Virus record (IMG/VR): IMGVR_UViG_3300031519_000013
Location: 1 to 64,000 of that record
Strand: one strand, 5' to 3'
Origin: a virus
Lineage: Duplodnaviria; Caudoviricetes
DNA: 64,000 nucleotides
How positions within the stretch are numbered: position 1 is the stretch's first letter; each line of letters starts with the position of its first letter. A program made the translations under genes and the position numbers. Shown here piece by piece: positions 1 to 64,000 of the stretch. The notes beneath the pieces were generated by a model. That model ran no database searches, was not told where the DNA came from, and was given only the letters and a program-made list of their open reading frames with translations.

Positions 1-289
1 GCCCCTCTGTTCCTCCTAATGGATTCACTATCACTGAGTTTGTCGTTGGGTTCGGACTGAGGGATTGCCCCCCGTTGGTCACGTTTGTTCCCGATACTGA
101 ATATTGCCATCCTGTTGCATAATCTATTGAGTTAATCGTTTCAGTCACCTTTGATGTTGTCTCTGTGTGACTCGTCATTGAGCCCTGGGTGAAGTTTGGA
201 ACCACCGGTACGGCCAGGGCAGCGGCAGGAATAAGACTTACTCCCACCGCAGACATCACAATATATATGATTGTCTTTCCAGAAGTCAT
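1..289 (-). CDS. Hypothetical exported or virion protein, truncated by the window start
   Basis: Manual translation from ATG at 289: MTSGKTIIYIVMSAVGVSLIPAAALAVPVVPNFTQGSMTSHTETT..., signal-peptide-like N-terminus, open to the window edge; late-promoter-like CTAAATA at 307-313 (minus). Confidence 0.7.
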   Translation of the reverse strand, partial: MTSGKTIIYIVMSAVGVSLIPAAALAVPVVPNFTQGSMTSHTETTSKVTETINSIDYATGWQYSVSGTNVTNGGQSLSPNPTTNSVIVNPLGGTEG

Positions 290-309
290 GATTTCTGACC
301 TCCATTTAT

Positions 310-804
310 TTAGTGTATAATTGTGAGTTCACTAACAAATTGTCCGGTAGCATTTGTACCAGCACCACCAGCCGTTAAAGTAATAGCACCAGTAGTTCCG
401 AGAGTACCAGCTAGACTACCAGCAGTTCCTGCTGTTGTAGATGTAATGTTACCGAAGTTTTCTACATCACCAACAGTGACTGCTGCTGCTGGGATTGCAT
501 CACCTGCCGTATAAGACTGAGAGAAACTAAAAGCATTTCCCGCAGTATTTTGAGTGGCAGCAATTGTACCCGGAGCATAAACTCCACTACTAATTGCGCC
601 AGTAGAAATTGTATTGACTGTTGTTCCGTCAGTAGTATCTACGCCGTTGCCTGAAATACTGAAAGTTGAACCAAGTCTTGTGACATTGGTTGCAGCAGCA
701 TCAACGGTTAGTTGAACACTGGAAGATAATTTATGTGTAAGGGCACCTGCATTTGCTGCTGGTGCTGTCATCAGTAACATTATGAAAGGTAGAAACCTAT
801 TCAT
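310..804 (-). CDS. Hypothetical exported Thr/Gly/Ala-rich protein
   Basis: 164-aa ORF with a signal-peptide-like start (…APAANAG); CTAAATA late-promoter motif upstream at 832-838 (minus). Confidence 0.75.
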   Translation of the reverse strand: MNRFLPFIMLLMTAPAANAGALTHKLSSSVQLTVDAAATNVTRLGSTFSISGNGVDTTDGTTVNTISTGAISSGVYAPGTIAATQNTAGNAFSFSQSYTAGDAIPAAAVTVGDVENFGNITSTTAGTAGSLAGTLGTTGAITLTAGGAGTNATGQFVSELTIIH

Positions 805-850
805 AGATAAACCGATAAGGGTATGTATAGGTATTTAGAAGCAAAAATCC

Positions 851-879
851 TTGACAAGACCTTTAAATACATGTAGACT
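851..879 (+). promoter_or_regulatory. Sigma70-type early promoter
   Basis: TTGACA-17nt-TAGACT. Confidence 0.55.
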
Positions 880-914
880 CTTGTTTGTCAGGTTTGATGG
901 GACATCTTAGTAGC

Positions 915-943
915 TTGACGAACATTATAGAGTATGCTATACT
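915..943 (+). promoter_or_regulatory. Sigma70-type early promoter driving the ncRNA, tRNA and talC
   Basis: TTGACG-17nt-TATACT. Confidence 0.7.
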
Positions 944-946
944 CTA

Positions 947-1013
947 ATGGTTGAGAAATCAACTGCGGTAACCTCCTTGGTGGTTCAGGGTTAGCGGCGA
1001 TAGGAACTACCAC
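947..1013 (+). ncRNA. Structured pseudoknotted RNA, probably the cyanophage wcaG RNA motif
   Basis: GTTGA-GAAA-TCAAC hairpin, TAACC/GGTTA stem and TGGTGGTTC/GAACTACCA pseudoknot helix seen directly; motif name is from recall, not a search. Confidence 0.55.
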
Positions 1014-1015
1014 TT

Positions 1016-1087
1016 GGGCTCATAGTTAAGCGGATATAACCACCGCCTTCTAAGCGGTTATCCCAGGTTCGATTCCTGGTGAGCCTG
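1016..1087 (+). tRNA. trnR: tRNA-Arg(TCT)
   Basis: GGGCTCA/TGAGCCT acceptor stem, ACCGC-CTTCTAA-GCGGT anticodon arm, GGTTCGATTCC T-arm; CCA not encoded. Confidence 0.95.
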
Positions 1088-1121
1088 TTGGTTTTACTAT
1101 ATAAATTAAAAAAACGTCGTA

Positions 1122-1769
1122 ATGAAAATCTTTTTAGACACCGCTGATGTACATGCCATCAGAGAGTATTTTGATACTGGTCTGGTAGATGGTGTAACTA
1201 CTAACCCTACATTGATTGCAAGGAGTGGTTGTAACCCTGAGGTTGTATATCAACAGATTAAAAATATTGGTGTCAAGGATATCAGTATGGAGGTGATGGG
1301 TACTGAGAGTGAGATGTATATTGAAGGACATAGACTCGCCCATAAGTTTGGTGATGTTGCAACCATCAAAGTACCAATGACCCGTGAGGGATTGGGAGCC
1401 TGTAAGAGATTATCTGAACAAGGGATTTCAGTTAATGTCACACTGATCTTCTGCGCTGCTCAGGCAGTCCTAGCAGCAAAGGCAGGGGCAACATATGTCT
1501 CACCCTTTGTAGGACGCTTAGACGACCAGTCAGTAGCAGGTCTGGAAGTTGTACGTTCTATCTCTGAACTATATCGTATTCATGGAATCAAAACTCAGAT
1601 TCTTTCTGCTTCAATCCGTAGTGTTCAACGTGCTATTAGATCTTGGTACAATGGTGCTCAGATTTGTACAATGCCACCAAAAGTATTTGATCAAATGTAC
1701 GATCACATTCTCACTGACAAGGGTATGGAAATCTTTGAGAAAGATGCAAAAGATATAAATTTTGTATGA
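1122..1769 (+). CDS. talC: Transaldolase (TalC/Fsa family)
   Basis: FLDTAD, GVTTNPTLI, TIKVP Schiff-base Lys, YVSPFVGRLDD motifs. Confidence 0.95.
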   Translation: MKIFLDTADVHAIREYFDTGLVDGVTTNPTLIARSGCNPEVVYQQIKNIGVKDISMEVMGTESEMYIEGHRLAHKFGDVATIKVPMTREGLGACKRLSEQGISVNVTLIFCAAQAVLAAKAGATYVSPFVGRLDDQSVAGLEVVRSISELYRIHGIKTQILSASIRSVQRAIRSWYNGAQICTMPPKVFDQMYDHILTDKGMEIFEKDAKDINFV

Positions 1770-2209
1770 TGCAAGTAGTGCATCGCAAGTCTCACTTTAC
1801 ACCAGCGTCTGTTTGTGTAGAGTGGGAAGATGTTATACATAAAATATCTGACGGATTTAAAACAGATACCTGTATACTCATTGACGAAGGGAGATTGTAT
1901 AAGGGGTCACCAACTTTTGTCTGCCGCAATAATTTTTATCCCGGATCGATTAAGAAAGTATTTGATTCTGTAAAAGAATATGATAACCTTCACATTTACG
2001 TTTCTTTCAGTGAGACTAGTAACTGCTTTGGTAGTCACTGTGATGACGTTGATGTACTGATAGTTCAGTCAGTCGGAGAGGTGTCATATGAATTTGAAAA
2101 CAGTCAAATTATTAGAGTAAAACCGGGACATAGTTTGTTCATACCGGCCGGTGTCTATCATAAACCAATTGTACATGGTCCAAGGATTACACTTAGTTTC
2201 AATAAATGA
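1766..2209 (+). CDS. Cupin/JmjC-like oxygenase
   Basis: FGSHCDDVDV (HxD) and LFIPAGVYH motifs. Confidence 0.65.
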   Translation: MMQVVHRKSHFTPASVCVEWEDVIHKISDGFKTDTCILIDEGRLYKGSPTFVCRNNFYPGSIKKVFDSVKEYDNLHIYVSFSETSNCFGSHCDDVDVLIVQSVGEVSYEFENSQIIRVKPGHSLFIPAGVYHKPIVHGPRITLSFNK

Positions 2210-2212
2210 ATC

Positions 2213-2461
2213 ATGATTACTGTAAGATGTAAAGATTGTAACGTAGAGTTACATGAAAGCACCAAGCTTCAATGCTGTGGATGCCCAAATATGACCACAC
2301 TGAGAGGTGATAAGGTGTCAGCAGTTGATTTAAGTAAAGTTTTATTAATTAATTCTGAAAAAAGTGTAAATAATCAGGATGTCCTGACAAATCAGGACTT
2401 ACAATACCAAGAGGATCGACGCAAACGCAAGATCCGTAAACTTAACTTCGAGGTACGATGA
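2213..2461 (+). CDS. Hypothetical zinc-ribbon protein
   Basis: CKDC and CCGC Cys pairs; in-operon spacing. Confidence 0.65.
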   Translation: MITVRCKDCNVELHESTKLQCCGCPNMTTLRGDKVSAVDLSKVLLINSEKSVNNQDVLTNQDLQYQEDRRKRKIRKLNFEVR

Positions 2462-2664
2462 TTAATTTGGACGCCCGTTACCATCACTACCTGGATGGAA
2501 AGACAAAATTTTGTATCAACAATGTCTGTGAATCAGTGTTGGGATATGGGTGGACAGATGATGGAAAGGAAATAACTGGATACTATGTTCAGACAGAAAA
2601 TCGTAGGCTTTTTTATAATTTGAATGAGCAGTTTATTTACATGAAAGAGATGGCATCTATATAA
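2458..2664 (+). CDS. Hypothetical protein
   Basis: ATGA overlap with the upstream gene. Confidence 0.6.
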   Translation: MINLDARYHHYLDGKTKFCINNVCESVLGYGWTDDGKEITGYYVQTENRRLFYNLNEQFIYMKEMASI

Positions 2665-2677
2665 GATAAAAAGATTC

Positions 2678-2848
2678 ATGGAAATTACTATTGCAGAGTT
2701 TCGTGCAAACTATGATGAGTATATGAGACGTATGGCAGAGGGAGAAGTATTTGCCATTACCGATATAGAACAGAATGCAGACTCTTTATATGAACCACTC
2801 GAAGACAACAGAGCAATTCCAATTGACATTGAGAGAGCGTCCTTCTAG
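2678..2848 (+). CDS. Small Phd/YefM-antitoxin-like protein (below the ORF track cutoff)
   Basis: Manual translation MEITIAEFRANYDEYMRRMAEGEVFAITDIEQ... (56 aa). Confidence 0.55.
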   Translation: MEITIAEFRANYDEYMRRMAEGEVFAITDIEQNADSLYEPLEDNRAIPIDIERASF

Positions 2849-2850
2849 GG

Positions 2851-2879
2851 TTGACAGGTTCTCTTTTTTACTGTAAAAT
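2851..2879 (+). promoter_or_regulatory. Sigma70-type promoter
   Basis: TTGACA-17nt-TAAAAT. Confidence 0.7.
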
Positions 2880-2901
2880 ACTAAGGCAAATCAAAAGACC
2901 A

Positions 2902-3105
2902 ATGTCTGTCTCCGAAAAGTTTCGTAAGTATCTTCCCCTTCTAGAAGAGACCGTGGAAGGATCTGTTTTTCTTGATCTTAAAAATCCTAAGCTCTACAAG
3001 AAAATTGTTAGGTATTATGCTAATGAAGGAATACAATTCTACGATGATGCTAATGACTATGGCACATTAGTCAAATGTCTAGCACAAGACCTGGGGAAAA
3101 ACTGA
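2902..3105 (+). CDS. Conserved cyanophage hypothetical protein
   Basis: Start moved to ATG 2902, downstream of the promoter; MSVSEKFRKYLPLLEE... Confidence 0.65.
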   Translation: MSVSEKFRKYLPLLEETVEGSVFLDLKNPKLYKKIVRYYANEGIQFYDDANDYGTLVKCLAQDLGKN

Positions 3106-3383
3106 TGAACGATCTAGATTCTAAGTCAGTTGCCTCAACAAAAACCATTGTTATTCACGAAAGATTTCCTTATCGTTTTGTACAAAGGGGTTATATTCAA
3201 CTCAACGGTCTTCCTGATCTGCGTTTGCAGAAAGCAAATGAGTATACTAAAACCTACTCAGACATCTATCTGTTCGACAATGCAGATCAGTTGCTTTTAG
3301 CAATTGAAGACCCTGAATATCCCAAGTGGTTAGATCCGCAAGGTGGGCCTTGTTATGTTACAGACTCGGTAGGTCGTTACTAA
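3105..3383 (+). CDS. Conserved cyanophage hypothetical protein
   Basis: TGATG coupling with the upstream stop; MNDLDSKSVASTKT... Confidence 0.65.
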   Translation: MNDLDSKSVASTKTIVIHERFPYRFVQRGYIQLNGLPDLRLQKANEYTKTYSDIYLFDNADQLLLAIEDPEYPKWLDPQGGPCYVTDSVGRY

Positions 3384-3412
3384 ATAGAAAAGTAGAAAAC
3401 ACTTTTGTCAAA

Positions 3413-3625
3413 ATGTCTCAACAATTTAACTCAGGAAAAGCAGCTAAGTCTGCATCCGGTGCAGCAATGTCAAAGTATGATGTTGAAGTTGAATCTAGAC
3501 TCCAAGCACTAGAATCAAAGGCACATGCAAAGTGCGATGGCGGTGGTGCTGGGATCACTCCTGAACTTGCTGCTAAAATTGAAGAACTGTATGATTGGTA
3601 TCAATATGCAAAAACTAATATCTGA
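3413..3625 (+). CDS. Hypothetical protein (possibly late-expressed)
   Basis: ATG 3413 preceded by CTAAATA at 3380-3386. Confidence 0.6.
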   Translation: MSQQFNSGKAAKSASGAAMSKYDVEVESRLQALESKAHAKCDGGGAGITPELAAKIEELYDWYQYAKTNI

Positions 3626-3717
3626 TTAGGATACGGTTTCTTGCTTCCGTGTAAAGAGCAAGTGGTGCGCTACATCCGCTTAGTTTCCTAATTCTATTTA
3701 AAAATTAGGTGGCGAGC
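3624..3717 (+). ncRNA. Tandem-pseudoknot leader RNA (manA-motif-like) at the head of the glycan operon
   Basis: Two 34-nt units of identical geometry (3634-3667, 3681-3714) with compensatory changes in both stems. Confidence 0.6.
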
Positions 3718-3739
3718 ATATTACGAATTGAACCATAAA

Positions 3740-4651
3740 ATGCAAAAAGTATACTGTATTGTGATGACTCGCAATGATGATCTCATCATTGAGCACTGGG
3801 TCAAGAAACATATCAATGTTTTTGATAAAATTTCTATTGTAGATGGATCTGATGGTGATTTCACACAGAGAGTGTGTGAAAAGTATGGTATCTTGTATAC
3901 CAAAGACCCGGAACCTACCGAGGAAAAACCATTTCATGAACAGTATTTGCGTGAAGCAGCGTTCAATTTGTTGAAACCCTATCTGACACCTGGTGATTGG
4001 ATAGCTTGTTTCATGCCCGATGAGTGGGTCTATCATGACCCAAGAGAGATTGTTGATATGGTTCCTGGTGCATTTCATAATGTGATTGCATGGAATCAAC
4101 TTAACATTCTCCCTCACCCCTCAGAGAAAGAAAAATATTTAAAGGGTATTGAGGAAGGAACATATAATCCTACCGAAGTGTTTAGACATTTTTGGCATAG
4201 AGACAACAATAAAACATGTTGTGAACCTAGAATGTTTAGGTATTCGGGTGATGAGGTTTGGACTCATCAAATTCCCTGGTCTGACAATGCGGTTGCTGGT
4301 AGAATTCAACCGATTAATAGAGATAATATTGCAAAGATTAAACCAACATACTTCCACTACAAGGTTTTTGATCTTGACCCTACCAAATATAAGGATGATG
4401 GGTTCGGTCACTTTGAAAAGAGTAATCTAAATACTGGCATCGGATATGGTAAAGGCATGTCCGAAAGAAAAATTGAATCTATCGAAGATTTATTTTTTGA
4501 TGAAGATAATATCTACTGTAACTTAGGAACTGATGATGATGGCGGAAATTACCTTCATGGGTATTGCGTCAGGATCAGTGATGATGGTATAATTCCAGAA
4601 GAGAATTACAACACAGTTGGTAATGATGAGGACGTTAGGTTAATTGTATGA
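3740..4651 (+). CDS. Glycosyltransferase, GT-A/GT2-like
   Basis: [24 protein letters not shown] and MPDEW (DxD-like) motifs. Confidence 0.7.
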
Positions 4652-5718
4652 AGAGAGCACTAATTACAGGAGTGACTGGGCAAGATGGTTCTTACCTTGC
4701 TGAGTTGCTTCTATCAAAGGGATATGAAGTGCATGGAATCAAACGAAGGAGTTCTTCTTTCAATACTGATCGTGTAAATCATATCTTTAACACAAGCAAA
4801 GACTTCACCATGCATTATGGTGATCTGACTGATGCAACAAATCTCATCCGAATCATTCAATTGGTTCAACCTGATGAGATCTACAATCTTGGAGCTCAGA
4901 GTCATGTAAAAGTGTCATTTGAAACACCAGAATACACTGCTAATAGTGATGCTATCGGCACTCTTAGGATACTTGAAGCTTTGCGTATCCTTGGTATGCA
5001 GAACAAGGTAAAGTTCTACCAGGCATCAACATCTGAGATGTATGGTTTGGTGCAGGAGAACCCTCAGTCTGAGACAACTCCTTTCTATCCACGGTCACCT
5101 TATGGTGTAGCAAAATTGTATGCTCACTGGATTGTAAAAAATTACCGTGAGTCCTATGGTATGTTTGCCTGCTCTGGTATCTTGTTTAATCATGAGTCTC
5201 CTCGTCGTGGTGAGACATTTGTGACTCGTAAGATCACCCGTGACCTTACCCGTGTGAACATGGGCATGTTGAAGACCCTTAAACTGGGTAATCTGGATGC
5301 TAAACGTGACTGGGGACATGCAAAAGATTATGTCCGTGCCATGTGGTTGATGTTGCAACAGGATAATCCTGATGACTATGTGATTTCCACTATGCAACAG
5401 ATCACTGTTCGTGAGTTTTGTGACCTGACTGCCAATGAACTTGGAATGTCACTTTATTGGCAGGGTAAAGGAGTCAATGAATACGCTGTTGATGTCAAAA
5501 GTGGAAAGAAAGTTATTGAAGTGAGTCCCCGTTACTTCCGAGATGCTGAGGTAGAGACTCTTCTTGGAGATTCTACCAAGGCACGTAAAGAACTTGGGTG
5601 GTATCCTGAGATAACTATCGAAGAGATGGTCGGAGAGATGGTAAGGAAAGACGTTGATTTTGCAAATCGTGAGGAATACCTAGCAAAAGGAGGGTTTAGT
5701 CGCTATGCATACGACTGA
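4648..5718 (+). CDS. gmd: GDP-mannose 4,6-dehydratase
   Basis: [41 protein letters not shown] motifs. Confidence 0.97.
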
Positions 5719-6634
5719 TAATATTTTTGTTGCTGGTCACAAAGGTCTTGTGGGATCAGCAATTGTTCGTTCTTTACGAGAGCAGGGATACAAAAATGTA
5801 TACTACATCCCACATCGAGACCTTGATCTTAGGGATGAAGATCTGACTTATGAATTTTTTAAGAAGACCAAACCAGATTATGTATTTCTAGCAGCTGCAA
5901 AATGTGGTGGTATTAAAGATAATATCAATCATCCTGTTCAGTTTCTCCAAGATAACTTGAAGATTCAGAACAGTGTTATTTCTGCTGCCCACAAAGTAAA
6001 AGTTAAGAAACTTTTGTTCCTTGGATCTGCTTGCATCTATCCAAAACAATGTGATCAACCAATCAAAGAAGAGTATCTCCTCTCTGGATACTTGGAACCG
6101 ACTAACGAAGCATATTCTATTGCTAAGATTGCTGGTATCAAACTATGTCAAGCATATAATAAACAGTATAACACTAATTTTATTTGTGCTCAACCATCGA
6201 ATGTCTATGGTCCTATGGATAATTTTAATCCAGAGACCAGCCATGTGATTGCTGGATTGCTTCATAGATTTCATCTTGCAAAACAATCTAAATCGGAATC
6301 GATTGAATGTTGGGGAACTGGATCAGCAAGACGTGAGTTTGTTTATGTTGAAGATCTTGCAGATGCTTTGATTTTTCTCATGAAGAACTATGATGATAGT
6401 GAGATTATAAACGTTGGTGTTGGACGTGATATTTCTATCAAAGAGCTTGTCGCACACATCGTGGATGTGGTAGAATATGAGGGTGGAATTAAATGGGACA
6501 CCAGCAAACCTGAGGGTATGAAACAACGTCTTCTTGACACCAGTAAATTGAATACTCTCGGGTGGAAACCCAAAATTAGTTTGGATCGCGGTCTTTATCT
6601 GACCTATGAATACTTTAAATTGGAGAATAAGTGA
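5705..6634 (+). CDS. wcaG: GDP-4-keto-6-deoxymannose epimerase/reductase (Fcl/WcaG/ColC family)
   Basis: [23 protein letters not shown] (Cys), YSIAK, SHVIAG (His), [10 protein letters not shown] motifs. Confidence 0.92.
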
Positions 6635-7803
6635 TGTATTGGCCTTTGATGGAGAACACGATCACATTTTCTGATCGTGTCAAGATGGCAGCATTTGTAA
6701 TGACCACAGGTCGGTTCACAAATGGACCACAAGTTCGTAAGTTTGAAAAGCAATGGTCTGAATGGTTGGGAGTCAATCATTCCTTGTATGTTTCTAGCGG
6801 TAGCACTGCTAATTCTTTGATCATTGAATCTGTCAAAGAGTATTATGGATTGAAGAACGGTGACAAAGTTCTTGTTCCTGCTACTACCTGGATGACCAAT
6901 GTCGCACCTGTAATTCAAGCAGGTCTGCAACCTATCTTCTGTGATATTAACCTACGCAATTTTTCTTTTGATGTTGATGAGTTGCAGTATGTTGCTGATC
7001 AACACCCAGACATTAAAGCAGTCTTTGTTACTCACCTGATTGGTCTTTCTGCACCACTAGAAACTATTCGTAGTATCTTCCCTGATGCTTTAATCCTAGA
7101 AGATGTATGTGAATCTCATGGGGTAGAAGGTCCACATGGCGAAAAACGTGGTAGTAATTCTATTGCTTCCTCATTTAGTTTTTACTTTGGACATCACATG
7201 ACCACCATCGAAGGTGGCATGGTATGCACAAACAATACTGAACTTTATGAAGTGATGAGACTAAAACGTAGTCATGGTATGGCACGTGAGGGTTCACCTG
7301 GTTTCTTTGATGAGTATAAGAAAGCGAATCCGGATATTGATCCAGCATTTTTGTTTATGACTGATGGATTCAACTTCCGCAATCATGAAATTTGTGCTGT
7401 TCTGGGACAGGCACAACTCAATCGATTGGATGAGAATATCAAAATTCGTAGAGAAAATTATCAGTATTACTACGATACCCTTCTCTATCCATCTCTGAGC
7501 AGCTACATGATTCCTGAGTATCAAATCAAGAATAGTAGTTTTTCATTCCCAATCATTCCTATTGAAGGTAATATAAAACTATTAAAGGCATTGCTCCGTA
7601 AGAATGAAATTGAGTATCGCCCTATTATCAGTGGTAATTTGTTACGTCATCCTGCATTTAAGAAATATAGTTTATGCACTGGACGTGAAAAATCTAACGT
7701 AGATTATCTCCATGAGAATGGATTGTATGTTGGTAATAGTCAGTTCGTTAATTTTCAACAAATTGATAAACTTAAAACTATCATGGAAGAAGTAAGTGTG
7801 TAA
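6631..7803 (+). CDS. PLP-dependent DegT-family enzyme with the ColD-type His active site (GDP-4-keto-6-deoxymannose 3-dehydratase-like)
   Basis: SSGSTAN, EDVCESHG, SFYFGHHMTTIEGG (His at the Schiff-base Lys position), RSHGM. Confidence 0.8.
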   Translation: MMYWPLMENTITFSDRVKMAAFVMTTGRFTNGPQVRKFEKQWSEWLGVNHSLYVSSGSTANSLIIESVKEYYGLKNGDKVLVPATTWMTNVAPVIQAGLQPIFCDINLRNFSFDVDELQYVADQHPDIKAVFVTHLIGLSAPLETIRSIFPDALILEDVCESHGVEGPHGEKRGSNSIASSFSFYFGHHMTTIEGGMVCTNNTELYEVMRLKRSHGMAREGSPGFFDEYKKANPDIDPAFLFMTDGFNFRNHEICAVLGQAQLNRLDENIKIRRENYQYYYDTLLYPSLSSYMIPEYQIKNSSFSFPIIPIEGNIKLLKALLRKNEIEYRPIISGNLLRHPAFKKYSLCTGREKSNVDYLHENGLYVGNSQFVNFQQIDKLKTIMEEVSV

Positions 7804-8200
7804 GGTATATCTTGCGGGTCCCATAGAGGGATGTACTGATGATGAGGTGCTTGTATGGAGACAGTCAGCAACTCTTTCACTGGGAAATGGTATCAAAGCA
7901 ATTTCTCCTGTTAAAATTGACAGTACCTTTGCTTCTGCTATTATCACACAAAATAAGTATGATGTAGCAGAGTGTGATGTTACACTTGCATACCTTCCAA
8001 AATGTATCAGCGACAGACGTTGTTCTTATGGAACAATTTGTGAGATTGCATGGGCTCATGCTCACAATAAACCAGTAGTAATTGTTTCGGATGATCCATA
8101 CATTCATGAGCACCCTGTGATTCAACAGATTGGTGTTCATTTTGCTGAGTTAAATAATGCTGTTGAGTATATTAATCAATTGCTGAGTCAACATGTATGA
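7796..8200 (+). CDS. Nucleoside 2-deoxyribosyltransferase/N-glycosidase-like protein
   Basis: VYLAGPI ... D ... SYGTICEIAWA ... KPVVIV pattern of the NDT fold. Confidence 0.7.
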   Translation: MCKVYLAGPIEGCTDDEVLVWRQSATLSLGNGIKAISPVKIDSTFASAIITQNKYDVAECDVTLAYLPKCISDRRCSYGTICEIAWAHAHNKPVVIVSDDPYIHEHPVIQQIGVHFAELNNAVEYINQLLSQHV

Positions 8201-8963
8201 TGTAGAATGTACTGGTGGTTTATCATCGGATGGTCAATATAAAAAGAGAGTTCATATTGCATATGACTCCATTTCATTTAAACTTGAATGTGATTTAAAT
8301 GTTTTGGTTCTATGTGAACCTCCATCTATTATTGACATTTCAGAACAAGTAAGAGAATACTATCAATCCTGGGATCTGATTCTGACATGGAGGGAGGATC
8401 TCCTTGATCTTCCTAACGCACGTAAATTTATTTTTGGATGTTGTTGGATTGATTGGAATACTTATCAAGATGTTGATAAATTAAAGACCATCTCCTTTAA
8501 TACTAGCGATAAGGGATATGCACCAGGTCATCAACTACGACAACAGATATGGGAAGGTCTTGGAGATGTGGATAATCTGAATGGATTTTCCATTATTAAA
8601 CATAGATCACCACCGCGAACACCGAACAAGAACTATTTGTTCGAGACTGCTAAATATCATATAGTCGTAGAGAACGAACAACGAAACAGCTGGATCACAG
8701 AGAAATTGATCGACTGTTTTGCCTCTAAGACCATTCCTATTTACTGGGGTGCATCCAACATCGGTGATTATTTCAACACCGATGGCATGATTATCTTTAA
8801 TACCATCGAAGAACTTAAAGATATCCTTGACAATCTTGATGAAAAGATTTATGATAGTCATGTAGAAGTTATAACAGAAAACTATGAAAAGTCCAAGCAG
8901 TATTGGGATTTTCATGCTCGCGTAAGAAAAACTATTGAGGATTACATAGACAATCATGACTAA
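8193..8963 (+). CDS. GT10 alpha-1,3-fucosyltransferase-like protein
   Basis: KYHIVVENE..SWITEKLIDCF..TIPIYWGA motif. Confidence 0.8.
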   Translation: MYDVECTGGLSSDGQYKKRVHIAYDSISFKLECDLNVLVLCEPPSIIDISEQVREYYQSWDLILTWREDLLDLPNARKFIFGCCWIDWNTYQDVDKLKTISFNTSDKGYAPGHQLRQQIWEGLGDVDNLNGFSIIKHRSPPRTPNKNYLFETAKYHIVVENEQRNSWITEKLIDCFASKTIPIYWGASNIGDYFNTDGMIIFNTIEELKDILDNLDEKIYDSHVEVITENYEKSKQYWDFHARVRKTIEDYIDNHD

Positions 8964-10017
8964 AACTGCACTTGTATGTGGTGCTGGTGGTTTCATCGGC
9001 AGTCACATGGTCCGTCGTTTGAAGAATGAAGGATACTGGGTACGTGGTGTTGATACCAAACGTCCAGAATACTCTGACACTGCTGCTGATGAATTTATTG
9101 TTGGCAATCTTACTGATCAAAAGTTTGTTGAGAGGGTAATTCTTTTCTCTGGTGAACAGGGCAACTTCTATCATCAAACTCCTGAAAATTTTCAAGAACC
9201 CTTTGATGAAATTTATCAATACGCTGCCGACATGGGTGGCGCTGGATATATTTTCAGTGGCGATAATGACTCTGAGGTCATGTATAATTCTGCCACAGTG
9301 AATCTGAATATCCTAAAAGCACAACTCGTTCTCAACCAAACGAAAGAAGTAAATAAAACCAAAATCTTTTACTCCTCCTCTGCCTGTATGTACCCTGAGT
9401 ATGCTCAGGAAGAAACAGATAATCCTGGATTGAGAGAATCTGATGCATATCCTGCTGGTCCTGACTCTGAATATGGTTGGGAGAAGTTGTTCTCTGAACG
9501 TCTGTATCTGACGTTCAATCGCAACCATGGCATTCCTGTTAGGATTGCTCGCTTTCATAACATCTATGGTCCTGATAGCACGTGGGATGGTGGTAAGGAG
9601 AAGTCTCCTGCTGCTATGTGCCGTAAGGTTGCATATGCTGAGGATGGTGGTACAATTGAGGTATGGGGTGATGGTGAACAGACTCGTTCATTCCTCTTTA
9701 TTGATGAATGTATCGAAGCCACCCGTCGCCTGATGAAGTCTGACTTCTTGGGACCTGTGAACATTGGTTCTGAGGAGATGGTATCTATTAATCATCTTGT
9801 TGAGACTGTTGCTAAGGTTGCTGGTAAGACCATCAATATTGAACACATTGATGGACCTTTGGGTGTACGTGGTCGCAACTCTAACAACGATTTAATTCGT
9901 GAGAAACTTGGATGGGATTTTAGCACTAGCCTAGAAGATGGTATTGCTCAGACCTTTGAATGGATTGAGGGTCAAATTGAACTTAAAAACAAAGAAGTAT
10001 TTCACGTAGCAGTATGA
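8956..10017 (+). CDS. GDP-mannose 3,5-epimerase-like SDR
   Basis: GAGGFIGSH, AADMGG, SSACMYP, YGWEK, RFHNIYGP, GGKEKSPAAMCRK, WGDGEQTRSF motifs. Confidence 0.85.
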   Translation: MTKTALVCGAGGFIGSHMVRRLKNEGYWVRGVDTKRPEYSDTAADEFIVGNLTDQKFVERVILFSGEQGNFYHQTPENFQEPFDEIYQYAADMGGAGYIFSGDNDSEVMYNSATVNLNILKAQLVLNQTKEVNKTKIFYSSSACMYPEYAQEETDNPGLRESDAYPAGPDSEYGWEKLFSERLYLTFNRNHGIPVRIARFHNIYGPDSTWDGGKEKSPAAMCRKVAYAEDGGTIEVWGDGEQTRSFLFIDECIEATRRLMKSDFLGPVNIGSEEMVSINHLVETVAKVAGKTINIEHIDGPLGVRGRNSNNDLIREKLGWDFSTSLEDGIAQTFEWIEGQIELKNKEVFHVAV

Positions 10018-10874
10018 AAACAGTAACTGTGCTTGGATCAAGTGGGCAAATTGGTGCCTACTTGACCACGTATCTTCGTGACAAAGGTTACAAGGTATAT
10101 GAACATGACATTGTGAGAAGTCCTTTGGAAGATATGACATATTTTCCAAACCAAGTTCTTGAAAGAAAAATTGAAGACAGTGATTTTGTTTTCTTCCTTG
10201 CATTTGATGTAGGTGGATCACGTTATCTTGCTAAGTATCAGCATACGTTTGACTTCATTAACAATAACACTAGGTTGATGGCACAAACGTTTGGTTTTTT
10301 GGAGAAGTATAAGAAACCTTTCGTGTTTGCATCATCTCAGATGAGTAACATGAGTTACTCTCCCTATGGTGTATTGAAACGTGTTGGTGAATTGTATACT
10401 CGTTCATTGAAAGGACTTACTGTCAAGTTCTGGAACGTGTATGGTATCGAATATGATGAAGAGAAGTCTCACGTCATTACTGACTTCATTCGTAAGGGAT
10501 TTGAGGTTGAAAATGGTGGCACTATTGAGATGTTGACTGACGGCACTGAGGAACGTCAGTTTCTTTACGCTGAGGATTGTTGTGAAGCACTTGAAGAAGT
10601 GATGAACTCCTTCTCCAACTTCAAGATCGATGATGAACTACACATCACATCGTTTAGATCTGAATCTATTAAAGATGTTGCTCAAATCATCATGGGACAA
10701 TTCAACATGATTAATAAAGAAGTACACTTTAAACCAGCAGAAGCAAAGGATACTGTCCAACAAAACAAAAAGAATGAAGCAAACACTTATATCACTGGAT
10801 GGTGGTTGCCGAAGACTACTATTCAACAAGGTATTGCAAAGGTCTTTAATCAAATGAGGGAAGAAAGAGAATGA
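10014..10874 (+). CDS. NAD-dependent epimerase/dehydratase (atypical SDR)
   Basis: GSSGQIG, FASS, YGVLK, FWNVYG, RQFLYAEDC motifs. Confidence 0.8.
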   Translation: MKTVTVLGSSGQIGAYLTTYLRDKGYKVYEHDIVRSPLEDMTYFPNQVLERKIEDSDFVFFLAFDVGGSRYLAKYQHTFDFINNNTRLMAQTFGFLEKYKKPFVFASSQMSNMSYSPYGVLKRVGELYTRSLKGLTVKFWNVYGIEYDEEKSHVITDFIRKGFEVENGGTIEMLTDGTEERQFLYAEDCCEALEEVMNSFSNFKIDDELHITSFRSESIKDVAQIIMGQFNMINKEVHFKPAEAKDTVQQNKKNEANTYITGWWLPKTTIQQGIAKVFNQMREERE

Positions 10875-11731
10875 GTATTGGATATAACGGACTAGGTAAC
10901 AACGGCCGCCTAGGCAATCAGATGTTCCAGTATGCTGCTCTACGTGGTATTGCAGCACATCGTGGGTTTGATTTTATGTTCCCACCTCCATATGATAGTG
11001 TAGATAATTATGCTATTCATGATTGTTTTAAACTGACCAATGTCTCTGATAGAAACATTGGATTCCATCCTTCTGAGCAGTATGCACAAGAGGGACAGTT
11101 TCATTTCAATGAAGGGTTATATAATGAACTTCCTGATGGTGTAAACCTTTATGGTTTCTATCAGACAATGAGGTATTGGCAAGATATTGAGAACGACATT
11201 CGTCAAGACTTTGAGTTTAAGAAAGGTATTCTTGAACCATGCAAAGAAATGATGGAGAGTTTTGATCAACGTCCCATCATGCTACATGTTCGTCGTGGTG
11301 ATCCTAATCTTGCAGACAAACGTGGATTCAAGTGGGCATATGTGAACCTACAAGATCAACATCCTGTTCAAACTCTGGAATACTATGAGCAGGCTCTGAG
11401 TAAGTTTGATGCAAATGTACCTGTCATTGTTTTCTCAGATTCTATTAACTGGTGTAAGGAGCAAGAGTTCTTCTCTGCTGATCGTTTTAATTTCTCTGAG
11501 TCTACTGAACAACATGAAGATGGTGCTCTTGTTCCTTTTGTTGATCTCTGTCTTATGTCTCTATGCGATGGTGGTATCACCGCTAATAGTTCACTATCAT
11601 GGTGGGGTGGATTCCTTCAACAGGAACGTACTCGCCCTCTGGTATCCCCAGTAAACTGGTTTGGACCTGCATATGCAAGTCATGATACCAAAGATCTTAT
11701 TCCTAGCAATCGTGATTGGATTAGATTATGA
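10871..11731 (+). CDS. GT11 alpha-1,2-fucosyl/colitosyltransferase-like protein
   Basis: GRLGNQMFQYA, LHVRRGD, VFSDS, NSSLSWWG motifs. Confidence 0.9.
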   Translation: MSIGYNGLGNNGRLGNQMFQYAALRGIAAHRGFDFMFPPPYDSVDNYAIHDCFKLTNVSDRNIGFHPSEQYAQEGQFHFNEGLYNELPDGVNLYGFYQTMRYWQDIENDIRQDFEFKKGILEPCKEMMESFDQRPIMLHVRRGDPNLADKRGFKWAYVNLQDQHPVQTLEYYEQALSKFDANVPVIVFSDSINWCKEQEFFSADRFNFSESTEQHEDGALVPFVDLCLMSLCDGGITANSSLSWWGGFLQQERTRPLVSPVNWFGPAYASHDTKDLIPSNRDWIRL

Positions 11732-12435
11732 ATAAAATTGCCGTTGTAACAGCATCAGTTGGTGCAGGTTTACCAATTGAGCAAAGTGTATTTGAAGGTG
11801 TAGATTATCACGCCTTCGTTGACCTTGATTCTGAAACGGAACTTCCTACTGAGACTATGTGGAGTTATCATGGTGTCCCACAATGGAGCATCGATAAGCA
11901 GTACATGGATCGTAGACATGCGAAGATTTTTAAGATTCTTCCTCATCTCTTTCTACCTGGATACGATTACTATATTTGGATTGACTCTACTCACATGGTT
12001 GGAATGAATCCCAACCAGATTATTGAGATGTATTTGAAGGATTCTGACATCGCATTGTTCAAACATCCTGAACGTGATTGTGTATATGATGAAGGAGATA
12101 TTATTCAAGGAGTGAAGTTTGATAAAGGATATAATGTTCAGTCTCAAATGAACTTCTATGAATCAACTTCTTATCCTAGGAACAATGGATTGTATGAGTT
12201 GCCATGTAGAATCCAGAGAAACACTGGACAAATCCAAGCACTTATGCTAACCTGGTGGGAGTTGATCTGCAAGTATTCTTCTAGGGACCAACTGAGTCTT
12301 CCGTTTGCGATGACTCTACATGATATCACTCCTGCTATCATGCCTGGTAATGCGAATGGAATCATGCGTAATAGCATTCTTCCCCAGATTAGAAACTCAA
12401 ATCACCGTAGAGTACACGACTTTTTTAATGTGTAG
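11728..12435 (+). CDS. DUF616/TOD1-MUCI70-like glycosyltransferase
   Basis: KIFKILPHLFLPGYDYYIWID, FKHPERDCVYDE, RDQLSLPF motifs. Confidence 0.75.
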   Translation: MNKIAVVTASVGAGLPIEQSVFEGVDYHAFVDLDSETELPTETMWSYHGVPQWSIDKQYMDRRHAKIFKILPHLFLPGYDYYIWIDSTHMVGMNPNQIIEMYLKDSDIALFKHPERDCVYDEGDIIQGVKFDKGYNVQSQMNFYESTSYPRNNGLYELPCRIQRNTGQIQALMLTWWELICKYSSRDQLSLPFAMTLHDITPAIMPGNANGIMRNSILPQIRNSNHRRVHDFFNV

Positions 12436-13759
12436 TTTCATTTTTTCAAGTAAAGAACCAACTTCTGATTCCAATCACTTAATGGTGCGCCGTGGTCCTG
12501 ACACGACAAACCTGATTGAGGTCGGGGGTTATTTCTTTATGCATAACTTACTCAGTATCACAGGTAAGTTTACTCCACAGCCTTTTGTGGATGAAGAACG
12601 TGAAGTTGTAGTCGTGTACAACGGAGAGATCTATAATGCTCATGGATATGATAGCGACGGTAATATAATCATTCCTCGTTATTTCCAGTATGGGTTTCGA
12701 ATGCCTAGACATTTGGATGGTGAATTTGCTATGTGTCTGGTTGACTATAAGAATCAAAAGATTATACTATCAACTGATGTGTTTGCGACTAAACCACTGT
12801 GGTGGTGTATAGAGGATGGTGAGATTGGTGTAGCTACATATGAGTCTGCGCTACTAGAACTTGGATTCAAAGAACCAAAGAAGATTCCTGCTAACACCAG
12901 AATGCTCATTGGGTTTGATACAAATATTAGGCAGTATTTTATTGAAGACAAAGGTACTTTGTTTGATTTTAATCTAGATCAAACAAAAAATTCTTTTGAT
13001 GATTGGAACGAAGCATTTGCTAACTCTATTCGTAAGAGAACAGAAAACTGTCGTGAGAAGATCTTTATTGGACTATCAAGTGGGTATGATAGTGGATCCA
13101 TTGCGTGTGAACTTCGTAATCAAGACGTTTCACATACTGCATATACTCTGACTGGAACTGAGAATCTTGAAGTTCTAAAAGCTAGACACGATCTTTTCAA
13201 GGAAGACTCTACACATAAAGTGTACACATTGCCTGAGCATGAGAGGGGATCTATTGTAAGTTACATTGCAAGAAATGTTGAACCATTTAAAAATACAATT
13301 CATTCTTCTTCATCCGATTACAATGAATATGGTATGGATATTGTTGATGATCATGGCGGCGGTTCTCTTGTATACGTTTGTGATAAAGCAATTAGAGATG
13401 GAAACAAAGTCTATCTCTCCGGTTCAGGTGCAGATGAAATCTTTTCGGACTATGGATTCGGAGGAGTAAAGAAGTATCAGCACAGTAACTTTGGTGGATT
13501 GTTTCCTGATGATCTAGAAACTATTTTTCCATGGGCATCATTCTATGGCAGTTCACAAGAGACATATATTGCAAAAGAAGAACATGTAGCTGGGTCTTTT
13601 GGTATTGAAACTCGATACCCATACCTGGATAAATATGTCGTGCAGGAGTTTCTTTCGCTCACTCCTGAGTTAAAAAATTCAAAATATAAGTCAGTTCTTT
13701 TTAATTACTTGACTCAAAATAATTATCCCTTCTGTGAAAACGAAAAGATTGGTTTCTGA
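12428..13759 (+). CDS. Asparagine-synthetase-like glutamine amidotransferase
   Basis: True start MCSF (Ntn Cys2) at 12428; RRGPD, YNGEIYN, LDGEFA, GLSSGYDS, SGSGADE motifs. Confidence 0.85.
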   Translation: MCSFIFSSKEPTSDSNHLMVRRGPDTTNLIEVGGYFFMHNLLSITGKFTPQPFVDEEREVVVVYNGEIYNAHGYDSDGNIIIPRYFQYGFRMPRHLDGEFAMCLVDYKNQKIILSTDVFATKPLWWCIEDGEIGVATYESALLELGFKEPKKIPANTRMLIGFDTNIRQYFIEDKGTLFDFNLDQTKNSFDDWNEAFANSIRKRTENCREKIFIGLSSGYDSGSIACELRNQDVSHTAYTLTGTENLEVLKARHDLFKEDSTHKVYTLPEHERGSIVSYIARNVEPFKNTIHSSSSDYNEYGMDIVDDHGGGSLVYVCDKAIRDGNKVYLSGSGADEIFSDYGFGGVKKYQHSNFGGLFPDDLETIFPWASFYGSSQETYIAKEEHVAGSFGIETRYPYLDKYVVQEFLSLTPELKNSKYKSVLFNYLTQNNYPFCENEKIGF

Positions 13760-13760
13760 A

Positions 13761-14582
13761 ATGACAAATGAATTTAAAGATATTACCCCTGGTAATGGAA
13801 TTCGCGCAGGTAAGTATGGTGGATGGAATTTCTCAACAGAAGAGAACTTCCAATTTAGTAACCTAGGAACAAACCTTCTTGCTCTATCTCGTATTGTAGA
13901 TAAGTGTGGAGATAATAATACCTTTGTTGACCTTGGGGTTGACTTTGGTGTTTCTTCTCTATGCCTCACCTATGATTCTATTGAAAGGCACAATCAAGTT
14001 TACGGTATCGATACACAGTTCAAAAGAACTGGATTTGATCTTTGGGATTTCCCCAACTACAATATGATCGAAGGTGATAGTTCTAGTGTTGGAAAGCATT
14101 GGGATACATCTGAGTATGGTAAGGTAAAACTTTTATTTGTTGATTCGATTCATGTTGCAGCACAAGTAGCAACTGAACTTTATCATTGGTATCCTCACAT
14201 GGAGGATGACAGTTGGATTGTTTTTCATGATACTAACTGGCCTGAGGGTATGCATGACTTAACATGGCACCCTAAGGTGCAAGAGTCTGGTATCAAATGG
14301 GATCGTCCTGAGATTGCTGTTGGACTGTTCTTTGGTATTACTGATCTCTTTGATCAGTATCGTAATCAAGGATTCAGGTACGAAGATGAATTTATCAGGG
14401 TTCGTCATCGTCCAGAGTCATGGGGATTGACCTCTGTTCATATCAAGAAGAAGAAAGATTATGTTTCTAACATTGACGCGGAAGACTGGAATAAGATCTT
14501 TGAAGATCGTAATGAAGTAATTTCATATTTCCAGAACGAACCTGATGCTTTTGTAATTGAGGACATTAGAAATAATGAGTGA
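13761..14582 (+). CDS. Class I SAM-dependent methyltransferase (Methyltransf_24-like)
   Basis: FVDLGVDFGVS, GDS, LLFVDSIH, IVFHDT motifs. Confidence 0.75.
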   Translation: MTNEFKDITPGNGIRAGKYGGWNFSTEENFQFSNLGTNLLALSRIVDKCGDNNTFVDLGVDFGVSSLCLTYDSIERHNQVYGIDTQFKRTGFDLWDFPNYNMIEGDSSSVGKHWDTSEYGKVKLLFVDSIHVAAQVATELYHWYPHMEDDSWIVFHDTNWPEGMHDLTWHPKVQESGIKWDRPEIAVGLFFGITDLFDQYRNQGFRYEDEFIRVRHRPESWGLTSVHIKKKKDYVSNIDAEDWNKIFEDRNEVISYFQNEPDAFVIEDIRNNE

Positions 14583-15459
14583 GAATGTAAAACATATGCA
14601 CATCTGTTGCGACGGTAGTTTTGGCAACAGATATAGTGGGTTGATTGGTGGACTTACTTTGGCAAGGTTATGTGGTCTACCAGCAACCATCAGTTGGCCT
14701 AGTACAAATATGTGTCGTGCTCTTTGGGATGATATCTTTGCTCCAAGGGAAAATGTAGTTGATTGGAGACTCAAAGAATTCTTTCCTCATGTAGAGAAGT
14801 ATGATTTCTTGACTGTATCTGATCAGCATGTCGGTCTGTTTAGAGATCATGGTAATATGAGAATGGTTGATCCAGGCACTCTTACCTTGGAGCAAGCATG
14901 TATCTCTGTTGCTAATAGTCAGAAGAACATCTTCTACTACACACCATTGATCTATGATTGGTTGCCTGAGAATGAAGTTCGGAACACTATCCGAGAACTT
15001 CTATTCAACAAGGATATTATGGCAGTAGTTGCTAATTATCTTTCAAAAAATCTACAAGGTGGTTACTATGGTATTCATCTTCGCATGACCGACTTCAAAG
15101 GTATCGAAGATTTCGACGTTGATTTCTGGTATAATACTGTCGAAAAAGACACTCAAAATAAATTCTTTATTTGTTCAGATGATCCATCGACTGAGGCGCG
15201 TTTTAGCGGACTACCGAATGCTTTCTCTTATCCGAAAGAATACAAAACAGAAAAGTTCATTGAGGATGGAGATTGGCACCATCCGTACACTGATGAAGAT
15301 GGAAGAAGTTCGGTCTTTAATGTCGAAAGAGGAACAGAACATGTCAAAGAAGCAGTCATCGACTTCCTTCTCCTCTCGCTTTCGCAACCGTTTGACACGG
15401 GGGTCCAAAGCACTTTCCTCAGGATGGCAAAACGTGTTGGATCGGCTTTCAAATCATGA
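14575..15459 (+). CDS. NodZ/GT23-like fucosyltransferase-fold protein
   Basis: DGSFGNRY, GIHLRMTD, FFICSDD, AVIDFLLLS pattern. Confidence 0.65.
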   Translation: MSENVKHMHICCDGSFGNRYSGLIGGLTLARLCGLPATISWPSTNMCRALWDDIFAPRENVVDWRLKEFFPHVEKYDFLTVSDQHVGLFRDHGNMRMVDPGTLTLEQACISVANSQKNIFYYTPLIYDWLPENEVRNTIRELLFNKDIMAVVANYLSKNLQGGYYGIHLRMTDFKGIEDFDVDFWYNTVEKDTQNKFFICSDDPSTEARFSGLPNAFSYPKEYKTEKFIEDGDWHHPYTDEDGRSSVFNVERGTEHVKEAVIDFLLLSLSQPFDTGVQSTFLRMAKRVGSAFKS

Positions 15460-16202
15460 ATGATATCTCCATTGCGGTTCCTGCATATGAGATGAAAGGA
15501 TATGGTGGTAAGTATCTAAAAGAACTTTTTTCCAGTATCAATAAACAATCTTATAAGGATGTTGAAGTCGTTGTTTCTGACCACTCACGTGGTAACATGG
15601 ATGTTTATAATGCATGTAAACAATACTCTGAAAAACTTCGTATTGTTTACATTCAAAACTTTTATGATCGTGGTAATGGACCAGCAAATACAAACTTTGC
15701 ACTTAAAAGGTGTACTGGTAGTATAATCAAAATCATGTTTCAGGATGATCTATTCATTGATAATCTAGCTTTGATGAAGATCTACGGAAAATTCCTAGAT
15801 ACTGATACATCTTGGGTGGTTACTGGATTCAATCACACTCAGGATGGCAAAGAGTTTTATAGACCCATGGTTCCTCGTTGGTCTGAGCATCTGTTAGAGG
15901 GACAAAATTTTATGGGCGGACCTTCCATCGTAACGATGAGAAGAGAAGCATTAGAGTTCTTTGATCCTGAATGCAAGATGCTAATGGACACAGAGTTCTA
16001 TCATAGAATGAGATATGATCACGGTATGCCGGAGATCATTGAAGATGTTCTTGTTTCTAGTCGAGAAGGTGACTATCGAATTTCTGCAAATCTTGATCTT
16101 GATATTGTTTGCCAGCATCCCGATGGATCATGGGAAGCAAACAGTAAAGAGTTAGAGTATGTTACTGACAAACATAGATACACAAGAAATTATGAAACAT
16201 GA
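15456..16202 (+). CDS. GT2 glycosyltransferase
   Basis: SIAVPAYE, VVVSDHS, GPANTN, IMFQDD motifs. Confidence 0.85.
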   Translation: MNDISIAVPAYEMKGYGGKYLKELFSSINKQSYKDVEVVVSDHSRGNMDVYNACKQYSEKLRIVYIQNFYDRGNGPANTNFALKRCTGSIIKIMFQDDLFIDNLALMKIYGKFLDTDTSWVVTGFNHTQDGKEFYRPMVPRWSEHLLEGQNFMGGPSIVTMRREALEFFDPECKMLMDTEFYHRMRYDHGMPEIIEDVLVSSREGDYRISANLDLDIVCQHPDGSWEANSKELEYVTDKHRYTRNYET

Positions 16203-17025
16203 TTTAAAAAACGCAACCTTTATTATGCCTCTCAGAATTGAGAGTGAAGATCGTTTGCGTAACATTGTTCTTAGTCTTGCGTACCTCTTGAAAAATTTTG
16301 ATACTAATGTTATCATTGAAGAGGTAGATGAGGACTCTAAGTTTCAGCAGTATGCTGCTCCTCAACTAGAAAAATTAGTTGATGATATGTCAAAGGTGAC
16401 TTTGATCTATGAAGAGAGTAAAGATCCTGTCTTCCATCGTACTAGAATCCTCAACGATATGTTGATGGAATCAAAGACTGATGTTGTAGTTAACTATGAT
16501 ACAGATGTAATTTTCCCAATCAGTAGCTATAATATTGCATATAATATGATCCTGAAAGAAGGATATGATTTAGTTTATCCATATGGTCAGGGTCATTATC
16601 AGGAGAAAGTTACTGTCAACCAGAAACTCATTCACAGTCTGATTGATAGTGACTTCTCCGAAAACTCATTTGCAAATCATCCTGATACAGAAAACTCTAC
16701 TTCTGATTATGGATGGGCACAGTTCTTCAATCGTCAATCTTATATTGATGGTGGTATGGAGAATGAAAACTTTATCTCATATGGTTATGAGGATAATGAA
16801 AGACCTGAACGATTTGAAAAACTTGGATACAAAGTCGGAAGAGTTGATCAGGCAATCTATCATATGGAACACGTCAGAACTATGAATTCTTGGTTTACTA
16901 ATCCACATATCGAAAACAATAAACAACTCTATAATGATCTGAGAGCAAAAGAACCTGGTGAATTAAAAGAGTATTACAAAAACGTTGAATACATGATTAA
17001 GAGGCTAAGTCATGGAAAGAAATAA
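16192..17025 (+). CDS. GT2/GT7-like glycosyltransferase
   Basis: NYDTD (DxD) and GGMENENFISYGYEDNE (GT7 C-terminal-like). Confidence 0.75.
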   Translation: MKHDLKNATFIMPLRIESEDRLRNIVLSLAYLLKNFDTNVIIEEVDEDSKFQQYAAPQLEKLVDDMSKVTLIYEESKDPVFHRTRILNDMLMESKTDVVVNYDTDVIFPISSYNIAYNMILKEGYDLVYPYGQGHYQEKVTVNQKLIHSLIDSDFSENSFANHPDTENSTSDYGWAQFFNRQSYIDGGMENENFISYGYEDNERPERFEKLGYKVGRVDQAIYHMEHVRTMNSWFTNPHIENNKQLYNDLRAKEPGELKEYYKNVEYMIKRLSHGKK

Positions 17026-17836
17026 ATCAGCTTACAAACTCAAAGGTATTCCTCCTGTTCTTTGGATCAATCTTGATGGTGATGAAGAACGTCAGAAACA
17101 TATGGAGGATCAGTTTGCTGACTGGGAAATTACTGATCACACACGTATCTCTGGCATTGATGCCAGGATCGAAGGTGAGTTTGAGGATCATCTAAGTGGA
17201 ACTGTTCCACATACGATGATCGCTAATGAGATTGGGTGTTGTATGTCTCACCTTAAAGCAATCAAATACTTCATTGAGGAGATGGATTGTGATGAGGTGA
17301 TGATCATGGAGGATGATGCATTCTTTGAGACTGTGAGATACTGGCCTTTCACATACAAGGAGGCAGCAACTTATTTTCCTTACAACTATGATGCTATGCA
17401 GTTGACCACCATCAATCCTGCTGTGGTATACGTGACACTACACAATCGTTTTATTAATGATTTTTCTGCTGCTGTATATGTTCTAAAAAGACATCATGCA
17501 GAGAAGATTTACAAGCATCATGTTAGAAAGAATAAGTTTAAACTTGATACTGATGTGAGACCTCGTGCCACATCAGAAGATATCATCTTTGAGAGTGGTA
17601 AGGTGTACTGTATTCCTATGTTCTTGTATCGTCTGGACCTTGGATCATCAATCCACCCAGAGCATATTGACATATTTCACCGGAACAGTTATAATGGTAT
17701 CTCGAACTTCTGGGTTGAGTCTGGAAGCATCGATGACTGGAAAACATTATTCAACTGGAACTGCTATCTTGGCAGATTACCACCCGGATATGATGAAAAT
17801 GGCAAGATTGAAGGGCATCCCGTCCACAATCAGTAG
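17012..17836 (+). CDS. GT25 glycosyltransferase
   Basis: WINLD..ER, GIDA, EIGCCMSH, IMEDDA motifs. Confidence 0.85.
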   Translation: MERNKSAYKLKGIPPVLWINLDGDEERQKHMEDQFADWEITDHTRISGIDARIEGEFEDHLSGTVPHTMIANEIGCCMSHLKAIKYFIEEMDCDEVMIMEDDAFFETVRYWPFTYKEAATYFPYNYDAMQLTTINPAVVYVTLHNRFINDFSAAVYVLKRHHAEKIYKHHVRKNKFKLDTDVRPRATSEDIIFESGKVYCIPMFLYRLDLGSSIHPEHIDIFHRNSYNGISNFWVESGSIDDWKTLFNWNCYLGRLPPGYDENGKIEGHPVHNQ

Positions 17837-17853
17837 GGTTTTCAAACCCACAC

Positions 17854-17887
17854 TTGACAAATTCTTTCTTTTCCAGTAGTATAAATA
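17854..17887 (+). promoter_or_regulatory. Overlapping sigma70 and T4-late-type promoters
   Basis: TTGACA-17nt-TAGTAT overlapped by TATAAATA (17880-17887). Confidence 0.6.
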
Positions 17888-17927
17888 CTTAACCTTTTGT
17901 CATAAAACGACGAGAGGTATAATTAAC

Positions 17928-17969
17928 AGAACCTTGTCGAGGTTCTTTCCATCCGTGGGACACTCCACG
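17928..17969 (+). promoter_or_regulatory. Twin-hairpin 5' leader
   Basis: AGAACCT/AGGTTCT and CGTGG/CCACG stems upstream of ATG 17993. Confidence 0.45.
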
Positions 17970-17992
17970 AGATATACTTAAAGGTAAAACAA

Positions 17993-18358
17993 ATGTTCAA
18001 ATCTGTATTCGCAGCACTGTCTGCAACCGCTTTCTCCGCCACCGCTGCCCTAGCCGGTCCCTACGTTAACGTAGAAACCAATGCTGGTTGGGTAGGCGAT
18101 GACTACACCGCTGCGACCACGGACCTTCACGTTGGATTTGAAGGCGAAGTAGGTGCTGCTGGATACTACGTCCAGGCTGGCCCTGCAATCGTCGCTGTTG
18201 ATGGCGAAGATACTGACACCCAGTTCTCTGGTAAAGCAGGAGTTGGCCTTCCCGTCTCCGATGCTCTTGGAGTATATGGTGAGATGTCCTTCCTGACCGC
18301 AGAAGACGATGATGACTTCGGTCTTGGTGGTAAGTTGGGCGTCAAGTACAACTTCTGA
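17993..18358 (+). CDS. Small outer-membrane beta-barrel-like protein
   Basis: Signal peptide (…AALA-G), amphipathic strands, C-terminal GVKYNF Phe. Confidence 0.7.
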   Translation: MFKSVFAALSATAFSATAALAGPYVNVETNAGWVGDDYTAATTDLHVGFEGEVGAAGYYVQAGPAIVAVDGEDTDTQFSGKAGVGLPVSDALGVYGEMSFLTAEDDDDFGLGGKLGVKYNF

Positions 18359-18396
18359 TCGTTCATATAGACACATAAACATCTAGATGTTATACT

Positions 18397-18422
18397 GGGG
18401 GTGCGACGGCATCCCCTTTTTT
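18397..18422 (+). terminator. Rho-independent terminator
   Basis: GGGGGTGC/GCATCCCC stem followed by T6. Confidence 0.75.
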
Positions 18423-18632
18423 ATGAAAAAATATTTTATAAACTTCATAACGAATCCAGGAACGCTGACCTCCCTCACACTATTGGGGGTGATAGCACTG
18501 ATAGGGGCACTGCATAACCATGCCCACTTCACAATGGATAAGGATGCAGATGCTTATGTGAGACAGTGGTGTAGGTCATCACCAGAAAACAAAAAGACCT
18601 GTATCAGATATGGTACTGACTCAGACTATTGA
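18423..18632 (+). CDS. Hypothetical membrane protein
   Basis: One hydrophobic segment; start moved to ATG 18423. Confidence 0.55.
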   Translation: MKKYFINFITNPGTLTSLTLLGVIALIGALHNHAHFTMDKDADAYVRQWCRSSPENKKTCIRYGTDSDY

Positions 18633-18657
18633 CAAAACTTTACGTTTCCTATATAAT
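18629..18657 (+). promoter_or_regulatory. Sigma70-type promoter of the hli cluster
   Basis: TTGACA-17nt-TATAAT. Confidence 0.8.
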
Positions 18658-18684
18658 GTGTAAAGATTTACAACGGAGTGTAAC

Positions 18685-18903
18685 ATGACTGTAACAACCA
18701 ATGATCGCGGACAACAGAATCTGTTCGCCAAAGAACCCCAGATGTATGTCTCTCAGACTGATGCTGAGCGTTATGGATATGAGACCTATGCAGAAAGGGC
18801 AGAGAAATTGAATGGACGCACTGCTATGCTTGGATTTGTTGCTGCTGTTGTCTCTTATGCTTTCAGTGGTAGTGTATTTTTCTTTGGTGTCTTCGGATTC
18901 TGA
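18685..18903 (+). CDS. hli: High-light-inducible protein
   Basis: AEKLNGRTAMLGF chlorophyll-binding (ExxNxR) motif plus one TM helix. Confidence 0.92.
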   Translation: MTVTTNDRGQQNLFAKEPQMYVSQTDAERYGYETYAERAEKLNGRTAMLGFVAAVVSYAFSGSVFFFGVFGF

Positions 18904-18961
18904 CAATTGAATTACTTCTGCTATAATAATGAAATAGATAGGGAGTATATCAAAAAGTAAT

Positions 18962-19111
18962 ATGCCAAACCCCAATCAACTCTACGAGGACATGCAGAAA
19001 CTGGATGACATGTACGAAGAACTTCTCTGGCATCCAGAAGACGAGCTACAATTCTCTCATGATGGAGAGAAAATTATTATCACTAACAAAACTTTGGAGC
19101 AAAAACAATGA
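18962..19111 (+). CDS. Small hypothetical protein (49 aa)
   Basis: Manual translation MPNPNQLYEDMQKLDDMYEELLWHPEDELQF...; ATGA-coupled to the next hli. Confidence 0.6.
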   Translation: MPNPNQLYEDMQKLDDMYEELLWHPEDELQFSHDGEKIIITNKTLEQKQ

Positions 19112-19215
19112 ACGAAAACGCAGAACGCATTAACGGTTGGGCAGCAATGCTTGGAGTCATTGCCGCAATGGGATCATATGCAGTCACAGGACAGATCATC
19201 CCAGGAGTATGGTAA
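19108..19215 (+). CDS. hli: High-light-inducible protein (35 aa)
   Basis: MNENAERINGWAAMLGVIAAMGSYAVTGQIIPGVW; ExxNG motif and TGQIIPG tail. Confidence 0.92.
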   Translation: MNENAERINGWAAMLGVIAAMGSYAVTGQIIPGVW

Positions 19216-19341
19216 ATGTTATTGCTATCAGCAACAATGCTTGTGGGGTTTATTCTTTGGAGTCTCTCCCAAGAAGTTGATGATGACAATGACGGACCAG
19301 GTGGTGGACTGATGCAACCAGTTTACGCACCGACCCCTTGA
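19216..19341 (+). CDS. Small single-TM protein (41 aa)
   Basis: MLLLSATMLVGFILWSLSQEVDDDNDGPGGGLMQPVYAPTP, directly after the hli stop. Confidence 0.6.
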   Translation: MLLLSATMLVGFILWSLSQEVDDDNDGPGGGLMQPVYAPTP

Positions 19342-19371
19342 CAGGGGTCTTTTTTTCTGTTATTATAAATA
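19332..19371 (+). terminator. Terminator with embedded -35 box (psbA promoter) and late promoter
   Basis: GACCCCT-TGAC-AGGGGTC-T7; TTGACA-17nt-TATTAT; TATAAATA at 19364-19371. Confidence 0.75.
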
Positions 19372-19421
19372 AGTCAGCAAGTTAAGAAACCAACACATTT
19401 CTTAACGCTTCGTAACACCTG

Positions 19422-19525
19422 TTAACCGAGACCTATTGGGTGTATAAAAACGTCTCTCATATCCCCGGCTGAGGGTGCTGGGGAAATAGTAACTCCACCA
19501 TTCCCTGATGGTCTTACTTTTTTTA
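19422..19525 (+). ncRNA. psbA 5' leader RNA, PhotoRC-II-motif-like
   Basis: GAGAC/GTCTC, CCCCGGC/GCTGGGG and CCAT/ATGG pairings directly upstream of psbA; name from established association. Confidence 0.6.
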
Positions 19526-19530
19526 GTACA

Positions 19531-20610
19531 ATGGCTACAACTCTTTCAAGGCAACAATCTACATCAACTTGGGAACAGTTTTGTTCTTGGGTAACCTCAA
19601 CTAACAATCGTTTGTATGTTGGTTGGTTCGGTGTATTGATGATCCCAACACTGCTTGCAGCAACTGTCTGCTTCATTGTTGCATTCATCGCAGCACCTCC
19701 TGTCGATATCGACGGCATCCGTGAACCCGTTGCTGGTTCACTCATGTATGGTAACAACATCATCTCTGGTGCAGTTGTTCCTTCTTCAAACGCAATCGGT
19801 CTTCACTTCTACCCCATTTGGGAAGCAGCATCTTTGGATGAATGGCTTTACAATGGTGGTCCTTTCCAACTAGTAGTCTTCCACTTCCTTATCGGCATCT
19901 ATGCATATATGGGACGTGAGTGGGAACTTTCCTACCGTCTAGGTATGCGTCCATGGATCTGTGTTGCTTACTCTGCACCCGTTGCAGCAGCATCCGCAGT
20001 CTTCTTAGTCTATCCTTTCGGTCAAGGTTCATTCTCAGATGCAATGCCCCTCGGAATCTCAGGAACATTCAACTACATGTTGGTTTTCCAAGCAGAACAT
20101 AATATCCTTATGCACCCGTTTCATATGTTGGGTGTCGCCGGTGTCTTTGGTGGTAGTTTGTTTTCTGCTATGCACGGAAGTCTGGTTACAAGTTCACTCG
20201 TTCGTGAGACGACTGAAACTGAGTCACAGAACTATGGTTACAAGTTCGGACAAGAAGAAGAGACCTACAACATTGTAGCCGCTCACGGTTACTTTGGTCG
20301 CCTGATCTTCCAATATGCTTCATTCAACAACTCCCGCTCCTTGCATTTCTTCCTGGCAGCATGGCCTGTCGTTGGAATCTGGTTCACTGCACTGGGCGTA
20401 AGCACCATGGCATTTAACCTCAATGGTTTCAACTTCAACCAGTCCATCCTCGACGGACAAGGACGTGTCCTTAACACCTGGGCAGACGTGCTCAACAGAG
20501 CAGGTCTCGGAATGGAAGTCATGCACGAAAGAAACGCGCACAACTTCCCGCTTGATCTTGCAGCAGCTGAGTCCACACCTGTGGCCTTGATTGCTCCATC
20601 TGTTGGTTGA
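19531..20610 (+). CDS. psbA: Photosystem II D1 protein
   Basis: Full-length 359 aa with [18 protein letters not shown] and [10 protein letters not shown]; no intron. Confidence 0.99.
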
Positions 20611-20639
20611 TTAATCTGTTATAATCAATAAGAAGTAAT

Positions 20640-20665
20640 GGGGTCTTCAAGACCCCTTTCTTTTT
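20640..20665 (+). terminator. Rho-independent terminator after psbA
   Basis: GGGGTCT-TCA-AGACCCC followed by a T-rich tail. Confidence 0.8.
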
Positions 20666-20694
20666 CTCTCAAATGTTAAGTTTAATTACTTATT

Positions 20695-20901
20695 ATGACT
20701 GGTAAACTTGAATGGTTCGCGCAAACTTCTGATGAACCATATGATAGGCATCAATACAAATTTGTTTATTCTAACGGTCAGAGCACAATTTTCGACAGTT
20801 GGGAACAAGTTCAATCAGAATGGTTTACTACACCAACACTTTTCAGATCAAATATCGAAGTGTTGGATAAAAAACAAAAATCAAATGGAGGTTTTAAATA
20901 G
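20695..20901 (+). CDS. Hypothetical protein between psbA and psbD
   Basis: 68-aa ORF whose stop overlaps the psbD GTG. Confidence 0.65.
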
Positions 20902-21956
20902 TGACAACATCTACACTAGTACAACAACAAAGGGGGTGGTTCGATGTCCTTGATGACTGGGTTAAGCGTGATCGTTTCGTCTTTGTTGGTTGGTCTGGAT
21001 TACTACTTCTTCCCACTGCTTATTTGGCAATTGGTGGCTGGCTTACTGGTACAACTTTCGCTACGTCGTGGTACACCCACGGACTGGCAAGTTCCTATCT
21101 TGAAGGTGCTAATTTTCTCACAGCGTCTGTGTCAACGCCTGCTGACGCTATGGGTCATTCTCTTCTTCTTCTCTGGGGTCCTGAGGCTCAGGGCGATTTC
21201 GTCCGCTGGATCCAACTTGGGGGACTCTGGAATTTTGTGGCACTCCACGGAGCCTTTGCTCTCATTGGTTTCATGCTTAGGCAATTTGAACTTTCTAGGT
21301 TAATTGGTATCCGTCCTTACAATGCTATTGCGTTTTCTGGTCCTATCGCTGTATTTGTCAGTGTCTTTCTTATCTATCCACTGGGCCAGTCTTCATGGTT
21401 CTTTGCTCCCTCCTTTGGGGTAGCAGCAATCTTCCGATTCCTGCTGTTCTTACAAGGATTCCATAACTGGACCCTCAACCCCTTCCACATGATGGGTGTA
21501 GCAGGTATCCTAGGTGGTGCATTGCTTTCTGCCATTCATGGTGTTACAGTAGAGAATACCTTGTATGAAGATGGTGAACAGTCAAACACATTTAAAGCGT
21601 TCGATTCCACTCAGGAGGAGGAGACCTATTCGATGGTTACTGCGAACCGTTTTTGGTCGCAAATCTTCGGCATTGCGTTTAGCAATAAGCGTTGGTTGCA
21701 TTTCTTTATGTTGTTTGTTCCTGTCATGGGTCTTTGGACATCTTCTATTGGCATCATTGGGCTTGCTTTTAATCTTCGTGCCTATGATTTTGTGAGTCAA
21801 GAACTTAGAGCAGCAGAAGATCCTGAATTTGAGACTTTCTACACGAAAAATATCTTGCTCAACGAGGGATTGAGAGCATGGTTAGCACCAGTTGATCAAC
21901 CACATGAAAACTTCATTTTTCCAGAGGAAGTATTACCTCGTGGAAATGCTCTTTGA
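20901..21956 (+). CDS. psbD: Photosystem II D2 protein
   Basis: [20 protein letters not shown] and EVLPRGNAL; GTG start with GGAGG SD. Confidence 0.99.
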
Positions 21957-21990
21957 TTATTGACTTATAACCCGAACTATGTTAACTGTC

Positions 21991-22028
21991 ACCACTCCCT
22001 TGACGGGGGTGGTTTTTTATTGTATAAT
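21991..22028 (+). terminator. Terminator with embedded -35 box (rimK promoter)
   Basis: ACCACTCCC/GGGGGTGGT stem plus T-run; TTGACG in the loop, 17 nt to TATAAT. Confidence 0.75.
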
Positions 22029-22049
22029 GACTACAAGTAAAACAAACAC

Positions 22050-22940
22050 ATGAAACTCTGGATGCTTGGTAATCGTCTCACCACAGAGATCTATGAAAGA
22101 CAAAGATTTGTTGAAGAAGCAGATAAATATAATATCGATCTTCGTTTGGTTTATGCTGACGAAATTGATTTGATTGTATCCAGAGATGACCGTAAATCTA
22201 TTCGACATTGTAATGATATTGTTTCTCTGCCTGACGGCATACTTGCTCGCACTGGGAGTGGCACTGACTATTTTAATCTCAGTGTTCTCAGACAATTTGA
22301 GAGAATGAATGTCCAAACTCTTCCTAATTCTGCTTCTATTGAAGCATCAAAGGATAAGTTTCATGCCAATCAAATTTTGGCACAAGCAGGACTTCCTATT
22401 CCCAAAACTATGCTGACTAGATTTCCATGTAAATCTGAGTTAGTTGAAAAGGTAGTGGGATTTCCTTGTGTCCTGAAAGTTATAACTGGATCACATGGAG
22501 ATGGTGTTTTTCTTTGTGAAGACGCTAAACATTTTGAAGATTTGTCGGAACTTATTTCTTCTCTTGACTTTAAGAATTCTATGATTGTTCAGGAATATAT
22601 TAAAGAATCAGAAGGAAGAGATCTGAGGGTAATTGTTATTGGTGGTAGAGTTGTTGGTGCTATGCAACGCAAATCTACTGATGGTTCATTTAAAGCCAAT
22701 ATTTCCCGTGGAGGTCAAGGGGAAGCATACGATGTGGATGACGAATTGGAAATGCTTAGTATTCAAGTTGCAAAAGCTCTTGATCTTGATATTGCTGGTG
22801 TTGATTTATTATTTCACATTGACGGATACCGAATCTGTGAAGCAAACTCCTCACCAGGATTTGAAGGATTTGAAAAAGCATTAGATATTAATGTTCCCCA
22901 AAAAGTTTTTGACTATGCTAAACTCAGATGTGGAGGATAA
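22050..22940 (+). CDS. rimK: RimK-family ATP-grasp alpha-L-glutamate ligase
   Basis: DK, KVITGSHGDGV, QEYI, DLRVIVIGG, FKANISRGG, AGVDLL, EANSSPG motifs. Confidence 0.9.
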   Translation: MKLWMLGNRLTTEIYERQRFVEEADKYNIDLRLVYADEIDLIVSRDDRKSIRHCNDIVSLPDGILARTGSGTDYFNLSVLRQFERMNVQTLPNSASIEASKDKFHANQILAQAGLPIPKTMLTRFPCKSELVEKVVGFPCVLKVITGSHGDGVFLCEDAKHFEDLSELISSLDFKNSMIVQEYIKESEGRDLRVIVIGGRVVGAMQRKSTDGSFKANISRGGQGEAYDVDDELEMLSIQVAKALDLDIAGVDLLFHIDGYRICEANSSPGFEGFEKALDINVPQKVFDYAKLRCGG

Positions 22941-23005
22941 ACTAGAAGACCTTTACAAACAGGATAAAAATTGATATACTAAGAGGGTTACCACCCTCTT
23001 TTTTT

Positions 23006-23299
23006 ATGATTGAGTTTCAAAGTGAAGTCCAAGATATCATCGAAACACTAGGATGGGATGAAGGTGATGATATTGTTGTCGAAATTGGCGGCACTGTTGT
23101 CAGTGGCATTCATCAAGGTGAGAACTATAATAAAAAGTGGGCGACACCATTTGGTGTTCGTAAGTACAACAAAGATGCATTTATTGTCATCAGTAACAAC
23201 TCTCGTAGGGATTTGAGTAAGTCTCAACCTATGGATCGTGAACACAAACCACAGCATCCTTACACACCAGTTACCAGACCGGATCACAATACTAAATAA
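23006..23299 (+). CDS. Conserved cyanophage hypothetical protein
   Basis: 97-aa ORF after a promoter-like TATACT. Confidence 0.65.
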   Translation: MIEFQSEVQDIIETLGWDEGDDIVVEIGGTVVSGIHQGENYNKKWATPFGVRKYNKDAFIVISNNSRRDLSKSQPMDREHKPQHPYTPVTRPDHNTK

Positions 23300-23319
23300 A
23301 TTTCAAGTCAACAGAGACT

Positions 23320-23565
23320 ATGACCTTTACGATTTATTCAAAAGATAATTGCCAATACTGCACAAAGATTGAACAGTTGATGCAATTTACAGAGGTTAAA
23401 TATGTTGTCTATAAATTAGACAGAGATTTTACCAAAGAAGCATTTCATGATGAGTATGGTGAGAAAGCCACCTTCCCCCAAGTAACCTATGGTTCCCAAA
23501 CTATTGGTGGGTGTGCCGACACTATTAAGTTTTTGAGAGAACAAAAACAGTTACCAGAGGAATGA
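23320..23565 (+). CDS. nrdC: Glutaredoxin
   Basis: CQYC active site, TFPQV, IGGC motifs. Confidence 0.9.
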   Translation: MTFTIYSKDNCQYCTKIEQLMQFTEVKYVVYKLDRDFTKEAFHDEYGEKATFPQVTYGSQTIGGCADTIKFLREQKQLPEE

Positions 23566-23903
23566 AAGAACTTTGCTACCTTGTAGAAACCGCTATTGAT
23601 TATGCATTCAAAGATAAGTTCGTATTGAACATGTATCTGTATGCAAAATCTGCTCAGTTGACCAAGAAAGACATGACTCAGTTTATTCAAAGTTCTACTG
23701 CTGCTGAACTTAGTGATCTCTGTCTTGAACTTGACGAGTATATCAAAGGTGGTTCAGACAATGAGCACAAACAAATTCGTGAGGGGTATGGACATATTCC
23801 AAAATCACGTGCTCGTAAGATTAGAAACTATCTTTATGGAATTTTAGAGGATGCTTTACGCTATGAAAGAGATAAACGACCTGGCCGTAAGAGAGGATCC
23901 TGA
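23562..23903 (+). CDS. Conserved cyanophage hypothetical protein
   Basis: ATGA-coupled 113-aa ORF. Confidence 0.65.
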   Translation: MKELCYLVETAIDYAFKDKFVLNMYLYAKSAQLTKKDMTQFIQSSTAAELSDLCLELDEYIKGGSDNEHKQIREGYGHIPKSRARKIRNYLYGILEDALRYERDKRPGRKRGS

Positions 23904-24063
23904 TCTACAAATAAATAAGGGCGTGGAGTTGATGCTCCGAAACAAAAATAAGAAGGAGGGATCAAAGATTTTTCAGATAAAATTTGGGAAAATGATATCT
24001 CTATTCCGTAGAGAACTTCATGTGTGCCTAGATTTTTCACTAGATGTAAAAAAGAAGGAGTAG
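23863..24063 (+). CDS. Hypothetical protein
   Basis: ORF filling the operon; start uncertain. Confidence 0.5.
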   Translation: MKEINDLAVREDPDLQINKGVELMLRNKNKKEGSKIFQIKFGKMISLFRRELHVCLDFSLDVKKKE

Positions 24064-24067
24064 AAAC

Positions 24068-24301
24068 ATGGTTGCCACGATCTTGACAATTAGTTCATTA
24101 GTCTCTATAATGTTCTTCTTCGTCGGAGGTATGGTTGGATGGCTAGCAAAAGAGCACGTCATCAAAACAACTCCCTATCATCCAGATACTGTTAATTTGC
24201 ATCCTGAATTCTTTGACGAAAATGGCAATGTACTTCCAGATGAAGTTATTGCAGTGAGATTTGAAAATGCCGACGACTACTATGACAACGAAGACAACTA
24301 A
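24068..24301 (+). CDS. Conserved single-TM hypothetical protein
   Basis: GGAG SD, N-terminal TM helix, HPEFFDENGN motif. Confidence 0.65.
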   Translation: MVATILTISSLVSIMFFFVGGMVGWLAKEHVIKTTPYHPDTVNLHPEFFDENGNVLPDEVIAVRFENADDYYDNEDN

Positions 24302-24776
24302 GAAGAGTTCAGTTCCTTCTCCCAAGTTAACTGATCTCCCACCTAATCCATTCCAAAATGAAATTCTAGATCTTGTTTCTAAGGCAAGAACCCGCGCAAA
24401 AAAAGTTGAGCTTCTGAAACTGCACCGCAATGAAGCTCTTGTGTCTTTGCTGATTTGGAACTTTGATGATACTGTCATCTCTATGCTTCCAGAAGGCACT
24501 GTTCCATACAAGCCTAACGAAGCACCTAAGGGAACAGAACACACCTCTCTGAGGAGCGAGCAGAGGAGTTTCTACAACTTTGTGAGGGGGGGAAACGATA
24601 GACTCTCCAAGACCAGACGAGAACTGATCTTTATTCAGATTCTGGAAGGTCTCCATCCCGAAGAAGCTGATCTATTGATCCTAGTAAAAGACAAGGCTCT
24701 GATCAACCGTTACAATGTTAATCGTGGTCATGTTGAAGAAGCATATCCAGACATCCAATGGGGCGGTCGTTCATGA
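24267..24776 (+). CDS. Conserved T4-like hypothetical protein
   Basis: About 170 aa; RELIFIQILEGLHPEEADLL motif; start uncertain. Confidence 0.65.
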   Translation: MPTTTMTTKTTKKSSVPSPKLTDLPPNPFQNEILDLVSKARTRAKKVELLKLHRNEALVSLLIWNFDDTVISMLPEGTVPYKPNEAPKGTEHTSLRSEQRSFYNFVRGGNDRLSKTRRELIFIQILEGLHPEEADLLILVKDKALINRYNVNRGHVEEAYPDIQWGGRS

Positions 24777-25045
24777 TGGGAATGATTACACTCATCCATC
24801 AAGACTGTGATCCAACACTAGCATCCGATAAGGGTCTTCCTACAAATTCTTTTTTAGTAAAGTATAATGTGGAGGGGACCCTCACTCATGATATTGTGAT
24901 GGCAAACAAAGCAGTCGATATCTTTGATGAGTATTACGATAAGTATAAGAAAGATTTCCTCAGGTTTGATCAGACAGAAGGAAGACTCAGACCTAATTTA
25001 TATGGAGTAAAACCAAAAAAAGAGGAGAAAAAGAAAAGACGATGA
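24773..25045 (+). CDS. Hypothetical protein
   Basis: ATGA-coupled ORF. Confidence 0.6.
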   Translation: MMGMITLIHQDCDPTLASDKGLPTNSFLVKYNVEGTLTHDIVMANKAVDIFDEYYDKYKKDFLRFDQTEGRLRPNLYGVKPKKEEKKKRR

Positions 25046-25323
25046 CTGATGAAGAGCTGAGAGCACAGATTGAACTGTTGATTCGTGATGAAATTCAAGA
25101 GGTCATCAACTCCTATGTTGAAGAACAAAATAAAAGTTCTCCTGAGGGTGAACTTGGTTTCATCACTCCTGACGAACAGAAGGAGATGACAGTGAAGATT
25201 AAGAATGTAGAGATCGATAAACTCATGAAGGAGTATAAGCAGATTAAGAAGGAAGAGAAGTCAAATATATCTGAGATTAAGAAACTGGGTCTCGTAGACA
25301 AATTTGGCAATCCACTTGACTAA
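25042..25323 (+). CDS. Hypothetical protein
   Basis: ATGA-coupled ORF. Confidence 0.6.
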   Translation: MTDEELRAQIELLIRDEIQEVINSYVEEQNKSSPEGELGFITPDEQKEMTVKIKNVEIDKLMKEYKQIKKEEKSNISEIKKLGLVDKFGNPLD

Positions 25324-25350
25324 ATAAGAAATGAGGTCTATAATAGACCT
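25316..25350 (+). promoter_or_regulatory. Sigma70 promoter plus late promoter, with a palindrome over the -10 box
   Basis: TTGACT-17nt-TATAAT; CTAAATA at 25320-25326; AGGTCTA-TAA-TAGACCT. Confidence 0.75.
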
Positions 25351-25352
25351 AT

Positions 25353-25577
25353 CGTTCATCCGAGAGATCGGACGCAAGTAAGTCGCGGAACGGAGTCGTT
25401 CATCCCATGATTGAATTTCTTCTATATTCATCACTCAGTTGTTCTGATGCCGATAGCATTATGCTACGGATAAAGAGAAACGAAAATCTTAGCAATAAAG
25501 TTATGATTGAGTTAGTAGAAACCGTAAAGGAATCTACACCTGAGTGCTATTGGGACGCACACGATTGAAGGAACGGG
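25353..25577 (+). ncRNA. Tandem glutamine-II (Downstream-peptide) riboswitch-like element
   Basis: Two CGTTCA-stem-GACGCA...GGAACGG units, upstream of a YRG-motif peptide. Confidence 0.7.
25407..25568 (+). CDS. 53-aa protein encoded inside the riboswitch loop
   Basis: MIEFLLYSSLSCSDADSIMLRIKRNENLSNKVMIELVETVKESTPECYWDAHD; GGAG at 25392-25395. Confidence 0.65.
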   Translation: MIEFLLYSSLSCSDADSIMLRIKRNENLSNKVMIELVETVKESTPECYWDAHD

Positions 25578-25639
25578 AAAACACGGATCCTGCGAAAGCA
25601 GAGAAGGTTAATTTTCACCCAACTTTCAGGAGTAAATTC

Positions 25640-25783
25640 ATGACTACTATTACTTACAGAGGTCAGCAGTACGATAAAGAGGCGTACAAAGCCAGTGTGT
25701 TGGAGCAAGCAACGCAACAACGCAACCACAATCTAATGTATCGTGGTATTAAGATCGAACGTAAGTTCGCATCTAAGAGCTGA
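25640..25783 (+). CDS. DUF4278-like small protein
   Basis: AGGAG SD; MTTITYRGQQY...LMYRGIK with two YRG motifs. Confidence 0.75.
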   Translation: MTTITYRGQQYDKEAYKASVLEQATQQRNHNLMYRGIKIERKFASKS

Positions 25784-25790
25784 TTGTTAC

Positions 25791-25817
25791 GGGAGGTTTC
25801 ATAACCTCCCTTTTTTT
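25791..25817 (+). terminator. Rho-independent terminator
   Basis: GGGAGGTT/AACCTCCC stem plus T7. Confidence 0.85.
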
Positions 25818-25927
25818 GTAAATTATTACGGAAACTTCATTAAGTTAGCATACGCTGACTAAATATTAATAGAATTGGAGAGTTAATGAACTAAAATCAT
25901 TATTACCGTTCTATATGGAGAATTATT

Positions 25928-26110
25928 ATGCATAATCTATTATCGTACAACCAACTAGCAGGATGGAAACAGTCCGTTGACAAATTATCAAAGACCTTAG
26001 ATAAGACCATGGAAGAATCGGATCTTATCAATGACTACTACGATTGTTTGATTGAATGTGATGAAAATCAATCTAAATGTAAGCGTATTTGTAGGAGCGT
26101 TCTAGCTTAG
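25928..26110 (+). CDS. Small Cys-containing hypothetical protein
   Basis: GGAG SD; YYDCLIEC..C..IC tail. Confidence 0.65.
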   Translation: MHNLLSYNQLAGWKQSVDKLSKTLDKTMEESDLINDYYDCLIECDENQSKCKRICRSVLA

Positions 26111-26136
26111 TCCATAAACAATTAAACCGAAAGGTG

Positions 26137-26172
26137 AGGAGGGTTGCTACCCTCCTTTTTTAATGCTATAAT
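26137..26172 (+). terminator. Terminator with embedded -35-like box
   Basis: AGGAGGG-TTGCTA-CCCTCCT-T5; 17 nt to TATAAT. Confidence 0.7.
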
Positions 26173-26194
26173 ATAATCTACGATCTACTTTTTT

Positions 26195-26359
26195 ATGGAT
26201 AAGGAAACGCTTAAACTGATCGTCAAAAATCTAAAATCTTTGATCAATGTTCTAGAATCAGAGGTGTATTCTGATGCGGAATCATATAAATATCAAGAGG
26301 ACTCTTCCGAGATTGGTGATTATGATGAGGTGTTTTATGAGGGAGATGATAGTGTGTAG
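26195..26359 (+). CDS. Small acidic hypothetical protein (54 aa)
   Basis: Manual translation MDKETLKLIVKNLKSLINVLESEVYSD... Confidence 0.65.
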   Translation: MDKETLKLIVKNLKSLINVLESEVYSDAESYKYQEDSSEIGDYDEVFYEGDDSV

Positions 26360-26364
26360 TTCTA

Positions 26365-26511
26365 ATGAAAGACAAGAAAGCAGCTAAAAAACTGATTAAG
26401 CGGTTTAAAAAGCATCCTGATTGGTATACACAGGAAGAAGTATTGTATGCTAAACTTATTAAAAAAGAATTGAAACATAATGAATGCACGACTGATCACA
26501 GCGACTCCTGA
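26365..26511 (+). CDS. Small basic hypothetical protein (48 aa)
   Basis: Manual translation MKDKKAAKKLIKRFKKHPDWYTQEEVLYAK... Confidence 0.6.
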   Translation: MKDKKAAKKLIKRFKKHPDWYTQEEVLYAKLIKKELKHNECTTDHSDS

Positions 26512-27115
26512 TGCCGAAAAAACTATGGCATATGTTGCCAGAGTTTCTAATCCAAACAATCAAGACAATGAAAAATATGCAGGACTTCTAGGTTACTGCA
26601 TCAAGCATCACCATTGGTCTGTGTTTGAGCAAGCATACATGACACTGGAACTGACTACCACCAGAGGGTTGGCAGCTCAGGTTCTACGTCACCGTTCATT
26701 TACATACCAAGAATTTTCACAACGCTATGCTGATAGTTCCTTATTGGCACCACAGATCCCTGTTCCGAAACTGCGAAGGCAAGATAAAAAGAATCGTCAG
26801 AATTCTACGGACGATTTGGATGACTTTCATAAGCAAGAGTTTGAGATAGCTATTGAAAGGCACTTTGCTTCTGCGATGGATCTATATCAAACCATGCTTG
26901 ATCATGGAGTGGCAAAGGAGTGTGCTCGTTTTGTCCTCCCTTTGGCAGTACCAACAAAAATCTATATGACAGGCTCATGTAGGTCATGGATCCATTATAT
27001 CCAATTGCGAACAGCAAATGGTACACAACAAGAGCACATGGATCTTGCTAATGATTGTAAGAAGATCTTTATTGAACAGTACCCTACTGTTGCCGAAGCA
27101 TTAGAATGGAAGTAA
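26480..27115 (+). CDS. thyX: FAD-dependent thymidylate synthase
   Basis: HWSVFE, RHRSFTYQEFSQRY, ARFVLP motifs. Confidence 0.95.
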   Translation: MNARLITATPDAEKTMAYVARVSNPNNQDNEKYAGLLGYCIKHHHWSVFEQAYMTLELTTTRGLAAQVLRHRSFTYQEFSQRYADSSLLAPQIPVPKLRRQDKKNRQNSTDDLDDFHKQEFEIAIERHFASAMDLYQTMLDHGVAKECARFVLPLAVPTKIYMTGSCRSWIHYIQLRTANGTQQEHMDLANDCKKIFIEQYPTVAEALEWK

Positions 27116-27609
27116 TCGATAATTTTTTACCAAGGGATATTCACGAAGAATTGGTAGAACGTTTATGTTTCAACTCGAACATGCCATTATACTTTCAACA
27201 ATGGGTATCTCATCCACCAGAATTAGAAACGAATAATGAACTGTGGAATTGGTATGCCACTCATGAGTTCTACAATCATGATAGACCCATGAGTGAATAC
27301 TGTTCAAAGATGGTTATCACCTTCGGTGACAGGATTCCTAATCTTAAATCTCTCATGAGGATTAAATTAAATTTCTATCCACATACAGAGACTTTGAGAG
27401 AACATGGACAGCATGTTGATTATGACTTTCCATCCCATGCTGCCATCTATTCACTGAATACTTGTAACGGTTTTACCAGATTGCAAGATGGAACAAAGGT
27501 AGATAGTATAGCAAATAGATTACTAATCTTTGATGGTAGTGAAATGCATAACTCATCTACTACAACAGATCAAAAAGGTAGGTACAATATTAATTTCAAC
27601 TACCTTTAA
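27106..27609 (+). CDS. 2OG-Fe(II) oxygenase-like protein
   Basis: HVD (HxD), distal H and RYNINFN. Confidence 0.7.
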   Translation: MEVIDNFLPRDIHEELVERLCFNSNMPLYFQQWVSHPPELETNNELWNWYATHEFYNHDRPMSEYCSKMVITFGDRIPNLKSLMRIKLNFYPHTETLREHGQHVDYDFPSHAAIYSLNTCNGFTRLQDGTKVDSIANRLLIFDGSEMHNSSTTTDQKGRYNINFNYL

Positions 27610-27635
27610 TAAATATTCACACATTATGTAAATTT

Positions 27636-27884
27636 ATGGCAACGTATCCTGTAAAAAACAAAGAAACTGGCGAGACAAAAGATGTTGTAATGAGCGTACA
27701 TGCATGGGATGATTGGATCAAAGAGAATCCTGACTGGGAAAGGTACTACACACCAGATAATGCTCCTGGGTTTGGTGAGGTAGGAGAGTGGAAAGATAAA
27801 CTTAGGGTTACTAAACCTGGTTGGAATGAAGTCCTATCAAAAGTACAGAAAGCACCTTCGGCCCTTCAAACATTTAAACTTTAA
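27636..27884 (+). CDS. Conserved T4-like hypothetical protein
   Basis: 82-aa ORF after TAAATA. Confidence 0.65.
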   Translation: MATYPVKNKETGETKDVVMSVHAWDDWIKENPDWERYYTPDNAPGFGEVGEWKDKLRVTKPGWNEVLSKVQKAPSALQTFKL

Positions 27885-27893
27885 GTCTTAATT

Positions 27894-28649
27894 ATGCCTA
27901 GAAGAAAGAAAACGGATGATCCAATTGGAGTAGGTCTAACTGCAAAGCAAATGCGTCGTAAGAAACCACTTAACACGGATCTACTGGTTGATATTGAACC
28001 ACTCACAGATAATCAAGAAAGATTTTTTGCTGATTACAAATCAGGTAAGCATCTGTTTGCATATGGATGTGCAGGTACAGGTAAGACATTCATTGCCCTC
28101 TATAATGCCCTGAGAGAGGTTCTTTCTGGCGAAACACAGTACGAGAAGATCTACATCGTTAGGTCTCTTGTAGCGACCAGAGAGATTGGTTTCCTGCCTG
28201 GTGATCATGAAGACAAGTCATCTCTTTATCAGATTCCTTACAAGAATATGGTAAAATATATGTTCGAGTTGCCATCTGAATCCGATTTCGAGATGCTGTA
28301 TGGCAATTTGAAAACCCAAGGCACCGTTAGTTTTTGGTCCACGTCATTCATTCGTGGTACTACCTTTGATAATGCTATTGTGATTGTTGATGAGTGCCAG
28401 AACCTCAACTTCCACGAACTTGATTCTATTATTACTCGCATTGGTGAGAATAGTAAGATCTTATTCTGTGGTGATGGGGTTCAATCCGATCTGACTAAGA
28501 CTCATGAGAGAAATGGGATCTCCGATTTCACTCGTATCCTTACAAAAATGGAATCGTTCTCTCTGATTGAATTTGGTATCGAAGATATCGTTCGTTCTGG
28601 TCTGGTCAAAGAATACATCCTCGCTAAGAACGCAATTGGTTTAGTATGA
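27894..28649 (+). CDS. phoH: PhoH-family ATPase
   Basis: GCAGTGKT Walker A, GFLPG, RGTTF, DECQN, GDGVQSDL motifs. Confidence 0.93.
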   Translation: MPRRKKTDDPIGVGLTAKQMRRKKPLNTDLLVDIEPLTDNQERFFADYKSGKHLFAYGCAGTGKTFIALYNALREVLSGETQYEKIYIVRSLVATREIGFLPGDHEDKSSLYQIPYKNMVKYMFELPSESDFEMLYGNLKTQGTVSFWSTSFIRGTTFDNAIVIVDECQNLNFHELDSIITRIGENSKILFCGDGVQSDLTKTHERNGISDFTRILTKMESFSLIEFGIEDIVRSGLVKEYILAKNAIGLV

Positions 28650-29329
28650 CCTTCATTCATAATAATTATCTCGGTGACATTGAACTCAACAAAAAAGAAA
28701 CACCCGGTTGCAGACTATATCAAGTCCCAAATGGCGACTGGGTTCCTTCTATTACTTCTGTCACTTCTTTCTATAATCGCGAGATTTTTGTCAAGTGGCG
28801 CAAACGAATTGGAGAAGAGGAAGCTAACAAAATTACGAGAAAAGCAACTGCCCGTGGAACTGATTACCATGAGGTTGCACAAGCATACTTAGAGAATAAG
28901 GAATTGAATTGGGACGATTACCGCCCCTTATCTAAGTTGATGTTTCACCATAGCAAACCATATCTAGATAAGATAAATAATATACATGCTATTGAACGCA
29001 CTCTCTTTTCTGAGTACCTTGGATTAGCCGGAAGAGTTGATTGTATTGCCGAATACGAAGGCGAACTAGCTATCATAGACTTTAAAACATCAGAAAAAAT
29101 CAAACCAGAGAAGTGGTTGGAAAACTATTTCGTTCAGGAAACTGCATATGCTTGTATGTACTATGAGATGACTGGCATTCCAGTTACTAAACTCATTACT
29201 ATTATGGTTACTCCTGGTGGAGATGTCAAAGTATTTGACAAAAGGAACAAAGAAGAGTATATTGTACTTCTAGTTCGTTATATTAAGGAATTTGTCACCA
29301 ACAATTTATCTCACGCCAATGCCAAATGA
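28646..29329 (+). CDS. PD-(D/E)xK exonuclease
   Basis: PSITSV, RGTDYH, AGRVDC, IIDFKTS, Q..AYA motifs. Confidence 0.85.
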   Translation: MTFIHNNYLGDIELNKKETPGCRLYQVPNGDWVPSITSVTSFYNREIFVKWRKRIGEEEANKITRKATARGTDYHEVAQAYLENKELNWDDYRPLSKLMFHHSKPYLDKINNIHAIERTLFSEYLGLAGRVDCIAEYEGELAIIDFKTSEKIKPEKWLENYFVQETAYACMYYEMTGIPVTKLITIMVTPGGDVKVFDKRNKEEYIVLLVRYIKEFVTNNLSHANAK

Positions 29330-29576
29330 ACTAGACGAAGCATTTCAGAAAAAGTTTATGGTTCCTGCTCAATTTGCGCAGGAAATAGAAAAACTTGTGC
29401 AAGAAAATAGAGAACTGAATTACATTGATGCTATCGTCGTGTTCTGTGAAAAAAATAGTATTGAACTTGAATCAGTGCCTAAATTATTATCAAAGCCATT
29501 AAAAGAAAAACTTAAATTTAATGCTACCGAGTTGAATTTTCTTAAACGAAGTTCCCGAGCAAAACTACCTATCTAA
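29319..29576 (+). CDS. gp33: Late transcription co-activator gp33
   Basis: F..EIEKLV, YIDAIVVFCEKN, LKEKLK..A.ELNFLK pattern; position before gp59/gp32. Confidence 0.85.
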   Translation: MPNELDEAFQKKFMVPAQFAQEIEKLVQENRELNYIDAIVVFCEKNSIELESVPKLLSKPLKEKLKFNATELNFLKRSSRAKLPI

Positions 29577-29577
29577 G

Positions 29578-29802
29578 ATGAACCGAAAGCAGGACCCCGA
29601 TGATTATTGGTTCGATTGGACAATGGGTATAGATGAAATTCGTATGTTTCATAATCACCTATGCTATGCAGTCCAAACTTGGCCTGGTTCACCTGCTCGT
29701 CCTCCGGAAGAACAAGAGTTTCTTAAATTCATGAAGCAAAAAACTTTTGCCATGCTGATGGAGTATCAACTTGATCAACCCTCAGCGGAAAACGACTTTT
29801 AG
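29578..29802 (+). CDS. Hypothetical protein
   Basis: 74-aa ORF in the operon. Confidence 0.6.
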   Translation: MNRKQDPDDYWFDWTMGIDEIRMFHNHLCYAVQTWPGSPARPPEEQEFLKFMKQKTFAMLMEYQLDQPSAENDF

Positions 29803-29849
29803 TTTCAAAAAAGGGCGATAAAAAATCCCGGCAAAAAATTGCCCTATTA
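29800..29849 (+). repeat. 50-nt dispersed repeat, copy 1
   Basis: 45/50 identical, ungapped, to 48014-48063. Confidence 0.9.
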
Positions 29850-29860
29850 GGTTTTTTATT

Positions 29861-30430
29861 ATGAAATATCGATTAGAGTTAGAACATTTGAAAGAAGGGT
29901 GTCCTGTCATGGTCACTAAACTTCCAAAAGAAATATTAGAAGAGATTGTTTCGTGGGTAAAGTATGGTAGAGAGATCAAAGATCATCCTCTATTCATGCT
30001 CAGAATACATGAGAACTATGGTAAGAATTCATATCAACTCTCTGTTCCTTCTAGGATGGTAGAAGAGTCCTTTTGGTTAGCTCTTACTTTGAGAATGACT
30101 GCTACTCTTTGTGGTGGTCATCATAGAGACTACAAAATCAGAAAGTGGGATGGTCATTTTGATTCATATGATGTCTGGTTGAACTTTTCCTATAAAGGTG
30201 ATCATAATCCTGAACATAAACACACCGGTAGTCTATCTGGTGTGGTATACTGTGAGAATCCTGATCTACATTCGATTTATTTTCCTGAATATGATGTAGA
30301 ATTCTCAGGGGAACCAGGCACCATGATTACATTTCCTAGTCATGTTCTGCATGAAGTCAAAGAGCAATTGACTGACAATGAACGTGTCACAATTGCTTTC
30401 AATATTATTCGTAAAGATGATGCCAATTGA
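29861..30430 (+). CDS. 2OG-Fe(II) oxygenase-like protein
   Basis: NPEHKHTGSLSGVVY, FPSHVLHEV, RVTIAFNI motifs. Confidence 0.75.
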   Translation: MKYRLELEHLKEGCPVMVTKLPKEILEEIVSWVKYGREIKDHPLFMLRIHENYGKNSYQLSVPSRMVEESFWLALTLRMTATLCGGHHRDYKIRKWDGHFDSYDVWLNFSYKGDHNPEHKHTGSLSGVVYCENPDLHSIYFPEYDVEFSGEPGTMITFPSHVLHEVKEQLTDNERVTIAFNIIRKDDAN

Positions 30431-31007
30431 ATGCTATAAGACATATCTTGCGATGAAGCAACACTTCACCAAAGATAGTTACGACTACCTCAAATACTGT
30501 GGTAGAGTGAAAGCATCTGATAATGCTTTTAATAAAAGAAAGGATAGATATTTCTTTGAGAAAATGTCCAGGCAGAAAAATGATAAAGAAATTGAGCAGT
30601 TCTTTGTAGCAAACTTTTCTAGCTGTGATGATCCCCAAAGTCTTTACATGGCAGACATTGTTAAGAACGGAGAAAAAGTATATGTTGCTTGGCAGAAGAA
30701 AAACCAATCACTCTCTTACATGTTTAAGGGTGAGATAGAAGAGGTCTTTGGTGACAAGACCTTTGATGATATGTTTTCTATGAAAGAAAACAGTCACCCG
30801 CAATTAGTCAAAGAATTTTTGAAAGGAAACATATCAATTGAATCATTGATTGTTTTGGATAAGATACTTGGATACAAATCTAAGTTCGATAAGAACATGT
30901 CAGACCCAGTGTGGAAACTGATATCTTACCGTATACACAAGTATTCTCCCTTTCTAAATATTGACGTATTTCGATTTAAAAAAATTTTGAAGGAGATTAT
31001 CCTATGA
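30417..31007 (+). CDS. gp59: Helicase loader gp59
   Basis: Y..YLAMKQHF..YDY..Y.G, F.KRKDRYFFEK, HP.LVK motifs. Confidence 0.88.
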   Translation: MMPIECYKTYLAMKQHFTKDSYDYLKYCGRVKASDNAFNKRKDRYFFEKMSRQKNDKEIEQFFVANFSSCDDPQSLYMADIVKNGEKVYVAWQKKNQSLSYMFKGEIEEVFGDKTFDDMFSMKENSHPQLVKEFLKGNISIESLIVLDKILGYKSKFDKNMSDPVWKLISYRIHKYSPFLNIDVFRFKKILKEIIL

Positions 31008-31342
31008 GTTTCTTCGATTCAGATGTCGTAAGAAAAGAGATGGTAGAGATTCAAGAACTTCAAGAAGAAGTTTATACAAAGGTCTTTGACTTCCCTTTCA
31101 TGGATAAGGAAGATAGAATTGAGCATGTTCAAATGCTTGAAAAACTTCTAGACAAACAACGTGTTCTATACACACGCTTGTCACTCTCCGATGATCCTGA
31201 GGCAAAGTTGATGAAGGAGAACATCGTCAAATCTGCAAAGATGATGGGGATGCCTGAAAATATTGATATGAGCATCGTCTTCTCCAATATGGAAAAGATG
31301 CTTAAAACTATGCGCCAACAGGTTGACAAGGACCTACCTTAG
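31004..31342 (+). CDS. DUF1825-like hypothetical protein
   Basis: FFDSDVVRKE, LYTRLSLSDDPEA pattern. Confidence 0.65.
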   Translation: MSFFDSDVVRKEMVEIQELQEEVYTKVFDFPFMDKEDRIEHVQMLEKLLDKQRVLYTRLSLSDDPEAKLMKENIVKSAKMMGMPENIDMSIVFSNMEKMLKTMRQQVDKDLP

Positions 31343-31352
31343 GTCCTATAAT
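31323..31352 (+). promoter_or_regulatory. Sigma70 promoter of gp32 with a palindromic spacer
   Basis: TTGACA-18nt-TATAAT; AGGACCTA-CCT-TAGGTCCT. Confidence 0.65.
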
Positions 31353-31391
31353 ACCGAAGTACACATAAGCCAAAACTACAAGCCAAATCTA

Positions 31392-32300
31392 ATGTCTTTT
31401 TCTGATCTAAAAAAGCAGTCCCGTCTGGGATCTCTTACCTCTAAGCTAGTTGCTGAGGTAGAGAAGACCAATGTTAAGAGCAACGGTTCCGACGAGAGAC
31501 TGTGGAAACCATCACTCGATAAGAGTGGTAATGGTTATGCCGTAATTCGTTTTCTACCTGCACCTGAGAGTGAGGATATTCCCTGGGCAAAGGTGTACAG
31601 CCATGCTTTCCAAGGTCCTGGTGGATGGTACATTGAGAACTCTCTGACTACTATTGGTCAGAAGGATCCTGTATCTGAGCACAATCGTGACCTCTGGAAC
31701 AGTGGTAATGAAGCGGACAAAGATACTGTCCGTAAGCAGAAGCGTAAGTTGTCCTATTACAGCAACATCTATGTTGTTAAGGACTCAACTAACCCCGAAA
31801 ACGAAGGAAGAGTATTTTTATTCAAATATGGCAAGAAAATCCACGACAAAATCCTTGCTGCTATGCAGCCCGAATTTGAGGACGAAACTCCTATCAATCC
31901 CTTTGACTTCTGGGAAGGTGCGGACTTCAAACTTAAAATCCGCAAATTGGATGGTTACTGGAATTATGACAAGTCAGAGTTTGATTCTGTTGCACCTCTC
32001 CTTGATGACGATGATGCACTTGAAGCAATCTGGAAGAAGCAATACTCCTTAGCAGAGTTTACCTCTCCCGCAAGTTTCAAATCCTATGAGGATCTGGAAC
32101 GTCGCTTGAATCAAGTCCTACGAGTTCAACAACGTCGTGCTGTTGCTGACGAATCTTATGAAGATGAATCAGAAGGTCGTGGTAGTATTACTGCTGACTT
32201 TAACTCATCTGATATCACTCCATCTGCTCCCGTTGTGCAGTCAAAGAATGATGATGAAGATGATGCCCTGAGTTACTTTCAGAAACTCGCTGAGGCATAA
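31392..32300 (+). CDS. gp32: ssDNA-binding protein gp32
   Basis: DERLWKP, GNGYAVIRFLP, WYIENSLTT, NPFDFWEGADFKLKIR, acidic tail. Confidence 0.95.
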   Translation: MSFSDLKKQSRLGSLTSKLVAEVEKTNVKSNGSDERLWKPSLDKSGNGYAVIRFLPAPESEDIPWAKVYSHAFQGPGGWYIENSLTTIGQKDPVSEHNRDLWNSGNEADKDTVRKQKRKLSYYSNIYVVKDSTNPENEGRVFLFKYGKKIHDKILAAMQPEFEDETPINPFDFWEGADFKLKIRKLDGYWNYDKSEFDSVAPLLDDDDALEAIWKKQYSLAEFTSPASFKSYEDLERRLNQVLRVQQRRAVADESYEDESEGRGSITADFNSSDITPSAPVVQSKNDDEDDALSYFQKLAEA

Positions 32301-32960
32301 TTAACCGATGTTGATATTGCTAGCTTTCTTTAATTTATCGTTGATATATTGAGAAGATTGAGAGTAAGTCATTACTCTCTCGATGTCATCTAATACTATA
32401 CCCAAGAAGGCAGGTCTCAAAATGTAGATCTGCCTTCTTTCATTTTGCAGACGTGTTTCATATTGCTCATTGGTTATACCATCAGTTATTTCAGATGCAA
32501 TAACCTCTTTACCCATCGCAACATCTCTATATGTGATAGAGAAGTCCTCATCTACTTGTAATCCTGCTGGAACAATTAAATTATCTGCTTGATCTCTGAC
32601 TTCCTCTGTTTCGTAGTGATGAATCTCATTAGCTCCTACGAGACTACCATACTTATCAATCAAATGATTCTTAAATGAAACATTTGTGAGTGGCCATTCT
32701 TCCCTCACATTAATAATATTATTAACATATAAAATTACCCAATCTAAATCAGGATCTTTAAAGAATTTTTGTGCCACATTGTCTGGTCTCTCATCACCTT
32801 TAATTGTGTAGCGTGTGAATGCAGTGAAGTTCTGAAAGAAATCTTCTCTTACCTTTGCTCTCTTAAAAATATTTTTTACTTCAATGTAATCAGAACTAGA
32901 AACTTTTTCATCTAGTCTTGAAACGTAATTGAAGTTGGGTAGTTGTCTGAAATAACCCAT
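32301..32960 (-). CDS. gp53: Baseplate wedge protein gp53
   Basis: YFRQLPN, ERPDNVA (LysM-like), WVILYVNNI, EWPL motifs. Confidence 0.85.
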   Translation of the reverse strand: MGYFRQLPNFNYVSRLDEKVSSSDYIEVKNIFKRAKVREDFFQNFTAFTRYTIKGDERPDNVAQKFFKDPDLDWVILYVNNIINVREEWPLTNVSFKNHLIDKYGSLVGANEIHHYETEEVRDQADNLIVPAGLQVDEDFSITYRDVAMGKEVIASEITDGITNEQYETRLQNERRQIYILRPAFLGIVLDDIERVMTYSQSSQYINDKLKKASNINIG

Positions 32961-34282
32961 TAGAATCCTGTGCCCTCAGCGCCCTCGTCGTTCTCATAAT
33001 CTATATCGTATATAGGTTCCATCTCACTGAATGAAAATTGTAAACTGTATGCCACAGGAGAACCATCTTCATATGTCATGTATGCACCATCAGGTGTGAA
33101 GTTTACGCCAAGACCAGTGAGCGCACACGGTTTGATTTTGTTTAAGAATGGATGGTTCTGACCTTTGTGTATAAAATTAATAAGGAATACATTTGGTGTA
33201 TATAAGAAGAGAGCACCACCTTTTATCTTAGGTGCCATTGCCTTCTTAAACATTCTAATAATCTGCTTACAACTCTGTGCTTCTGCTTTGTCTCTGGGAG
33301 TCAACTTGTAGTCAAAACTGAACGTTCGTAACTGAGGACCTTTGAACAAAAGTTCCATGTTACTATTCAGAACTGCACCTGTTGTTCTGGTGAGAAGGTT
33401 ACCACCACCAACAATATCCTGAGTAATTTTTGCTCTGAGTGCTTTCTTTGCTTCACTTGCGTTGGCACCTAAGGCACCGCTTGCATTATTAAGAGCATTA
33501 CCTATATCACCTTGAATAGCATTTTGAACTATATCCTGACCAGCTGCTTGGAATGCATTCAAAGTGTCTTCTCCAAAACTCACATTATTCTGTGAAGAAA
33601 TATTCAGTGGCATGGGTAGGATGACTGATCCCACTGGACTTTGATTTTTTAATCTTCCTGATGGTCTTCCACCACCACCTTTTTCAATTATACTTGCTAA
33701 TGCACCCTCTCCTCCGGGGACATATTCAATGATACTAAACTGAACGAAGTCATAGCTACCATCAATTTGACTTGCTGGATACCTTACTGTTGACCCATCA
33801 AGATCTTGAACCTCAGGGGGTTTTTGTACTACTGGTGCTGCTGGTGATGGTGCAGCACTTTCATCTACCTCTGTATCACTACCAGTCGGTGGTACTGGTG
33901 TCGTATCAATGTCTGGTTCTACTGGTATGGTCTTCCCTTTGATACTAATTTTATTTCCATATCCCATGTCTCTTAGGTTTAATCTCTGAGTAGTTGATGC
34001 GTTGTTGTTAATTATTGCTTTATTTTCGTTCTCTACTACACCTTTTACTTTTGATTGCAAATCTTTATTTAAATTTCTACTTCTGCTTCCTGAAAGACCA
34101 AGTAATTCTTTTTGTGCTGTTTGATCTCCACCAGAAAAATTTATATTTCCACCAGAAGCAGAGTCTCCGGATCCAATTATTCTACCTTTACTATCCTTTA
34201 CCGTGTAGGCACCATTTTCCAACTCCGTCTCAACAGTTACTGATTTCCCATTGATGTTTAACTTGGAACTTTTCTTTGCCAC
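32960..34282 (-). CDS. gp48: Baseplate/tail-tube junction protein gp48
   Basis: LPMP, NSNMELLFKGPQLRTFSFDYKLTPR, KPCALT, FSEMEP motifs. Confidence 0.85.
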   Translation of the reverse strand: MAKKSSKLNINGKSVTVETELENGAYTVKDSKGRIIGSGDSASGGNINFSGGDQTAQKELLGLSGSRSRNLNKDLQSKVKGVVENENKAIINNNASTTQRLNLRDMGYGNKISIKGKTIPVEPDIDTTPVPPTGSDTEVDESAAPSPAAPVVQKPPEVQDLDGSTVRYPASQIDGSYDFVQFSIIEYVPGGEGALASIIEKGGGGRPSGRLKNQSPVGSVILPMPLNISSQNNVSFGEDTLNAFQAAGQDIVQNAIQGDIGNALNNASGALGANASEAKKALRAKITQDIVGGGNLLTRTTGAVLNSNMELLFKGPQLRTFSFDYKLTPRDKAEAQSCKQIIRMFKKAMAPKIKGGALFLYTPNVFLINFIHKGQNHPFLNKIKPCALTGLGVNFTPDGAYMTYEDGSPVAYSLQFSFSEMEPIYDIDYENDEGAEGTGF

Positions 34283-34300
34283 AACAATCTTTTTAGTTAT

Positions 34301-34663
34301 TTATCCACGAACGCGAAACTTTTTATATGGAAGGGTGCGGAGTGTTGATAATTCTTCTGCATTAACCCTATACATTGGACCAATAATCTCAGGAAATGTA
34401 TAATTTCTTACCATATTCCAGTGATAATTAAACCCTTTGAATCCCCATCGGGTAATTTCAACGATTTCTACCAGAGGATGTTCATCATATAACAACTCAG
34501 GTGTCTTTGCTTGATATACGAAAGTATAAAATGCACCAACACTATCAGGAGCATACTCTATATCACCAAGAGCCTCCATAATTTTTAGCATCATATCATC
34601 TGGACTCTCAGTACCAACACCTGATCCAATTAATTTTTTTTGTAACTTGGCAAGACGGTTCAT
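34301..34663 (-). CDS. gp2 (DNA end protector)-like protein
   Basis: FYTFVY.AK, YDEHPLV, GFKGFNYHW pattern; synteny with gp4. Confidence 0.55.
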   Translation of the reverse strand: MNRLAKLQKKLIGSGVGTESPDDMMLKIMEALGDIEYAPDSVGAFYTFVYQAKTPELLYDEHPLVEIVEITRWGFKGFNYHWNMVRNYTFPEIIGPMYRVNAEELSTLRTLPYKKFRVRG

Positions 34664-35085
34664 AAACCTAGTTCTTTTTCTGTAATGATCTTAAATTCAT
34701 ACTTACGATCATCACAAAATTCTTGTGCTGCCTTCCATTTTGCTTCATTGACAGCATATGTTTTCATCTCATTAAGATATCTTTTCGACCTCTTCTTGGG
34801 CGGTACAGTCTGTTTAAGCGGTTTAACTTCGATAACGTACCTCTTAATCCCTCCGTTTCTGGTTCTTGTTCTGACATAAAAGTCGGGAAAATAGCGATGA
34901 ACCCTACGATCAAGAGGACTAATGTATGGAATTGCAATTTCTTCACTCCCCCATTCGAGTATATTGCTGTTTCTATCGCACCAATTCATGAATTTTAATT
35001 CCCATAGGGAACGATAAATAATCTTAGTAGGGTCACCTTTATATTTCAAGTAATTACTTGGTTTAAATTTACCCTTATAGTTCAT
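34660..35085 (-). CDS. gp4: Head completion nuclease gp4
   Basis: YRSLWE, WGSEE, HRYFPDF, IEVKP, NEAKW motifs. Confidence 0.9.
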   Translation of the reverse strand: MNYKGKFKPSNYLKYKGDPTKIIYRSLWELKFMNWCDRNSNILEWGSEEIAIPYISPLDRRVHRYFPDFYVRTRTRNGGIKRYVIEVKPLKQTVPPKKRSKRYLNEMKTYAVNEAKWKAAQEFCDDRKYEFKIITEKELGL

Positions 35086-35114
35086 ACATAGTATATAAAG
35101 ACTAAGGTATTTAG

Positions 35115-35954
35115 ATGTCAGGTGCAGTTCCGTTTAGAAATCTAAGCACAAGTGACTTTCTTAGGCGGTTTGGACACCTTGCGCAAACCAGTCAGTTTCG
35201 TGCTGTGTTACAGGTAGGAGTTCTACCATTCACTAAGAATTTTAATCCTCAGGGTGGTAGGTTCTATGATGATCTTAGTTTCATGTGTAATTCTACATCT
35301 CTTCCTGGTTCTAGTTTCTCAACCACTGAGAACTTGCAGGATTACTATGGCATCAATCAAAAGTTTGCATATCGTAGAGACTTTGATGATCTAACTCTTG
35401 ATTTTTATGTTGATGCGAAGTATCAAACTCTAAAATTCTTTGAAACATGGATGGACTATATTTCTAGCACAGGTGATTCATATTCTGTTCAAACAAATGC
35501 AGGTGCAGAATCTGACTCTGCATTTTATAGATTTAGATATCCAAAAGAAATGGGTGGATATAAGTGTAGGATTGATTTGCACAAGTTTGATAAAGATTAT
35601 GATAGAACCAAAAATGATATGCTTTATAGTTTTGTTAATGCATTTCCACTCAGCATCAGTTCCATTCCAGTCTCATATGATGGAAGCGATTTGTTAAAAT
35701 GTAGTGTCACCTTTACATTCGATAGATATTTTACCAACAGGGGTGGTGCTGCGATTCAATCAGATACTCAGTCTAGTTCTAGTTCTAGTTCTGGAACTAA
35801 TGCTCAAAACCCTAGTGCGTCTGGCCCAACAGATACACAGGCTACTACTGGCAGTGATAGATTTGATCTTGATTTCACTGCACCGTTGCAACCAGGCGAT
35901 AGAGCTACATCTTATAAAGGACCAACGAACGGCAATTTCGAACTTGCTAATTAA
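35115..35954 (+). CDS. Tail-tube-fold baseplate protein (gp54-like)
   Basis: C..TSLPG, LTLDFYVD, FFETWMD, NAFP..I, VTFTF pattern. Confidence 0.65.
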   Translation: MSGAVPFRNLSTSDFLRRFGHLAQTSQFRAVLQVGVLPFTKNFNPQGGRFYDDLSFMCNSTSLPGSSFSTTENLQDYYGINQKFAYRRDFDDLTLDFYVDAKYQTLKFFETWMDYISSTGDSYSVQTNAGAESDSAFYRFRYPKEMGGYKCRIDLHKFDKDYDRTKNDMLYSFVNAFPLSISSIPVSYDGSDLLKCSVTFTFDRYFTNRGGAAIQSDTQSSSSSSSGTNAQNPSASGPTDTQATTGSDRFDLDFTAPLQPGDRATSYKGPTNGNFELAN

Positions 35955-35988
35955 CGATAAATAAGAATACTGAATTGTATAAGACATT

Positions 35989-36708
35989 ATGCCATTACCA
36001 AAGATTGCGACACCATATTATGATCTTGAACTTCCCTCTTCTGGCGACAGTATTGAATATAGACCTTTCCTTGTAAAAGAAGAAAAACTTCTAGTCTTGG
36101 CTATGGAGAGTCAAGATCAAAAACAGATCACCAAAGCAATCAAAGAAGTTATCAAGTCATGTATTCGTGGAGAGATTAAAGTAGAATCTCTACCCACATT
36201 TGATATCGAATACCTTTTCCTTAACATTCGTGGTAAGTCTGTTGGTGAAGAGATTGAATTAAAAATTATTGCACCAGACGATGGTGTAACAGAGATTGAT
36301 GTCACTATTAATATTGATGACATTAAAGTTATCAAAGATGATGATCACAATAGGGATGTAGATCTTGGAGATGGACTTGCATTGAGATTGAAGTACCCTT
36401 CTCTTGAAGAGTTTATTACAGACAACTTTGACTTTGATGAGAATTCTTCTAATGTTGAGAAAACATTTGATCTGATTGGTTCTTGTATTGAAACCATTTA
36501 CAATGAAGAGGAGGCATGGCCTGCTGCTGATTGTAGCAAGAAAGAGATCAAAGAATTTGTTGATCAACTGAATACCAAACAGTTTCAGGACATTGAGAAG
36601 TTTTTCTCTACCATGCCTAAGTTATCACACACTGTTAAGGTAAAGAATCCTAAGACTAAGAAGTCTAGTGAAGTTTTATTGGAGGGATTATCTAGTTTTT
36701 TCGCGTAG
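35989..36708 (+). CDS. gp26: Baseplate hub assembly protein gp26
   Basis: MPLPKI, YRPFLVKEEK, FDIEYLFLNIRGKSVGE, LEGLSSFF motifs. Confidence 0.9.
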   Translation: MPLPKIATPYYDLELPSSGDSIEYRPFLVKEEKLLVLAMESQDQKQITKAIKEVIKSCIRGEIKVESLPTFDIEYLFLNIRGKSVGEEIELKIIAPDDGVTEIDVTINIDDIKVIKDDDHNRDVDLGDGLALRLKYPSLEEFITDNFDFDENSSNVEKTFDLIGSCIETIYNEEEAWPAADCSKKEIKEFVDQLNTKQFQDIEKFFSTMPKLSHTVKVKNPKTKKSSEVLLEGLSSFFA

Positions 36709-36722
36709 CCCTTTCCCACATG
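36681..36722 (+). other. Candidate -1 programmed ribosomal frameshift site
   Basis: GGAGG (36681-36685), 10 nt, then T TTT TTC (36696-36702); the -1 frame is open into the gp51 ATG at 36720. Confidence 0.6.
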
Positions 36723-36890
36723 AATTTGGAGGCATATTTTAGAATTAATTTTGCCCTCATGCAGCATCATAAATATAGCTTGACAGAGATTGAAAATATG
36801 ATGCCCTGGGAACGGGATGTATACGTTGAACTTTTAAAACAGCATGTTGAAGAGCAAAAGTTAGAGCAAGAGAAACAACGTAATGCTTAG
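36720..36890 (+). CDS. gp51: Baseplate hub assembly chaperone gp51
   Basis: Manual translation: NFALMQHHKYSLTEIENMMPWERDVYVELL. Confidence 0.85.
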   Translation: MNLEAYFRINFALMQHHKYSLTEIENMMPWERDVYVELLKQHVEEQKLEQEKQRNA

Positions 36891-38859
36891 TCTACCACCA
36901 TCAGGAGGAACTGGTAATAAGATTGTCCCCGCCAAACTATTTGGCAAAGATAGATATGACAAAATTTACCAGGAACTTATCTCTGATGGTAGGATAGGAG
37001 GTGAGAATCTATCACCGGATGAAAGAAAAGAAGGTGTAAAAGCATACAGAAGAAGTAAGATAGACTTCGAGAAGTTTGTAACCAAAGTCAATAAAGTTAA
37101 AGTAGAAGTTTCTGCATCAAAATCAGCAACACCACTCACTCCAAAATTAGCATTAGCTCCTGCTAAACAACAAGAGGTTGCACCTCCTCTTGACATGATT
37201 GAGGATGCAGATATTGATGGAATAGATCAGAAGTTAGATGATCTTCTTGATGAGATTCGCACTCAAACTGAGATTGAAGAGAAGCAAGGGGAGAGAGAAC
37301 GAAAGGATAAGGAAAAGGAAAAGAGAAGTAAGAAAGAAAACAAACTTGAATCGGCAAAGAAATTCTTACTGACACCAATCACACGGGCCCTGGCACCTGT
37401 TAATGATCTTTTCAATAAGATTATTAGTGGACTGTTTAAGATTCTTGCTGCAAAAGCACTGATCAAACTGATTGATTGGTTTACAGATCCAGAAAACAAA
37501 GAGAAGATCGATTCAATCGGTAGGTTTATTAAGGATTTCTGGCCTGCTATTGTTGCTGGATTTCTCTTATTTGGAACGGGTCTTGGTGGACTAGCAAAGT
37601 TTATTGTTGGCACAGGTCTTAACCTCTTAGTTGGTATTGCAAAAATGACCGCTAAGTTAGCTGTACTTGCAGGAAAATTAGCACTTAAAGGTGGAGCAGG
37701 TTTGTTAAGACTTGCAGCTGCAAATCCTCTTGCAACAGCAGCTGTTTTAACCACCGCTGCTGTTGCTGGCGGTGCATATATGGCATCACAGCAAAACAAG
37801 AATGAACGCGAAGAACAAAATAAAAAGGATGATAAATCGGTAGTCACTCCAACAGAAACTAAAAACACTGGTCAAACACCTCCTTCATCACAATTACTTG
37901 ACGAACAGATTCGCCAACGTGGGTTGAATATGTTCTCTGGTGGTGGCATGGCACAAGGAACTGATGTTGTTCCTGCCATGTTGACACCGGGTGAATTTAT
38001 TATGAGTAAGGGTGCAGTGCAGAAGTATGGAACTGATACTCTTGAATCGATGAACGCTGCTGGTGGTGGAACAAATATACCTAGAAAGATGGGTGGCACA
38101 ACATACGCTGCTGGTGGTGGTAAGATAGATGTAAAGGGAACTGGAAACTCTGTTGAAGGAACGTTGAAAATGACAGATGCTAGTGGTAAGCAAGTCGGTA
38201 AGACTTATGGTGTCATTAGTGGCACCTATGCTGGCATGAACATACCACAGAATGCCAGATCTACCACTCCACAAGCTCCTATTCCTGATGGTAGTTATAA
38301 ATTAGTTGGATTTGAGAAGCATGGTCCTTATCCTGGACTGGCTGGTATTGGTGATTGGAGTACATATATTGCAAACGGTAGTGGATCTATTGGTAGTCGT
38401 AGTGGATTAATGTTGCATAATGATATTGGAAGTAACGGAACTCTTGGTTGTATTGGTGTTGAACTTGGTGGTAAGGCAGGAACAAAGGCAGAACAGGAGT
38501 TCTTAAAAACATACGAAGCAATCAATCCACAGTCTATTAAGATTGCATTAGGTGGGGGTGGTGGTGATGCTTCTGAGATTGCATCTGTTGATAGAACTGC
38601 ATCACCTGATAACTCATCTAGGTTAGCAGCACTACAACCAGCACAATCAGGAGCTCCTAGGATATCTTCTGGTGCTATCACTCCACCATCTAGGGGTGGT
38701 AGAGCATCACCAGGATCTCAGAGTATCGTTCCCATTCCTACTGGTGGTCAAGGTCCTAAGAAAGGTGCCAGATCAGATGTACCAACTCTTGGTAGCATTG
38801 ATCCATTAAACATTGGACATCTCATAATGAGAGCGATGTATAATCTGGGTGGTGCATGA
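36883..38859 (+). CDS. Tape-measure-like tail protein with an L,D-transpeptidase-like (DUF2778/Tlde1) domain
   Basis: Helical N-terminus, DVVPAMLTPGEF motif, PIPDGSY...RSGLMLHND..GTLGCIGV. Confidence 0.7.
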   Translation: MLSLPPSGGTGNKIVPAKLFGKDRYDKIYQELISDGRIGGENLSPDERKEGVKAYRRSKIDFEKFVTKVNKVKVEVSASKSATPLTPKLALAPAKQQEVAPPLDMIEDADIDGIDQKLDDLLDEIRTQTEIEEKQGERERKDKEKEKRSKKENKLESAKKFLLTPITRALAPVNDLFNKIISGLFKILAAKALIKLIDWFTDPENKEKIDSIGRFIKDFWPAIVAGFLLFGTGLGGLAKFIVGTGLNLLVGIAKMTAKLAVLAGKLALKGGAGLLRLAAANPLATAAVLTTAAVAGGAYMASQQNKNEREEQNKKDDKSVVTPTETKNTGQTPPSSQLLDEQIRQRGLNMFSGGGMAQGTDVVPAMLTPGEFIMSKGAVQKYGTDTLESMNAAGGGTNIPRKMGGTTYAAGGGKIDVKGTGNSVEGTLKMTDASGKQVGKTYGVISGTYAGMNIPQNARSTTPQAPIPDGSYKLVGFEKHGPYPGLAGIGDWSTYIANGSGSIGSRSGLMLHNDIGSNGTLGCIGVELGGKAGTKAEQEFLKTYEAINPQSIKIALGGGGGDASEIASVDRTASPDNSSRLAALQPAQSGAPRISSGAITPPSRGGRASPGSQSIVPIPTGGQGPKKGARSDVPTLGSIDPLNIGHLIMRAMYNLGGA

Positions 38860-41747
38860 TGGTAGGACTTATTGGAGGAGCATTAAACGCTAGCAGAATG
38901 TTGCCTAGTAGAAGTGGGAAGCAGAAAGGTGGTGCTCTGGTTCAATCTAAGCGTCCCAGTCTTAGTCAATTTTATGGTCAGGCAAAACAAAAGGCATCAT
39001 TTGCTGCACCCACATTAGATAGAAGTAGTTTTTTCTCCGCACCAAAAATTGGTGATGTAAAGAAAGGAGCAACAAATGTAGAGAGTGCTGAGAATAAAAT
39101 TAGTCTAATAACTAACTTCATTAGAAAGGGGAATCAGAAGAGGAGAGAATCTTTTAAATCATATCTAAACACAAAACAAGACGAAAAGAGAAAGGAAAAG
39201 GAAGAAAAGAAAGAAAACTTTGCCAAAGGATTGGTAAAAGGAGTTGCATCAAGAGCACTCGCACCAGTTAAGAGTATCTTTGATAGGATTCTCGATGCTG
39301 TTGGTAAGATTGTTATTGCTAAAATTGGCATGTGGGCAATTGATAATCCAAAAGCTTTCACGGCAATTATTAAAGGAATTGATGCTACCTTAACAGTCAT
39401 TACAGATATCTTTATTGGAACTATTGATTTTCTTTCAACAATTATCTTCCATGGATATAAGTTAGTTGATGGATTTAATGACTGGTCAAAAGATAATCTG
39501 GGTGAAGAAGCAACAAATACCTTAACTGATATTGGACCTAAAATTGCTGCTCTTTTGGGTGGTGTTCTGTTGCTTGGAAAAGCAATGGAGGGTCAAGCAT
39601 TATCAGAACTCGGACGTAAAGATCCTGCTTCTAAACCTGGTGGTGGTGGTAAGGAGAGAACTCTCTCTGGTAGGACAAGGAGCACTGCTACTGTTAAACC
39701 TCAGAGATCTCCTGTTCAGCAAACAAGAATAGGGTCACCTGAAAGAAGACTTGCCAGAAATGTTCAAGTAAAACATGGTCATGCAGCAAGAGAGGTTTAT
39801 GAAGAAGCATTTGATGAAGCTCGTGGAAAGGGAAAGAGTGCATTTGAAGCAAATAAAACTGCTAATACAAAAGTTGATAGACTCATAAGAAAGAATCCAC
39901 AAATTTCAAAACCACAACTTGGATCTCTATCTGCGAGAGCAAATAGGATACGAGGTACAGTTGGTGGTCCTGGTGCTAGTAATCTTATTGGGTCTAAGGT
40001 ATTTGGAAAAGGTGTTGATAGAGCAACTCAAAGATTCTTCTTAAAAATAATCGGTAAAGGTGGCGTAACAGCTGTTAAAAAAGTGATGGGTAAGATACCT
40101 ATCATTGGTCCATTACTCGTCTTTGGTCTTAACTGGGCATCTGGTGAATCAATTGCTCGCTCTGCTTCTATGGCAGTTGGTTCTGGATTGGGACAGATGC
40201 TTGGCACTTGGGCTGGTGGTGCTCTTGGTGCTCTTGGTGGACCTCTCGCACCAGTAACAATACCACTTGGTGGTTTTCTAGGAGCAATGTTAGGTGGAAT
40301 TGGTGGAGAATTTTTAGGTGGACTTTTCTATGATGCGATCAGTGGAAAACTGGGTGGTAGTCCGGGTGCGGTTGGTTCAGCCTTAGGTAAGATGGTTGGC
40401 GTATTGTTTACTCAACAAATTCCTGAGATGTTGAAGGGATTTACTGAATGGTTTAGTAGTACAATGAAATCTCTTGGAACGGGATTCTTGAATATTATTA
40501 ATGCATCTGCTGAGTTCTTAGGATTGGACAATCTTGCTGACGTATTTAAAAATACTGTCGGCAAAGCATTTAGTGCCATTGGTAATTTCTTTAAGATGAT
40601 ACAAGAAATTGGATTCCCACCATTAAATCCAATTCAATTTGCTATGTGGGTTGCTGGCAATTTAGGAAAATTAAAGGATGGATTATTCAGTCTCTTCGGA
40701 GGCATGAAAGATTTTGCTGCGATGTTGGTTAATCCAATTGGATTTATTTTCAAGAATGCAATCATGCCATTCTTTAAAAACCTTGGTGAGATGTGGGCAA
40801 ATAGGGATAAATTATTTGATTTCTTAACGAGAGAAAATACTTTCTCAGAAGTAACGGGTACTATATCATCCTTGGGTGAAAGCGCATCATCATCATTAGC
40901 GGCAGGTGCTTCATCGGCAGTAAGTGCAACTACTGGTGCTACGACAACCACGGGAGATCCTGGTGGAGCGGTTTCTGCAACTGTTGCTGGTAGTGAGATG
41001 GATTTATTCAAACGACTTGTTCTTGCAGAATCAGGTGGTGAAGGTGAACTGGGTATGGCATTAGTAGCACGTAGTGTGATGAATCGTGCCGGACTTATTC
41101 AATCTGGTAAGGTTGGTCCTGGAATGTTCATGGCAAATGATAAGAGCATAACTGGTGTTATCATGGGTAGAGGTCAGTATCAACCAGTTTCTGATGGATC
41201 AATTAATACTCAGAGAAGTGATGCACAAATGGCAAAGGCAGCTGCGGCCATTGAACTCGCTAAGAATGTGAATCAATTAAGAACAAAACTTAAAGCTTCT
41301 GGCATGTCAGAAGGTGATATCAATAAACTTATAGCATCGACTGGTTTTAGAACCGGTGCTGCATTTAATGATCCATCTCAAAACGTCAACGTTGTTAAGT
41401 TTAAGAGTCATTACTTTAACACTGCTGGTAATGCAGGACTCAAAGCAACTAGTGCTAGAATAAGCACAGAAGATAATGCACAACAGGCACAGATTCCTAC
41501 CAACCCAACACCATCATCTCCATCAGCTGCTGCTGTCTCGACTCTGAGCAGAGGAAGTGGTGGTAGTGGTGCGGGAGGACCTTCTGGTGGTAGAAGGGCA
41601 CAGGTAGGTGATCAAGCAATCATTCCTGTACCCATACCATCTCAGCAGGGAGCACCCTCTGGTGGTGGTTCTAGTAATGGTGGATCTACTTCGTTAAATA
41701 GTCTTTATATGGCTCAACTGTTTGGGTTCTTATATAAACAAGGATAA
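38856..41747 (+). CDS. Tape-measure-like tail protein with a SleB/Hydrolase_2-like domain
   Basis: Long Gly/Ala helical region; RLVLAESGGEG..GMALVARSVMNR..SITGVI..GQYQP. Confidence 0.72.
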   Translation: MMVGLIGGALNASRMLPSRSGKQKGGALVQSKRPSLSQFYGQAKQKASFAAPTLDRSSFFSAPKIGDVKKGATNVESAENKISLITNFIRKGNQKRRESFKSYLNTKQDEKRKEKEEKKENFAKGLVKGVASRALAPVKSIFDRILDAVGKIVIAKIGMWAIDNPKAFTAIIKGIDATLTVITDIFIGTIDFLSTIIFHGYKLVDGFNDWSKDNLGEEATNTLTDIGPKIAALLGGVLLLGKAMEGQALSELGRKDPASKPGGGGKERTLSGRTRSTATVKPQRSPVQQTRIGSPERRLARNVQVKHGHAAREVYEEAFDEARGKGKSAFEANKTANTKVDRLIRKNPQISKPQLGSLSARANRIRGTVGGPGASNLIGSKVFGKGVDRATQRFFLKIIGKGGVTAVKKVMGKIPIIGPLLVFGLNWASGESIARSASMAVGSGLGQMLGTWAGGALGALGGPLAPVTIPLGGFLGAMLGGIGGEFLGGLFYDAISGKLGGSPGAVGSALGKMVGVLFTQQIPEMLKGFTEWFSSTMKSLGTGFLNIINASAEFLGLDNLADVFKNTVGKAFSAIGNFFKMIQEIGFPPLNPIQFAMWVAGNLGKLKDGLFSLFGGMKDFAAMLVNPIGFIFKNAIMPFFKNLGEMWANRDKLFDFLTRENTFSEVTGTISSLGESASSSLAAGASSAVSATTGATTTTGDPGGAVSATVAGSEMDLFKRLVLAESGGEGELGMALVARSVMNRAGLIQSGKVGPGMFMANDKSITGVIMGRGQYQPVSDGSINTQRSDAQMAKAAAAIELAKNVNQLRTKLKASGMSEGDINKLIASTGFRTGAAFNDPSQNVNVVKFKSHYFNTAGNAGLKATSARISTEDNAQQAQIPTNPTPSSPSAAAVSTLSRGSGGSGAGGPSGGRRAQVGDQAIIPVPIPSQQGAPSGGGSSNGGSTSLNSLYMAQLFGFLYKQG

Positions 41748-43036
41748 TGGCAGACGAAAAGGCAAACATAAAATCATTTGTCATCCAAGCAGCAAAGGAT
41801 GAGGGGAGAGGTATAGATGTAAAGAATGGTCTTACATCATTCTCATTCTATGAGAATATTTTGTCTAATAATATTACTGCTCAGGTAAAAGTATTTGATA
41901 GTGGCAATAGTATAAAAGATGACAGTGGAAATCTTGTTAGTATCGTAGAAGGATTGCCCATTCGTGGAGGTGAAGAGATAAGATTTGATATTGAGGATGA
42001 GAGTAAGAACAAGTTAAAGTATGAGTTATACCTGAACAAGATGATGAATCTTGATCAGTCTACGACTCAGGATAATTTTGAGATCCATTGTGTATCGAAG
42101 GAATGCTACTCAAATGAGATGACGAGAGTCACAAAAAGATATGAAGGAAAGATCTCTGAAAGTGTGACAACAATTCTTACAGAACGTTTGAAAGCAGAAT
42201 TCAAACCAGAGAATATTGAGGAGACATCTAATACTTACAATTTTATTGGTAATGATCGTAAACCATTTTATGTTTGTACGTGGTTAGGAACAAAAGGTGT
42301 TCCGACAGAGAACTATGGAAAGACTGGTGGATACTTCTTCTATCAAACTCAGGATGGGATGAATTTTAAATCCGTTGATAATCTTCTGGGTCAAGATGCA
42401 AAGAAAAAGTATGTTTATAATGAATCTGATACAGTACCAAATGGGTACGATAGGAAGATCTTAAATTATGATTTGAAACGTTCAGTTGATTTGCAGTCCA
42501 ACCTAATGTTAGGTACATATAAAAATAGAACTCTTTACTGGGATCCATATCAATTTAAATATGAAGCCAAGACTTTTGATATCACAGAACAAAAAGATGT
42601 CAAACATGCTGGATCGTCTGATGATTTTGACTTTGTTAATCCAGTTTTTACGGAAACGCCTACACGACTGATGACATCTATCCTAGATGTTGGTACAATG
42701 CCTAGTGGTAAAGATGCAAAAGATCAACTGAAAAGATTCATCGATAAAACAGATGAATCTAACGATAAAGTTATGGATCGCATGGTTCAGTCTGTCATGC
42801 GCTATAATCAATTGTACTCTGTTGTTACATCTATAACTATACCAGGAGATTTCAGCTTACGAGCTGGTGATATGATCCAATGTGATTTCCCCAGAGTTTC
42901 TGAGGACACCAAGGATGTTGATAAAAAATTGAGTGGTAAATACTTAATAGCAAGTTTATGCCACTTTGTATCTCCAAAGGAGTGTTACACACAATTAGGA
43001 CTGATCAGAGACTCATACGGGAGGAAAACAAGTTAA
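41747..43036 (+). CDS. Baseplate hub protein (gp27-like)
   Basis: FYENIL, LPIRGGE, FFYQTQDG.NFKS, IPGDFSLRAGD, SGKYLI pattern; precedes gp5. Confidence 0.7.
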   Translation: MADEKANIKSFVIQAAKDEGRGIDVKNGLTSFSFYENILSNNITAQVKVFDSGNSIKDDSGNLVSIVEGLPIRGGEEIRFDIEDESKNKLKYELYLNKMMNLDQSTTQDNFEIHCVSKECYSNEMTRVTKRYEGKISESVTTILTERLKAEFKPENIEETSNTYNFIGNDRKPFYVCTWLGTKGVPTENYGKTGGYFFYQTQDGMNFKSVDNLLGQDAKKKYVYNESDTVPNGYDRKILNYDLKRSVDLQSNLMLGTYKNRTLYWDPYQFKYEAKTFDITEQKDVKHAGSSDDFDFVNPVFTETPTRLMTSILDVGTMPSGKDAKDQLKRFIDKTDESNDKVMDRMVQSVMRYNQLYSVVTSITIPGDFSLRAGDMIQCDFPRVSEDTKDVDKKLSGKYLIASLCHFVSPKECYTQLGLIRDSYGRKTS

Positions 43037-43263
43037 TGGAAAACATCGAAACACACATCGCTAAGGACAAAGAAATCCTTGACAATCCTTTGATTTCTCC
43101 AAATCAACGGAGGCATATTGAAGGTGAACTACATGAACTAGAAGTTTATGCTAAAAATCATCGGGAAGAAATTGAAGCAGGAGATCATCATGATCCCACA
43201 GCATTAGAACTCTTCTGTGAGATGGAACCAGAAGCAGATGAATGTAGAATTTACGACGACTAA
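43036..43263 (+). CDS. cp12: Calvin cycle inhibitor CP12
   Basis: True start at 43036; DPTALELFCEMEPEADECRIYDD C-terminal motif. Confidence 0.92.
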   Translation: MENIETHIAKDKEILDNPLISPNQRRHIEGELHELEVYAKNHREEIEAGDHHDPTALELFCEMEPEADECRIYDD

Positions 43264-45764
43264 TGTTAGAACAAGGACTTCTAAAAAAGAATTTTGTAGG
43301 AAGAGACGGGTTCTTCTGGTGGATTGGACAGGTAGTTGATTCCAAGAAATGGAAAGACAACTCACCTGGTTTCCCATCGAAAGATCTTCCTGGCATGAAA
43401 CGCCGGGTGAAGGTTCGCATTATGGGATACCATACTGCACAAGTAAAAGAACTTACGGATGATGATCTACCATGGGCATACTGTATGATGCCTGTCACTG
43501 CTGGTGGAAACCAGGGTGGCATGTCTCAGAGTGTGAACTTCTCTGGTGGAGAATGGGTCTTCGGTTTCTTCCTTGATGGTGAAGATGGACAACAACCTGT
43601 TGTCATGGGAGTCCTTGATAAGTCAAGTCAAGTCACATTCCCCAAAGAAATACCTGACGTTGGATTCACACCATTCAGTGGATTTACTAATGGTCTGGTA
43701 GAATCACAACACAATATCAAAGAAGATGGAGCACCATCTGAATCTGATACTTCTCAACCATCTGTTCCTGCTGGTAGTAGTGGAACAAAAGTTAAAAAAA
43801 CTCTTGCAACTGAGGGAGCACAATTAGAATCAGTTAGACAAGACATTCCTGATCATGGAACAAAAGCAGCACATGAGAACGCAAAGAATACTGGTGAAGT
43901 AAAACCAGCACAGGGATGTGCTGATGATAATCCACAAGCTGGAATTAAACTTGCTTTGACTCGCCTTCAAAAACAGATGGCGTTTATTGAGGAGCAACAA
44001 GGGATCTTCCTTGATCCATTGTCACAGAAGTTGGGTGACATTCAGGGTGAGATGGAAAGAGCAACTCAGAATGTGAATGGATATGTGAAAGACATCATGG
44101 CCAAGGTTCGTGCTGTTGCTCTTACAGAAACTGCCAGAGAGATGGCAAGGGTATCAATCAATTTACCGATTGATGCAATGGGAGGATTCAAAGACCAACT
44201 TGATGAAGCACTAGAAGGTCTTGGTTGTCTCTTTGAAAATGTTATTGGTGGACTGAACAATACTCTCAATGGTCTACTACAAGACATGATGGGTAAAGTG
44301 ACTGGGGTTCTTGATTGTATCGTTAACGATGTGATTGGTGGTATGTTGGATTCTGCCTTGGGTGCAGTCAACGGTATCATGAATTCTATCACTGGTATCT
44401 TTGATAGTCTTGCTGGTGGTCTTGGTGATGGACTTGGTGGATTGATTGGTGCCATTCAAATTCCTCTGATTGCAGCAGTAGATTTTATCTCATCGCTCAA
44501 AAGTCTCTTCTCATGTCAGTCTGATACTGAATGTGGAGAAATCGCTCAGGCAAACATGTTGAGTGGTAATGCATCAGAAGGACCTGGTGATTTCTTAGGT
44601 CTCATCAGTTCTGCCATGGGTGGTGGTGGAGTAGTTCCAGAACCTGTTGGTTCTGTTCTTAATGCGGCAGAGGGTATCAGAGATTCTGTTACTGGTGTTG
44701 CTGATGCAGCATCAGGTCTCGTTAATAATGTAGAGTCTGCTATTGATACAGTTGGCAATACGCTTCAAACTGTTGCTGGTATTCCTGGTGAGGCACTTGA
44801 AGGACTCAAAGCATGTAATCCATTCGCGGATGAATGTACACCACCTCTCGCAGTAATTTTTGGTGGTGGAACAGTTGCTGCAACTGCCAATACTATTATC
44901 AATCAATCGGGAAGAATCCTTGGCGTTGATTTGAATGGTAGTGAGGTATTGAATCGTGTTTATAATTCTGTACCATCTATTAATATCAAGAGCAACTGTG
45001 GTCAAGGTGGTGGTGCCAGCGGCAAAGTTAGATTAAATTCTGATGGATCTATTAGTAAAGTGATTATTGTTAAGTCAGGAGTCAATTTCCCACCAGCTCC
45101 GGATGGATCTGTTGGTGGAAATGGTGGAATATTTTGTGCTGGCGATAATTGTATTATCAGAACTCCTGATGGAGACAACCAATCATTTGTACCTGGTAGA
45201 GATGTCACCACTATTCCTGGTTCTTTGATTTATATTCCCAAAGGAAGCAGTATTGTTTTCCCTGACGGAACACTTGATGAAGAAGGGAATGATGCTAGTG
45301 GACTACAACCAGGCAGGGGATTGACTGTTCCCAATGGATTTGATGTTCCCGTGGAATTTTCTTTCAGAACACCGACACCAGAACTTGATGATGACATTGA
45401 TGCGGATCTTGCATACCCAGTGATTATGGAACTAGATGAGATTGATCTTACAAGAAGTGGAATCTCTTACAACAATGGTGATACAATTACTGTCAGTGGT
45501 GATGGAAATGAGTTGACATACAACCCAATTCTTTCTGTAAATGGATCAATTATTGGTGTTCAGATTCCAGATGGAGATAGGGGTCAAGGATTTACTTCTA
45601 TTCCTGATGTCACTATAAATACATCTACCGGTGCCGGTGCTCAGCTGACACCAATTCTTCGTGTTAAGTACAGGGGAAGAGATAGTATTAACGAAGTGAT
45701 TGATTCTGTCACCCAAGATCAAATTATTAGTGTCGTTGATTGCGTAGGAAAATTTAATGTCTGA
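43263..45764 (+). CDS. gp5: Baseplate hub/spike gp5 (OB-fold N-terminus)
   Basis: FFWWIGQV, RVKVRIMGYH, DLPWA, GEWVFGFFLDG..QQPVVMG motifs. Confidence 0.85.
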   Translation: MLEQGLLKKNFVGRDGFFWWIGQVVDSKKWKDNSPGFPSKDLPGMKRRVKVRIMGYHTAQVKELTDDDLPWAYCMMPVTAGGNQGGMSQSVNFSGGEWVFGFFLDGEDGQQPVVMGVLDKSSQVTFPKEIPDVGFTPFSGFTNGLVESQHNIKEDGAPSESDTSQPSVPAGSSGTKVKKTLATEGAQLESVRQDIPDHGTKAAHENAKNTGEVKPAQGCADDNPQAGIKLALTRLQKQMAFIEEQQGIFLDPLSQKLGDIQGEMERATQNVNGYVKDIMAKVRAVALTETAREMARVSINLPIDAMGGFKDQLDEALEGLGCLFENVIGGLNNTLNGLLQDMMGKVTGVLDCIVNDVIGGMLDSALGAVNGIMNSITGIFDSLAGGLGDGLGGLIGAIQIPLIAAVDFISSLKSLFSCQSDTECGEIAQANMLSGNASEGPGDFLGLISSAMGGGGVVPEPVGSVLNAAEGIRDSVTGVADAASGLVNNVESAIDTVGNTLQTVAGIPGEALEGLKACNPFADECTPPLAVIFGGGTVAATANTIINQSGRILGVDLNGSEVLNRVYNSVPSINIKSNCGQGGGASGKVRLNSDGSISKVIIVKSGVNFPPAPDGSVGGNGGIFCAGDNCIIRTPDGDNQSFVPGRDVTTIPGSLIYIPKGSSIVFPDGTLDEEGNDASGLQPGRGLTVPNGFDVPVEFSFRTPTPELDDDIDADLAYPVIMELDEIDLTRSGISYNNGDTITVSGDGNELTYNPILSVNGSIIGVQIPDGDRGQGFTSIPDVTINTSTGAGAQLTPILRVKYRGRDSINEVIDSVTQDQIISVVDCVGKFNV

Positions 45765-46335
45765 ACCATCTAATCATTTTACTAGTTGGATTGAAAACAA
45801 TTATGGACAAATTGAATTTGGACGTTTAGATCCTGATGAAGTTCGTTCTGCTGTCTATCTTGGAAACAAACAAGATGTAAGACATAGATTGTACATGGAT
45901 ATTGATCGTGATATGGGTAGTGGAACTCATAGTGTCACGACACTTGAATCTCCTGGTGGTATTGTGATAAAATGTGGACAGGATCGTAAAAGACCTGACG
46001 TTACATTTAACATTCAAGTTGAGAATGGAAAACTAGCACTCACTTGTCAAACTGGTGACGTTTTAATCCAAGGAAAGAACGTTGTTATTGAGGCAAAGGG
46101 AGATGGGGGTAATGATGGCAACATTACTTTGAAGGCTAATTCAAAGATTGATATGCAAAGTCCCAAGATTGAGATCAACGGTTCACAGAAGGTTGAAGTA
46201 AAGAGTGAAGAAAAGATTGATATGCAATCACAAGGAACCCTGCAAATGTATGGCACCCAAGGTTCTTGTCAATCTGCTTCATCTAGATTTGGTAAACGCG
46301 GTACATCACAAGAAGCACCAATTACAGGAGACTGA
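45757..46335 (+). CDS. Spike beta-helix-like protein
   Basis: Roughly 8-residue beta-strand repeats (ITLKANSK/IDMQSPK/IEINGSQK/VEVKSEEK). Confidence 0.6.
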   Translation: MSEPSNHFTSWIENNYGQIEFGRLDPDEVRSAVYLGNKQDVRHRLYMDIDRDMGSGTHSVTTLESPGGIVIKCGQDRKRPDVTFNIQVENGKLALTCQTGDVLIQGKNVVIEAKGDGGNDGNITLKANSKIDMQSPKIEINGSQKVEVKSEEKIDMQSQGTLQMYGTQGSCQSASSRFGKRGTSQEAPITGD

Positions 46336-46337
46336 TT

Positions 46338-47039
46338 ATGGCATGGACAGATGATGATCATCAAACACACAAACAGATGATCGTTGGAGGAAAAACTTCC
46401 TCTTGTGTTGGTAAATCTGATAGCGAAAAGATCTTAGGTTCTCAGTATGTTGAGAACGGTATGCATGTGGGAGCACCTGATAAGTTTGGTCTCATGGAAG
46501 GAACCGTGATGATTAACAAAAGTTCTGAGCAACAGGGCCCGTTTGCCTTAGAAGTTCAGGATGATGAGCATATTCGTGACAACCTTTGGGTTGAGCAGGA
46601 GACCAAAACAAAGACTCTTGTTGCTGATAAGATTGATGTAAGAAAAGCATTCATTACAACGATCAATAAAGGTAGTTGTAATTTTGTGATCGATCATCGT
46701 AGGATATCTGGTTACAAACTTCGTTATACCTGTATTGAGGGTCCTACCAAGGATGTTTTTGTACGTGGTAAACTAAAAAACGGTGATACTATCACTCTCC
46801 CAGAAGAATGGGAGTGGTTGGTGCATCAAGATACAATCACAGTGAATCTGACTCCAATTGGAGCTCCTCAGATTTTATTTGTGAGAGGGCAGCAGGGAAC
46901 AACTATTAAAGTTGGATCACACTCTGCTCTTCCAATTAACTGCTACTATACAGTCTACGGTGAGAGGGCAGATACTCCTAGGGAACCTAACGTTTTCCCT
47001 GCCGAAGATCTTTTAACTGATAAATTTGTTGGACAATAG
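46338..47039 (+). CDS. Virion protein with an EGP..RG C-terminal domain, paralog 1
   Basis: F.I..LRY..IEGP..VFVRG..ITLPEEW..L..TITVNLTPIG. Confidence 0.65.
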   Translation: MAWTDDDHQTHKQMIVGGKTSSCVGKSDSEKILGSQYVENGMHVGAPDKFGLMEGTVMINKSSEQQGPFALEVQDDEHIRDNLWVEQETKTKTLVADKIDVRKAFITTINKGSCNFVIDHRRISGYKLRYTCIEGPTKDVFVRGKLKNGDTITLPEEWEWLVHQDTITVNLTPIGAPQILFVRGQQGTTIKVGSHSALPINCYYTVYGERADTPREPNVFPAEDLLTDKFVGQ

Positions 47040-47049
47040 GAGGTAAATT

Positions 47050-47757
47050 ATGCCACATGGAGGATGTCAGGGACTATATCCAGATCCCGAAGCAGGTTGC
47101 GGTGGAGGTTCATGGCAACAGAACAGCACATTTGGTGCTGCTGATGATAAAGAAGAGGATTGTTGTAACGATATCTCATGCCACCTGAAAAATGGTTTGT
47201 TTGAGGTAGACCTTGAAGTAGAAGGAAATATTGAGTGTGCTGGTACAACCACGTGCCCTACATTCATTGGAGATTTGACTGGAAATGCTGTTTCGGCAAA
47301 GGCTCTTGGAGGTGCATTTGATATTCCTAACCTGAAAAGACCAGGTTGGAGGGTTCGTCATGTCATTCCAGAGGGACCCGAAGCTGGTATCTATGTAAGA
47401 GGAAGAATCAAGGGACACAATAAGATCTACCTTCCAGAATATTGGCAGGGTCTCATTGACATAGAGTCAATTACTGTAACTTTAACTCAGATTGGAACAT
47501 CTCAGGATCTTATTATTGAGAGTATTGATTGGGGTAGAGTGGTTAATCTCAAATCTGGAAATAGTTGTGAAATTGATTGCTTCTATGAAGCATGGGCAGC
47601 AAGACATCTTGACCCACTGAACCCTGATGAGAAACTGCATGTTGAGTATGAAGGCACATCTCCTGATGATTATCCTGGTGACAAGAGCAGGTTCTTGGTT
47701 GGTGGATGGGACTATGACAAACGAGATCCTGTCACAGGAGAACGAGTTCAGTCTTGA
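47050..47757 (+). CDS. Virion protein with an EGP..RG C-terminal domain, paralog 2
   Basis: FDIP..VRH..PEGPE..YVRG..IYLPEYW..L..SITVTLTQIG; Cys-rich N-terminus. Confidence 0.65.
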   Translation: MPHGGCQGLYPDPEAGCGGGSWQQNSTFGAADDKEEDCCNDISCHLKNGLFEVDLEVEGNIECAGTTTCPTFIGDLTGNAVSAKALGGAFDIPNLKRPGWRVRHVIPEGPEAGIYVRGRIKGHNKIYLPEYWQGLIDIESITVTLTQIGTSQDLIIESIDWGRVVNLKSGNSCEIDCFYEAWAARHLDPLNPDEKLHVEYEGTSPDDYPGDKSRFLVGGWDYDKRDPVTGERVQS

Positions 47758-47808
47758 CACTGGGGTCAGTGCCTGCTAGAATACATAGGTACAGCGCGGC
47801 ACTGACCC
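47754..47808 (+). promoter_or_regulatory. Sigma70 promoter straddled by an 11-bp inverted repeat
   Basis: TTGACA-17nt-TAGAAT; GGGTCAGTGCC (47763-47773) / GGCACTGACCC (47798-47808). Confidence 0.7.
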
Positions 47809-48009
47809 ATGCACGAAGATGACTATCTCAGCAGAGTTGTGGTTGACACTTCATCACGCAAGTTTAATCTATACAGCGAGAGCGGTGACCAGAAGGTCAT
47901 TGAATGTGATACGATCGATGAGTTCATGGGTGTTCTTGAATTTTGTCGTGAGATCCTTGATGATGACGTGCTTGCATACGCAGGTCCACTTGTAGCCAGC
48001 GATAATTGA
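47809..48009 (+). CDS. Conserved cyanophage hypothetical protein
   Basis: 66-aa ORF directly after the promoter. Confidence 0.65.
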   Translation: MHEDDYLSRVVVDTSSRKFNLYSESGDQKVIECDTIDEFMGVLEFCREILDDDVLAYAGPLVASDN

Positions 48010-48013
48010 CTAT

Positions 48014-48063
48014 TAGTTTCAAAAATAGGTGATAAAAAATCCCGGTAGAAAATTGCCCTATTA
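48014..48063 (+). repeat. 50-nt dispersed repeat, copy 2
   Basis: 45/50 identical to 29800-29849. Confidence 0.9.
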
Positions 48064-48119
48064 CCTTTTATGAATAGATACTCAGACAAACTTTATGCAG
48101 AAATCCTGCATTTTTACGA

Positions 48120-48317
48120 ATGGAACAGTTCACAGTTGAAGAATTCCAACGAGATTTTGATGCACTTTTTGAAAGGGTCGAAAATGGAGAATCTTTCAAA
48201 ATCCTTGCGGAAGACGGAAAAGCAGTGATTATTTCCCCGACCCCGATCATTTATGATGCAAAAGAATCAGAGTGGGAAGATTTCTGGTATAACGAACAAT
48301 CACTTTGTGACATATGA
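48120..48317 (+). CDS. Phd/YefM-antitoxin-like small protein
   Basis: MEQFTVEEFQRDFDALFERVENGESFKI..GKAVII pattern. Confidence 0.6.
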   Translation: MEQFTVEEFQRDFDALFERVENGESFKILAEDGKAVIISPTPIIYDAKESEWEDFWYNEQSLCDI

Positions 48318-48487
48318 GAACTGAAACTAGACAATCGATGGAAATGTTATTTGCGGCAAAATGGAATCTTCCAAAAGCCGCAAAAAACTGTAATCTTACG
48401 GATAAGGAAATGAAAATTACATTTAACGAATATTGCGTTTTTCATCCTCCAACTTGGGATATAAATGAGACATCTATTCATAGTTGA
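48314..48487 (+). CDS. Small HTH-like hypothetical protein (57 aa)
   Basis: Manual translation MRTETRQSMEMLFAAKWNLPKAAKNCNLTDKEMKITFNEYC...; ATGA-coupled. Confidence 0.55.
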   Translation: MRTETRQSMEMLFAAKWNLPKAAKNCNLTDKEMKITFNEYCVFHPPTWDINETSIHS

Positions 48488-48758
48488 CATTGATAACGGT
48501 AGGTGCGTAACTCATGATGGGCATGTCCAACTAGGCAGCTTTAATCATACGTTAGAGAAGCATCTTGAATTATGTCCTGATCAAGATTGGCAAGTAACAT
48601 ACTGGATGCCTGATCCATTAGGATTAAGATACAAGAGAGTGAACTATCAACATACTGTGAAAGCAAACGAAGGTTCTCCTAGAACTGATAATGCTTTGGA
48701 TAGTCGTCCCAGAGACTTTCCTGACCAACCAACCGAAAGACTGGAAAGAGTATTGTGA
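48465..48758 (+). CDS. Conserved cyanophage hypothetical protein
   Basis: 97-aa ORF; YWMPDP.GLRYKR motif. Confidence 0.6.
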   Translation: MRHLFIVDIDNGRCVTHDGHVQLGSFNHTLEKHLELCPDQDWQVTYWMPDPLGLRYKRVNYQHTVKANEGSPRTDNALDSRPRDFPDQPTERLERVL

Positions 48759-49024
48759 AAAAAGTTAAGATTACTCCCGAAACTTATCAAAAGATGGAAG
48801 ATGAGTTCCGAGAAGAAGGACTTGCTTTTACTATTACCATTCCTACACAGGAAACGATTGATAAGTGGCAAAATGCTACTCCTATCCCTCAACCAGTAAG
48901 ACATAACGTTGATATGGTTGCTGATATGTGGGCAGAGCACAATAGGATAGAGGAAGAACGTAAATTACAACTTGAACTTAATTTATGCCCGTGTAGTCCA
49001 ATTGGCAGTAGACACGAAACTTAA
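48755..49024 (+). CDS. Hypothetical protein overlapping tRNA-Leu
   Basis: GTGA-coupled; 3' end runs 38 nt into the tRNA. Confidence 0.55.
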   Translation: MKKVKITPETYQKMEDEFREEGLAFTITIPTQETIDKWQNATPIPQPVRHNVDMVADMWAEHNRIEEERKLQLELNLCPCSPIGSRHET

Positions 49025-49061
49025 AATTTCGACAGTATCGGTTCGAGTCCGATCACGGGTA
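48987..49061 (+). tRNA. trnL: tRNA-Leu(TAA)
   Basis: GCCCGTG/CACGGGT acceptor stem, CGAAA-CTTAAAA-TTTCG anticodon arm, GGTTCGAGTCC T-arm, A73; short variable loop. Confidence 0.9.
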
Positions 49062-49124
49062 CTTAAAAGGTCTTCTACTCGTCGAAGGCTAAATAACATA
49101 TAGGAAAATTATGGTCGAAATAAA

Positions 49125-52100
49125 ATGGGTCTCAGCAGACTTCAAAACTTCTTAAAGAACGCAAAGGGTAATATTTTATATGTGAACCCTAATGATTTAG
49201 ATGCTACGGATAGTATTGAAAATCAAGGTAATTCACTTACAAGACCCTTTAAAACTATTCAAAGGGCACTGATCGAGGCAGCAAGATTCTCATATCAAAC
49301 TGGTCTTGATAACGATAGGTTTGGACAAACTACGGTTCTGATATATCCTGGCGATCATGTTATCGATAATAGACCAGGATGGATCCCCTATGATGATGGA
49401 ACATCCACAGCAAAATATAGAACTAGAAATGGTGCGTCTGGTTTAATTCTCTCACCATTTAACTTAACTTCTAACTTCGACCTTACAGTATCAAATAACG
49501 ACCTCTATAAGCTTAATAGTATTCATGGTGGTGTAATTATCCCAAGAGGAACCTCTTTGGTTGGTTTGGATCTGAGAAAAACTAAGATTAGACCAAAATA
49601 TGTTCCTGATCCTTCTAATGCTGCTATTGAAAGAAGCACCATATTCAGAGTAACTGGTGCTTCATATTATTGGCAGTTTAGTATCTTTGATGCTGATCCC
49701 AATAGCACTGCGTATAAAGATTATACGAATAATATCTTTGTTCCTAATTTCTCTCACCATAAACTTACCTGTTTTGAGTATGCTGATGGTGTAAACAACG
49801 TTGTCATCGACGATGGTTTCTTAGACATCGCAACAGGAACCACTGATCTTGAAATGTTCTATCAGAAAATTTCTGATGTATATGATGATGCAACTGGTAG
49901 ACCTATTTCTCCTGACTATCCTGCTGGAAACTTAGATATTCAACCTAAGATTGATGAATATCGTATTGTTGGTTCAAAGGGTGCAGAAGTTGGAATTTCA
50001 TCTATCAGAGCAGGCGATGGTGTAACTGCAACTACAACTATCACAGTACAAACGTCTTCTTCAATTAAGAGCGTTGGTATTGACGTTGATACTCCTATTA
50101 GAATTAGTGGTATCACAGCATCTGGATATAATGGAAACTTTGTATGTGCTGGTGTTACAAGCACCACTGAATTTACATATAGTTTGTCGAATGCTCCTGC
50201 TGTTGCATTAGAAAACCCTGCAAATGCTAATGTTAACGTTGTTGTTGACACTGTAACATCCGCATCACCATACATCTTCAATATCTCACTGAGATCAGTG
50301 TTTGGTATGTGTGGAATGCACGCTGATGGCAACAAAGCCACTGGATTTAAATCCATGGTTGTTGCTCAGTTTACCGGTATTGGTTTACAAAAGGATAATA
50401 ATGCCTTTGTAAAATACAATACTACAACTGGATCGTATGATGATACAACTACAATTGCAAACTTATCATCTGACTCTCGTGCAGTTTATAAACCAGATTA
50501 TGCAAACTTCCATATCAAGTGCTCGAACGATTCTGTTTTACAGTTAGTTTCGATCTTTGCTATTGGTTATGCTCAACACTTCGTTGCAGAGTCTGGTGGT
50601 GACCAATCCGTTACCAACTCAAACTCTAACTTTGGTGCAAAGGCATTAATTACTAGTGGATTTAAGAAGGCAGCATTTGCCAAGGATGATGTTGGTTATA
50701 TCACACATATCATTCCACCGAGAGAAATTGAAGCAGCAAACACATCTATTGAATTTGATGCAATTGATGTCCATCAAACCGCAGTTGGTGTTGGATCTAC
50801 TGGTAGATTATATCTCTATAATAAAACAAACGCAGCAAATAAACCTTTAAGTGTCATTGAAGGTTATAGAATTGGTTCTAAGGTAAATGATGATCTCAAA
50901 GCTCAATTGAGTGTTGGTGGTACTGTAACAGAGTACACAGCAAGAATTACGATGCCTATCAATGGTATCAGCACAGCTCAATTTACATCTATTAAAGAGT
51001 CATTTGTTGGCAACTCTATTGGATTCAATAGTATTACCTCCAATATTATGACTCTGAAAAACACCCATAGTTTCCTTAATGGTGAATCTATTCGTGTTAT
51101 TTCTGATGATGGATCACTTCCTGACGGTCTGATATCCAATAGAATTTACTTTGCTATTACAAAGGAAAACGCTAATGCTGGGTTTAGTGGTGAAAACCAA
51201 ATCCAAGTTGCAACTTCCTTAAACTCTGCTCTTTCTGCTGATGCAATTGGTATTAACAGTTTAGGTGGTAATTTAAGAATTGAATCCAGAGTCTCTGATA
51301 AGACCTCTGGTGATATTGGTCACCCAATTCAATATGATACCTCTGTAAGTCAGTGGTTTATTAATGTTTCTGGATCTACAACTGATAACAGCTTACATGG
51401 TCAGATTGTTGGTCTTGGAACTGCTAACCTAGGTGATGCAACACCTAGAACATTTATTACAAGAAGACAGGATGATAGAGCACTGTTAGACACAGTGTAT
51501 CGTGCCAGATATGTAATTCCTGCTGCATCTGGTATTACATCTGCTAGACCACCTGTTGATGGTTATGTTCTTCAACAATCTGGTACTACTGTTACAAGTA
51601 ATGAAGAAATTCAAGTATTATATTCACCAACTACTAAAACACTCAATAATGTCAGTGAGTTAAGGAATCCTAACTTCATCTCTACTTGTACATATAGTTC
51701 TCCGTTTGCTTATGTTGATACAGAGCGATCTCATAATCTGACAGTTGGATCTAAGGTCAGTCTTATTAATGTTACTAGTAGCGATAATACTACTGGTTTA
51801 GCTGGTACTGGATTTAACAGAGACTATACTGTTGTTGGTGTTTCTAGTGCAAAACAGTTTATTGTTGGTCTAAACACAAGTCCTGGTGTATTTAATAACG
51901 CCACTAACGTTAGAGGAACTTCTCTACCAAGATTTACGGAATTTAAGACTAACGAGACGTTGAGTCTTTATAGATCCAGAGAGGTGAGTAGATACCAAAC
52001 TGGTCAGCAAGATGGTATCTATCATCTACTGCTATCTAAGAATTCTATTGCTCCAACATCTGCACCTTTCAGAGGTGATAGGTATAATCAGAATATTCAG

Positions 52101-55097
52101 TTCTTCTATCCTCAAACAAATAGAGATAATCCTATCTCTGATGCACTCCCAACCAAATCATATGCTCTGAGAAGTCCTGTTGGTGAGGTTACGGTTGATA
52201 ATCCTCAGAATAGCTTAACAAAAGAAACAGAATATAGTAGACTGACTGAATTTGGTGGTTTAGTCGGACTTGGTGTTACCGATATTCAATCTAATAGTGC
52301 TGGTACTGCGCATACAATCTTTACGAAGATTGATCATGGTCTGAATAGAATTGTATCTGTAAGTATTGCAAGTAGTGGTGGTAATTATGGTGTTGGATCT
52401 GGTATCACTGAAAGATACTACAACGCTAGCCTTGTTGGATTTGCAGGATCTACCGTAGGTAAGAACGCTACTGCTAGGGTTACAGTTGAACCAGCTGGTG
52501 GTATCAGTGACATTAAGATTATTGATGGTGGTTCTGCATATGGTGTTGGTAATACTTTAACTGTCAACAATATTCCAAAACTTGCTGGTGCTTCTGATGC
52601 TGTTCTTCAAATTCAGAGGATCTATGATTCAACTAATGAAGTTTTAGATGTTCAGGGCATTACTTCTGAGTCATTCAAATCTCACAATACTCTGTATAGA
52701 ATTTCTGGTGTTGACATTGGTCAAGACAGGAAAATCAATGTAGTATCTTCTACTACGATTGGATCTGGAAATACTATTGGTATTGGATCTGAATCGTGTG
52801 AAAATGCAATTGTTCTTAATGGTGGTTTAAGTGTTGCTGTATCTGGGTTTAGTTATGATGCTGGATCTGGTATTGGTACGTTTGCCACAGTTGATAAACA
52901 TGGTCTGAGTGTAGATAATAAAATTAGAATTAGCGATGCAGCTAGTGCCTTATACAATGGTGACTTCATTGTCAAGAACATCATTGGGTTGACATCATTC
53001 ACTGCTGCAATTGGTGTTGGAACAACAACTCCTGCCACAGGAACAGCAAGAGTATTGAAGCCTTCATTGACTTCTTCTGGTGGAGTCGTTACAGGTGATG
53101 ATGAGAACCTTGATGGTCGTATGATGTATAATTATGCAGGCATTACGACTACACTGTCTGCTGCTATTAATAATACAACTGCAACCAGTATTGCTATTCA
53201 GAATATAGAACAGACTGATTTTCAAATTGGTGACTTTATTCAAATCAATGAAGAGTTGATGCGTATTAAGACAACAACTTCTACTAGCAGTATTAATGGT
53301 TCATCTGGTGCTCCTACGAATCCATTGAGTGTATTCAGAGGCATTTTTGGAACAAAATCCTCTGCTCACCCTATTAATAGTGTTGTTAGAAGAGTTAAAT
53401 GTTCTCCTGTTGAACTTCGTAGAAACTCTATCATTCGTGCATCTGGTCACACATTTGAATATGTTGGATTCGGTCCTGGTAACTATTCAACTGCTCTTCC
53501 AGAAAGAAATGATAGGAGACTATCTCCAATGGAGGAGCTCCTAGCACAATCAACAAAACTTGATGGTGGTATAAACGTCTACACCGGCATGAATAACGAT
53601 GGAGACTTCTTCATCGGTAACAAGAAAGTTAGTTCTGCTACTGGGCAGGAAGAGGTGTTTGATGCACCAATCCCATCTGTTACTGGTGAAGACGTTACTG
53701 ATACAGGAGTCAGCGTTGGTTTTGACGTTCTAACTCCACTTGAAATCACCATCTCTCGCTCTATTAAAGTTGAGGGTGGACCTGACGGTAGTATCATTTC
53801 TGAATTTGATGGTCCTGTTATCTTTAATGATAAGATTACCTCTACTTCTTCTAATGGATTGGAAGCAAATTCCTTGTTCCTACAAGGTTCAACTACTGTT
53901 TCTAGAAACTACTCAGTTGGTGTTACTCAACCCACCTTGGCAGGTAACGCAGGTGACGTTGTATTCAATGCAAACCCAGTTAAGGGTGGATATATTGGAT
54001 GGGTTTATACTACCGACAATGATTGGTTCAGATTCGGTAATGTAAGTGCTTCTAAGACCGAGAACGCTGGTATATTTGATAGAATTGGTATTGGCACCAC
54101 CACTGCTGGTGACGCTGAATTGTTTATTAATACCGGCGGTAGAGCAGTTGTAACTTTGGGTGGATCATTTGGTGTTGGCACAACGATGCCTCAATATGAT
54201 CTCCACGTTGAACAGAACATCTACGCTTCTGGATTTATTACTGCTAGCACATTCCTCTATGGTGATGGTAGATATATTTCCAACCTACCAACAGACTCTA
54301 AGTGGGATGCTACTGAAACTGCATCTGGTGCAAAAGCTGGTATCTATACTGGTTCAGGATCAAATGACATCTTTGTTGGTATTGGAACCACTACTCCAAC
54401 TGCACTTCTGACTGTTGGTATTGGAACAACTACCACTAATAAAGCATTCATTGTTGAAGATTCCGGTGGAATCGAACTCGTTGGTATCACTACTACTGGT
54501 AGATTGGGTGTTGGTAACACTAATCCGCAAGGATTACTCGATGTCAATGGACAATTTATTGCTAATCAATATGCATTGTCTGGTGTTGGTACAATTACTG
54601 CTGGTATCATCACTGCAACTGATACTCTTAGAGCTGGTGTCGGTGGTACTGTATTCCATGCTTCTGGTTCAAATGTTGGTGTTGGAACAGTTACTCCAAG
54701 AGCAACGCTTGATATTGATGGTAGCACAAGATTAAAAACTTACTTTGAACCTGTTCCAACTGTTGGACCAGTTGCTAACGTTGTTAGTATTGACCTTTCA
54801 CAGGCACAAACGTTTAATGTTAACGTTACATCTACTGTAAATTCTCTCACTATTCTCAATCCTTCTAGTGAATCATCTTCATTCACACTTAAAGTAACGC
54901 AAGATGGAACTGGTGGGTATTCTGTTGGTATAGATACCTTTAAGAATAGTGGTGGTGGTGCCATCCCTGTCTATTGGTCGGGATCTGTGATTCCAATTGT
55001 TACTACAACTGCCGGCAAAACTGATATTTACTCATTTATTACATTTGACGGTGGTTCATCATTCTACGGTGTATCAGGAGGACAGAACTTCGGATGA
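49125..55097 (+). CDS. Large virion structural / tail-fibre-like protein
   Basis: 1990 aa; N-terminal PFKTIQRA beta-helix anchor, VGIGTT fibre repeats near the C-terminus; CTAAATA upstream. Confidence 0.8.
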   Translation: MGLSRLQNFLKNAKGNILYVNPNDLDATDSIENQGNSLTRPFKTIQRALIEAARFSYQTGLDNDRFGQTTVLIYPGDHVIDNRPGWIPYDDGTSTAKYRTRNGASGLILSPFNLTSNFDLTVSNNDLYKLNSIHGGVIIPRGTSLVGLDLRKTKIRPKYVPDPSNAAIERSTIFRVTGASYYWQFSIFDADPNSTAYKDYTNNIFVPNFSHHKLTCFEYADGVNNVVIDDGFLDIATGTTDLEMFYQKISDVYDDATGRPISPDYPAGNLDIQPKIDEYRIVGSKGAEVGISSIRAGDGVTATTTITVQTSSSIKSVGIDVDTPIRISGITASGYNGNFVCAGVTSTTEFTYSLSNAPAVALENPANANVNVVVDTVTSASPYIFNISLRSVFGMCGMHADGNKATGFKSMVVAQFTGIGLQKDNNAFVKYNTTTGSYDDTTTIANLSSDSRAVYKPDYANFHIKCSNDSVLQLVSIFAIGYAQHFVAESGGDQSVTNSNSNFGAKALITSGFKKAAFAKDDVGYITHIIPPREIEAANTSIEFDAIDVHQTAVGVGSTGRLYLYNKTNAANKPLSVIEGYRIGSKVNDDLKAQLSVGGTVTEYTARITMPINGISTAQFTSIKESFVGNSIGFNSITSNIMTLKNTHSFLNGESIRVISDDGSLPDGLISNRIYFAITKENANAGFSGENQIQVATSLNSALSADAIGINSLGGNLRIESRVSDKTSGDIGHPIQYDTSVSQWFINVSGSTTDNSLHGQIVGLGTANLGDATPRTFITRRQDDRALLDTVYRARYVIPAASGITSARPPVDGYVLQQSGTTVTSNEEIQVLYSPTTKTLNNVSELRNPNFISTCTYSSPFAYVDTERSHNLTVGSKVSLINVTSSDNTTGLAGTGFNRDYTVVGVSSAKQFIVGLNTSPGVFNNATNVRGTSLPRFTEFKTNETLSLYRSREVSRYQTGQQDGIYHLLLSKNSIAPTSAPFRGDRYNQNIQFFYPQTNRDNPISDALPTKSYALRSPVGEVTVDNPQNSLTKETEYSRLTEFGGLVGLGVTDIQSNSAGTAHTIFTKIDHGLNRIVSVSIASSGGNYGVGSGITERYYNASLVGFAGSTVGKNATARVTVEPAGGISDIKIIDGGSAYGVGNTLTVNNIPKLAGASDAVLQIQRIYDSTNEVLDVQGITSESFKSHNTLYRISGVDIGQDRKINVVSSTTIGSGNTIGIGSESCENAIVLNGGLSVAVSGFSYDAGSGIGTFATVDKHGLSVDNKIRISDAASALYNGDFIVKNIIGLTSFTAAIGVGTTTPATGTARVLKPSLTSSGGVVTGDDENLDGRMMYNYAGITTTLSAAINNTTATSIAIQNIEQTDFQIGDFIQINEELMRIKTTTSTSSINGSSGAPTNPLSVFRGIFGTKSSAHPINSVVRRVKCSPVELRRNSIIRASGHTFEYVGFGPGNYSTALPERNDRRLSPMEELLAQSTKLDGGINVYTGMNNDGDFFIGNKKVSSATGQEEVFDAPIPSVTGEDVTDTGVSVGFDVLTPLEITISRSIKVEGGPDGSIISEFDGPVIFNDKITSTSSNGLEANSLFLQGSTTVSRNYSVGVTQPTLAGNAGDVVFNANPVKGGYIGWVYTTDNDWFRFGNVSASKTENAGIFDRIGIGTTTAGDAELFINTGGRAVVTLGGSFGVGTTMPQYDLHVEQNIYASGFITASTFLYGDGRYISNLPTDSKWDATETASGAKAGIYTGSGSNDIFVGIGTTTPTALLTVGIGTTTTNKAFIVEDSGGIELVGITTTGRLGVGNTNPQGLLDVNGQFIANQYALSGVGTITAGIITATDTLRAGVGGTVFHASGSNVGVGTVTPRATLDIDGSTRLKTYFEPVPTVGPVANVVSIDLSQAQTFNVNVTSTVNSLTILNPSSESSSFTLKVTQDGTGGYSVGIDTFKNSGGGAIPVYWSGSVIPIVTTTAGKTDIYSFITFDGGSSFYGVSGGQNFG

Positions 55098-56368
55098 GTC
55101 CCTTAGCATTTCATCGAAAACTACAAACGAAAGTTAGGTTAAATCCTCCTACACTTAGTATCGTTACACAACCTGTATCAAGTGGATCCATTCCTAATCT
55201 TGGATCCACTTCATTCACTGGATTAGCGACAGTTACCTTCCCAACAGTTATTGGGGTAGGAACAATTGGTTATGAATGGAGAGATAATTCAGGTGTCATT
55301 GGTGTTGGCACTCAGTTAACTTTATCTAACTTAACTGCTGCAAATGATAGTGGCAGAGAAATATTTCAACGTGCAATTTATTATCCAGACGCTACAAGAA
55401 CTGGTATTGAAACCTTTGAACCTGGTGCAAATAATTCACCGTTAGATTCTAATTCAGTTACTTTAAATGTAAGATCTGTTATTACATTCTCTCAGCAACC
55501 GACTGCTGATGGTGGCGAGTCTATAACTGATCAAACCATTGCCATCAGTCCTGCAACTCCAAATGGATCAGGAACGATTGATTTATCAACTGGTGATTTC
55601 AGCGACTTTGAACCAGGTGTTTCTTATACATTGACTCCTAGTTCAACAATGGTAATCAGTGCGGCCTTTGCAGGTGCAGCGGGACAAGATGGTGATTCAG
55701 GTGGTATTGGTGGAAAAGGTGGAAGAACTTCTGGAAAAGTAACTTTGCAGAAAGGATTTACTTACGTTCTAATTGCGGGAACATTGGGAACTGGTTATGG
55801 AGATAAATCATCATCAGGACCTGGACCATTTGATGTCAGTGGTGGTGGATATGGTAGTGGTACAAATGGTGGACAAGGTGGTGGATTCACTGGTCTCTTT
55901 GTGACATCAGTGTTGCAATCTAATTCATTATTGATTGCCGGTGGCGGTGGCGGAGCGGCTGGTGGAGTTAATAGAGTTGGTGGATCTGGTGGTGGATTAG
56001 TGGGTGGTGATGCTTCTAGTGCAAAGGGTGGCACACAAACCACAGGAGGTGATGGATTCTATGTTGATTATGGAGATCAATATGCATTTATGAATGGGGA
56101 AGCACTTCAAGGTGGTGATGCACAGGGATATGAATATGAAAATCAAAGTGGAACTTGGTTATATGGCACCTCCTCCTTCGGCGGTGGCGGCGGCGGTGGT
56201 GGATACTTTGGTGGTGGTGCCGGTCGTTCTGATAGTAATGCAGACCCTGTTTCTGATGGAGGTGGTGGAGGTTCTGGATACATTAATCCAGATCTTGTGA
56301 CAGATGGATCTTTTGGGTCGAGTGATAATGCAGATGCAGGAACAGTAACTCTTTCAAAGGTAAGTTAA
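55094..56368 (+). CDS. Ig-like plus glycine-rich adhesin-like tail protein
   Basis: SIVTQP/YEWR Ig-like start; GGGG-rich C-terminal half. Confidence 0.7.
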   Translation: MSPLAFHRKLQTKVRLNPPTLSIVTQPVSSGSIPNLGSTSFTGLATVTFPTVIGVGTIGYEWRDNSGVIGVGTQLTLSNLTAANDSGREIFQRAIYYPDATRTGIETFEPGANNSPLDSNSVTLNVRSVITFSQQPTADGGESITDQTIAISPATPNGSGTIDLSTGDFSDFEPGVSYTLTPSSTMVISAAFAGAAGQDGDSGGIGGKGGRTSGKVTLQKGFTYVLIAGTLGTGYGDKSSSGPGPFDVSGGGYGSGTNGGQGGGFTGLFVTSVLQSNSLLIAGGGGGAAGGVNRVGGSGGGLVGGDASSAKGGTQTTGGDGFYVDYGDQYAFMNGEALQGGDAQGYEYENQSGTWLYGTSSFGGGGGGGGYFGGGAGRSDSNADPVSDGGGGGSGYINPDLVTDGSFGSSDNADAGTVTLSKVS

Positions 56369-57883
56369 ATGGCGAACGTTAGTAAAATTTTCGCAAAAGG
56401 CACTATTATTGCCATTACTGCCAAGGCAGAAATTCCTGCGTCTGATGCCAACTTACTTCAATATAGTTGGAGAAAGAATGGGGCAGTTGTCACTAGTGTA
56501 CTTACATCTGGAACTGCAACATTAATCACATCAACACCTGGATCTTACGATGTGGTTGTTTCACACCCCAATGCAGACACAATTACATCTAATAGCTTTA
56601 ACCTCTTTTACAGAGAACCAGAGGATATTATTAGATTAATCTATCAAACTGGTGATTTTAGTAATATTGATTCCAATAGTGGAAATTTCACATCTTTCCA
56701 AGTAATTGATTGGAATATTGCTGAAAAAGAATTTGAAATGGGTCCTGGTGTAGGAGATGCTGCTAGATTTGGTAATCCAGCTGGTGGTTGGTGGAGAGTA
56801 TTTGCAAAAGAAAGAGATCTAAGTTTAGATGTTACTCTTAGAGGATCTTGTGGTGGTGAAGTTAGTAATTCAAGGATTTCTGGTCAGGGTGGGGAAGGAA
56901 CTTTAAGAAGAACTTTTGAAACAAATCAATTATATAGTTTTAGAATCGGTGATAGAAGAACTGGTGCAACTGATGACGTTCAATTGAATGGACCTAATGG
57001 TGGTAGAATTTTTAGTGGCAGTGGAGAATTTGGAGGTGGACAAACTTACATGAAACGTGGTGGTACTCTTGTTGCTGTATGTGGTGGTGGAGGAGGATCT
57101 GCAACAAATGCTGATGGTGGAGCTGGTGGTGGATTAAATGTGCCGGGAGAATCTGGACAAGGAAACGGGAGATCTGGTGGTAGTGTCTTTAATCCTGGTA
57201 CTCAGATTAGTTACTCTGGATACCCAAGAAATTTTGGTGTTCGTGCAATGACCAGATGTGGTCAAGATGCAAGAACTGGGGGAATGTTATGTACCTTTGA
57301 AAATAGTGCAGTTGACGTTCAGAACAATGGTGGATTTGGTGACAATAATGGTGGTGGAGGAGGATCAGGTCTTCAAGGTGGATCCGGTGGAAGATCTTCT
57401 AATGAAGGTGGATGTGGCGGATCAGGTTGGGCAAGTAGTGCTGTAACAGTTTTATCTGCATCGTTAGGTGGTGGTGGACAAGATCAGAATGGTAGTGTTA
57501 GAATTAGGCAGACTGGATTCAATAACTATATTGTTCAGTGGTATCATATTACCGGGGTAAGACAAGGACTTATACCAACATTTAACTTGACTAATAATGG
57601 CAACTTTACTGCAACAGTAACTCCACAAAACGTTGGTTTTGAAACTAATCAGGGACCAGAGTCTAGCAAACATTACTTAGTTGAATTTGAAGAACCATTC
57701 TCAAATACATTGTATAATATTACTTTTACTTTCATTGGAGATTTAACTGCCGCAGGGACACTAGTACCATCCTTTAATCCAATCATATTTGACAAGCAAG
57801 TTGGATCGTTTAGAGTTAAATTTGCAGATGCTGATGGAACACCTCATATTAGAGAGGCAATCTTCAAAGTAGAACCGGCATAA
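56369..57883 (+). CDS. Ig-like plus glycine-rich adhesin-like tail protein
   Basis: QYSWRKNG..GSYDVVVS; poly-Gly motifs; beta-rich C-terminal domain. Confidence 0.7.
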   Translation: MANVSKIFAKGTIIAITAKAEIPASDANLLQYSWRKNGAVVTSVLTSGTATLITSTPGSYDVVVSHPNADTITSNSFNLFYREPEDIIRLIYQTGDFSNIDSNSGNFTSFQVIDWNIAEKEFEMGPGVGDAARFGNPAGGWWRVFAKERDLSLDVTLRGSCGGEVSNSRISGQGGEGTLRRTFETNQLYSFRIGDRRTGATDDVQLNGPNGGRIFSGSGEFGGGQTYMKRGGTLVAVCGGGGGSATNADGGAGGGLNVPGESGQGNGRSGGSVFNPGTQISYSGYPRNFGVRAMTRCGQDARTGGMLCTFENSAVDVQNNGGFGDNNGGGGGSGLQGGSGGRSSNEGGCGGSGWASSAVTVLSASLGGGGQDQNGSVRIRQTGFNNYIVQWYHITGVRQGLIPTFNLTNNGNFTATVTPQNVGFETNQGPESSKHYLVEFEEPFSNTLYNITFTFIGDLTAAGTLVPSFNPIIFDKQVGSFRVKFADADGTPHIREAIFKVEPA

Positions 57884-57917
57884 ATAAGATATAAGACTGG
57901 GGGGAAAGTGAACTCCA

Positions 57918-58601
57918 ATGGCAATTAACAAAAATTTTGTTGTCAAGAACGGGTTAGAGGTCAATGCTGGCCAAATCTTTGCCGATTCTGCGAGCGCAAA
58001 AGTTGGTATTGGTAGTACATTACCCACAGTCGAACTTGATGTTCAAGGTGCCATTGCGGCGACGGATGTAGTTTCTTCTCTTTTGAGAGTTACTGGTTAT
58101 TCAACGCTTCCCCAGGTCACAGTAAATAATAATATGGTTATTAGTGGTATTACCACTGGTAATCATTTAAATGTATTAGGTATATCTTCATTATCAAATC
58201 TTAGAGTTGTTGGTGTATCAACTTTTGAGAATAACGTCAACCTTGATGGTAACGTTAATGTAACTGGATTTTCAACGTTTGTGGGTCTTACCTCAATCGC
58301 TGGAAACTTAAAGGTTGCAGGATTCTCAACATTTTCTAATTATATTCAGGCAACTGGTGGTGTCAACGTAGTTGGTACAGTTACTGCAACTGCTTTTGAT
58401 GGTGCTTTCTCTGGTACTGGTATTAATATTGGTATTCAGTCCGAAGGAACCACAGTCAGTACAGCAACATCAACTATTAACTTTGTTCCCGTCAATGCTT
58501 CTGTTCGGGTTGATGCTTCCGATGGTGGTGCTGGTATTACAACTGTCACTTTTCAGTCCAGTGGTATTTCATTAGGACTAGCCATCGCATTAGGCGCTTA
58601 A
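57918..58601 (+). CDS. Tail-fibre-like protein
   Basis: KNFVVKNGL, VGIGST, repeated V.G.STF fibre motif; ends LGLAIALGA. Confidence 0.7.
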   Translation: MAINKNFVVKNGLEVNAGQIFADSASAKVGIGSTLPTVELDVQGAIAATDVVSSLLRVTGYSTLPQVTVNNNMVISGITTGNHLNVLGISSLSNLRVVGVSTFENNVNLDGNVNVTGFSTFVGLTSIAGNLKVAGFSTFSNYIQATGGVNVVGTVTATAFDGAFSGTGINIGIQSEGTTVSTATSTINFVPVNASVRVDASDGGAGITTVTFQSSGISLGLAIALGA

Positions 58602-58632
58602 ACTATTATAACTATAATAAAGGACCAAAACA

Positions 58633-59184
58633 ATGCCAGAGTCGTTTGCAAACAAATCCCAAAGGAGAGTAGGTGTGACCACTACGGTCAGAACTGCTTC
58701 CATTGGTGTTTCTACTGATAGAATCACTAATATTTCAACGTTTAACGTTAATCCTGGTGCTCTGGTAGATGCAAATCAGTTTATTGGAGGAACTCGCGTT
58801 CTTTCAGTTAACGTTGCTTCAAACTTTGGCATCGGTGGATCTGTTACAGTAGACTCAACTTCTAATAATGTTGCTGCTGCTACTACTCAAACTGTTGGTT
58901 TTAATAGTGTTACGGCAATTGACACTCCCATTGAGAAATCTATCCTAGTTGCCGGGACACTTGCTAATAATACAAATGATCAACTGAAAGCATCTGTTAT
59001 TCTGTCACAACATAATAACGAGCACATTAACATTGTGCATGATGTTCCCATTCCTGCTGGATCTAGTTTAGTTTTATCTGATGCAGGTAAATTGGTTGTA
59101 GGTATCGGTAGCACTGTTTCAGTTTCTGTTAACACAAATTCTGGTGTCGATGTAGCACTTAGTTTCCTGAGAGGGGTAACCTGA
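58633..59184 (+). CDS. Virion-associated beta-sandwich protein
   Basis: N..IP.GSSL..K.V pattern, paralogous to 60855. Confidence 0.6.
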   Translation: MPESFANKSQRRVGVTTTVRTASIGVSTDRITNISTFNVNPGALVDANQFIGGTRVLSVNVASNFGIGGSVTVDSTSNNVAAATTQTVGFNSVTAIDTPIEKSILVAGTLANNTNDQLKASVILSQHNNEHINIVHDVPIPAGSSLVLSDAGKLVVGIGSTVSVSVNTNSGVDVALSFLRGVT

Positions 59185-59185
59185 T

Positions 59186-59779
59186 ATGGCAAAGATTGGA
59201 TACGTTGGCAATACACCGAACGCATCTTCGGTTGTTATTGCTAGACAATTCTATGAAGCTTCCGGAAGCGTAGGCATTGTTACATTTAATTCTGGATATA
59301 CACCAGGTTATCTGGATGTATACCTAAACGGAATTAAATTATTAGATGCAACTGACTATTCTGCCTCTGATGGTACAACTGTTAACTTCACTAGTGATCT
59401 TACTGACGGAGATGTTGTTGAGTTAACTGCCTATAAAGCATTAACACTTGGCAAATCTAATATTGGTATTAATTCTGCTGGCACAATAATTGCCGCAGAT
59501 GGTATCCAGACAATCAATTTCATTGGTGCTGGTAATACTTTCCTTCTTCGTGGAAATGAAATTGATATTTCTATCGAAGGTGGTGGTGCAATTGGTGTCT
59601 CATCTAATACATTTGGATCCCTAGTAGGAGCTGGATTTACACACTTCAACTTCGTTGGTGCAGCTGTTACTGCTCTGGGTAGTGGTGATGTCGGCGGTGC
59701 TAAAACTGCTGTCGTAACCATTAATAACACATTATCAATTGGCACTCGTGCAGGCATTCAATATATCGTTTTAACCTAA
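59186..59779 (+). CDS. Tail/baseplate-associated protein
   Basis: LDVYLNGIKL..DY.ASDGTTV..L..GDVVE motif. Confidence 0.65.
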   Translation: MAKIGYVGNTPNASSVVIARQFYEASGSVGIVTFNSGYTPGYLDVYLNGIKLLDATDYSASDGTTVNFTSDLTDGDVVELTAYKALTLGKSNIGINSAGTIIAADGIQTINFIGAGNTFLLRGNEIDISIEGGGAIGVSSNTFGSLVGAGFTHFNFVGAAVTALGSGDVGGAKTAVVTINNTLSIGTRAGIQYIVLT

Positions 59780-59802
59780 ATATCATAACATAGCGTAGAC
59801 TC

Positions 59803-60063
59803 ATGGCAGATAGAGTACCCCTAATTTTTAATACATCTGCACAGCAGATTCAAGAACTTGGGTCTGGTGATGGACTTGATTTATCTGGGTCTCAGTTAAA
59901 TACCGGAATTATGTCAGCAACGGCATATTCTACTCCGGACTCTGTTAACACCTCAATTACTCTGGACAATCCAGATTATAATTATATGCAGGTTGGTCCA
60001 ATTACTGTTGGTTTGGCTGCAACCATTACGGTTGGTGCTGGCGTTTCATATGTAGTAATCTGA
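59803..60063 (+). CDS. Small virion-associated protein
   Basis: YMQVGPITV..TITVG.G..VVI C-terminus. Confidence 0.6.
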   Translation: MADRVPLIFNTSAQQIQELGSGDGLDLSGSQLNTGIMSATAYSTPDSVNTSITLDNPDYNYMQVGPITVGLAATITVGAGVSYVVI

Positions 60064-60070
60064 GGTATTC

Positions 60071-60316
60071 ATGTCAACTTTAAGAGTTATCAAAATCACA
60101 AATAAAGATGATGATGGTCCGGTAGAATTTACCAAAGGTGCAATTCTGCCTGCTAACGAACAAATTGTCAGTTCAGATACTTTACAAACTGCTATTGAAG
60201 TATCAACATCTACCGGTGTTGTTACTGCAACATCATTTCACGGTAGTGGAATTGGTATTACCGGACTTAGTGGAACTTCCACAGGACTCGCTCTTGGTTT
60301 AATTTTAATCGGTTAA
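60071..60316 (+). CDS. Small fibre-like protein, tandem paralog 1
   Basis: MS.L.V..I..D; TATSF.G.G..TGL; GLAL tail. Confidence 0.65.
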   Translation: MSTLRVIKITNKDDDGPVEFTKGAILPANEQIVSSDTLQTAIEVSTSTGVVTATSFHGSGIGITGLSGTSTGLALGLILIG

Positions 60317-60320
60317 TAAT

Positions 60321-60554
60321 ATGTCTCAAATTAAGGTTGATCAGATTGTTCATTCCGACAACATTAATCCTCCTACAATTAGCTTTGGTGCCACATGTGT
60401 ATCAGGTCAAATTTTTAGTGCTCTCGGAGGAGTAACAGTATCTGGTGCTTGCACTGCCACGTCATTTGTTGGCGACGGATCAGCGTTGAGCGGTCTTCCT
60501 GTTGCTACGGTTGGGCAAATTATTGGTGCTATTATGTCAGGAACATCGAGGTAA
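60321..60554 (+). CDS. Small fibre-like protein, tandem paralog 2
   Basis: Same motif layout as its neighbours. Confidence 0.65.
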   Translation: MSQIKVDQIVHSDNINPPTISFGATCVSGQIFSALGGVTVSGACTATSFVGDGSALSGLPVATVGQIIGAIMSGTSR

Positions 60555-60557
60555 AAA

Positions 60558-60803
60558 ATGTCTAGAATCAGAGTAAATTCCCTTGTTAATAAGGACGATA
60601 CTGGTGGAGTTACCTTTCTTAAAGGTGGAAAAATTCCAGCTGGACAAATTTTTAAAGTTGAAGGAGGTATAACAGCAGCAGGCATCATGACTGCATCATC
60701 CTTCATTGGAAACGGTGCTGCATTGACTAACCTTAATACCATTACAGCATCTAGAACATATGGATTGGCACTAATCTTAGATCCATTACCATTTAGAGTC
60801 TAA
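60558..60803 (+). CDS. Small fibre-like protein, tandem paralog 3
   Basis: Same motif layout as its neighbours. Confidence 0.65.
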   Translation: MSRIRVNSLVNKDDTGGVTFLKGGKIPAGQIFKVEGGITAAGIMTASSFIGNGAALTNLNTITASRTYGLALILDPLPFRV

Positions 60804-60854
60804 TCTCTTTATTATAAATAATTCGAATAAAAATCACCACTACTTTATACTATC

Positions 60855-61250
60855 ATGGCCGGAGCTCCAAATATTGTAGGCGTCAGTACCATCACTGGCG
60901 TAACCACTGCATACAATCACGCATCTAATAATCCTATCTGTCTTGTCAGCAATCCTCTGGGTTCTGAGAGGGTATATAAGATTAATAACGTTACTATTTC
61001 AAACGTTGATACGACAAACGCTGGTTTGGCAACAGTTAAAACTCATGCCGGAACTGGTAGCTGGGGTTCGAATCCTGGTGCTGGCGTAAGTATTTCTGTT
61101 GTTAATCAATTGGGTATTGCAACAGGTGCATCTATCGTTGTTGTTGATAGAGCATCCTCGTTCTATATTCAAGAGAATGAGTCTTTATCCGTACAAGCAA
61201 ACGTTGCAAACTTATTGAACACCGTAATTTCTTATGAAATTATTCAGTGA
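60855..61250 (+). CDS. Virion-associated beta-sandwich protein
   Basis: TATAAATA upstream; YKIN..ISNVD, GAS.V..D, Y.QE..SL, ISYE. Confidence 0.65.
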   Translation: MAGAPNIVGVSTITGVTTAYNHASNNPICLVSNPLGSERVYKINNVTISNVDTTNAGLATVKTHAGTGSWGSNPGAGVSISVVNQLGIATGASIVVVDRASSFYIQENESLSVQANVANLLNTVISYEIIQ

Positions 61251-61281
61251 TTTCTAAGTAACACTACCTGGATCTATTTCA

Positions 61282-62367
61282 ATGCCAATTTCAAAGGGAA
61301 TCAACGGTTTAACAAAACTTGGAAGGCGACAAGCTGCTTATTTTACGGGCATAGCTTCTAATGATGCGGATAAAGTTTATACCACTGCGACTGGTGACGC
61401 ATATGAATACCAAACTGATGGCACCCTAACCATTAACGCTACCATTGTTAATGCAAATCATGTAAAAACTGGAACTGACATTAGAGATCGTAATTATATT
61501 GGAGTGGATCCTGGTTCATTCAATGGTGCTAAATCCGTAGAGTACCTCGCCACCGGTGGTGGCGGCAGTGGTGGCGGACTCTGGTCTCCTACGCTTGGTG
61601 GTGGCGGCGGTGGTGGTGGCGCTGCTATTCATGGAAATAGTCCCTTAGTTCCAGCACCATTAAGATCTGGTACTGCCTTCACATTTGTAAACAGTGGCGG
61701 TGTCGCCACCCGATTTAATGAGGTCAATGGTACTGTGGTTCTTGGGGCACTTGTAATTGACATAGGCGCTGGTGGCAGTAGCGGGTCTGCTGGTGAAACT
61801 ACCACTGCTGCTTTCCCAGTTCCATTTACTGCTGAACATGGATCCAGTAGTATTAGTGCTGAGGGTGGCGCTGGTGGTGGACAGGGTGGTGGTACTGCCG
61901 GATCTGCTAGTCCAGTAGGATCTGGCGGAGGTGGTGGATCCAACAACGGGGGCGCTGGTCCCGGTGGCCCAAGAGGAAATGCAGGAGGCGCTGGTGGCGG
62001 TCCTGGATATCAGGACAACCCCGGTGGTGGTGGAGGCGGTGGCGGTGGTTCAGGCGCCACCGGCTCCGCCGGTGGAAACGCCGGAGGCAGTGGTGCAACC
62101 GGTACAACATTGACTATTCCGGGTCGTCCAGTTAGTACAACACTTAGTCTTACCGGTGGTGGCGGCGGTGGTGGGCGAAGCGGACAACCTGGTCCAACGC
62201 ATGGAAATAGATATCCAAGTAAATCCAATGGTGGTGCCGGTACTGGTTCCGGTGCTGGCGGATCATCTGCTCCTAACACTAACGCTGCTGGTGGCGGAGG
62301 TGGCGGTGGATATAACTCAACTCCTGGTAGCGGCGGTAATGGGATTGTTATTATGGTAATAAACTAA
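61282..62367 (+). CDS. Glycine-rich adhesin-like protein
   Basis: VEYLATGGGGSGG, GGGGGGAA, IDIGAGG, GGNGIVI poly-glycine motifs. Confidence 0.75.
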   Translation: MPISKGINGLTKLGRRQAAYFTGIASNDADKVYTTATGDAYEYQTDGTLTINATIVNANHVKTGTDIRDRNYIGVDPGSFNGAKSVEYLATGGGGSGGGLWSPTLGGGGGGGGAAIHGNSPLVPAPLRSGTAFTFVNSGGVATRFNEVNGTVVLGALVIDIGAGGSSGSAGETTTAAFPVPFTAEHGSSSISAEGGAGGGQGGGTAGSASPVGSGGGGGSNNGGAGPGGPRGNAGGAGGGPGYQDNPGGGGGGGGGSGATGSAGGNAGGSGATGTTLTIPGRPVSTTLSLTGGGGGGGRSGQPGPTHGNRYPSKSNGGAGTGSGAGGSSAPNTNAAGGGGGGGYNSTPGSGGNGIVIMVIN

Positions 62368-62379
62368 TCATAATCTAAA

Positions 62380-62886
62380 ATGTCTATCAGATACTTTGCT
62401 AAAATTGATAAGAGCACGAATGAAATTTTACGTGTTCATATAAAAAATGATTCCAAACCAAATTGGGATTCATTTTTGAGTGATACTAGTTACACTTGGA
62501 AAGAAAGTTTTCCTACTGCTCCGCTAGGTATAGCAACGACTCGATATAATCCTGCAAGTATCGGATCAACATATTACGCTGATGCTGATGCATTCTTAGT
62601 GTCAAATCCTGGCATTGGAACGTCTAGAATTTTAAACAGTTCTACTTGGCAATGGGATCCTTCTGTTTCAGCACCATCGACACTTCCCAATATATACACG
62701 TGGGATGATGATTACTGTCAGTGGATTACTGTTTTTGGCCCTGGTAATAATGGTGGAATCGAGAACTCTGATCTTTTAGAAGATTTAGTTTCTCCTGCTG
62801 TTGGACCTGATGGAAGTAATGTTCCATATCTTACGCCAGTATATGCTCCTGATGGCACACAAGTGGGGACTGAACCCAAACTCTAA
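62380..62886 (+). CDS. Adhesin-partner / tail-fibre assembly-like protein
   Basis: YFAKID, WKES, RYNPASIGSTY..DAFL, W..Y.WD pattern typical downstream of Gly-rich genes. Confidence 0.6.
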   Translation: MSIRYFAKIDKSTNEILRVHIKNDSKPNWDSFLSDTSYTWKESFPTAPLGIATTRYNPASIGSTYYADADAFLVSNPGIGTSRILNSSTWQWDPSVSAPSTLPNIYTWDDDYCQWITVFGPGNNGGIENSDLLEDLVSPAVGPDGSNVPYLTPVYAPDGTQVGTEPKL

Positions 62887-62903
62887 ATTATTTCTTTTTT
62901 ATT

Positions 62904-64000
62904 ATGCCGTTGAGACCGATAATCAAATTCGATAAGAACAATAATTTAATTTTAACGAGAGATGTAGATATATCGCAAGATAGATTTGCTGCTTTTGGTA
63001 ACAGATATGTTGCCAATAAGTGGTGTGACACAGAGTTTTACTTTCAATCTGATAACGGGATTGGAACAGAAAATTTTTATAACAAAGTTCCTTGGTGTGA
63101 AATACAGGGATTTTCTAATGCCAAATATTATTGGGGAGAAGATGTCGCCAAGAAAGTAGAGGCAAAGGGATATATTTGTGGTGCAGCACCATTTGTATAT
63201 GGTGAGTTTTTATTTAATGATCCAAATCCAGAAAGAAAATATAAAACAGTATTTTTACCAAAATCTGATTATCCATATAAAACTAACATTAAAGAAAAAT
63301 GTCCAGAGATGGATAATTTTAGACAATTTTGTCTTGATTTAGATGGTGAAGATACAATTTTTATTTCTTATCCAATTGATTATACTGAGATTTGGAATTA
63401 TAGGTTACCAAGACAAATTTACGATAAAATTTGGATGAATGGTATGCATGGTTTTGATCGCATGTGGATACCAACTCTACAACAATTGATCAGAAGAAGT
63501 AAAGTCATTCATGTTCCATCTATATTTTCATCTACTGTTGCATATGCAACGTTTATGGGAACTCCTATTGAGTTTTATGATCATGATATCTATATTAGAG
63601 GGACAATACCTGATGATGAGCATCCAGCAGCTGTTCCATGGCAGGAAAAAATATCTAAGATGTACACTGTTGTTCCATCTGAAAAATCACCAGAGTGGAA
63701 TACATTCATGAGATATTTGACTGATTGTTTTCGTGGTGATGGTCCAGATAAGTATTTTTGGTTAACAAAATTGCTTTCATTGGAAAGAGTGAAACCACCC
63801 GAAGAATTGTATGAAGATCTATTGATTTTGCACAACAGATTTCTCCCCCATATCAAAAACAAAGAGGATAATCATAGATTCCCAGAATTTCCAATTAAAC
63901 CCTGTTCAGCATCTCACAATTTTTACAACCCACTGAAAGAAAAATGTGATATAATCATAGAGAAGTCAAAGAATGCATCTGATGATGCACATAGATATCT
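62904..64000 (+). CDS. AT-rich hypothetical protein, truncated by the window end; possible GT-B-like fold
   Basis: Manually read open frame from ATG 62904 to the edge with no stop; SSTVAYATFMGTPIEFY segment. Confidence 0.6.
   Translation, partial: MPLRPIIKFDKNNNLILTRDVDISQDRFAAFGNRYVANKWCDTEFYFQSDNGIGTENFYNKVPWCEIQGFSNAKYYWGEDVAKKVEAKGYICGAAPFVYGEFLFNDPNPERKYKTVFLPKSDYPYKTNIKEKCPEMDNFRQFCLDLDGEDTIFISYPIDYTEIWNYRLPRQIYDKIWMNGMHGFDRMWIPTLQQLIRRSKVIHVPSIFSSTVAYATFMGTPIEFYDHDIYIRGTIPDDEHPAAVPWQEKISKMYTVVPSEKSPEWNTFMRYLTDCFRGDGPDKYFWLTKLLSLERVKPPEELYEDLLILHNRFLPHIKNKEDNHRFPEFPIKPCSASHNFYNPLKEKCDIIIEKSKNASDDAHRY

Follow-up and report, generated by a model that had tools for sequence, protein, structure and literature searches.

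Organization of the operon

The window analysed here is a 64,000-nucleotide stretch of an 84-kb contig (41% complete) from an uncultured virus. Positions 3740-17836 are spanned by 16 co-directional plus-strand ORFs with zero intergenic gaps; all 15 gene junctions overlap, by 4–26 nt, in keeping with the coupling noted in the original prediction, and the operon is one translationally coupled unit headed by a wcaG RNA. Gene families assigned via Pfam, NCBIfam, PDB and fold searches give the same tally as before: five sugar-nucleotide enzymes, eight glycosyltransferase (GT)-like proteins and three others. The region is a variable "LPS-like / cell-wall modification" glycan island of a marine T4-like cyanomyovirus, a further example of those known from P-SSM2, S-SSM7, S-SCSM1 and S-SCSM2R.

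2851..2879, +, sigma-70-type promoter-like site, TTGACA-17-TAAAAT (11/12)
3632..3723, +, wcaG RNA, cis-regulatory riboswitch candidate (Rfam RF01761, 65.9 bits, gathering score 42, full length)
3740..4651, +, g1, GT-A fold GT-like protein (GT2/GT92-like; weak Pfam Glyco_tranf_2_4 match)
4648..5718, +, g2, GDP-mannose 4,6-dehydratase, Gmd (TIGR01472, 558 bits, cut-off 415; PF16363, 2.6e-152)
5705..6634, +, g3, Fcl (WcaG)-type GDP-4-keto-6-deoxymannose 3,5-epimerase/4-reductase (NF047922, 420 bits, below the cut-off of 500)
6631..7803, +, g4, ColD-type PLP/PMP GDP-4-keto-6-deoxymannose 3-dehydratase (full-length match to PDB 2gms/3gr9, ColD, 1.9e-53)
7796..8200, +, g5, nucleoside 2-deoxyribosyltransferase (NDT)-like, accessory (PF05014, 30.9 bits, cut-off 28.8)
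8193..8963, +, g6, GT10-like, alpha-1,3/4-fucosyltransferase family (PF00852, 30.1 bits, cut-off 23.9; motif VVENEQRNSWITEK)
8956..10017, +, g7, GDP-mannose 3,5-epimerase, GME (GDP-L-galactose / GDP-L-gulose; PDB 2c59, 1.5e-90)
10014..10874, +, g8, divergent extended SDR of uncharacterised specificity (GxxGxxG and Ser/Tyr/Lys triad, both invariant)
10871..11731, +, g9, GT11, alpha-1,2-fucosyltransferase family (PF01531, 3.8e-17; HVRRGD motif)
11728..12435, +, g10, TOD1/MUCI70 (formerly DUF616) GT-like (PF04765, 4.3e-16)
12428..13759, +, g11, AsnB-type glutamine amidotransferase (GATase_7 and Asn_synthase matches)
13734..14582, +, g12, SAM methyltransferase (Methyltransf_24 / CmcI, rhamnosyl O-methyltransferase-like; PF13578, 6.3e-12)
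14557..15459, +, g13, fucosyltransferase-fold enzyme, GT23/GT65-like (AF2 pLDDT 90.6)
15456..16202, +, g14, GT2 glycosyltransferase (PF00535, 1.7e-10)
16159..17025, +, g15, phage-specific GT-A-like protein (phrog_15655, 1e-104; weak Glyco_transf_7C and beta4GalT1 matches)
17012..17836, +, g16, GT25, LOS galactosyl/glucosyltransferase family (PF01755, 4e-10)
17993..18358, +, neighbour, cyanophage outer-membrane beta-barrel protein (PF24653, 1.9e-48)

Two earlier assignments were revised. The label "DegT aminotransferase" for g4 was rejected in favour of a 3-dehydratase type, given the ColD match and the alignment of FGHHMTTIEGG with YSHHIATMEGG of ColD, in which His-His stands in place of the aminotransferase Lys and a His occupies the catalytic Lys position. 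The start of g11 was moved from 12320 to 12428, where the ATG encodes MCSF (Met-Cys) and where the S-SCSM1 homologue, whose alignment begins at residue 33 of the long ORF, supports it; with this change the sole hydrophobic segment found in the operon disappears. The true starts of g13 and g15 are probably at 14575 and 16192 respectively. The reductase g3 is 50–51% identical to the gmd-adjoining gene of S-SCSM1 and ACG-2014f, and may double as ColC. The closest ESM Atlas clusters to g1 are viral GT2 and its AF2 model (pLDDT 74.8) has GalS1 (GT92) and SunS as top folds; it is specific to this lineage, with 11 protein clusters only. Among the Foldseek matches listed for g13 are exclusively POFUT1, NodZ, FUT8, POFUT2 and plant FUT1 (best E 9e-8), and PF10250 is present in its homologues.

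The wcaG RNA, a motif described in PMC2864571 and absent from the original prediction, sits immediately 5' of g1 as the operon leader, and of 14 related loci scanned, 7 have it in front of their glycan cluster, as does S-SCSM1. The site at 2851..2879 is the nearest strong promoter candidate upstream, from which we infer early or middle transcription, as a lead only because such sites overall do not exceed the chance number. The late motif TATAAATA was not found between 2500 and 17800, nor at the operon head, and its relaxed form ATAAATA occurs once, inside g11 at 13629. The motif is present at 17880, ahead of the beta-barrel gene, which carries early- and late-type promoter motifs of its own. 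As there is no plus-strand terminator-like site between g16 and this gene, and a terminator-like hairpin lies past it at 18397-18416, the barrel gene is possibly co-transcribed with the operon; a homologue is found in 25 of 83 related loci, mostly a few kb downstream of g8.

Related islands and the lack of membrane functions

Glycan islands of this kind have been known from large cyanophages since 2005. Those of P-SSM2, S-SSM7, S-SM2, S-SCSM1, S-SCSM2R and ACG-2014f come from the same virus group and occupy the same genome slot, after tRNAs/talC and ahead of hli, psbA and psbD. Common to them are gmd, fcl, GME, the g8 SDR, GT11, GT2 and GT25 genes at 31–68% identity, together with a TOD1-like GT plus AsnB (a pairing that recurs in S-SCSM1) and a NodZ-like GT, and membrane genes are found in none. 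The 100%-complete relative G001 has 15 of the 16 operon genes and S-SCSM1 has 10, at 31–68% identity, the latter sharing the wcaG leader. Gene order is shuffled relative to the other islands. This lineage adds the g1 GT-A, GT10-like, NDT-like and CmcI-like methyltransferase genes and combines ColD with GME, but has no counterpart of the 2OG-Fe(II) oxygenases, the carbamoyltransferase or the mannose-6-P isomerase (MPI) that flank the S-SCSM1 cluster.

Relatives of g8 occur on 128 viral contigs and are 59–66% identical in P-SSM2, S-SSM7 and S-SCSM2R. A GME gene adjoins or neighbours g8 in 60/80 phage loci and 35/55 bacterial loci, so that g8 is the partner of g7 in bacteria as in phages. In the phage loci g9 follows g8 in 64/80 and the g15 family is present in 41/80; g16 is 43–44% identical to the final gene of the S-SCSM1 and ACG-2014f clusters. 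One Prochlorococcus genome has the g7-g8 pair (62–65% identity). A g8 orthologue was seen in just 1 of 301 sampled host-family genomes and no close host homologue of g16 was found, so the phage GTs were not just taken over from O-antigen genes of the host. Every phage GT homologue is acidic (pI 4.5–7.1, none of ~200 above 7.5) whereas host GT25 is basic in 5/10, weak evidence since the phage proteome median pI is already 5.4. The rarity of host homologues and, weakly, the pI contrast count against a host lipid-linked acceptor.

None of the 16 proteins has a membrane helix: every 19-residue window stays below a Kyte-Doolittle value of 1.6, compared with a maximum of 2.63 for the control PsbA, which upholds the earlier impression by eye that multi-TM profiles are missing. 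Likewise, the reported lack of a WecA/WbaP-type transferase, Wzx, Wzy, ligase and ManB/ManC extends beyond the window, as family searches found no WecA, WbaP, Wzx, Wzy/WaaL, ManB or ManC in the 84-kb contig, nor any of these or Wza in G001 and the isolates S-SCSM1 and ACG-2014f. Polytopic proteins are encoded near such clusters in none of 83 phage loci (1.28 Mb) but in 44 of 55 bacterial loci around g7-g8 homologues, being Wzx or Wzy where tested; those bacterial modules, one in Prochlorococcus among them, belong to surface-polysaccharide loci that encode Wzx or Wzy_C. These data support a soluble system that brings no genes for initiation, flipping, polymerisation, ligation or export. Because ManB and ManC were not found, the operon must rely on host GDP-mannose, as originally proposed; the only supply-type gene seen is a mannose-6-P isomerase cupin in G001 and S-SCSM1.

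Bacterial fucose/colitose O-antigen and capsule loci, such as the E. coli O55/O111 GDP-colitose loci and the colanic acid wca locus, resemble the operon in Gmd, the Fcl/ColC-type reductase, the ColD His-for-Lys exchange, the GT11-type enzyme and tight organization. Unlike the Wzx/Wzy-dependent loci, the operon has no Wzx, Wzy, Wzz, ManB, ManC or initiating transferase, and it is carried by a lytic phage.

A proposed pathway and a possible host lipid-linked acceptor

The assignments give good support to a pathway in which Gmd would convert host GDP-mannose to GDP-4-keto-6-deoxymannose, the Fcl-type reductase would take this to GDP-L-fucose, and addition of the ColD-type dehydratase would lead to GDP-L-colitose. 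Equally well supported, g7 would yield GDP-L-galactose (or GDP-L-gulose), a product that g8 would then modify. The three predicted GDP-L-sugar donors fit the three fucosyltransferase-superfamily enzymes (GT10, GT11, GT23/65-like), and five more GT-A enzymes with the methyltransferase and amidotransferase would lengthen and decorate the chain. Judged from its genes, the operon appears to make rare L-sugars from host GDP-mannose and to link them into a chain, while encoding no membrane or export component.

The original prediction placed this chain on a cytoplasmic acceptor (capsid or fibre proteins) or on host lipid-linked O-antigen. Both options stand, but the step from missing export genes to a cytoplasmic acceptor does not, because a host can finish lipid-linked chains. 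On the cytoplasmic face, core/LOS-type and Und-PP-linked glycans are both built solely by GTs that are soluble or peripheral; their completion can be left to the host's WecA, Wzx/ABC transporter, WaaL and MsbA, and glycoengineered E. coli given soluble GT cassettes alone displays a new glycan via its own WecA, Wzx and WaaL. GT25, GT11, GT10 and GT2 are the families commonly involved in LOS and O-antigen synthesis.

The explanation we favour, with a probability of roughly 0.45, is that the acceptor is a lipid-linked glycan of the host, which host machinery would then export. The chain would be assembled at the cytoplasmic face on host lipid A-core or Und-PP-sugar; its export would fall to the Lpt pathway, a ligase and either a flippase or an ABC transporter, all of the host, the phage contributing only the soluble, specificity-setting parts and the host every membrane step. 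Surface receptors of the infected cell would thereby be altered or masked against superinfection and against progeny loss on debris. In its favour are the recurrence of such islands in one genome slot, the surface-polysaccharide setting of the bacterial g7-g8 homologues, the operon head that lacks a late motif and has a sigma-70-like site upstream, and the outer-membrane barrel gene that follows. The same reading has been put forward as a hypothesis in PMC9602691, PMC12801897 and PMC7029224.

If this is true, superinfection would be blocked through an altered host surface glycan, as in serotype conversion by Shigella gtrABC/oac, Pseudomonas D3 iap/wzy-beta and Salmonella epsilon15. Those modules, however, comprise 1–3 genes whose products are integral membrane proteins working on the periplasmic side, in contrast to 16 soluble proteins here; to our knowledge every phage O-antigen converter described (Gtr, Oac, Wzy/Iap) includes membrane proteins. 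Also against a lipid-linked acceptor, membrane proteins are missing from the operon and from all 83 related loci. It is hard to name a fixed acceptor in the host, since host surface glycans are hypervariable and such phages may have broad host range, and as infected picocyanobacteria hardly grow, old receptors would probably not be diluted.

Other acceptors and other roles

Autonomous glycosylation of phage proteins in the cytoplasm, the headline option of the original prediction, is less likely, though it is the strongest competitor. One GT would prime a capsid, tail or fibre protein and the others would extend a defined, methylated oligosaccharide rich in fucose, colitose and L-galactose, to be carried out of the cell by the virion, much as chloroviruses, mimiviruses and some mycobacteriophages glycosylate their own virion proteins. 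The systematic lack of membrane parts, in complete G001 too, fits this, as do the uniformly acidic GTs, and the phage's own proteins would be the sole acceptor constant across hosts. A Gmd, a reductase, several soluble GTs and a sugar methyltransferase are likewise encoded by PBCV-1 and mimivirus, and these systems and those of mycobacteriophages are independent of host membrane glycosylation machinery; their virion glycans are proven chemically, in contrast to the predicted glycan here. The modelled g13 fold resembles the protein O-fucosyltransferase POFUT1 as well as NodZ, and the peptide S-glycosyltransferase SunS is a weak fold match of g1; such matches fail to tell protein acceptors from glycan acceptors. 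A Ser-rich C-terminal tract in a tail-tube-family protein (35115-35954) is not kept in G001, which has the same cluster, and no collagen-like repeats were found. The operon head without a late motif and the location in the auxiliary-metabolic-gene region, with the nearest structural gene ~17 kb away, weigh against a virion role. Mycobacteriophage GT genes, by contrast, adjoin structural genes. Virion glycosylation in those phages is covered by Freeman et al. 2023, as cited in PMC12801897; no report of glycosylated cyanophage virions was found in the literature searched, and published virion proteomes of cluster-bearing phages mention no glycosylation.

It is rather improbable that the product is neither LPS nor a virion glycan, but a soluble oligosaccharide, glycolipid or modified cell-wall component (amidated peptidoglycan or an exopolysaccharide primer, for example) that alters host physiology during infection. 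The wcaG leader points to control by a metabolite or by conditions, as is typical of auxiliary metabolic genes, AsnB-type enzymes can amidate peptidoglycan too, the S-SCSM1 version adds a NodU-like carbamoyltransferase and NodZ-like genes, and no acceptor-defining gene was found. Against this, eight GTs with three matching rare-sugar donors point to a defined, surface-exposed, antigen-like glycan, and no polymerising synthase of the NodC, cellulose or hyaluronan type (all membrane proteins) was found in the 83 phage loci.

Glycosylation of phage DNA against restriction is very improbable, notwithstanding the precedent of T-even phage GTs and the NDT-like, nucleotide-handling g5 inside the operon: we know of no fucosyltransferase-type enzymes or eight-GT chain acting on DNA, the ThyA/gp42-family pyrimidine hydroxymethylase is absent from the source contig, complete G001, S-SCSM1 and ACG-2014f, and g5, although present in two relatives (L005 and L006), is missing from the closest ones (L003 and L004). 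Such a role was suggested for S-SCSM2R in PMC12801897. Least probable of all is the idea, brought up and left open in PMC3037559, that the genes are non-functional "stuffer" DNA serving headful packaging, as all 16 ORFs are intact with their catalytic motifs, 15–16 genes keep their order in three to four environmental relatives, and dN/dS against two relatives is 0.03–0.15 for each gene, with synonymous sites near saturation. Purifying selection thus acts on all 16 genes, and the cluster is not a chance feature.

Layout of the genome and the operon

The window is the initial 64 kb of an IMG/VR contig (G000) of 84,031 bp with an estimated completeness of 41%, and carries talC (1122–1769), psbA, psbD, and genes for RimK-like, baseplate hub, tail tube, tail and 1990-aa tail-fibre proteins, together with two tRNAs and a PhotoRC-II RNA before psbA. 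The top phage protein matches are all to T4-like myoviruses of Synechococcus and Prochlorococcus, and on the basis of these matches together with the gene content we assign the window to an uncultured cyanomyovirus. The operon (3740–17836) comprises 16 + strand ORFs, g1 to g16, with an overlap of 4–26 nt at every junction, and is situated before psbA with a tRNA upstream; a position rule for such islands, near hli/psbA and tRNAs, has been described (PMC3037559). Overlapping ORFs and family searches bear out the 16 genes and families listed in the original prediction, and add an RNA that it lacked. Features are as follows; the sugar-nucleotide enzymes (g2–g4, g7 and g8) are described in the next section.

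3632–3723, + strand: wcaG RNA (RF01761), 65.9 bits against a gathering threshold of 42, model positions 1–98 of 98, 17 nt before the g1 ATG
3740–4651, + strand: g1, GT-A fold (model pLDDT 74.8), with GalS1 (GT92) and SunS as closest structures
7796–8200, + strand: g5, NDT-like protein
8193–8963, + strand: g6, glycosyltransferase with GT10 motif
10871–11731, + strand: g9, GT11 with HVRRGD
11728–12435, + strand: g10, TOD1/MUCI70
start at 12428 (Met-Cys), + strand: g11, AsnB-type amidotransferase
13734–14582, + strand: g12, CmcI-like methyltransferase
14557–15459, + strand: g13, model (pLDDT 90.6) whose listed fold matches are all GDP-fucose-dependent enzymes (POFUT1, NodZ, FUT8, POFUT2, plant FUT1)
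15456–16202, + strand: g14, GT2
16159–17025, + strand: g15, phage-specific GT-A (phrog_15655), weak GT7C match
17012–17836, + strand: g16, GT25
17993–18358, + strand: outer-membrane beta-barrel gene (PF24653, 1.9e-48), signal-peptide-like N-terminus, C-terminal Phe

The wcaG RNA stands upstream of sugar genes here, and half of 14 additional loci that were scanned (7) likewise have such an RNA at the cluster head. The nearest strong promoter-like candidate upstream of the operon is a sigma-70-like site at 2851–2879. The strict T4-type late motif TATAAATA does not occur in 2500–17800 and hence does not head the operon; the relaxed motif ATAAATA has one copy in this interval, within g11 at 13629. 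The barrel gene is preceded by sigma-70-like and TATAAATA motifs and followed by a strong terminator (18397–18416), with no terminator found between it and the operon, and a homologue is present in 25 of 83 related loci, mostly a few kb downstream of g8.

Several smaller elements lie nearby. Upstream of the operon, a small JmjC/cupin-like (2OG-oxygenase-type) ORF (1766–2209) shows translational coupling to talC. Two small conserved phage ORFs of uncharacterised function, phrog_481 (3075–3383) and phrog_35121 (3413–3625), recur in 44/83 and 22/83 related loci respectively, just 5' of a glycan cluster or a wcaG RNA. The PhotoRC-II RNA (RF01717, 77.6 bits) occupies 19403–19497, immediately 5' of psbA, and is itself preceded at a distance of about 30 nt by TATAAATA (19364).

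Enzymes and their relatives in phages and bacteria

The g2 product passes the Gmd equivalog cut-off (558 bits against 415), and g3, an Fcl-type reductase, falls just below its own (420 bits against 500). The g4 product matches E. coli ColD over its full length (2gms, 1.9e-53) and has His-His where the catalytic, PLP-binding Lys would be, the hallmark of a 3-dehydratase; this rules out an ordinary DegT aminotransferase. Both Gmd and a ColD with His for Lys, as in the GDP-L-colitose pathway, are thus present. g7 is a GDP-mannose 3,5-epimerase (GME; 2c59, 1.5e-90), and g8 is a divergent extended SDR of 286 aa with GxxGxxG and the Ser/Tyr/Lys triad intact. As the dedicated ColC of that pathway (C5 epimerase/C4 reductase of the 3,6-dideoxy intermediate) g8 was rejected, since ColD is absent from most of the loci that have g8, whose distribution follows GME. 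When g13 and g15 were compared with PDB sequences by profile, the matches were marginal only, and the fold search resolved g13. The predicted donors, three GDP-L-sugars, match the three fucosyltransferase-type enzymes of the operon. The TOD1-like glycosyltransferase and the AsnB-type amidotransferase form a coupled pair both here and in the isolate S-SCSM1, as might be expected if a uronic acid is transferred and amidated.

The 14-kb region has no megablast match among phage records. S-SCSM1 has a 15-gene cluster, likewise with a wcaG RNA ahead, that has 10 of the 16 genes in common at 31–68% identity and in a different order; many 2OG-Fe(II) oxygenases are interspersed among its sugar genes. 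A second isolate, ACG-2014f, has five in common, including the ColD-type gene (54%, labelled hypothetical there), and g8 homologues at 59–68% occur in P-SSM2, P-SSM5, S-SSM7, S-SCSM2R, S-B05 and others, those of P-SSM2, S-SSM7 and S-SCSM2R falling at 59–66%. Because of these common genes, the operon is best classed with the known LPS-like or CWSM glycan islands of cyanomyoviruses, and as ordinary in kind for the large ones.

Within it, g7-g8-g9 (GME, SDR, GT11) is a widespread core. Relatives of g8 are found in 128 viral contigs, and of the 80 IMG/VR loci kept from these, 64 contain g9 and 60 contain g7. Bacterial loci from many phyla (L094–L148) place GME near a g8-type SDR in 35 of 55 cases, the bacteria with such loci including Prochlorococcus, Pelagibacteraceae, Patescibacteria, Verrucomicrobia and others. 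Since the two genes are neighbours in phages and bacteria alike, the GME product is most likely the substrate of g8, and the conserved pair suggests a GDP-L-sugar pathway of two steps that has yet to be described. A true g8 orthologue is present in only 1 of 301 sampled host-family genomes. For the GT25 gene (g16) the 301 host-family genomes yield nothing at 1e-5, though the GT25 family occurs in 39–44 of them; host origin of the glycosyltransferases was set aside as a clue to the acceptor, as the GT25 result says little about it.

Membrane steps and precursor supply

The absence of multi-membrane-spanning proteins, judged by eye in the original prediction, was confirmed by hydropathy: none of the 16 operon proteins reaches the Kyte-Doolittle membrane-helix threshold, which the control PsbA does reach. 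The g11 start at 12428 drops the sole hydrophobic stretch, seen only in a longer ORF. Signal peptides could not be told apart with a short hydrophobic window, as Rossmann beta-1 strands score like the signal peptide of an outer-membrane protein.

As 59% of the window's genome is missing, export genes were sought in the rest of the contig and in four further records: G001 (a 194,408-bp contig holding the related environmental locus L004, CheckV 100% complete), G002 (124,555 bp, 59% complete), S-SCSM1 and ACG-2014f. Wzx (PF01943), WecA/MraY (PF00953), WbaP/PglC (PF02397), Wzy/WaaL (PF04932), Wza (PF02563) and ManB (PF02878) are found in none of the five, positive controls having matched, so that the absence of initiating transferase, flippase, polymerase and ligase noted within the window extends to all of them. 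The same holds for ManB; the ManC family (PF00483), also noted as absent from the window, has a match in G002 only. Matches to ABC_tran (PF00005) are confined to P-loop stretches in proteins of 577 aa and roughly 320 aa, and a family-independent hydropathy scan for polytopic ORFs found none with at least five hydrophobic segments that could represent an ABC-transporter route (Wzm permease, Wzt ATPase). Besides PsbA and PsbD, it detected no polytopic ORF, either throughout G001 or across 83 phage loci (1.28 Mb) taken around g8 homologues, whereas ORFs with at least five hydrophobic segments are present in 44 of 55 bacterial loci chosen in the same way as a control. Ten of these bacterial ORFs were compared with Pfam: four are Polysacc_synt (Wzx), two are Wzy_C (one in a Prochlorococcus genome) and four have no match. 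The missing membrane parts are therefore a general property of the phage versions, in contrast to their bacterial counterparts.

A small mannose-6-phosphate isomerase cupin is encoded outside the cluster in G001 and S-SCSM1, and the host carries a bifunctional MPI/GDP-mannose pyrophosphorylase (PMC9602691). Together with the lack of ManB, this supports dependence of the operon on host GDP-mannose, as had been suggested.

The acceptor and function of the glycan

The operon thus differs from Wzx/Wzy-dependent O-antigen and capsule loci, which have the initiating transferase, Wzx and Wzy/WaaL that it lacks, and from serotype-converting modules (Gtr, Oac, phage Wzy), which are integral membrane proteins where its 16 proteins have no transmembrane segment. 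With virus-encoded virion glycosylation (PBCV-1, mimivirus, mycobacteriophages), where the glycan on virion proteins has been demonstrated chemically, it has in common soluble glycosyltransferases and sugar-nucleotide enzymes. The earlier picture of a soluble, export-less system fed by host GDP-mannose stands, but the step from absent export genes to glycosylation of the virion does not follow. In glycoengineering, soluble glycosyltransferase cassettes suffice for LPS remodelling by way of host WecA, Wzx and WaaL, or of lipid A-core and MsbA.

We tentatively favour transfer of the chain to a host lipid-linked acceptor, and so to the host envelope, at a probability of about 0.45. In bacteria, the homologous g7-g8 sugar module lies in Wzx/Wzy surface-glycan loci, and the glycosyltransferase families of the operon are those of LOS and O-antigen. 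The lack of a late motif at the operon head, where the nearest promoter-like site is sigma-70-like, argues for the same acceptor, as does the continuation of the operon, uninterrupted by any terminator found, into the outer-membrane barrel gene. In the course of infection, these phages would then change the receptors presented by the most abundant phototrophs.

It is possible, if rather doubtful, that the operon is instead a self-contained system for cytoplasmic glycosylation of phage capsid, tail or fibre proteins. Its product might in that case be an oligosaccharide that varies between strains, bears O-methyl groups and consists largely of L-fucose, L-colitose and L-galactose, a proposal we hold no more firmly. 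Membrane genes are wholly and consistently missing, while to our knowledge every known serotype-converting phage module has them; PBCV-1 has a similar set of genes, the modelled fold of g13 fits POFUT1 as well as NodZ, and an acceptor independent of the host would suit broad-host-range phages. The glycosyltransferases are also uniformly acidic, but with a proteome median pI of 5.4 and 14–22% basic ORFs, eight acidic glycosyltransferases are not significant, and the isoelectric point was dropped as a test of membrane association because the whole phage proteome is acidic. A tail-tube-family protein (phrog_45, 35115–35954) has a Ser/Thr-rich, probably disordered C-terminal tract of 30 residues (216–245), and in mycobacteriophages segments of this kind in tail and capsid proteins carry O-glycans; in the close complete relative G001, however, the tract differs and is not conserved. 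Collagen-like repeats, candidate targets of hydroxylysine glycosylation sought because g16 belongs to the GT25 family and S-SCSM1 has 2OG oxygenases, are present in neither G000 nor G001. A literature search returned no report of cyanophage virion glycosylation and no usable infection transcriptomes of cluster-bearing phages. Were the virion the acceptor, tailed phages of Gram-negative hosts would have virion glycosylation of eukaryotic-virus complexity, a bacterial-virus counterpart of that of chloroviruses and mimivirus, and the hypervariability of the clusters would amount to a virion 'serotype' affecting host range, stickiness or grazing.

A product that is none of envelope, virion or other protein, or DNA seems unlikely. 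Glycosylation of phage DNA in the T-even manner is very improbable, since a ThyA/gp42-family hydroxymethylase (PF00303) is found in none of the five records, including the complete G001.

The question of the function of the large 'LPS' islands of ocean cyanophages reportedly goes back to the P-SSM2 sequence of 2005. Gene order is kept in three environmental relatives (L003, L004 and L006), each of which has 15 or all 16 of the genes, with amino-acid identities of 68–90%, and a fourth (L005) is a truncated locus with the first eight. Against L004 and L006 every one of the 16 genes has a dN/dS of 0.03–0.15, with synonymous sites near saturation. The genes are under strong purifying selection, which makes a non-functional operon hardly credible and, for this lineage, answers the old question of whether such islands are merely stuffer DNA (PMC3037559, 2010). 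To this the operon adds membrane steps stripped from the phage versions and kept by bacterial counterparts, a widespread GME-SDR-GT11 core, a riboswitch-candidate RNA often ahead of such operons, and the match of donors to fucosyltransferases. As isolates with homologous clusters exist, transfer to the host envelope and transfer to the virion are both open to bench testing.

Two further RNA elements were seen in related loci. A group I intron match (RF00028, 50.6 bits) lies at 19559–19770 of L019, on contig G002, beside the PhotoRC-II/psbA region of that cyanophage contig, and an abiF RNA motif (RF03085, 54 bits) occurs at 5044–5080 of L044 and L046, within a tRNA array upstream of the glycan cluster.

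Follow-up and report, generated by a model that had tools for sequence, protein, structure and literature searches.

Riboswitch aptamers are usually viewed as compact non-coding leaders, and glutamine doublets as independent tandem units. The locus analysed here raises the question of how a glutamine-riboswitch-like RNA can hold a complete gene between its conserved segments, and how its repeated motifs are paired. It lies in a 64,000-nt stretch of viral DNA (hereafter the window; positions 1 to 64,000 of IMG/VR record IMGVR_UViG_3300031519_000013), for which a preliminary description had proposed two tandem units of the Glutamine-II type, the second with an ORF in its loop. The explanation that we consider likely as a whole is instead a nested twin glutamine aptamer with an embedded gene, serving as an ON switch for a downstream DUF4278 gene.

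The locus and its relatives in cyanophages

The source was found to be a T4-like cyanomyovirus, i.e. a marine cyanophage: a scan at Rfam gathering thresholds identified PhotoRC-II and wcaG RNAs as well as two tRNAs in the window, and hundreds of records of Synechococcus and Prochlorococcus phages matched the region. The element is present once in its own phage record, as a scan of the whole record returned this locus only. All features described here are on the + strand. The locus begins with a strong sigma-70-type promoter (TTGACT-17-TATAAT, 25316..25344; 11/12 matches) and ends with an intrinsic terminator (25791..25817), which together bracket a transcription unit of ~470 nt. The distance from the end of the -10 box to the first conserved strand of the RNA (strand 1, see below) was 7-9 nt in 120 of 156 relatives, and transcription should, judging from this spacing, start at or just 5' of that strand. 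Within the overall explanation, the unit is probably an early phage mRNA starting with the twin glutamine aptamer.

The motifs in the preliminary description were all recovered in place, and 156 distinct cyanophage loci conserve their layout. Four of them are P1-type strands, here numbered 1-4, starting at 25353, 25388, 25397 and 25571, respectively. Strand 1 (CGUUC and an unpaired A, 25353..25358) is followed by the hairpin P1a-1 (UCCGA-GAGA-UCGGA, 25359..25372), with four of its five pairs changed on both sides, and by a CGCA core with the tetranucleotide AGUA (25373..25380), a segment that is invariant in alignments A1 and A2 and fits the RF01739 consensus ACGgAAGUA. Next are the P2 arm AGUCG (25381..25385), strand 2 (GGAACGG, 25387..25393), strand 3 (CGUUC and A, 25397..25402) and UCCCA (25403..25407), the 5' arm of a second hairpin stem, P1a-2, the last base of which is the A of a start codon. 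The 3' arm of P1a-2, UGGGA, together with a second CGCA core (25551..25559) encodes Trp-Asp-Ala with the same bases. After TGGGA (25551-25555) the sequence reads CGCA-CA-CGATT-GAAG-GAACGGG through 25577, and includes the P2 arm CGAUU (25562..25566) and strand 4 (GAACG and G, 25571..25576).

Relatives were collected by a protein-seeded IMG/VR search, by a DNA pattern for the inter-unit junction, and from annotated phage genomes. Both halves of the element were present in 193 phage loci, of which 156 were distinct at the RNA level, a recurrence well in excess of chance. Four architectures were encountered: a hairpin first and a gene second, as in the window (101 loci), a gene in both positions (25 loci), a hairpin in both positions (21 loci, ~85-100 nt in total), and a gene first with a hairpin second (9 loci). 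Hairpin loops were 11 to 47 nt long. A search of 401 cyanobacterial genomes with the junction pattern gave 5 chance-like matches, compared to 10 with a reversed-pattern control; the element was seen in phages and was absent from the 401 cyanobacterial genomes scanned. Separately, phage Sf-CH5 carries a homing endonuclease gene inserted within strand 3.

Pairing of the P1 strands and riboswitch class

The preliminary description paired strand 1 with strand 2 and strand 3 with strand 4. Under this reading the RNA would comprise two independent tandem aptamers, each binding glutamine by itself with a pseudo-cooperative response as the outcome, and with AGUCG:CGAUU as only a kissing contact. The four P1 strands are identical in 142 of the 156 loci (91%), and both this and a nested topology (1:4 and 2:3) are possible in most sequences for that reason. 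The other 14 loci differ in the last pair of P1. In order of strands 1 to 4, twelve of them read CGUUC / CAACG / CGUUG / GAACG, locus L128 reads CGUUC / AAACG / CGUUU / GAACG, and locus L102 reads CGUUU / CAACG / CGUUG / AAACG, the last with a compensatory change from C-G to U-A between strands 1 and 4. All five pairs were kept in both 1:4 and 2:3 in each of the 14, whereas 1:2 was mismatched in every case and 3:4 in 13, L128 retaining a G-U pair there. Pairing statistics were calculated for 82 aligned gp197-type sequences, in which the nested structure was 99.1% paired: the outer P1 helix (25353-25357/25571-25575) was paired in 82/82 sequences, with one compensatory U-A, and the variable pair of 2:3 was GC in 69 sequences, CG in 13 and unpaired in none. 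The tandem structure was rejected on this alignment, as it left 13 + 13 cells unpaired that were all paired in the nested one. Furthermore, RNAalifold independently predicted 1:4, 2:3 and both hairpins from the 21 relatives without an embedded gene, and nearest-neighbour energies were -20.5 kcal/mol for the nested helices vs -14.4 kcal/mol for the tandem ones.

The number of events behind this covariation was considered separately. In a tree made from the interior of the ORF, the state of the 2:3 pair 'changed' 10 times. These changes were not counted as independent, the phages being mosaic and the two bases lying 13 nt from each other. Recombination may have spread the 13 C-G cells at 2:3 from one origin, and the number of independent discriminating events for the topology is thus put at about three. 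The 1:4 and 2:3 helices are established by covariation, and since compensatory changes have kept both, GAACG-GAGU-CGUUC is a constitutive inner helix and not merely the alternative fold of the preliminary description. The covariation that the latter expected of CGUUC/GAACG exists for 1:4 and 2:3 and speaks against 1:2 and 3:4.

The proposed pairing of AGUCG (25381) with CGAUU (25562) was borne out by covariation in a fixed register. The segments that follow CGCA pair in one constant register among relatives, with ~10 helix types including AGUCG/CGACU, AGUCA/UGACU, GGAAGG/CCUUCC, GGACGG/CCGCCC, AGCCGACU/AGCCGACU and AGCCGACA/UGCCGACU. With P2 closed in this way, the inner aptamer would have GAACG(25388):CGUUC(25397) as its P1 and UCCCA(25403):UGGGA(25551) as P1a-2, and would use the same P2 helix as the outer one. 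A second, circularly permuted aptamer core thus probably sits within the outer P2, the helix being common to both cores.

The distribution of the junction motifs points in the same direction. AGUA (25377-25380) is confined to the first joiner and GAAG (25567-25570) to the second, and a type-1 E-loop therefore arises only in the nested fold. In relatives, the two motifs align to the RF01739 consensus and are invariant or near-invariant. They are predicted to form the two strands of an E-loop at the outer junction; the inner junction is without one. As for the ligand pocket, the solved Glutamine-II structure shows glutamine contacts by C1, C39, G40, G18 and the C19:G41 pair, with C5:G36 among the less conserved positions (PMC6698751). 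Both cores contain all of the pocket nucleotides of that structure without variation, and the single P1 pair that varies here corresponds to C5:G36. The C of CGCA and the G after GAACG, which would form the long-range C:G pair, are both (nearly) invariant, and this pair consequently gives no covariation signal for or against. From the full set of ligand-contacting nucleotides in both cores we infer that each probably binds L-glutamine.

No glutamine family was detected in the window at the Rfam gathering threshold. A permissive scan matched part of the first unit (25350-25400), with 27.6 bits for RF01739 (cut-off 35) and 20.3 bits for RF01704 (cut-off 33); the 143-nt insertion cannot be spanned by the Rfam models. 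In contrast to the window, several compact twins exceeded the RF01739 cut-off as a whole (L114 43.6, L203 42.9, L190 40.2, L160 38.4 and L198 37.6 bits), some of the forms that pass being ~90 nt long without an embedded gene. In these matches P1 was formed by strands 1 and 4 and P2 by AGU...ACU, and the model treated the inner unit as 38 nt inserted into the loop of P2. A loop-deletion check, as called for in the preliminary description, gave a corresponding result: a construct of 25351-25407, a tetraloop and 25551-25577 aligned end to end with a profile made from the 21 compact relatives and scored 58.6 bits, compared to 2.7 bits for the best of 2000 shuffles. The earlier assignment of the element to the glutamine-riboswitch RNAs is thus upheld, both by its conserved motifs and by the scores of its compact relatives.

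The same cannot be said of the proposed Glutamine-II class. The RNA has no P2 hairpin with GGAACGG in its loop, as the pseudoknot of this class requires, and with RF01704 also below its cut-off, membership was rejected. The outer junction instead fits RF01739: the closing helix P1 is present, as is the P1a hairpin after an unpaired A and followed by ACG(G/C)A (25358-25376). The short local P2 hairpin of RF01739 is absent, and the P2 arms are 176 nt apart, enclosing the second core and the gene. Taken as part of the overall explanation, the outer aptamer can reasonably be predicted to be a type-1 (glnA / RF01739-like) three-way junction.

Some observations favour two tandem units: besides the consensus strands in 142 of 156 loci, the single-sequence MFE fold of the window picks 1:2, Rfam reads the halves of some compact forms as single aptamers (L096 36.7 and L123 35.3 bits; RF01704 on L190 and L160), and glutamine doublets have been catalogued as pseudo-cooperative (PMC9481103). 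However, RF01739 scores highest when spanning the whole twin, and together with the last-pair variants, the single E-loop and the helix energies described above, this makes the tandem reading very improbable. A different possibility is a strand-exchange switch, in which the toggle between tandem and nested pairing would itself be the regulatory event, e.g. with 1:2 exposing the embedded start early and the nested fold later hiding it. Strands that are identical in most loci would permit this, strands 1, 2 and 3 are transcribed ~150 nt ahead of strand 4, and the constrained MFEs of the two folds are close (-68.8 and -66.7 kcal/mol). Nevertheless, 14 distinct loci persist with a mismatch that weakens 1:2 and 3:4, with no compensation on the tandem side, and no sequence feature specific to the tandem state was found, so that we hold strand exchange to be distinctly unlikely.

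The constitutively nested twin can be compared to known glutamine riboswitches. It shares with Glutamine-I (RF01739; the leader of Synechocystis gifB/IF17, PMC6212724) the outer P1 CGUUC/GAACG, the bulged A, the P1a hairpin and P2, as well as the E-loop ACGCAAGUA...GAAG, which is here a prediction. Both are located upstream of a DUF4278 gene, and in both a short strand near the 3' end of the aptamer can pair with the ribosome-binding site. Unlike in Glutamine-I, the phage P2 is not a hairpin but a long-range helix that encloses a permuted aptamer and a whole gene (~190 nt in the window), and the phage window falls below the Rfam cut-off while compact relatives lie above it. With Glutamine-II (RF01704, the Downstream-peptide motif) the element has in common the pocket nucleotides CGUUCA, CGC and GGAACGG and the association with YRG / DUF4278, but it lacks the P2 hairpin holding GGAACGG and hence the pseudoknot topology. 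Glutamine-II crystallised as a domain-swapped dimer, with helices shared between the two RNAs (PMC6698751), an arrangement of which the fused twin of the phage is reminiscent.

Genes embedded in the aptamer hairpins

The ORF enclosed by P1a-2 (25407..25568) is a real gene by its sequence properties. It encodes a 53-aa protein (syn9 gp197 / T4-GC 430 / phrog_504; PHROG 2.8e-27) ending in WDAHD-stop, carries a CDS annotation in numerous phage genomes, and has codon-position entropies of 0.90/0.46/1.30 in its interior, a pattern that establishes its coding status. AlphaFold2 modelled the product, a 2-Cys protein, as a two-helix hairpin (pLDDT 81). Searches of Pfam, PHROGs, the ESM Atlas and, with Foldseek, the PDB returned no function for the 53-aa protein.

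The claim that a long-range UCCCA/UGGGA stem encloses this gene, with the last codons doubling as conserved aptamer sequence, was confirmed. The P1a-2 stem was 100% paired in the 82 sequences (UCCCA with 25551-25555), including 9 G-U cells, and its first pair was changed from U-A to C-G in L159 and L194, which is the compensation that the preliminary description had expected of this stem. In these two loci the change comes at the cost of an Asp-to-Gly substitution, turning Trp-Asp-Ala into Trp-Gly-Ala. Other stems closing embedded genes were UCCUAUG/CAUAGGA, UCUAUGG/CCAUAGA, UCCUUA/UAAGGA and GAUUAUGG/CCAUAAUC, and folding of the single sequence gave the P1a-2 helix as well, in both the MFE and the centroid structure. 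The third codon positions of the last codons are frozen, with an entropy of 0 as compared to 1.3 in the ORF interior. In S-CAM1 the segment matching 25551-25559 lies outside the ORF and yet is conserved, and the conservation is therefore due to the RNA and not to the protein.

A gene may also occupy the first hairpin. In syn9, S-CAM1, S-TIM61 and others, P1a-1 holds the 66-aa gene gp196, and the enclosing stem covaries (UCUCA/UGAGA in syn9, UCUUAUG/CAUAAGA in S-CAM1 and S-TIM61). A BLAST single-linkage clustering placed 153 of 155 embedded proteins in one cluster covering both loop positions, and 141 of these 153 have exactly two Cys residues, 34-36 residues apart. A comparison of the gp197 and gp196 families by hhalign was weak (E 0.019, probability 2.4%); single linkage and the constant Cys spacing nevertheless suggest that the two families belong to one 2-Cys superfamily.

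These small genes, and the homing endonuclease of Sf-CH5, could in principle be passengers inserted in permissive hairpin loops of a compact genome, with no regulatory coupling. The compact twins without any embedded gene (30 of 156), the loops of 11 to 47 nt, and the endonuclease gene inside strand 3 would agree with this. The placement of the translation signals argues against it. The AUG lies at a set place inside the stem, 3-5 nt past CGUUCA, in nearly all cases (125 of 126 for P1a-2, 32 of 34 for P1a-1). The Shine-Dalgarno (SD) sequence GGAG (25392-25395) is made up of the last GG of strand 2 and the following AG, inside the inner P1 hairpin's loop; of the 126 loci that embed a gene 95 have it, as against 0 of the 30 that do not. 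The embedded GGAG and AUG are thus within aptamer helices, and the last five codons and the stop are aptamer sequence. Likewise, 153 of 155 embedded proteins belong to the one superfamily that occupies both loops, and all relatives from the protein-seeded search (80/80) carry the aptamer halves. Passenger genes therefore appear unlikely, and we favour genes that are integrated with the nested twin aptamer.

Expression platform and proposed response to glutamine

The gene downstream of the aptamer (25640..25783) encodes a 47-aa protein with a YRG motif (phrog_5049). Its earlier description as DUF4278-like holds, as 25640-25780 scored 26.1 bits against PF14105 (cut-off 25.3), and it is presumed to be the regulated output, an IF17-like peptide. 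Between aptamer and gene lies a variable structured spacer (25577..25622) with a GNRA hairpin, CUGC-GAAA-GCAG (25590-25601), that covaries among relatives (CUCG/CGAG, CAUC/GAUG, ACCC/GGGU). In the MFE fold the anti-SD strand UUGAAGG (25565..25571) pairs with CUUUCAG (25623-25629), a partner that runs into the GGAG SD (25629-25632) of the DUF4278 gene (partner and SD together 25623..25632). The anti-SD helix is established by covariation with the stop codon of the embedded gene: a UAA stop is matched by U in 58/58 loci, and UGA by C in 37 and U in 35 loci.

Several other elements use bases of the anti-SD strand: P2 with its last part, the predicted E-loop with its half GAAG, the embedded gene with its stop UGA (25566-25568), and strand 4 with its first G. 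As UUGAAGG also serves P2, the E-loop and the outer P1, the anti-SD fold and the aptamer fold are mutually exclusive. In nearest-neighbour energy the nested aptamer fold lies ~6 kcal/mol above the ligand-free fold, as would be expected for an ON switch whose folding depends on ligand and tertiary contacts. In cyanobacteria, both types of glutamine riboswitch are ON switches on DUF4278 genes (PMC6212724). The covarying anti-SD helix that joins the 3' end of the aptamer to the DUF4278 gene suggests an ON switch for this gene in the phage as well.

The mechanism that we propose is as follows. Without glutamine, UUGAAGG would pair with CUUUCAG beside the DUF4278 SD. Folding of the outer aptamer should release this SD and turn the gene ON, as for host gifB, and the same folding would bury the start of the embedded gene. 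The shared P2 helix should couple the two glutamine sites and in this way make binding cooperative. Ribosomes crossing the embedded gene would have to unfold the sensor, so that, within one mRNA, translation of this gene is probably in competition with glutamine sensing. The preliminary description had likewise thought translation and aptamer folding to be coupled, which the anatomy makes plausible. It is also from the anatomy that we infer the sign of regulation, with an opposite response of the embedded gene. However, translation termination within the anti-SD strand could also open the DUF4278 SD, and this would make the two responses less clearly reciprocal. A bolder version of the proposal, to which we give rather less credence than to the nested ON switch itself and which remains tentative, is a ribosome-gated nitrogen toggle with two outputs, in which cooperative glutamine binding would turn the 2-Cys gene off and the IF17-like gene on, and translation of the embedded gene would reset the sensor. 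Were this true, the 2-Cys proteins would represent a family of phage effectors for low nitrogen that had so far gone unrecognised and has co-evolved with the riboswitch.

Tandem glycine riboswitches and other systems with two aptamers and a single platform (PMC9481103) similarly couple two sensors for the same ligand to one expression platform. The phage element differs from the glycine type in that one aptamer is nested and circularly permuted within a helix of the other, that this helix is shared, and that genes are located inside the hairpins. By analogy, two coupled sensors would probably be of benefit in making the response steeper and more switch-like. Helices of an RNA fold that enclose an ORF, and competition between ribosome transit and folding, are familiar from group I introns that carry ORFs in their peripheral loops and from leader-peptide attenuators. 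Those systems serve self-splicing or amino-acid attenuation, whereas the phage RNA is a predicted ligand-binding aptamer, and in contrast to leader peptides the embedded product is a conserved folded 53-aa protein and not a sensor peptide.

A 2022 review of tandem riboswitches counts 157 glutamine doublets and 4 triplets among the pseudo-cooperative systems, and nesting or embedded genes do not appear in it (PMC9481103). Phages are not discussed by Klähn 2018, and cyanophage papers give glnA matches only as Rfam annotations; one published 99-nt cyanophage glnA match is probably a compact twin. We found no publication describing the twin layout with nested genes, and an earlier published mention may exist. 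The layout departs from the usual view of riboswitches in two respects, in that one aptamer is permuted and nested in a helix of the other, and in that genes lie in the aptamer hairpins with start and stop codons within the sensor. It is conserved in hundreds of abundant marine cyanophages and is overlooked by standard Rfam scans. It offers a natural and directly testable example of ligand sensing in competition with translation, and a possible route to cooperative glutamine sensing. It would also tie phage infection to the nitrogen status of the host, by way of the IF17-like peptide and the small proteins of the 2-Cys family.

Sequences flanking the twin aptamer

Upstream of the two interlocked glutamine-riboswitch cores, the -10 box is enclosed by a perfect palindrome, AGGTCTATAATAGACCT (window 25334-25350), which is kept in many relatives as GGTCTATAATAGACC and may constitute a protein-binding site overlapping the promoter. 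On the other side, the spacer between the aptamer and the Shine-Dalgarno sequence (25577-25622) is structured, with conserved flanks (ACGGAUC...GAAGGUUAAUUUUCACCC) and an internal GNRA hairpin that covaries, and has no match to any Rfam family. The spacer of relatives takes either the long form found in the window or a short GGA...UCC hairpin. Elsewhere, the window encodes a PhotoRC-II RNA (19403-19497, 77.6 bits), a wcaG RNA (3632-3723, 65.9 bits) and two tRNA genes (1016-1087 and 48987-49061).

Genes downstream of and across the aptamer

The 47-aa DUF4278 form is not the presumed regulated gene in most phages, which instead encode a 55-aa protein (e.g. L088:702-869) with the N-terminus MNTL..IKKQI and a YRG motif near residue 35; it probably represents a second IF17-like family. 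Two deposited CDS annotations run through the aptamer RNA, in S-CAM1 (L089:672-896) and Syn33 (L093:426-665). One is a 'gp197' CDS with a GTG start within the aptamer 3' half and the other a GTG-extended start crossing the first aptamer, and both are probably mis-annotations.

Variation and interruption of the aptamer in related phages

P2, the helix common to both cores, carries A-C mismatches in some relatives (e.g. L123, L144, L147 and S-SSM7 L085): consistently two in the AGCCGACU/AGCCGACU type and one in the GGACGG/CCGCCC type. Protonation could turn such mismatches into A+.C pairs, or they could belong to a non-canonical motif. Strand 3 of the twin aptamer, its second CGUUC strand, is interrupted by a homing endonuclease gene (HEG) at L342:255-300 and L091:480-515 (Synechococcus phage Sf-CH5). 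The insertion is arranged as GAGCGTT / HEG / CGTTCATCCC, with CGTT flanking the gene on both sides. The aptamer DNA, which is highly conserved, appears to act as a homing site.

Follow-up and report, generated by a model that had tools for sequence, protein, structure and literature searches.

Are the gp26-like gene of a T4-like phage and the small gp51-like open reading frame (ORF) behind it two genes, or one gene that is decoded in two ways? This question is raised by a stretch of 64,000 nucleotides (here called the window) from IMG/VR virus record IMGVR_UViG_3300031519_000013. The source of the window is a T4-like cyanomyovirus, the nearest cultured relatives of which are S-SM2, SynMITS9220M01 and P-SSM2 (60–66% identity for the gp26-like protein). 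For this locus, an initial annotation had proposed a programmed -1 frameshift that joins both ORFs in the manner of the lambda G/GT tail chaperones.

In phage T4, gp26 and gp51 have been described as hub assembly chaperones, of which gp51 is absent from the particle; the same work regards gp51 as essential for hub assembly and of unknown function, and the role of gp26 as contradictory (Leiman et al., 2010; PMC3004832). The -1 frameshift of the tail assembly chaperone genes has been reported to be conserved in long-tailed phages "except T4" (Atkins et al., 2016; PMC5009743). In the openly readable full-text literature, no account of frameshifting in gp26/gp51 was found for T4-like phages.

Two reading frames around a slippery heptamer

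The gp26-like ORF of 239 aa matches PF12322 (T4_baseplate) over its full length (E 2.5e-72, 243.5 bits at a cut-off of 24.5) and fills positions 5–232 of the 282 positions of phrog_150, annotated as "baseplate hub" (E 4e-79). The small gp51-like ORF is conventionally called with 56 aa (36720..36890, ATG at 36720, stop at 36888–36890). It matches phrog_634, "baseplate hub assembly catalyst" (E 5.4e-26), and also corresponds to positions 242–280 of the same phrog_150 profile that is filled up to position 232 by the gp26-like ORF. Neither a terminator-like site nor a promoter was found between the two ORFs on the plus strand. The features of the region are listed in Table 1.

Table 1. Coordinates of the features at the gp26/gp51 locus, numbered from the first nucleotide of the window.
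Feature	Position	Strand	Basis
Tail-tube-fold protein, adjoins upstream	35115..35954	+	PF23849 Phage_TTP_2, E 3.9e-13; phrog_45 "tail tube", E 3.5e-39
Short form, gp26-like baseplate hub assembly protein, 239 aa, standard decoding	35989..36708	+	PF12322 T4_baseplate, phrog_150
Complete coding region for the predicted long form of 300 aa (238 aa from frame 0, 62 aa from frame -1)	35989..36890	+	
SD-like GGAGG, 10-nt spacer to the heptamer, possible stimulator	36681..36685	+	
TAG in the -1 frame, abuts the 5' side of the heptamer, 5' limit of the shift window	36693..36695	+	
Slippery heptamer T TTT TTC in X XXY YYZ phase, proposed -1 shift site	36696..36702	+	
-1-frame extension (gp51-like tail), 62 codons and stop	36702..36890	+	phrog_634, phrog_150
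0-frame stop TAG of the short form	36706..36708	+	sequence
Two large Gly/Ala-rich ORFs (658 and 963 aa), adjoin downstream	36883..41747	+	tape-measure-like by position and composition only

The two large ORFs downstream show weak phrog matches to tape measure families (E 5.8e-4), and the second of them, with 963 aa, contains a cell-wall hydrolase domain. The earlier placement of the pair directly before two tape-measure-like genes agrees with their position, size and composition and with these matches; similarity of the 658- and 963-aa ORFs to T4 gp29 was not detected.

At its 3' end, the gp26-like ORF reads AGT TTT TTC GCG TAG, which places the heptamer one sense codon before the stop. In the -1 frame, the heptamer is read as TTT TTT CGC GTA GCC CTT TCC CAC ATG and continues into the 56-aa ORF, this frame being open across 36696–36890. 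Because the -1-frame TAG directly abuts the heptamer, the overlap of the two frames comprises just 13 nt (36696–36708), which is essentially the heptamer itself. All that the initial annotation had stated on the sequence here, namely the end of gp26, the heptamer and its phase, the GGAGG 10 nt upstream and the -1 frame running into the gp51-like ORF, was found again, and its fusion of roughly 300 aa proved to have 300 aa with the same junction. The predicted junction of this product is ...EGLSSFF followed by RVALSHMNLEAYFR (context ...LEGLSSFF/RVALSHMNLE...). The predicted tryptic junction peptide of the long form is SSEVLLEGLSSFFR, and the short form would end with ...SSEVLLEGLSSFFA.

The heptamer U_UU.U_UU.C belongs to the class H_HH.U_UU.Y, which is among the most efficient -1 motifs in Escherichia coli and is used in IS elements (Sharma et al., 2014; PMC4066793), a measurement that applies to E. 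coli rather than to a cyanobacterial host. The site in the window exceeds what chance would explain: in-frame T TTT TTY sites occur only twice across 57 putative genes. Of 35 Phe-Phe pairs, two are written T TTT TTC, and therefore codon habit fails to explain the T run. The second in-frame T TTT TTC, at 39029–39035, was taken as background; its -1 frame stops after six codons.

The heptamer in one-gene and two-gene relatives

To cover the relatives of this locus, loci were collected from IMG/VR with the window protein (55 loci), from annotated GenBank regions, from IMG/VR with the gp26 proteins of phiM7, Yut3 and ValKK3 (83 further loci) and from metagenomes (76 loci). The gp51-like domain was located by HMM in any forward frame, so that a heptamer was not assumed, and only loci with a complete gp26 were evaluated. 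All 195 one-gene loci with a complete gp26 (136 from the window, IMG/VR and GenBank and 59 from metagenomes) have an in-phase T TTT TTN together with the gp51-like domain in the -1 frame, a count that overstates independence since the loci are phylogenetically related. The 136-locus set forms 22 single-linkage clusters at an identity of at least 50% and nine at an identity of at least 40%. Phe-Phe in non-slippery codons, or stops in the -1 frame, were seen at none of the 195 one-gene loci. The heptamer and the -1 arrangement are also present in Cronobacter phage LPCS28 and in the KVP40-like phage ValKK3, both members of the Straboviridae.

On the nucleotide level, T TTT TTC is the same in all 38 distinct cyanophage junctions, with zero entropy at each of the seven positions. 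In the same junctions, none of the 20 third-codon positions upstream of the heptamer is invariant (mean 1.35 bits). The codon preceding the heptamer is AGT, AAT, GAT, TCT, GCT, ACT, GGT or CAT, encoding Ser, Asn, Asp, Ala, Thr, Gly or His. It always ends in T, a base with a background share of 36% at third positions. Where Arg (CGN or AGR) opens the -1 frame, position 7 of the heptamer is C or A. The clade with AGR has acquired Leu (TTA) as the 0-frame residue, yet retains the run of six T and the FF-R of the -1 frame. Furthermore, the 0-frame stop is found 0 to 9 codons past the heptamer in the relatives, and the position of the heptamer itself has not moved.

The T4 phage represents a different arrangement. 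Here, genes 26 and 51 are encoded on opposite strands (minus and plus, respectively), and therefore no frameshift can join them. T4 gp51 (249 aa) consists of a PF12322 domain over residues 1–201 (E 3.9e-52) and a tail matching phrog_634, and T4 gp26 (208 aa) has PF12322 only. In a multiple alignment, the predicted long forms of the window, S-RIM8, phiM7, Astolliot, OC, Yut3, RHph_I1_18 and ValKK3 are colinear with T4 gp51 through the junction, the point at which T4 gp26 terminates (...GLKEFFELL). Since the long forms align colinearly with the single-ORF gp51 of T4, the fused gp26 and gp51 architecture is that of a natural protein. By this comparison, T4 gp26 is the short form and T4 gp51 the long form, encoded by two paralogous genes. 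The equivalence to gp51 claimed earlier is thus valid for the whole long form, of which T4 gp51 is a homologue, and not for the small ORF alone. Both systems belong to the same family (PF12322, phrog_150, phrog_634) and the short form is the counterpart of gp26 and the long form that of gp51; T4, however, uses separate, divergently transcribed paralogues with TTC TTT, whereas the window uses one gene with a proposed frameshift.

A one-piece gp51 ORF was found in about 1,375 T-even and pseudo-T-even records. Among the sampled two-gene phages, slippery codons are absent from the 3' end of gene 26 in eight out of eight. In T4, Moon, PMBT63 and KIT01, Phe-Phe is retained and coded TTC TTT after A or G, and in DP45, Whisky, Acj9 and Aeromonas phage B614 it is lost from the end of gene 26. 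Non-slippery Phe-Phe codons were restricted to phages that encode the long form by a separate gene, among them T4 and its relatives. The Vibrio phages D531 and GR28A are without the heptamer, and their gp51-like ORF starts at an ATG that overlaps the stop (TAATG). Across the sampled phages, the slippery run appears to be present exactly where it would be needed.

Elements that might stimulate a shift are less uniform. A GAGG, GGAG or AGGA core about 10 nt upstream of the heptamer is found at 60 of 84 distinct junctions and is missing at the other 24. At this SD-like site, the Glu codon is GAG in 51 cases and GAA in 12, with a GAG background of 40%. An upstream GAGG at that spacing is not conserved in Yut3, Astolliot, ValKK3 and phiM7. 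The data in part support a putative SD-like stimulator that is enriched, yet not conserved outside the cyanophage-like clades. Conservation of the heptamer, of the SD spacing and of the open -1 frame had been named by the initial annotation as the check on its proposal; heptamer and open frame passed it at all one-gene loci, and the SD spacing is absent from the distant clades. The GGAGG of the window is present as described, yet it is a weak argument, as the motif occurs 56 times on the plus strand. A conserved downstream RNA structure was not detected by RNAfold and alifold in the 38 distinct junctions (empty consensus, mean z -0.7 to -0.9). The window has a hairpin of its own, which starts 16 nt past the heptamer and is not conserved.

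Probable ribosomal slippage and its alternatives

It is highly probable that two products, of 239 and 300 aa, are made at this locus by -1 ribosomal slippage on TTTTTTC. The gp26-like gene and the small "gp51" ORF would then be one expression unit with two decodings. Here, the majority of ribosomes would translate 35989–36708 and release the 239-aa short form. In a minority, the tRNA-Phe on UUU in the P site and on UUC in the A site of U UUU UUC would slip back by one base, after which CGC GUA GCC and the following codons would be read in the -1 frame to position 36890. The resulting 300-aa long form would carry the same PF12322 domain and in addition a helical tail of 62 residues. With a probable efficiency of a few per cent, the slip would be in keeping with gp51 having been described as catalytic. 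The initial annotation had regarded the fusion as the functional product; the long form is retained, and the reading is corrected in that both the short and the long form would be products. The sequence shows the signal, which is conserved also at synonymous sites, a linker that evolves as coding sequence and a long form homologous to T4 gp51; that slipping itself occurs is what we infer.

The same two proteins would result from standard translation if the RNA polymerase occasionally added one extra U on the run of six T, so that part of the mRNAs encoded the long form. Such a transcriptional slippage is improbable, even though the site is a homopolymer of six to seven T, the extra U would give the same SFF-R junction as seen in rare in-frame ORFs from metagenomes, and a downstream RNA stimulator for a ribosomal shift was not found. 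Known bacterial transcriptional slippage sites usually need runs of about 8–9 bases, and most of the T runs at this site are capped at six by the C or A that opens the Arg codon of the -1 frame. Furthermore, the phase of the run is X XXY YYZ throughout, a T always precedes it, and V TTT TTT was never seen. This constant phase with the preceding T fits a tandem re-pairing of tRNAs, and U_UU.U_UU.C is known as an efficient ribosomal shifter (PMC4066793). A single gene that was merely split by a sequencing error or by a recent frameshift mutation in the homopolymer has a next to negligible probability. Homopolymers are error-prone, and one locus (L147) forms an exception with a run of five T, while its 99%-identical sister (L146) has six; this would most simply be an assembly error. 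Metagenome assemblies also contain rare singletons of about 300 aa in which the two parts are in frame (P0004–P0008, P0028, P0032; protein-level only), with the junction SFF-R. A metagenome scan with P0032 returned frameshifted relatives only, plus one incomplete identical contig. Against an artefact or decay stands that the two-frame arrangement is present in all of the best-matching 40 cultured cyanophage genomes and at all 195 one-gene loci, which stem from many projects and platforms, and that the majority of the full-length proteins among the best-scoring 150 family representatives terminate at the Phe-Phe position.

If no recoding took place, the 56-aa ORF would be translated from ATG 36720, either by independent initiation or by termination-reinitiation, and the T run would be kept for Phe-Phe. 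This is very improbable for several reasons. The stretch of six codons that leads from the heptamer to ATG 36720 evolves as coding sequence of the -1 frame, with His in 38 of 38 cyanophage junctions at varying wobble positions, Arg in 35 of 38 and an alternation of Met and Leu. An ATG for the small ORF is missing in several lineages: within the first 14 codons of the -1 frame it is absent from five distinct cyanophage junctions (L023/25/26, L053, S-RIM8), and near the junction it is absent in Astolliot and in Ochrobactrum phage OC. The third-position T before the heptamer is kept across seven amino acids, and the clade with Leu (TTA) in place of the 0-frame Phe keeps the run of six T and the FF-R of the -1 frame. 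In addition, T-even gene 26 holds Phe-Phe with the non-slippery TTC TTT, and T4 gp51 argues that the tail belongs on a gp26-type domain. The case for two separately started ORFs draws on the ATG that is present in the window and lies close to the gp26 stop in many relatives, on the two Vibrio phages with a TAATG overlap and no heptamer, and on the GenBank records, all of which annotate two genes. It also draws on the SD-less starts, which are normal in this genome. That the ATG of the small ORF lacks an upstream SD, as had been noted in favor of a frameshift, is true and at the same time a weak argument, since only 15 of the 57 genes of the window are preceded by an SD-like motif and most starts here do without one. 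In parallel to ribosomal slippage, some independent initiation at ATG 36720 may yield a free 56-aa peptide.

Relation to known frameshift systems and to tail assembly chaperones

The long form was modeled through P0008, a natural relative of 301 aa with both parts in frame and 68% identity to the gp26-like protein of the window, using an alignment of 98 rows (pLDDT 91.4, pTM 0.80). Among 48,161 chains, the top three matches of VIA-align were 2ob9 (Z 7.1, rmsd 3.7, 85 aligned), 3fgx (Z 7.0) and 3klu (Z 6.7), each of which aligns about 85 residues to residues 1–91 of the model. The next rows have a Z of about 5 and are generic helical matches to the C-terminal tail. 2ob9 is the tail assembly chaperone (TAC) of HK97 and 3klu is YqbN of a Bacillus subtilis prophage; 3fgx and YqbN are phage tail-chaperone-type proteins. 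All tail-chaperone matches (Z of about 7) fall below the caution level of the tool (Z 8), and for this reason the match is graded as suggestive, namely that the first ~90 residues may fold most like phage tail assembly chaperones. A Foldseek search of the P0008 model against the PDB returned nothing significant, the sole row with a low rmsd being again 2ob9 (prob 0.57, E 1.6). On the sequence level, a link to solved TACs was not found by phmmer or by profile search.

The order of the genes runs from the tube-fold gene via the gp26-like gene to the two large, putative tape-measure ORFs. A function of the short and long form as a pair, working like lambda G/GT on the tape-measure or hub protein, is slightly favored. 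In this case, the shared N-terminal, chaperone-like part would handle the tape-measure or hub protein that is encoded next, and the tail would add an extra contact of the long form. The putative tail-chaperone role that the initial annotation had assigned to both proteins agrees with the gene order and with the moderate fold match (Z of about 7); it draws on these and on the genetics of T4 known from literature.

As with gpG and gpGT of lambda, the two products predicted from the window sequence would have a common N-terminus, with a -1 shift at an X XXY YYZ heptamer close to where the short ORF ends. The gene has, similar to lambda, a tube-type gene on one side and large tape-measure-like genes on the other; both products would be assembly factors that are not part of the virion, and the N-terminal ~90 residues, going by the model, may fold most like solved TACs. 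In contrast, the shared part in the window is a PF12322 protein of about 240 aa, which is about twice the size of typical TACs and without sequence similarity to them. Also the heptamer differs, being U UUU UUC in the window and G GGA AAG in lambda, and in the window the 0-frame stop follows within one codon and a downstream structure was not found. A second system for comparison is dnaX of E. coli with its products tau and gamma, which likewise has a homopolymeric heptamer; the window shares with it an SD-like element about 10 nt upstream. In dnaX, a strong hairpin follows downstream in addition, and the shift yields the shorter of the two proteins. In the clade of the window, however, a conserved hairpin was not found, the SD-like element is not universal and the shift product would be the longer protein.

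From sequence alone, a family-level instance of the known tail-chaperone frameshift is supported. Beyond this, the -1 frameshift might be the general and probably ancestral route of the T4 superfamily to its missing G/GT-type pair of tape-measure chaperones, with genes 26 and 51 of the T-even phages as a later duplication that hard-wired both products; the chances for this reading are about even. It covers the cyanophages, KVP40-like and phiM12-like phages, Stenotrophomonas, Pseudomonas and Cronobacter phages and many uncultured marine phages. If true, it would remove the exception made for T4 among long-tailed phages and would give gp51 a defined role, and it would thereby qualify the statement that T4 is an exception to the tail-chaperone frameshift (PMC5009743). 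With gp26 and gp51 as short and long forms of one chaperone, produced in most T4-like phages from one gene by frameshift, a concrete function would be available to test.

Using tblastn, more than 600 deposited phage genomes were matched with this type of gp26. Of the GenBank records inspected, none joins the two ORFs and the long product is never annotated. In every one of them, the small ORF stands as a gene of its own; sometimes it is shortened to an internal ATG, as in the S-RIM8 record, where it is annotated from an internal Met, or missed, as in Vibrio phage D531. In one GenBank record, that of Acinetobacter phage Octan, gp51 is labeled "tape measure protein assembly chaperone".

Single-frame proteins and length of the proposed slip site

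Both the gp26-like part and the gp51-like tail are present in a single reading frame in a set of metagenome proteins of this family, each a singleton of approximately 300 aa (P0004-P0008, P0027, P0028, P0032 and P0036). The junction residues SFF-R are found in these in-frame proteins, with the exception of P0028, which displays GQAF-R and is without FF. These proteins could be real hard-wired fusions, or else they could stem from homopolymer errors that turned T6 into T7. Furthermore, in a protein database with precomputed domain hits the C-terminal tail is assigned a Pfam accession of its own, PF28602.1.

A difference in the length of the T run was also observed between two Stenotrophomonas phage genomes, which are 99% identical. 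Here, the slip site contains T6 in L146 but T5 in L147; as a result, gp26 of L147 falls into the +1 frame and the arrangement is disrupted. The T5 of L147 is probably an assembly error in the deposited isolate genome.

Within the window, only one other in-frame T TTT TTC is present among the 57 putative genes, at codon 58 of the 963-aa ORF. It probably represents background, since the -1 frame entered from this heptamer reaches a stop after six codons.

The GenBank annotation is problematic for two relatives. The record of Vibrio phage D531 (L062, 2085 onward) lacks the gp51-like ORF entirely and lists another small ORF instead. For S-RIM8 (L056, 2262), the annotated gp51-like ORF is shortened to an internal ATG because the junction is without an ATG.

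Downstream tape-measure-like ORFs

The ATG of the tape-measure-like 658-aa ORF lies within the final codons of the -1-frame extension (...CGT AAT GCT TAG), resulting in an overlap of 8 nt. Therefore, translation of the 658-aa ORF could be coupled to ribosomes completing either the long form or the small ORF. The end of the 658-aa ORF in turn overlaps the start of the 963-aa ORF by 4 nt (ATGA).

Residues 728-801 of the 963-aa ORF match PF07486, a cell-wall hydrolase domain of the SleB/CwlJ type, at E 1.5e-5, which is marginally below the cut-off; phrog_2588 as well as endolysin phrogs are also matched by this region. The product possibly serves as the tail-associated lysin in this lineage.

Surrounding features

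Coordinates of features in the window
Feature	Position	Strand	Remark
gp4-like head completion protein	34660-35085	-	PF08722 match
Overlap of -1-frame extension and 658-aa ORF	36883-36890		
963-aa ORF	38856-41747		large, Gly/Ala-rich, tape-measure-like
Second in-frame T TTT TTC	39029-39035		

The domain matched by the gp4-like protein is a TnsA-like endonuclease N-terminal domain (E 1.7e-23), and a likeness of the gp4-like protein to TnsA-like endonucleases is likewise stated in an Ochrobactrum phage record.
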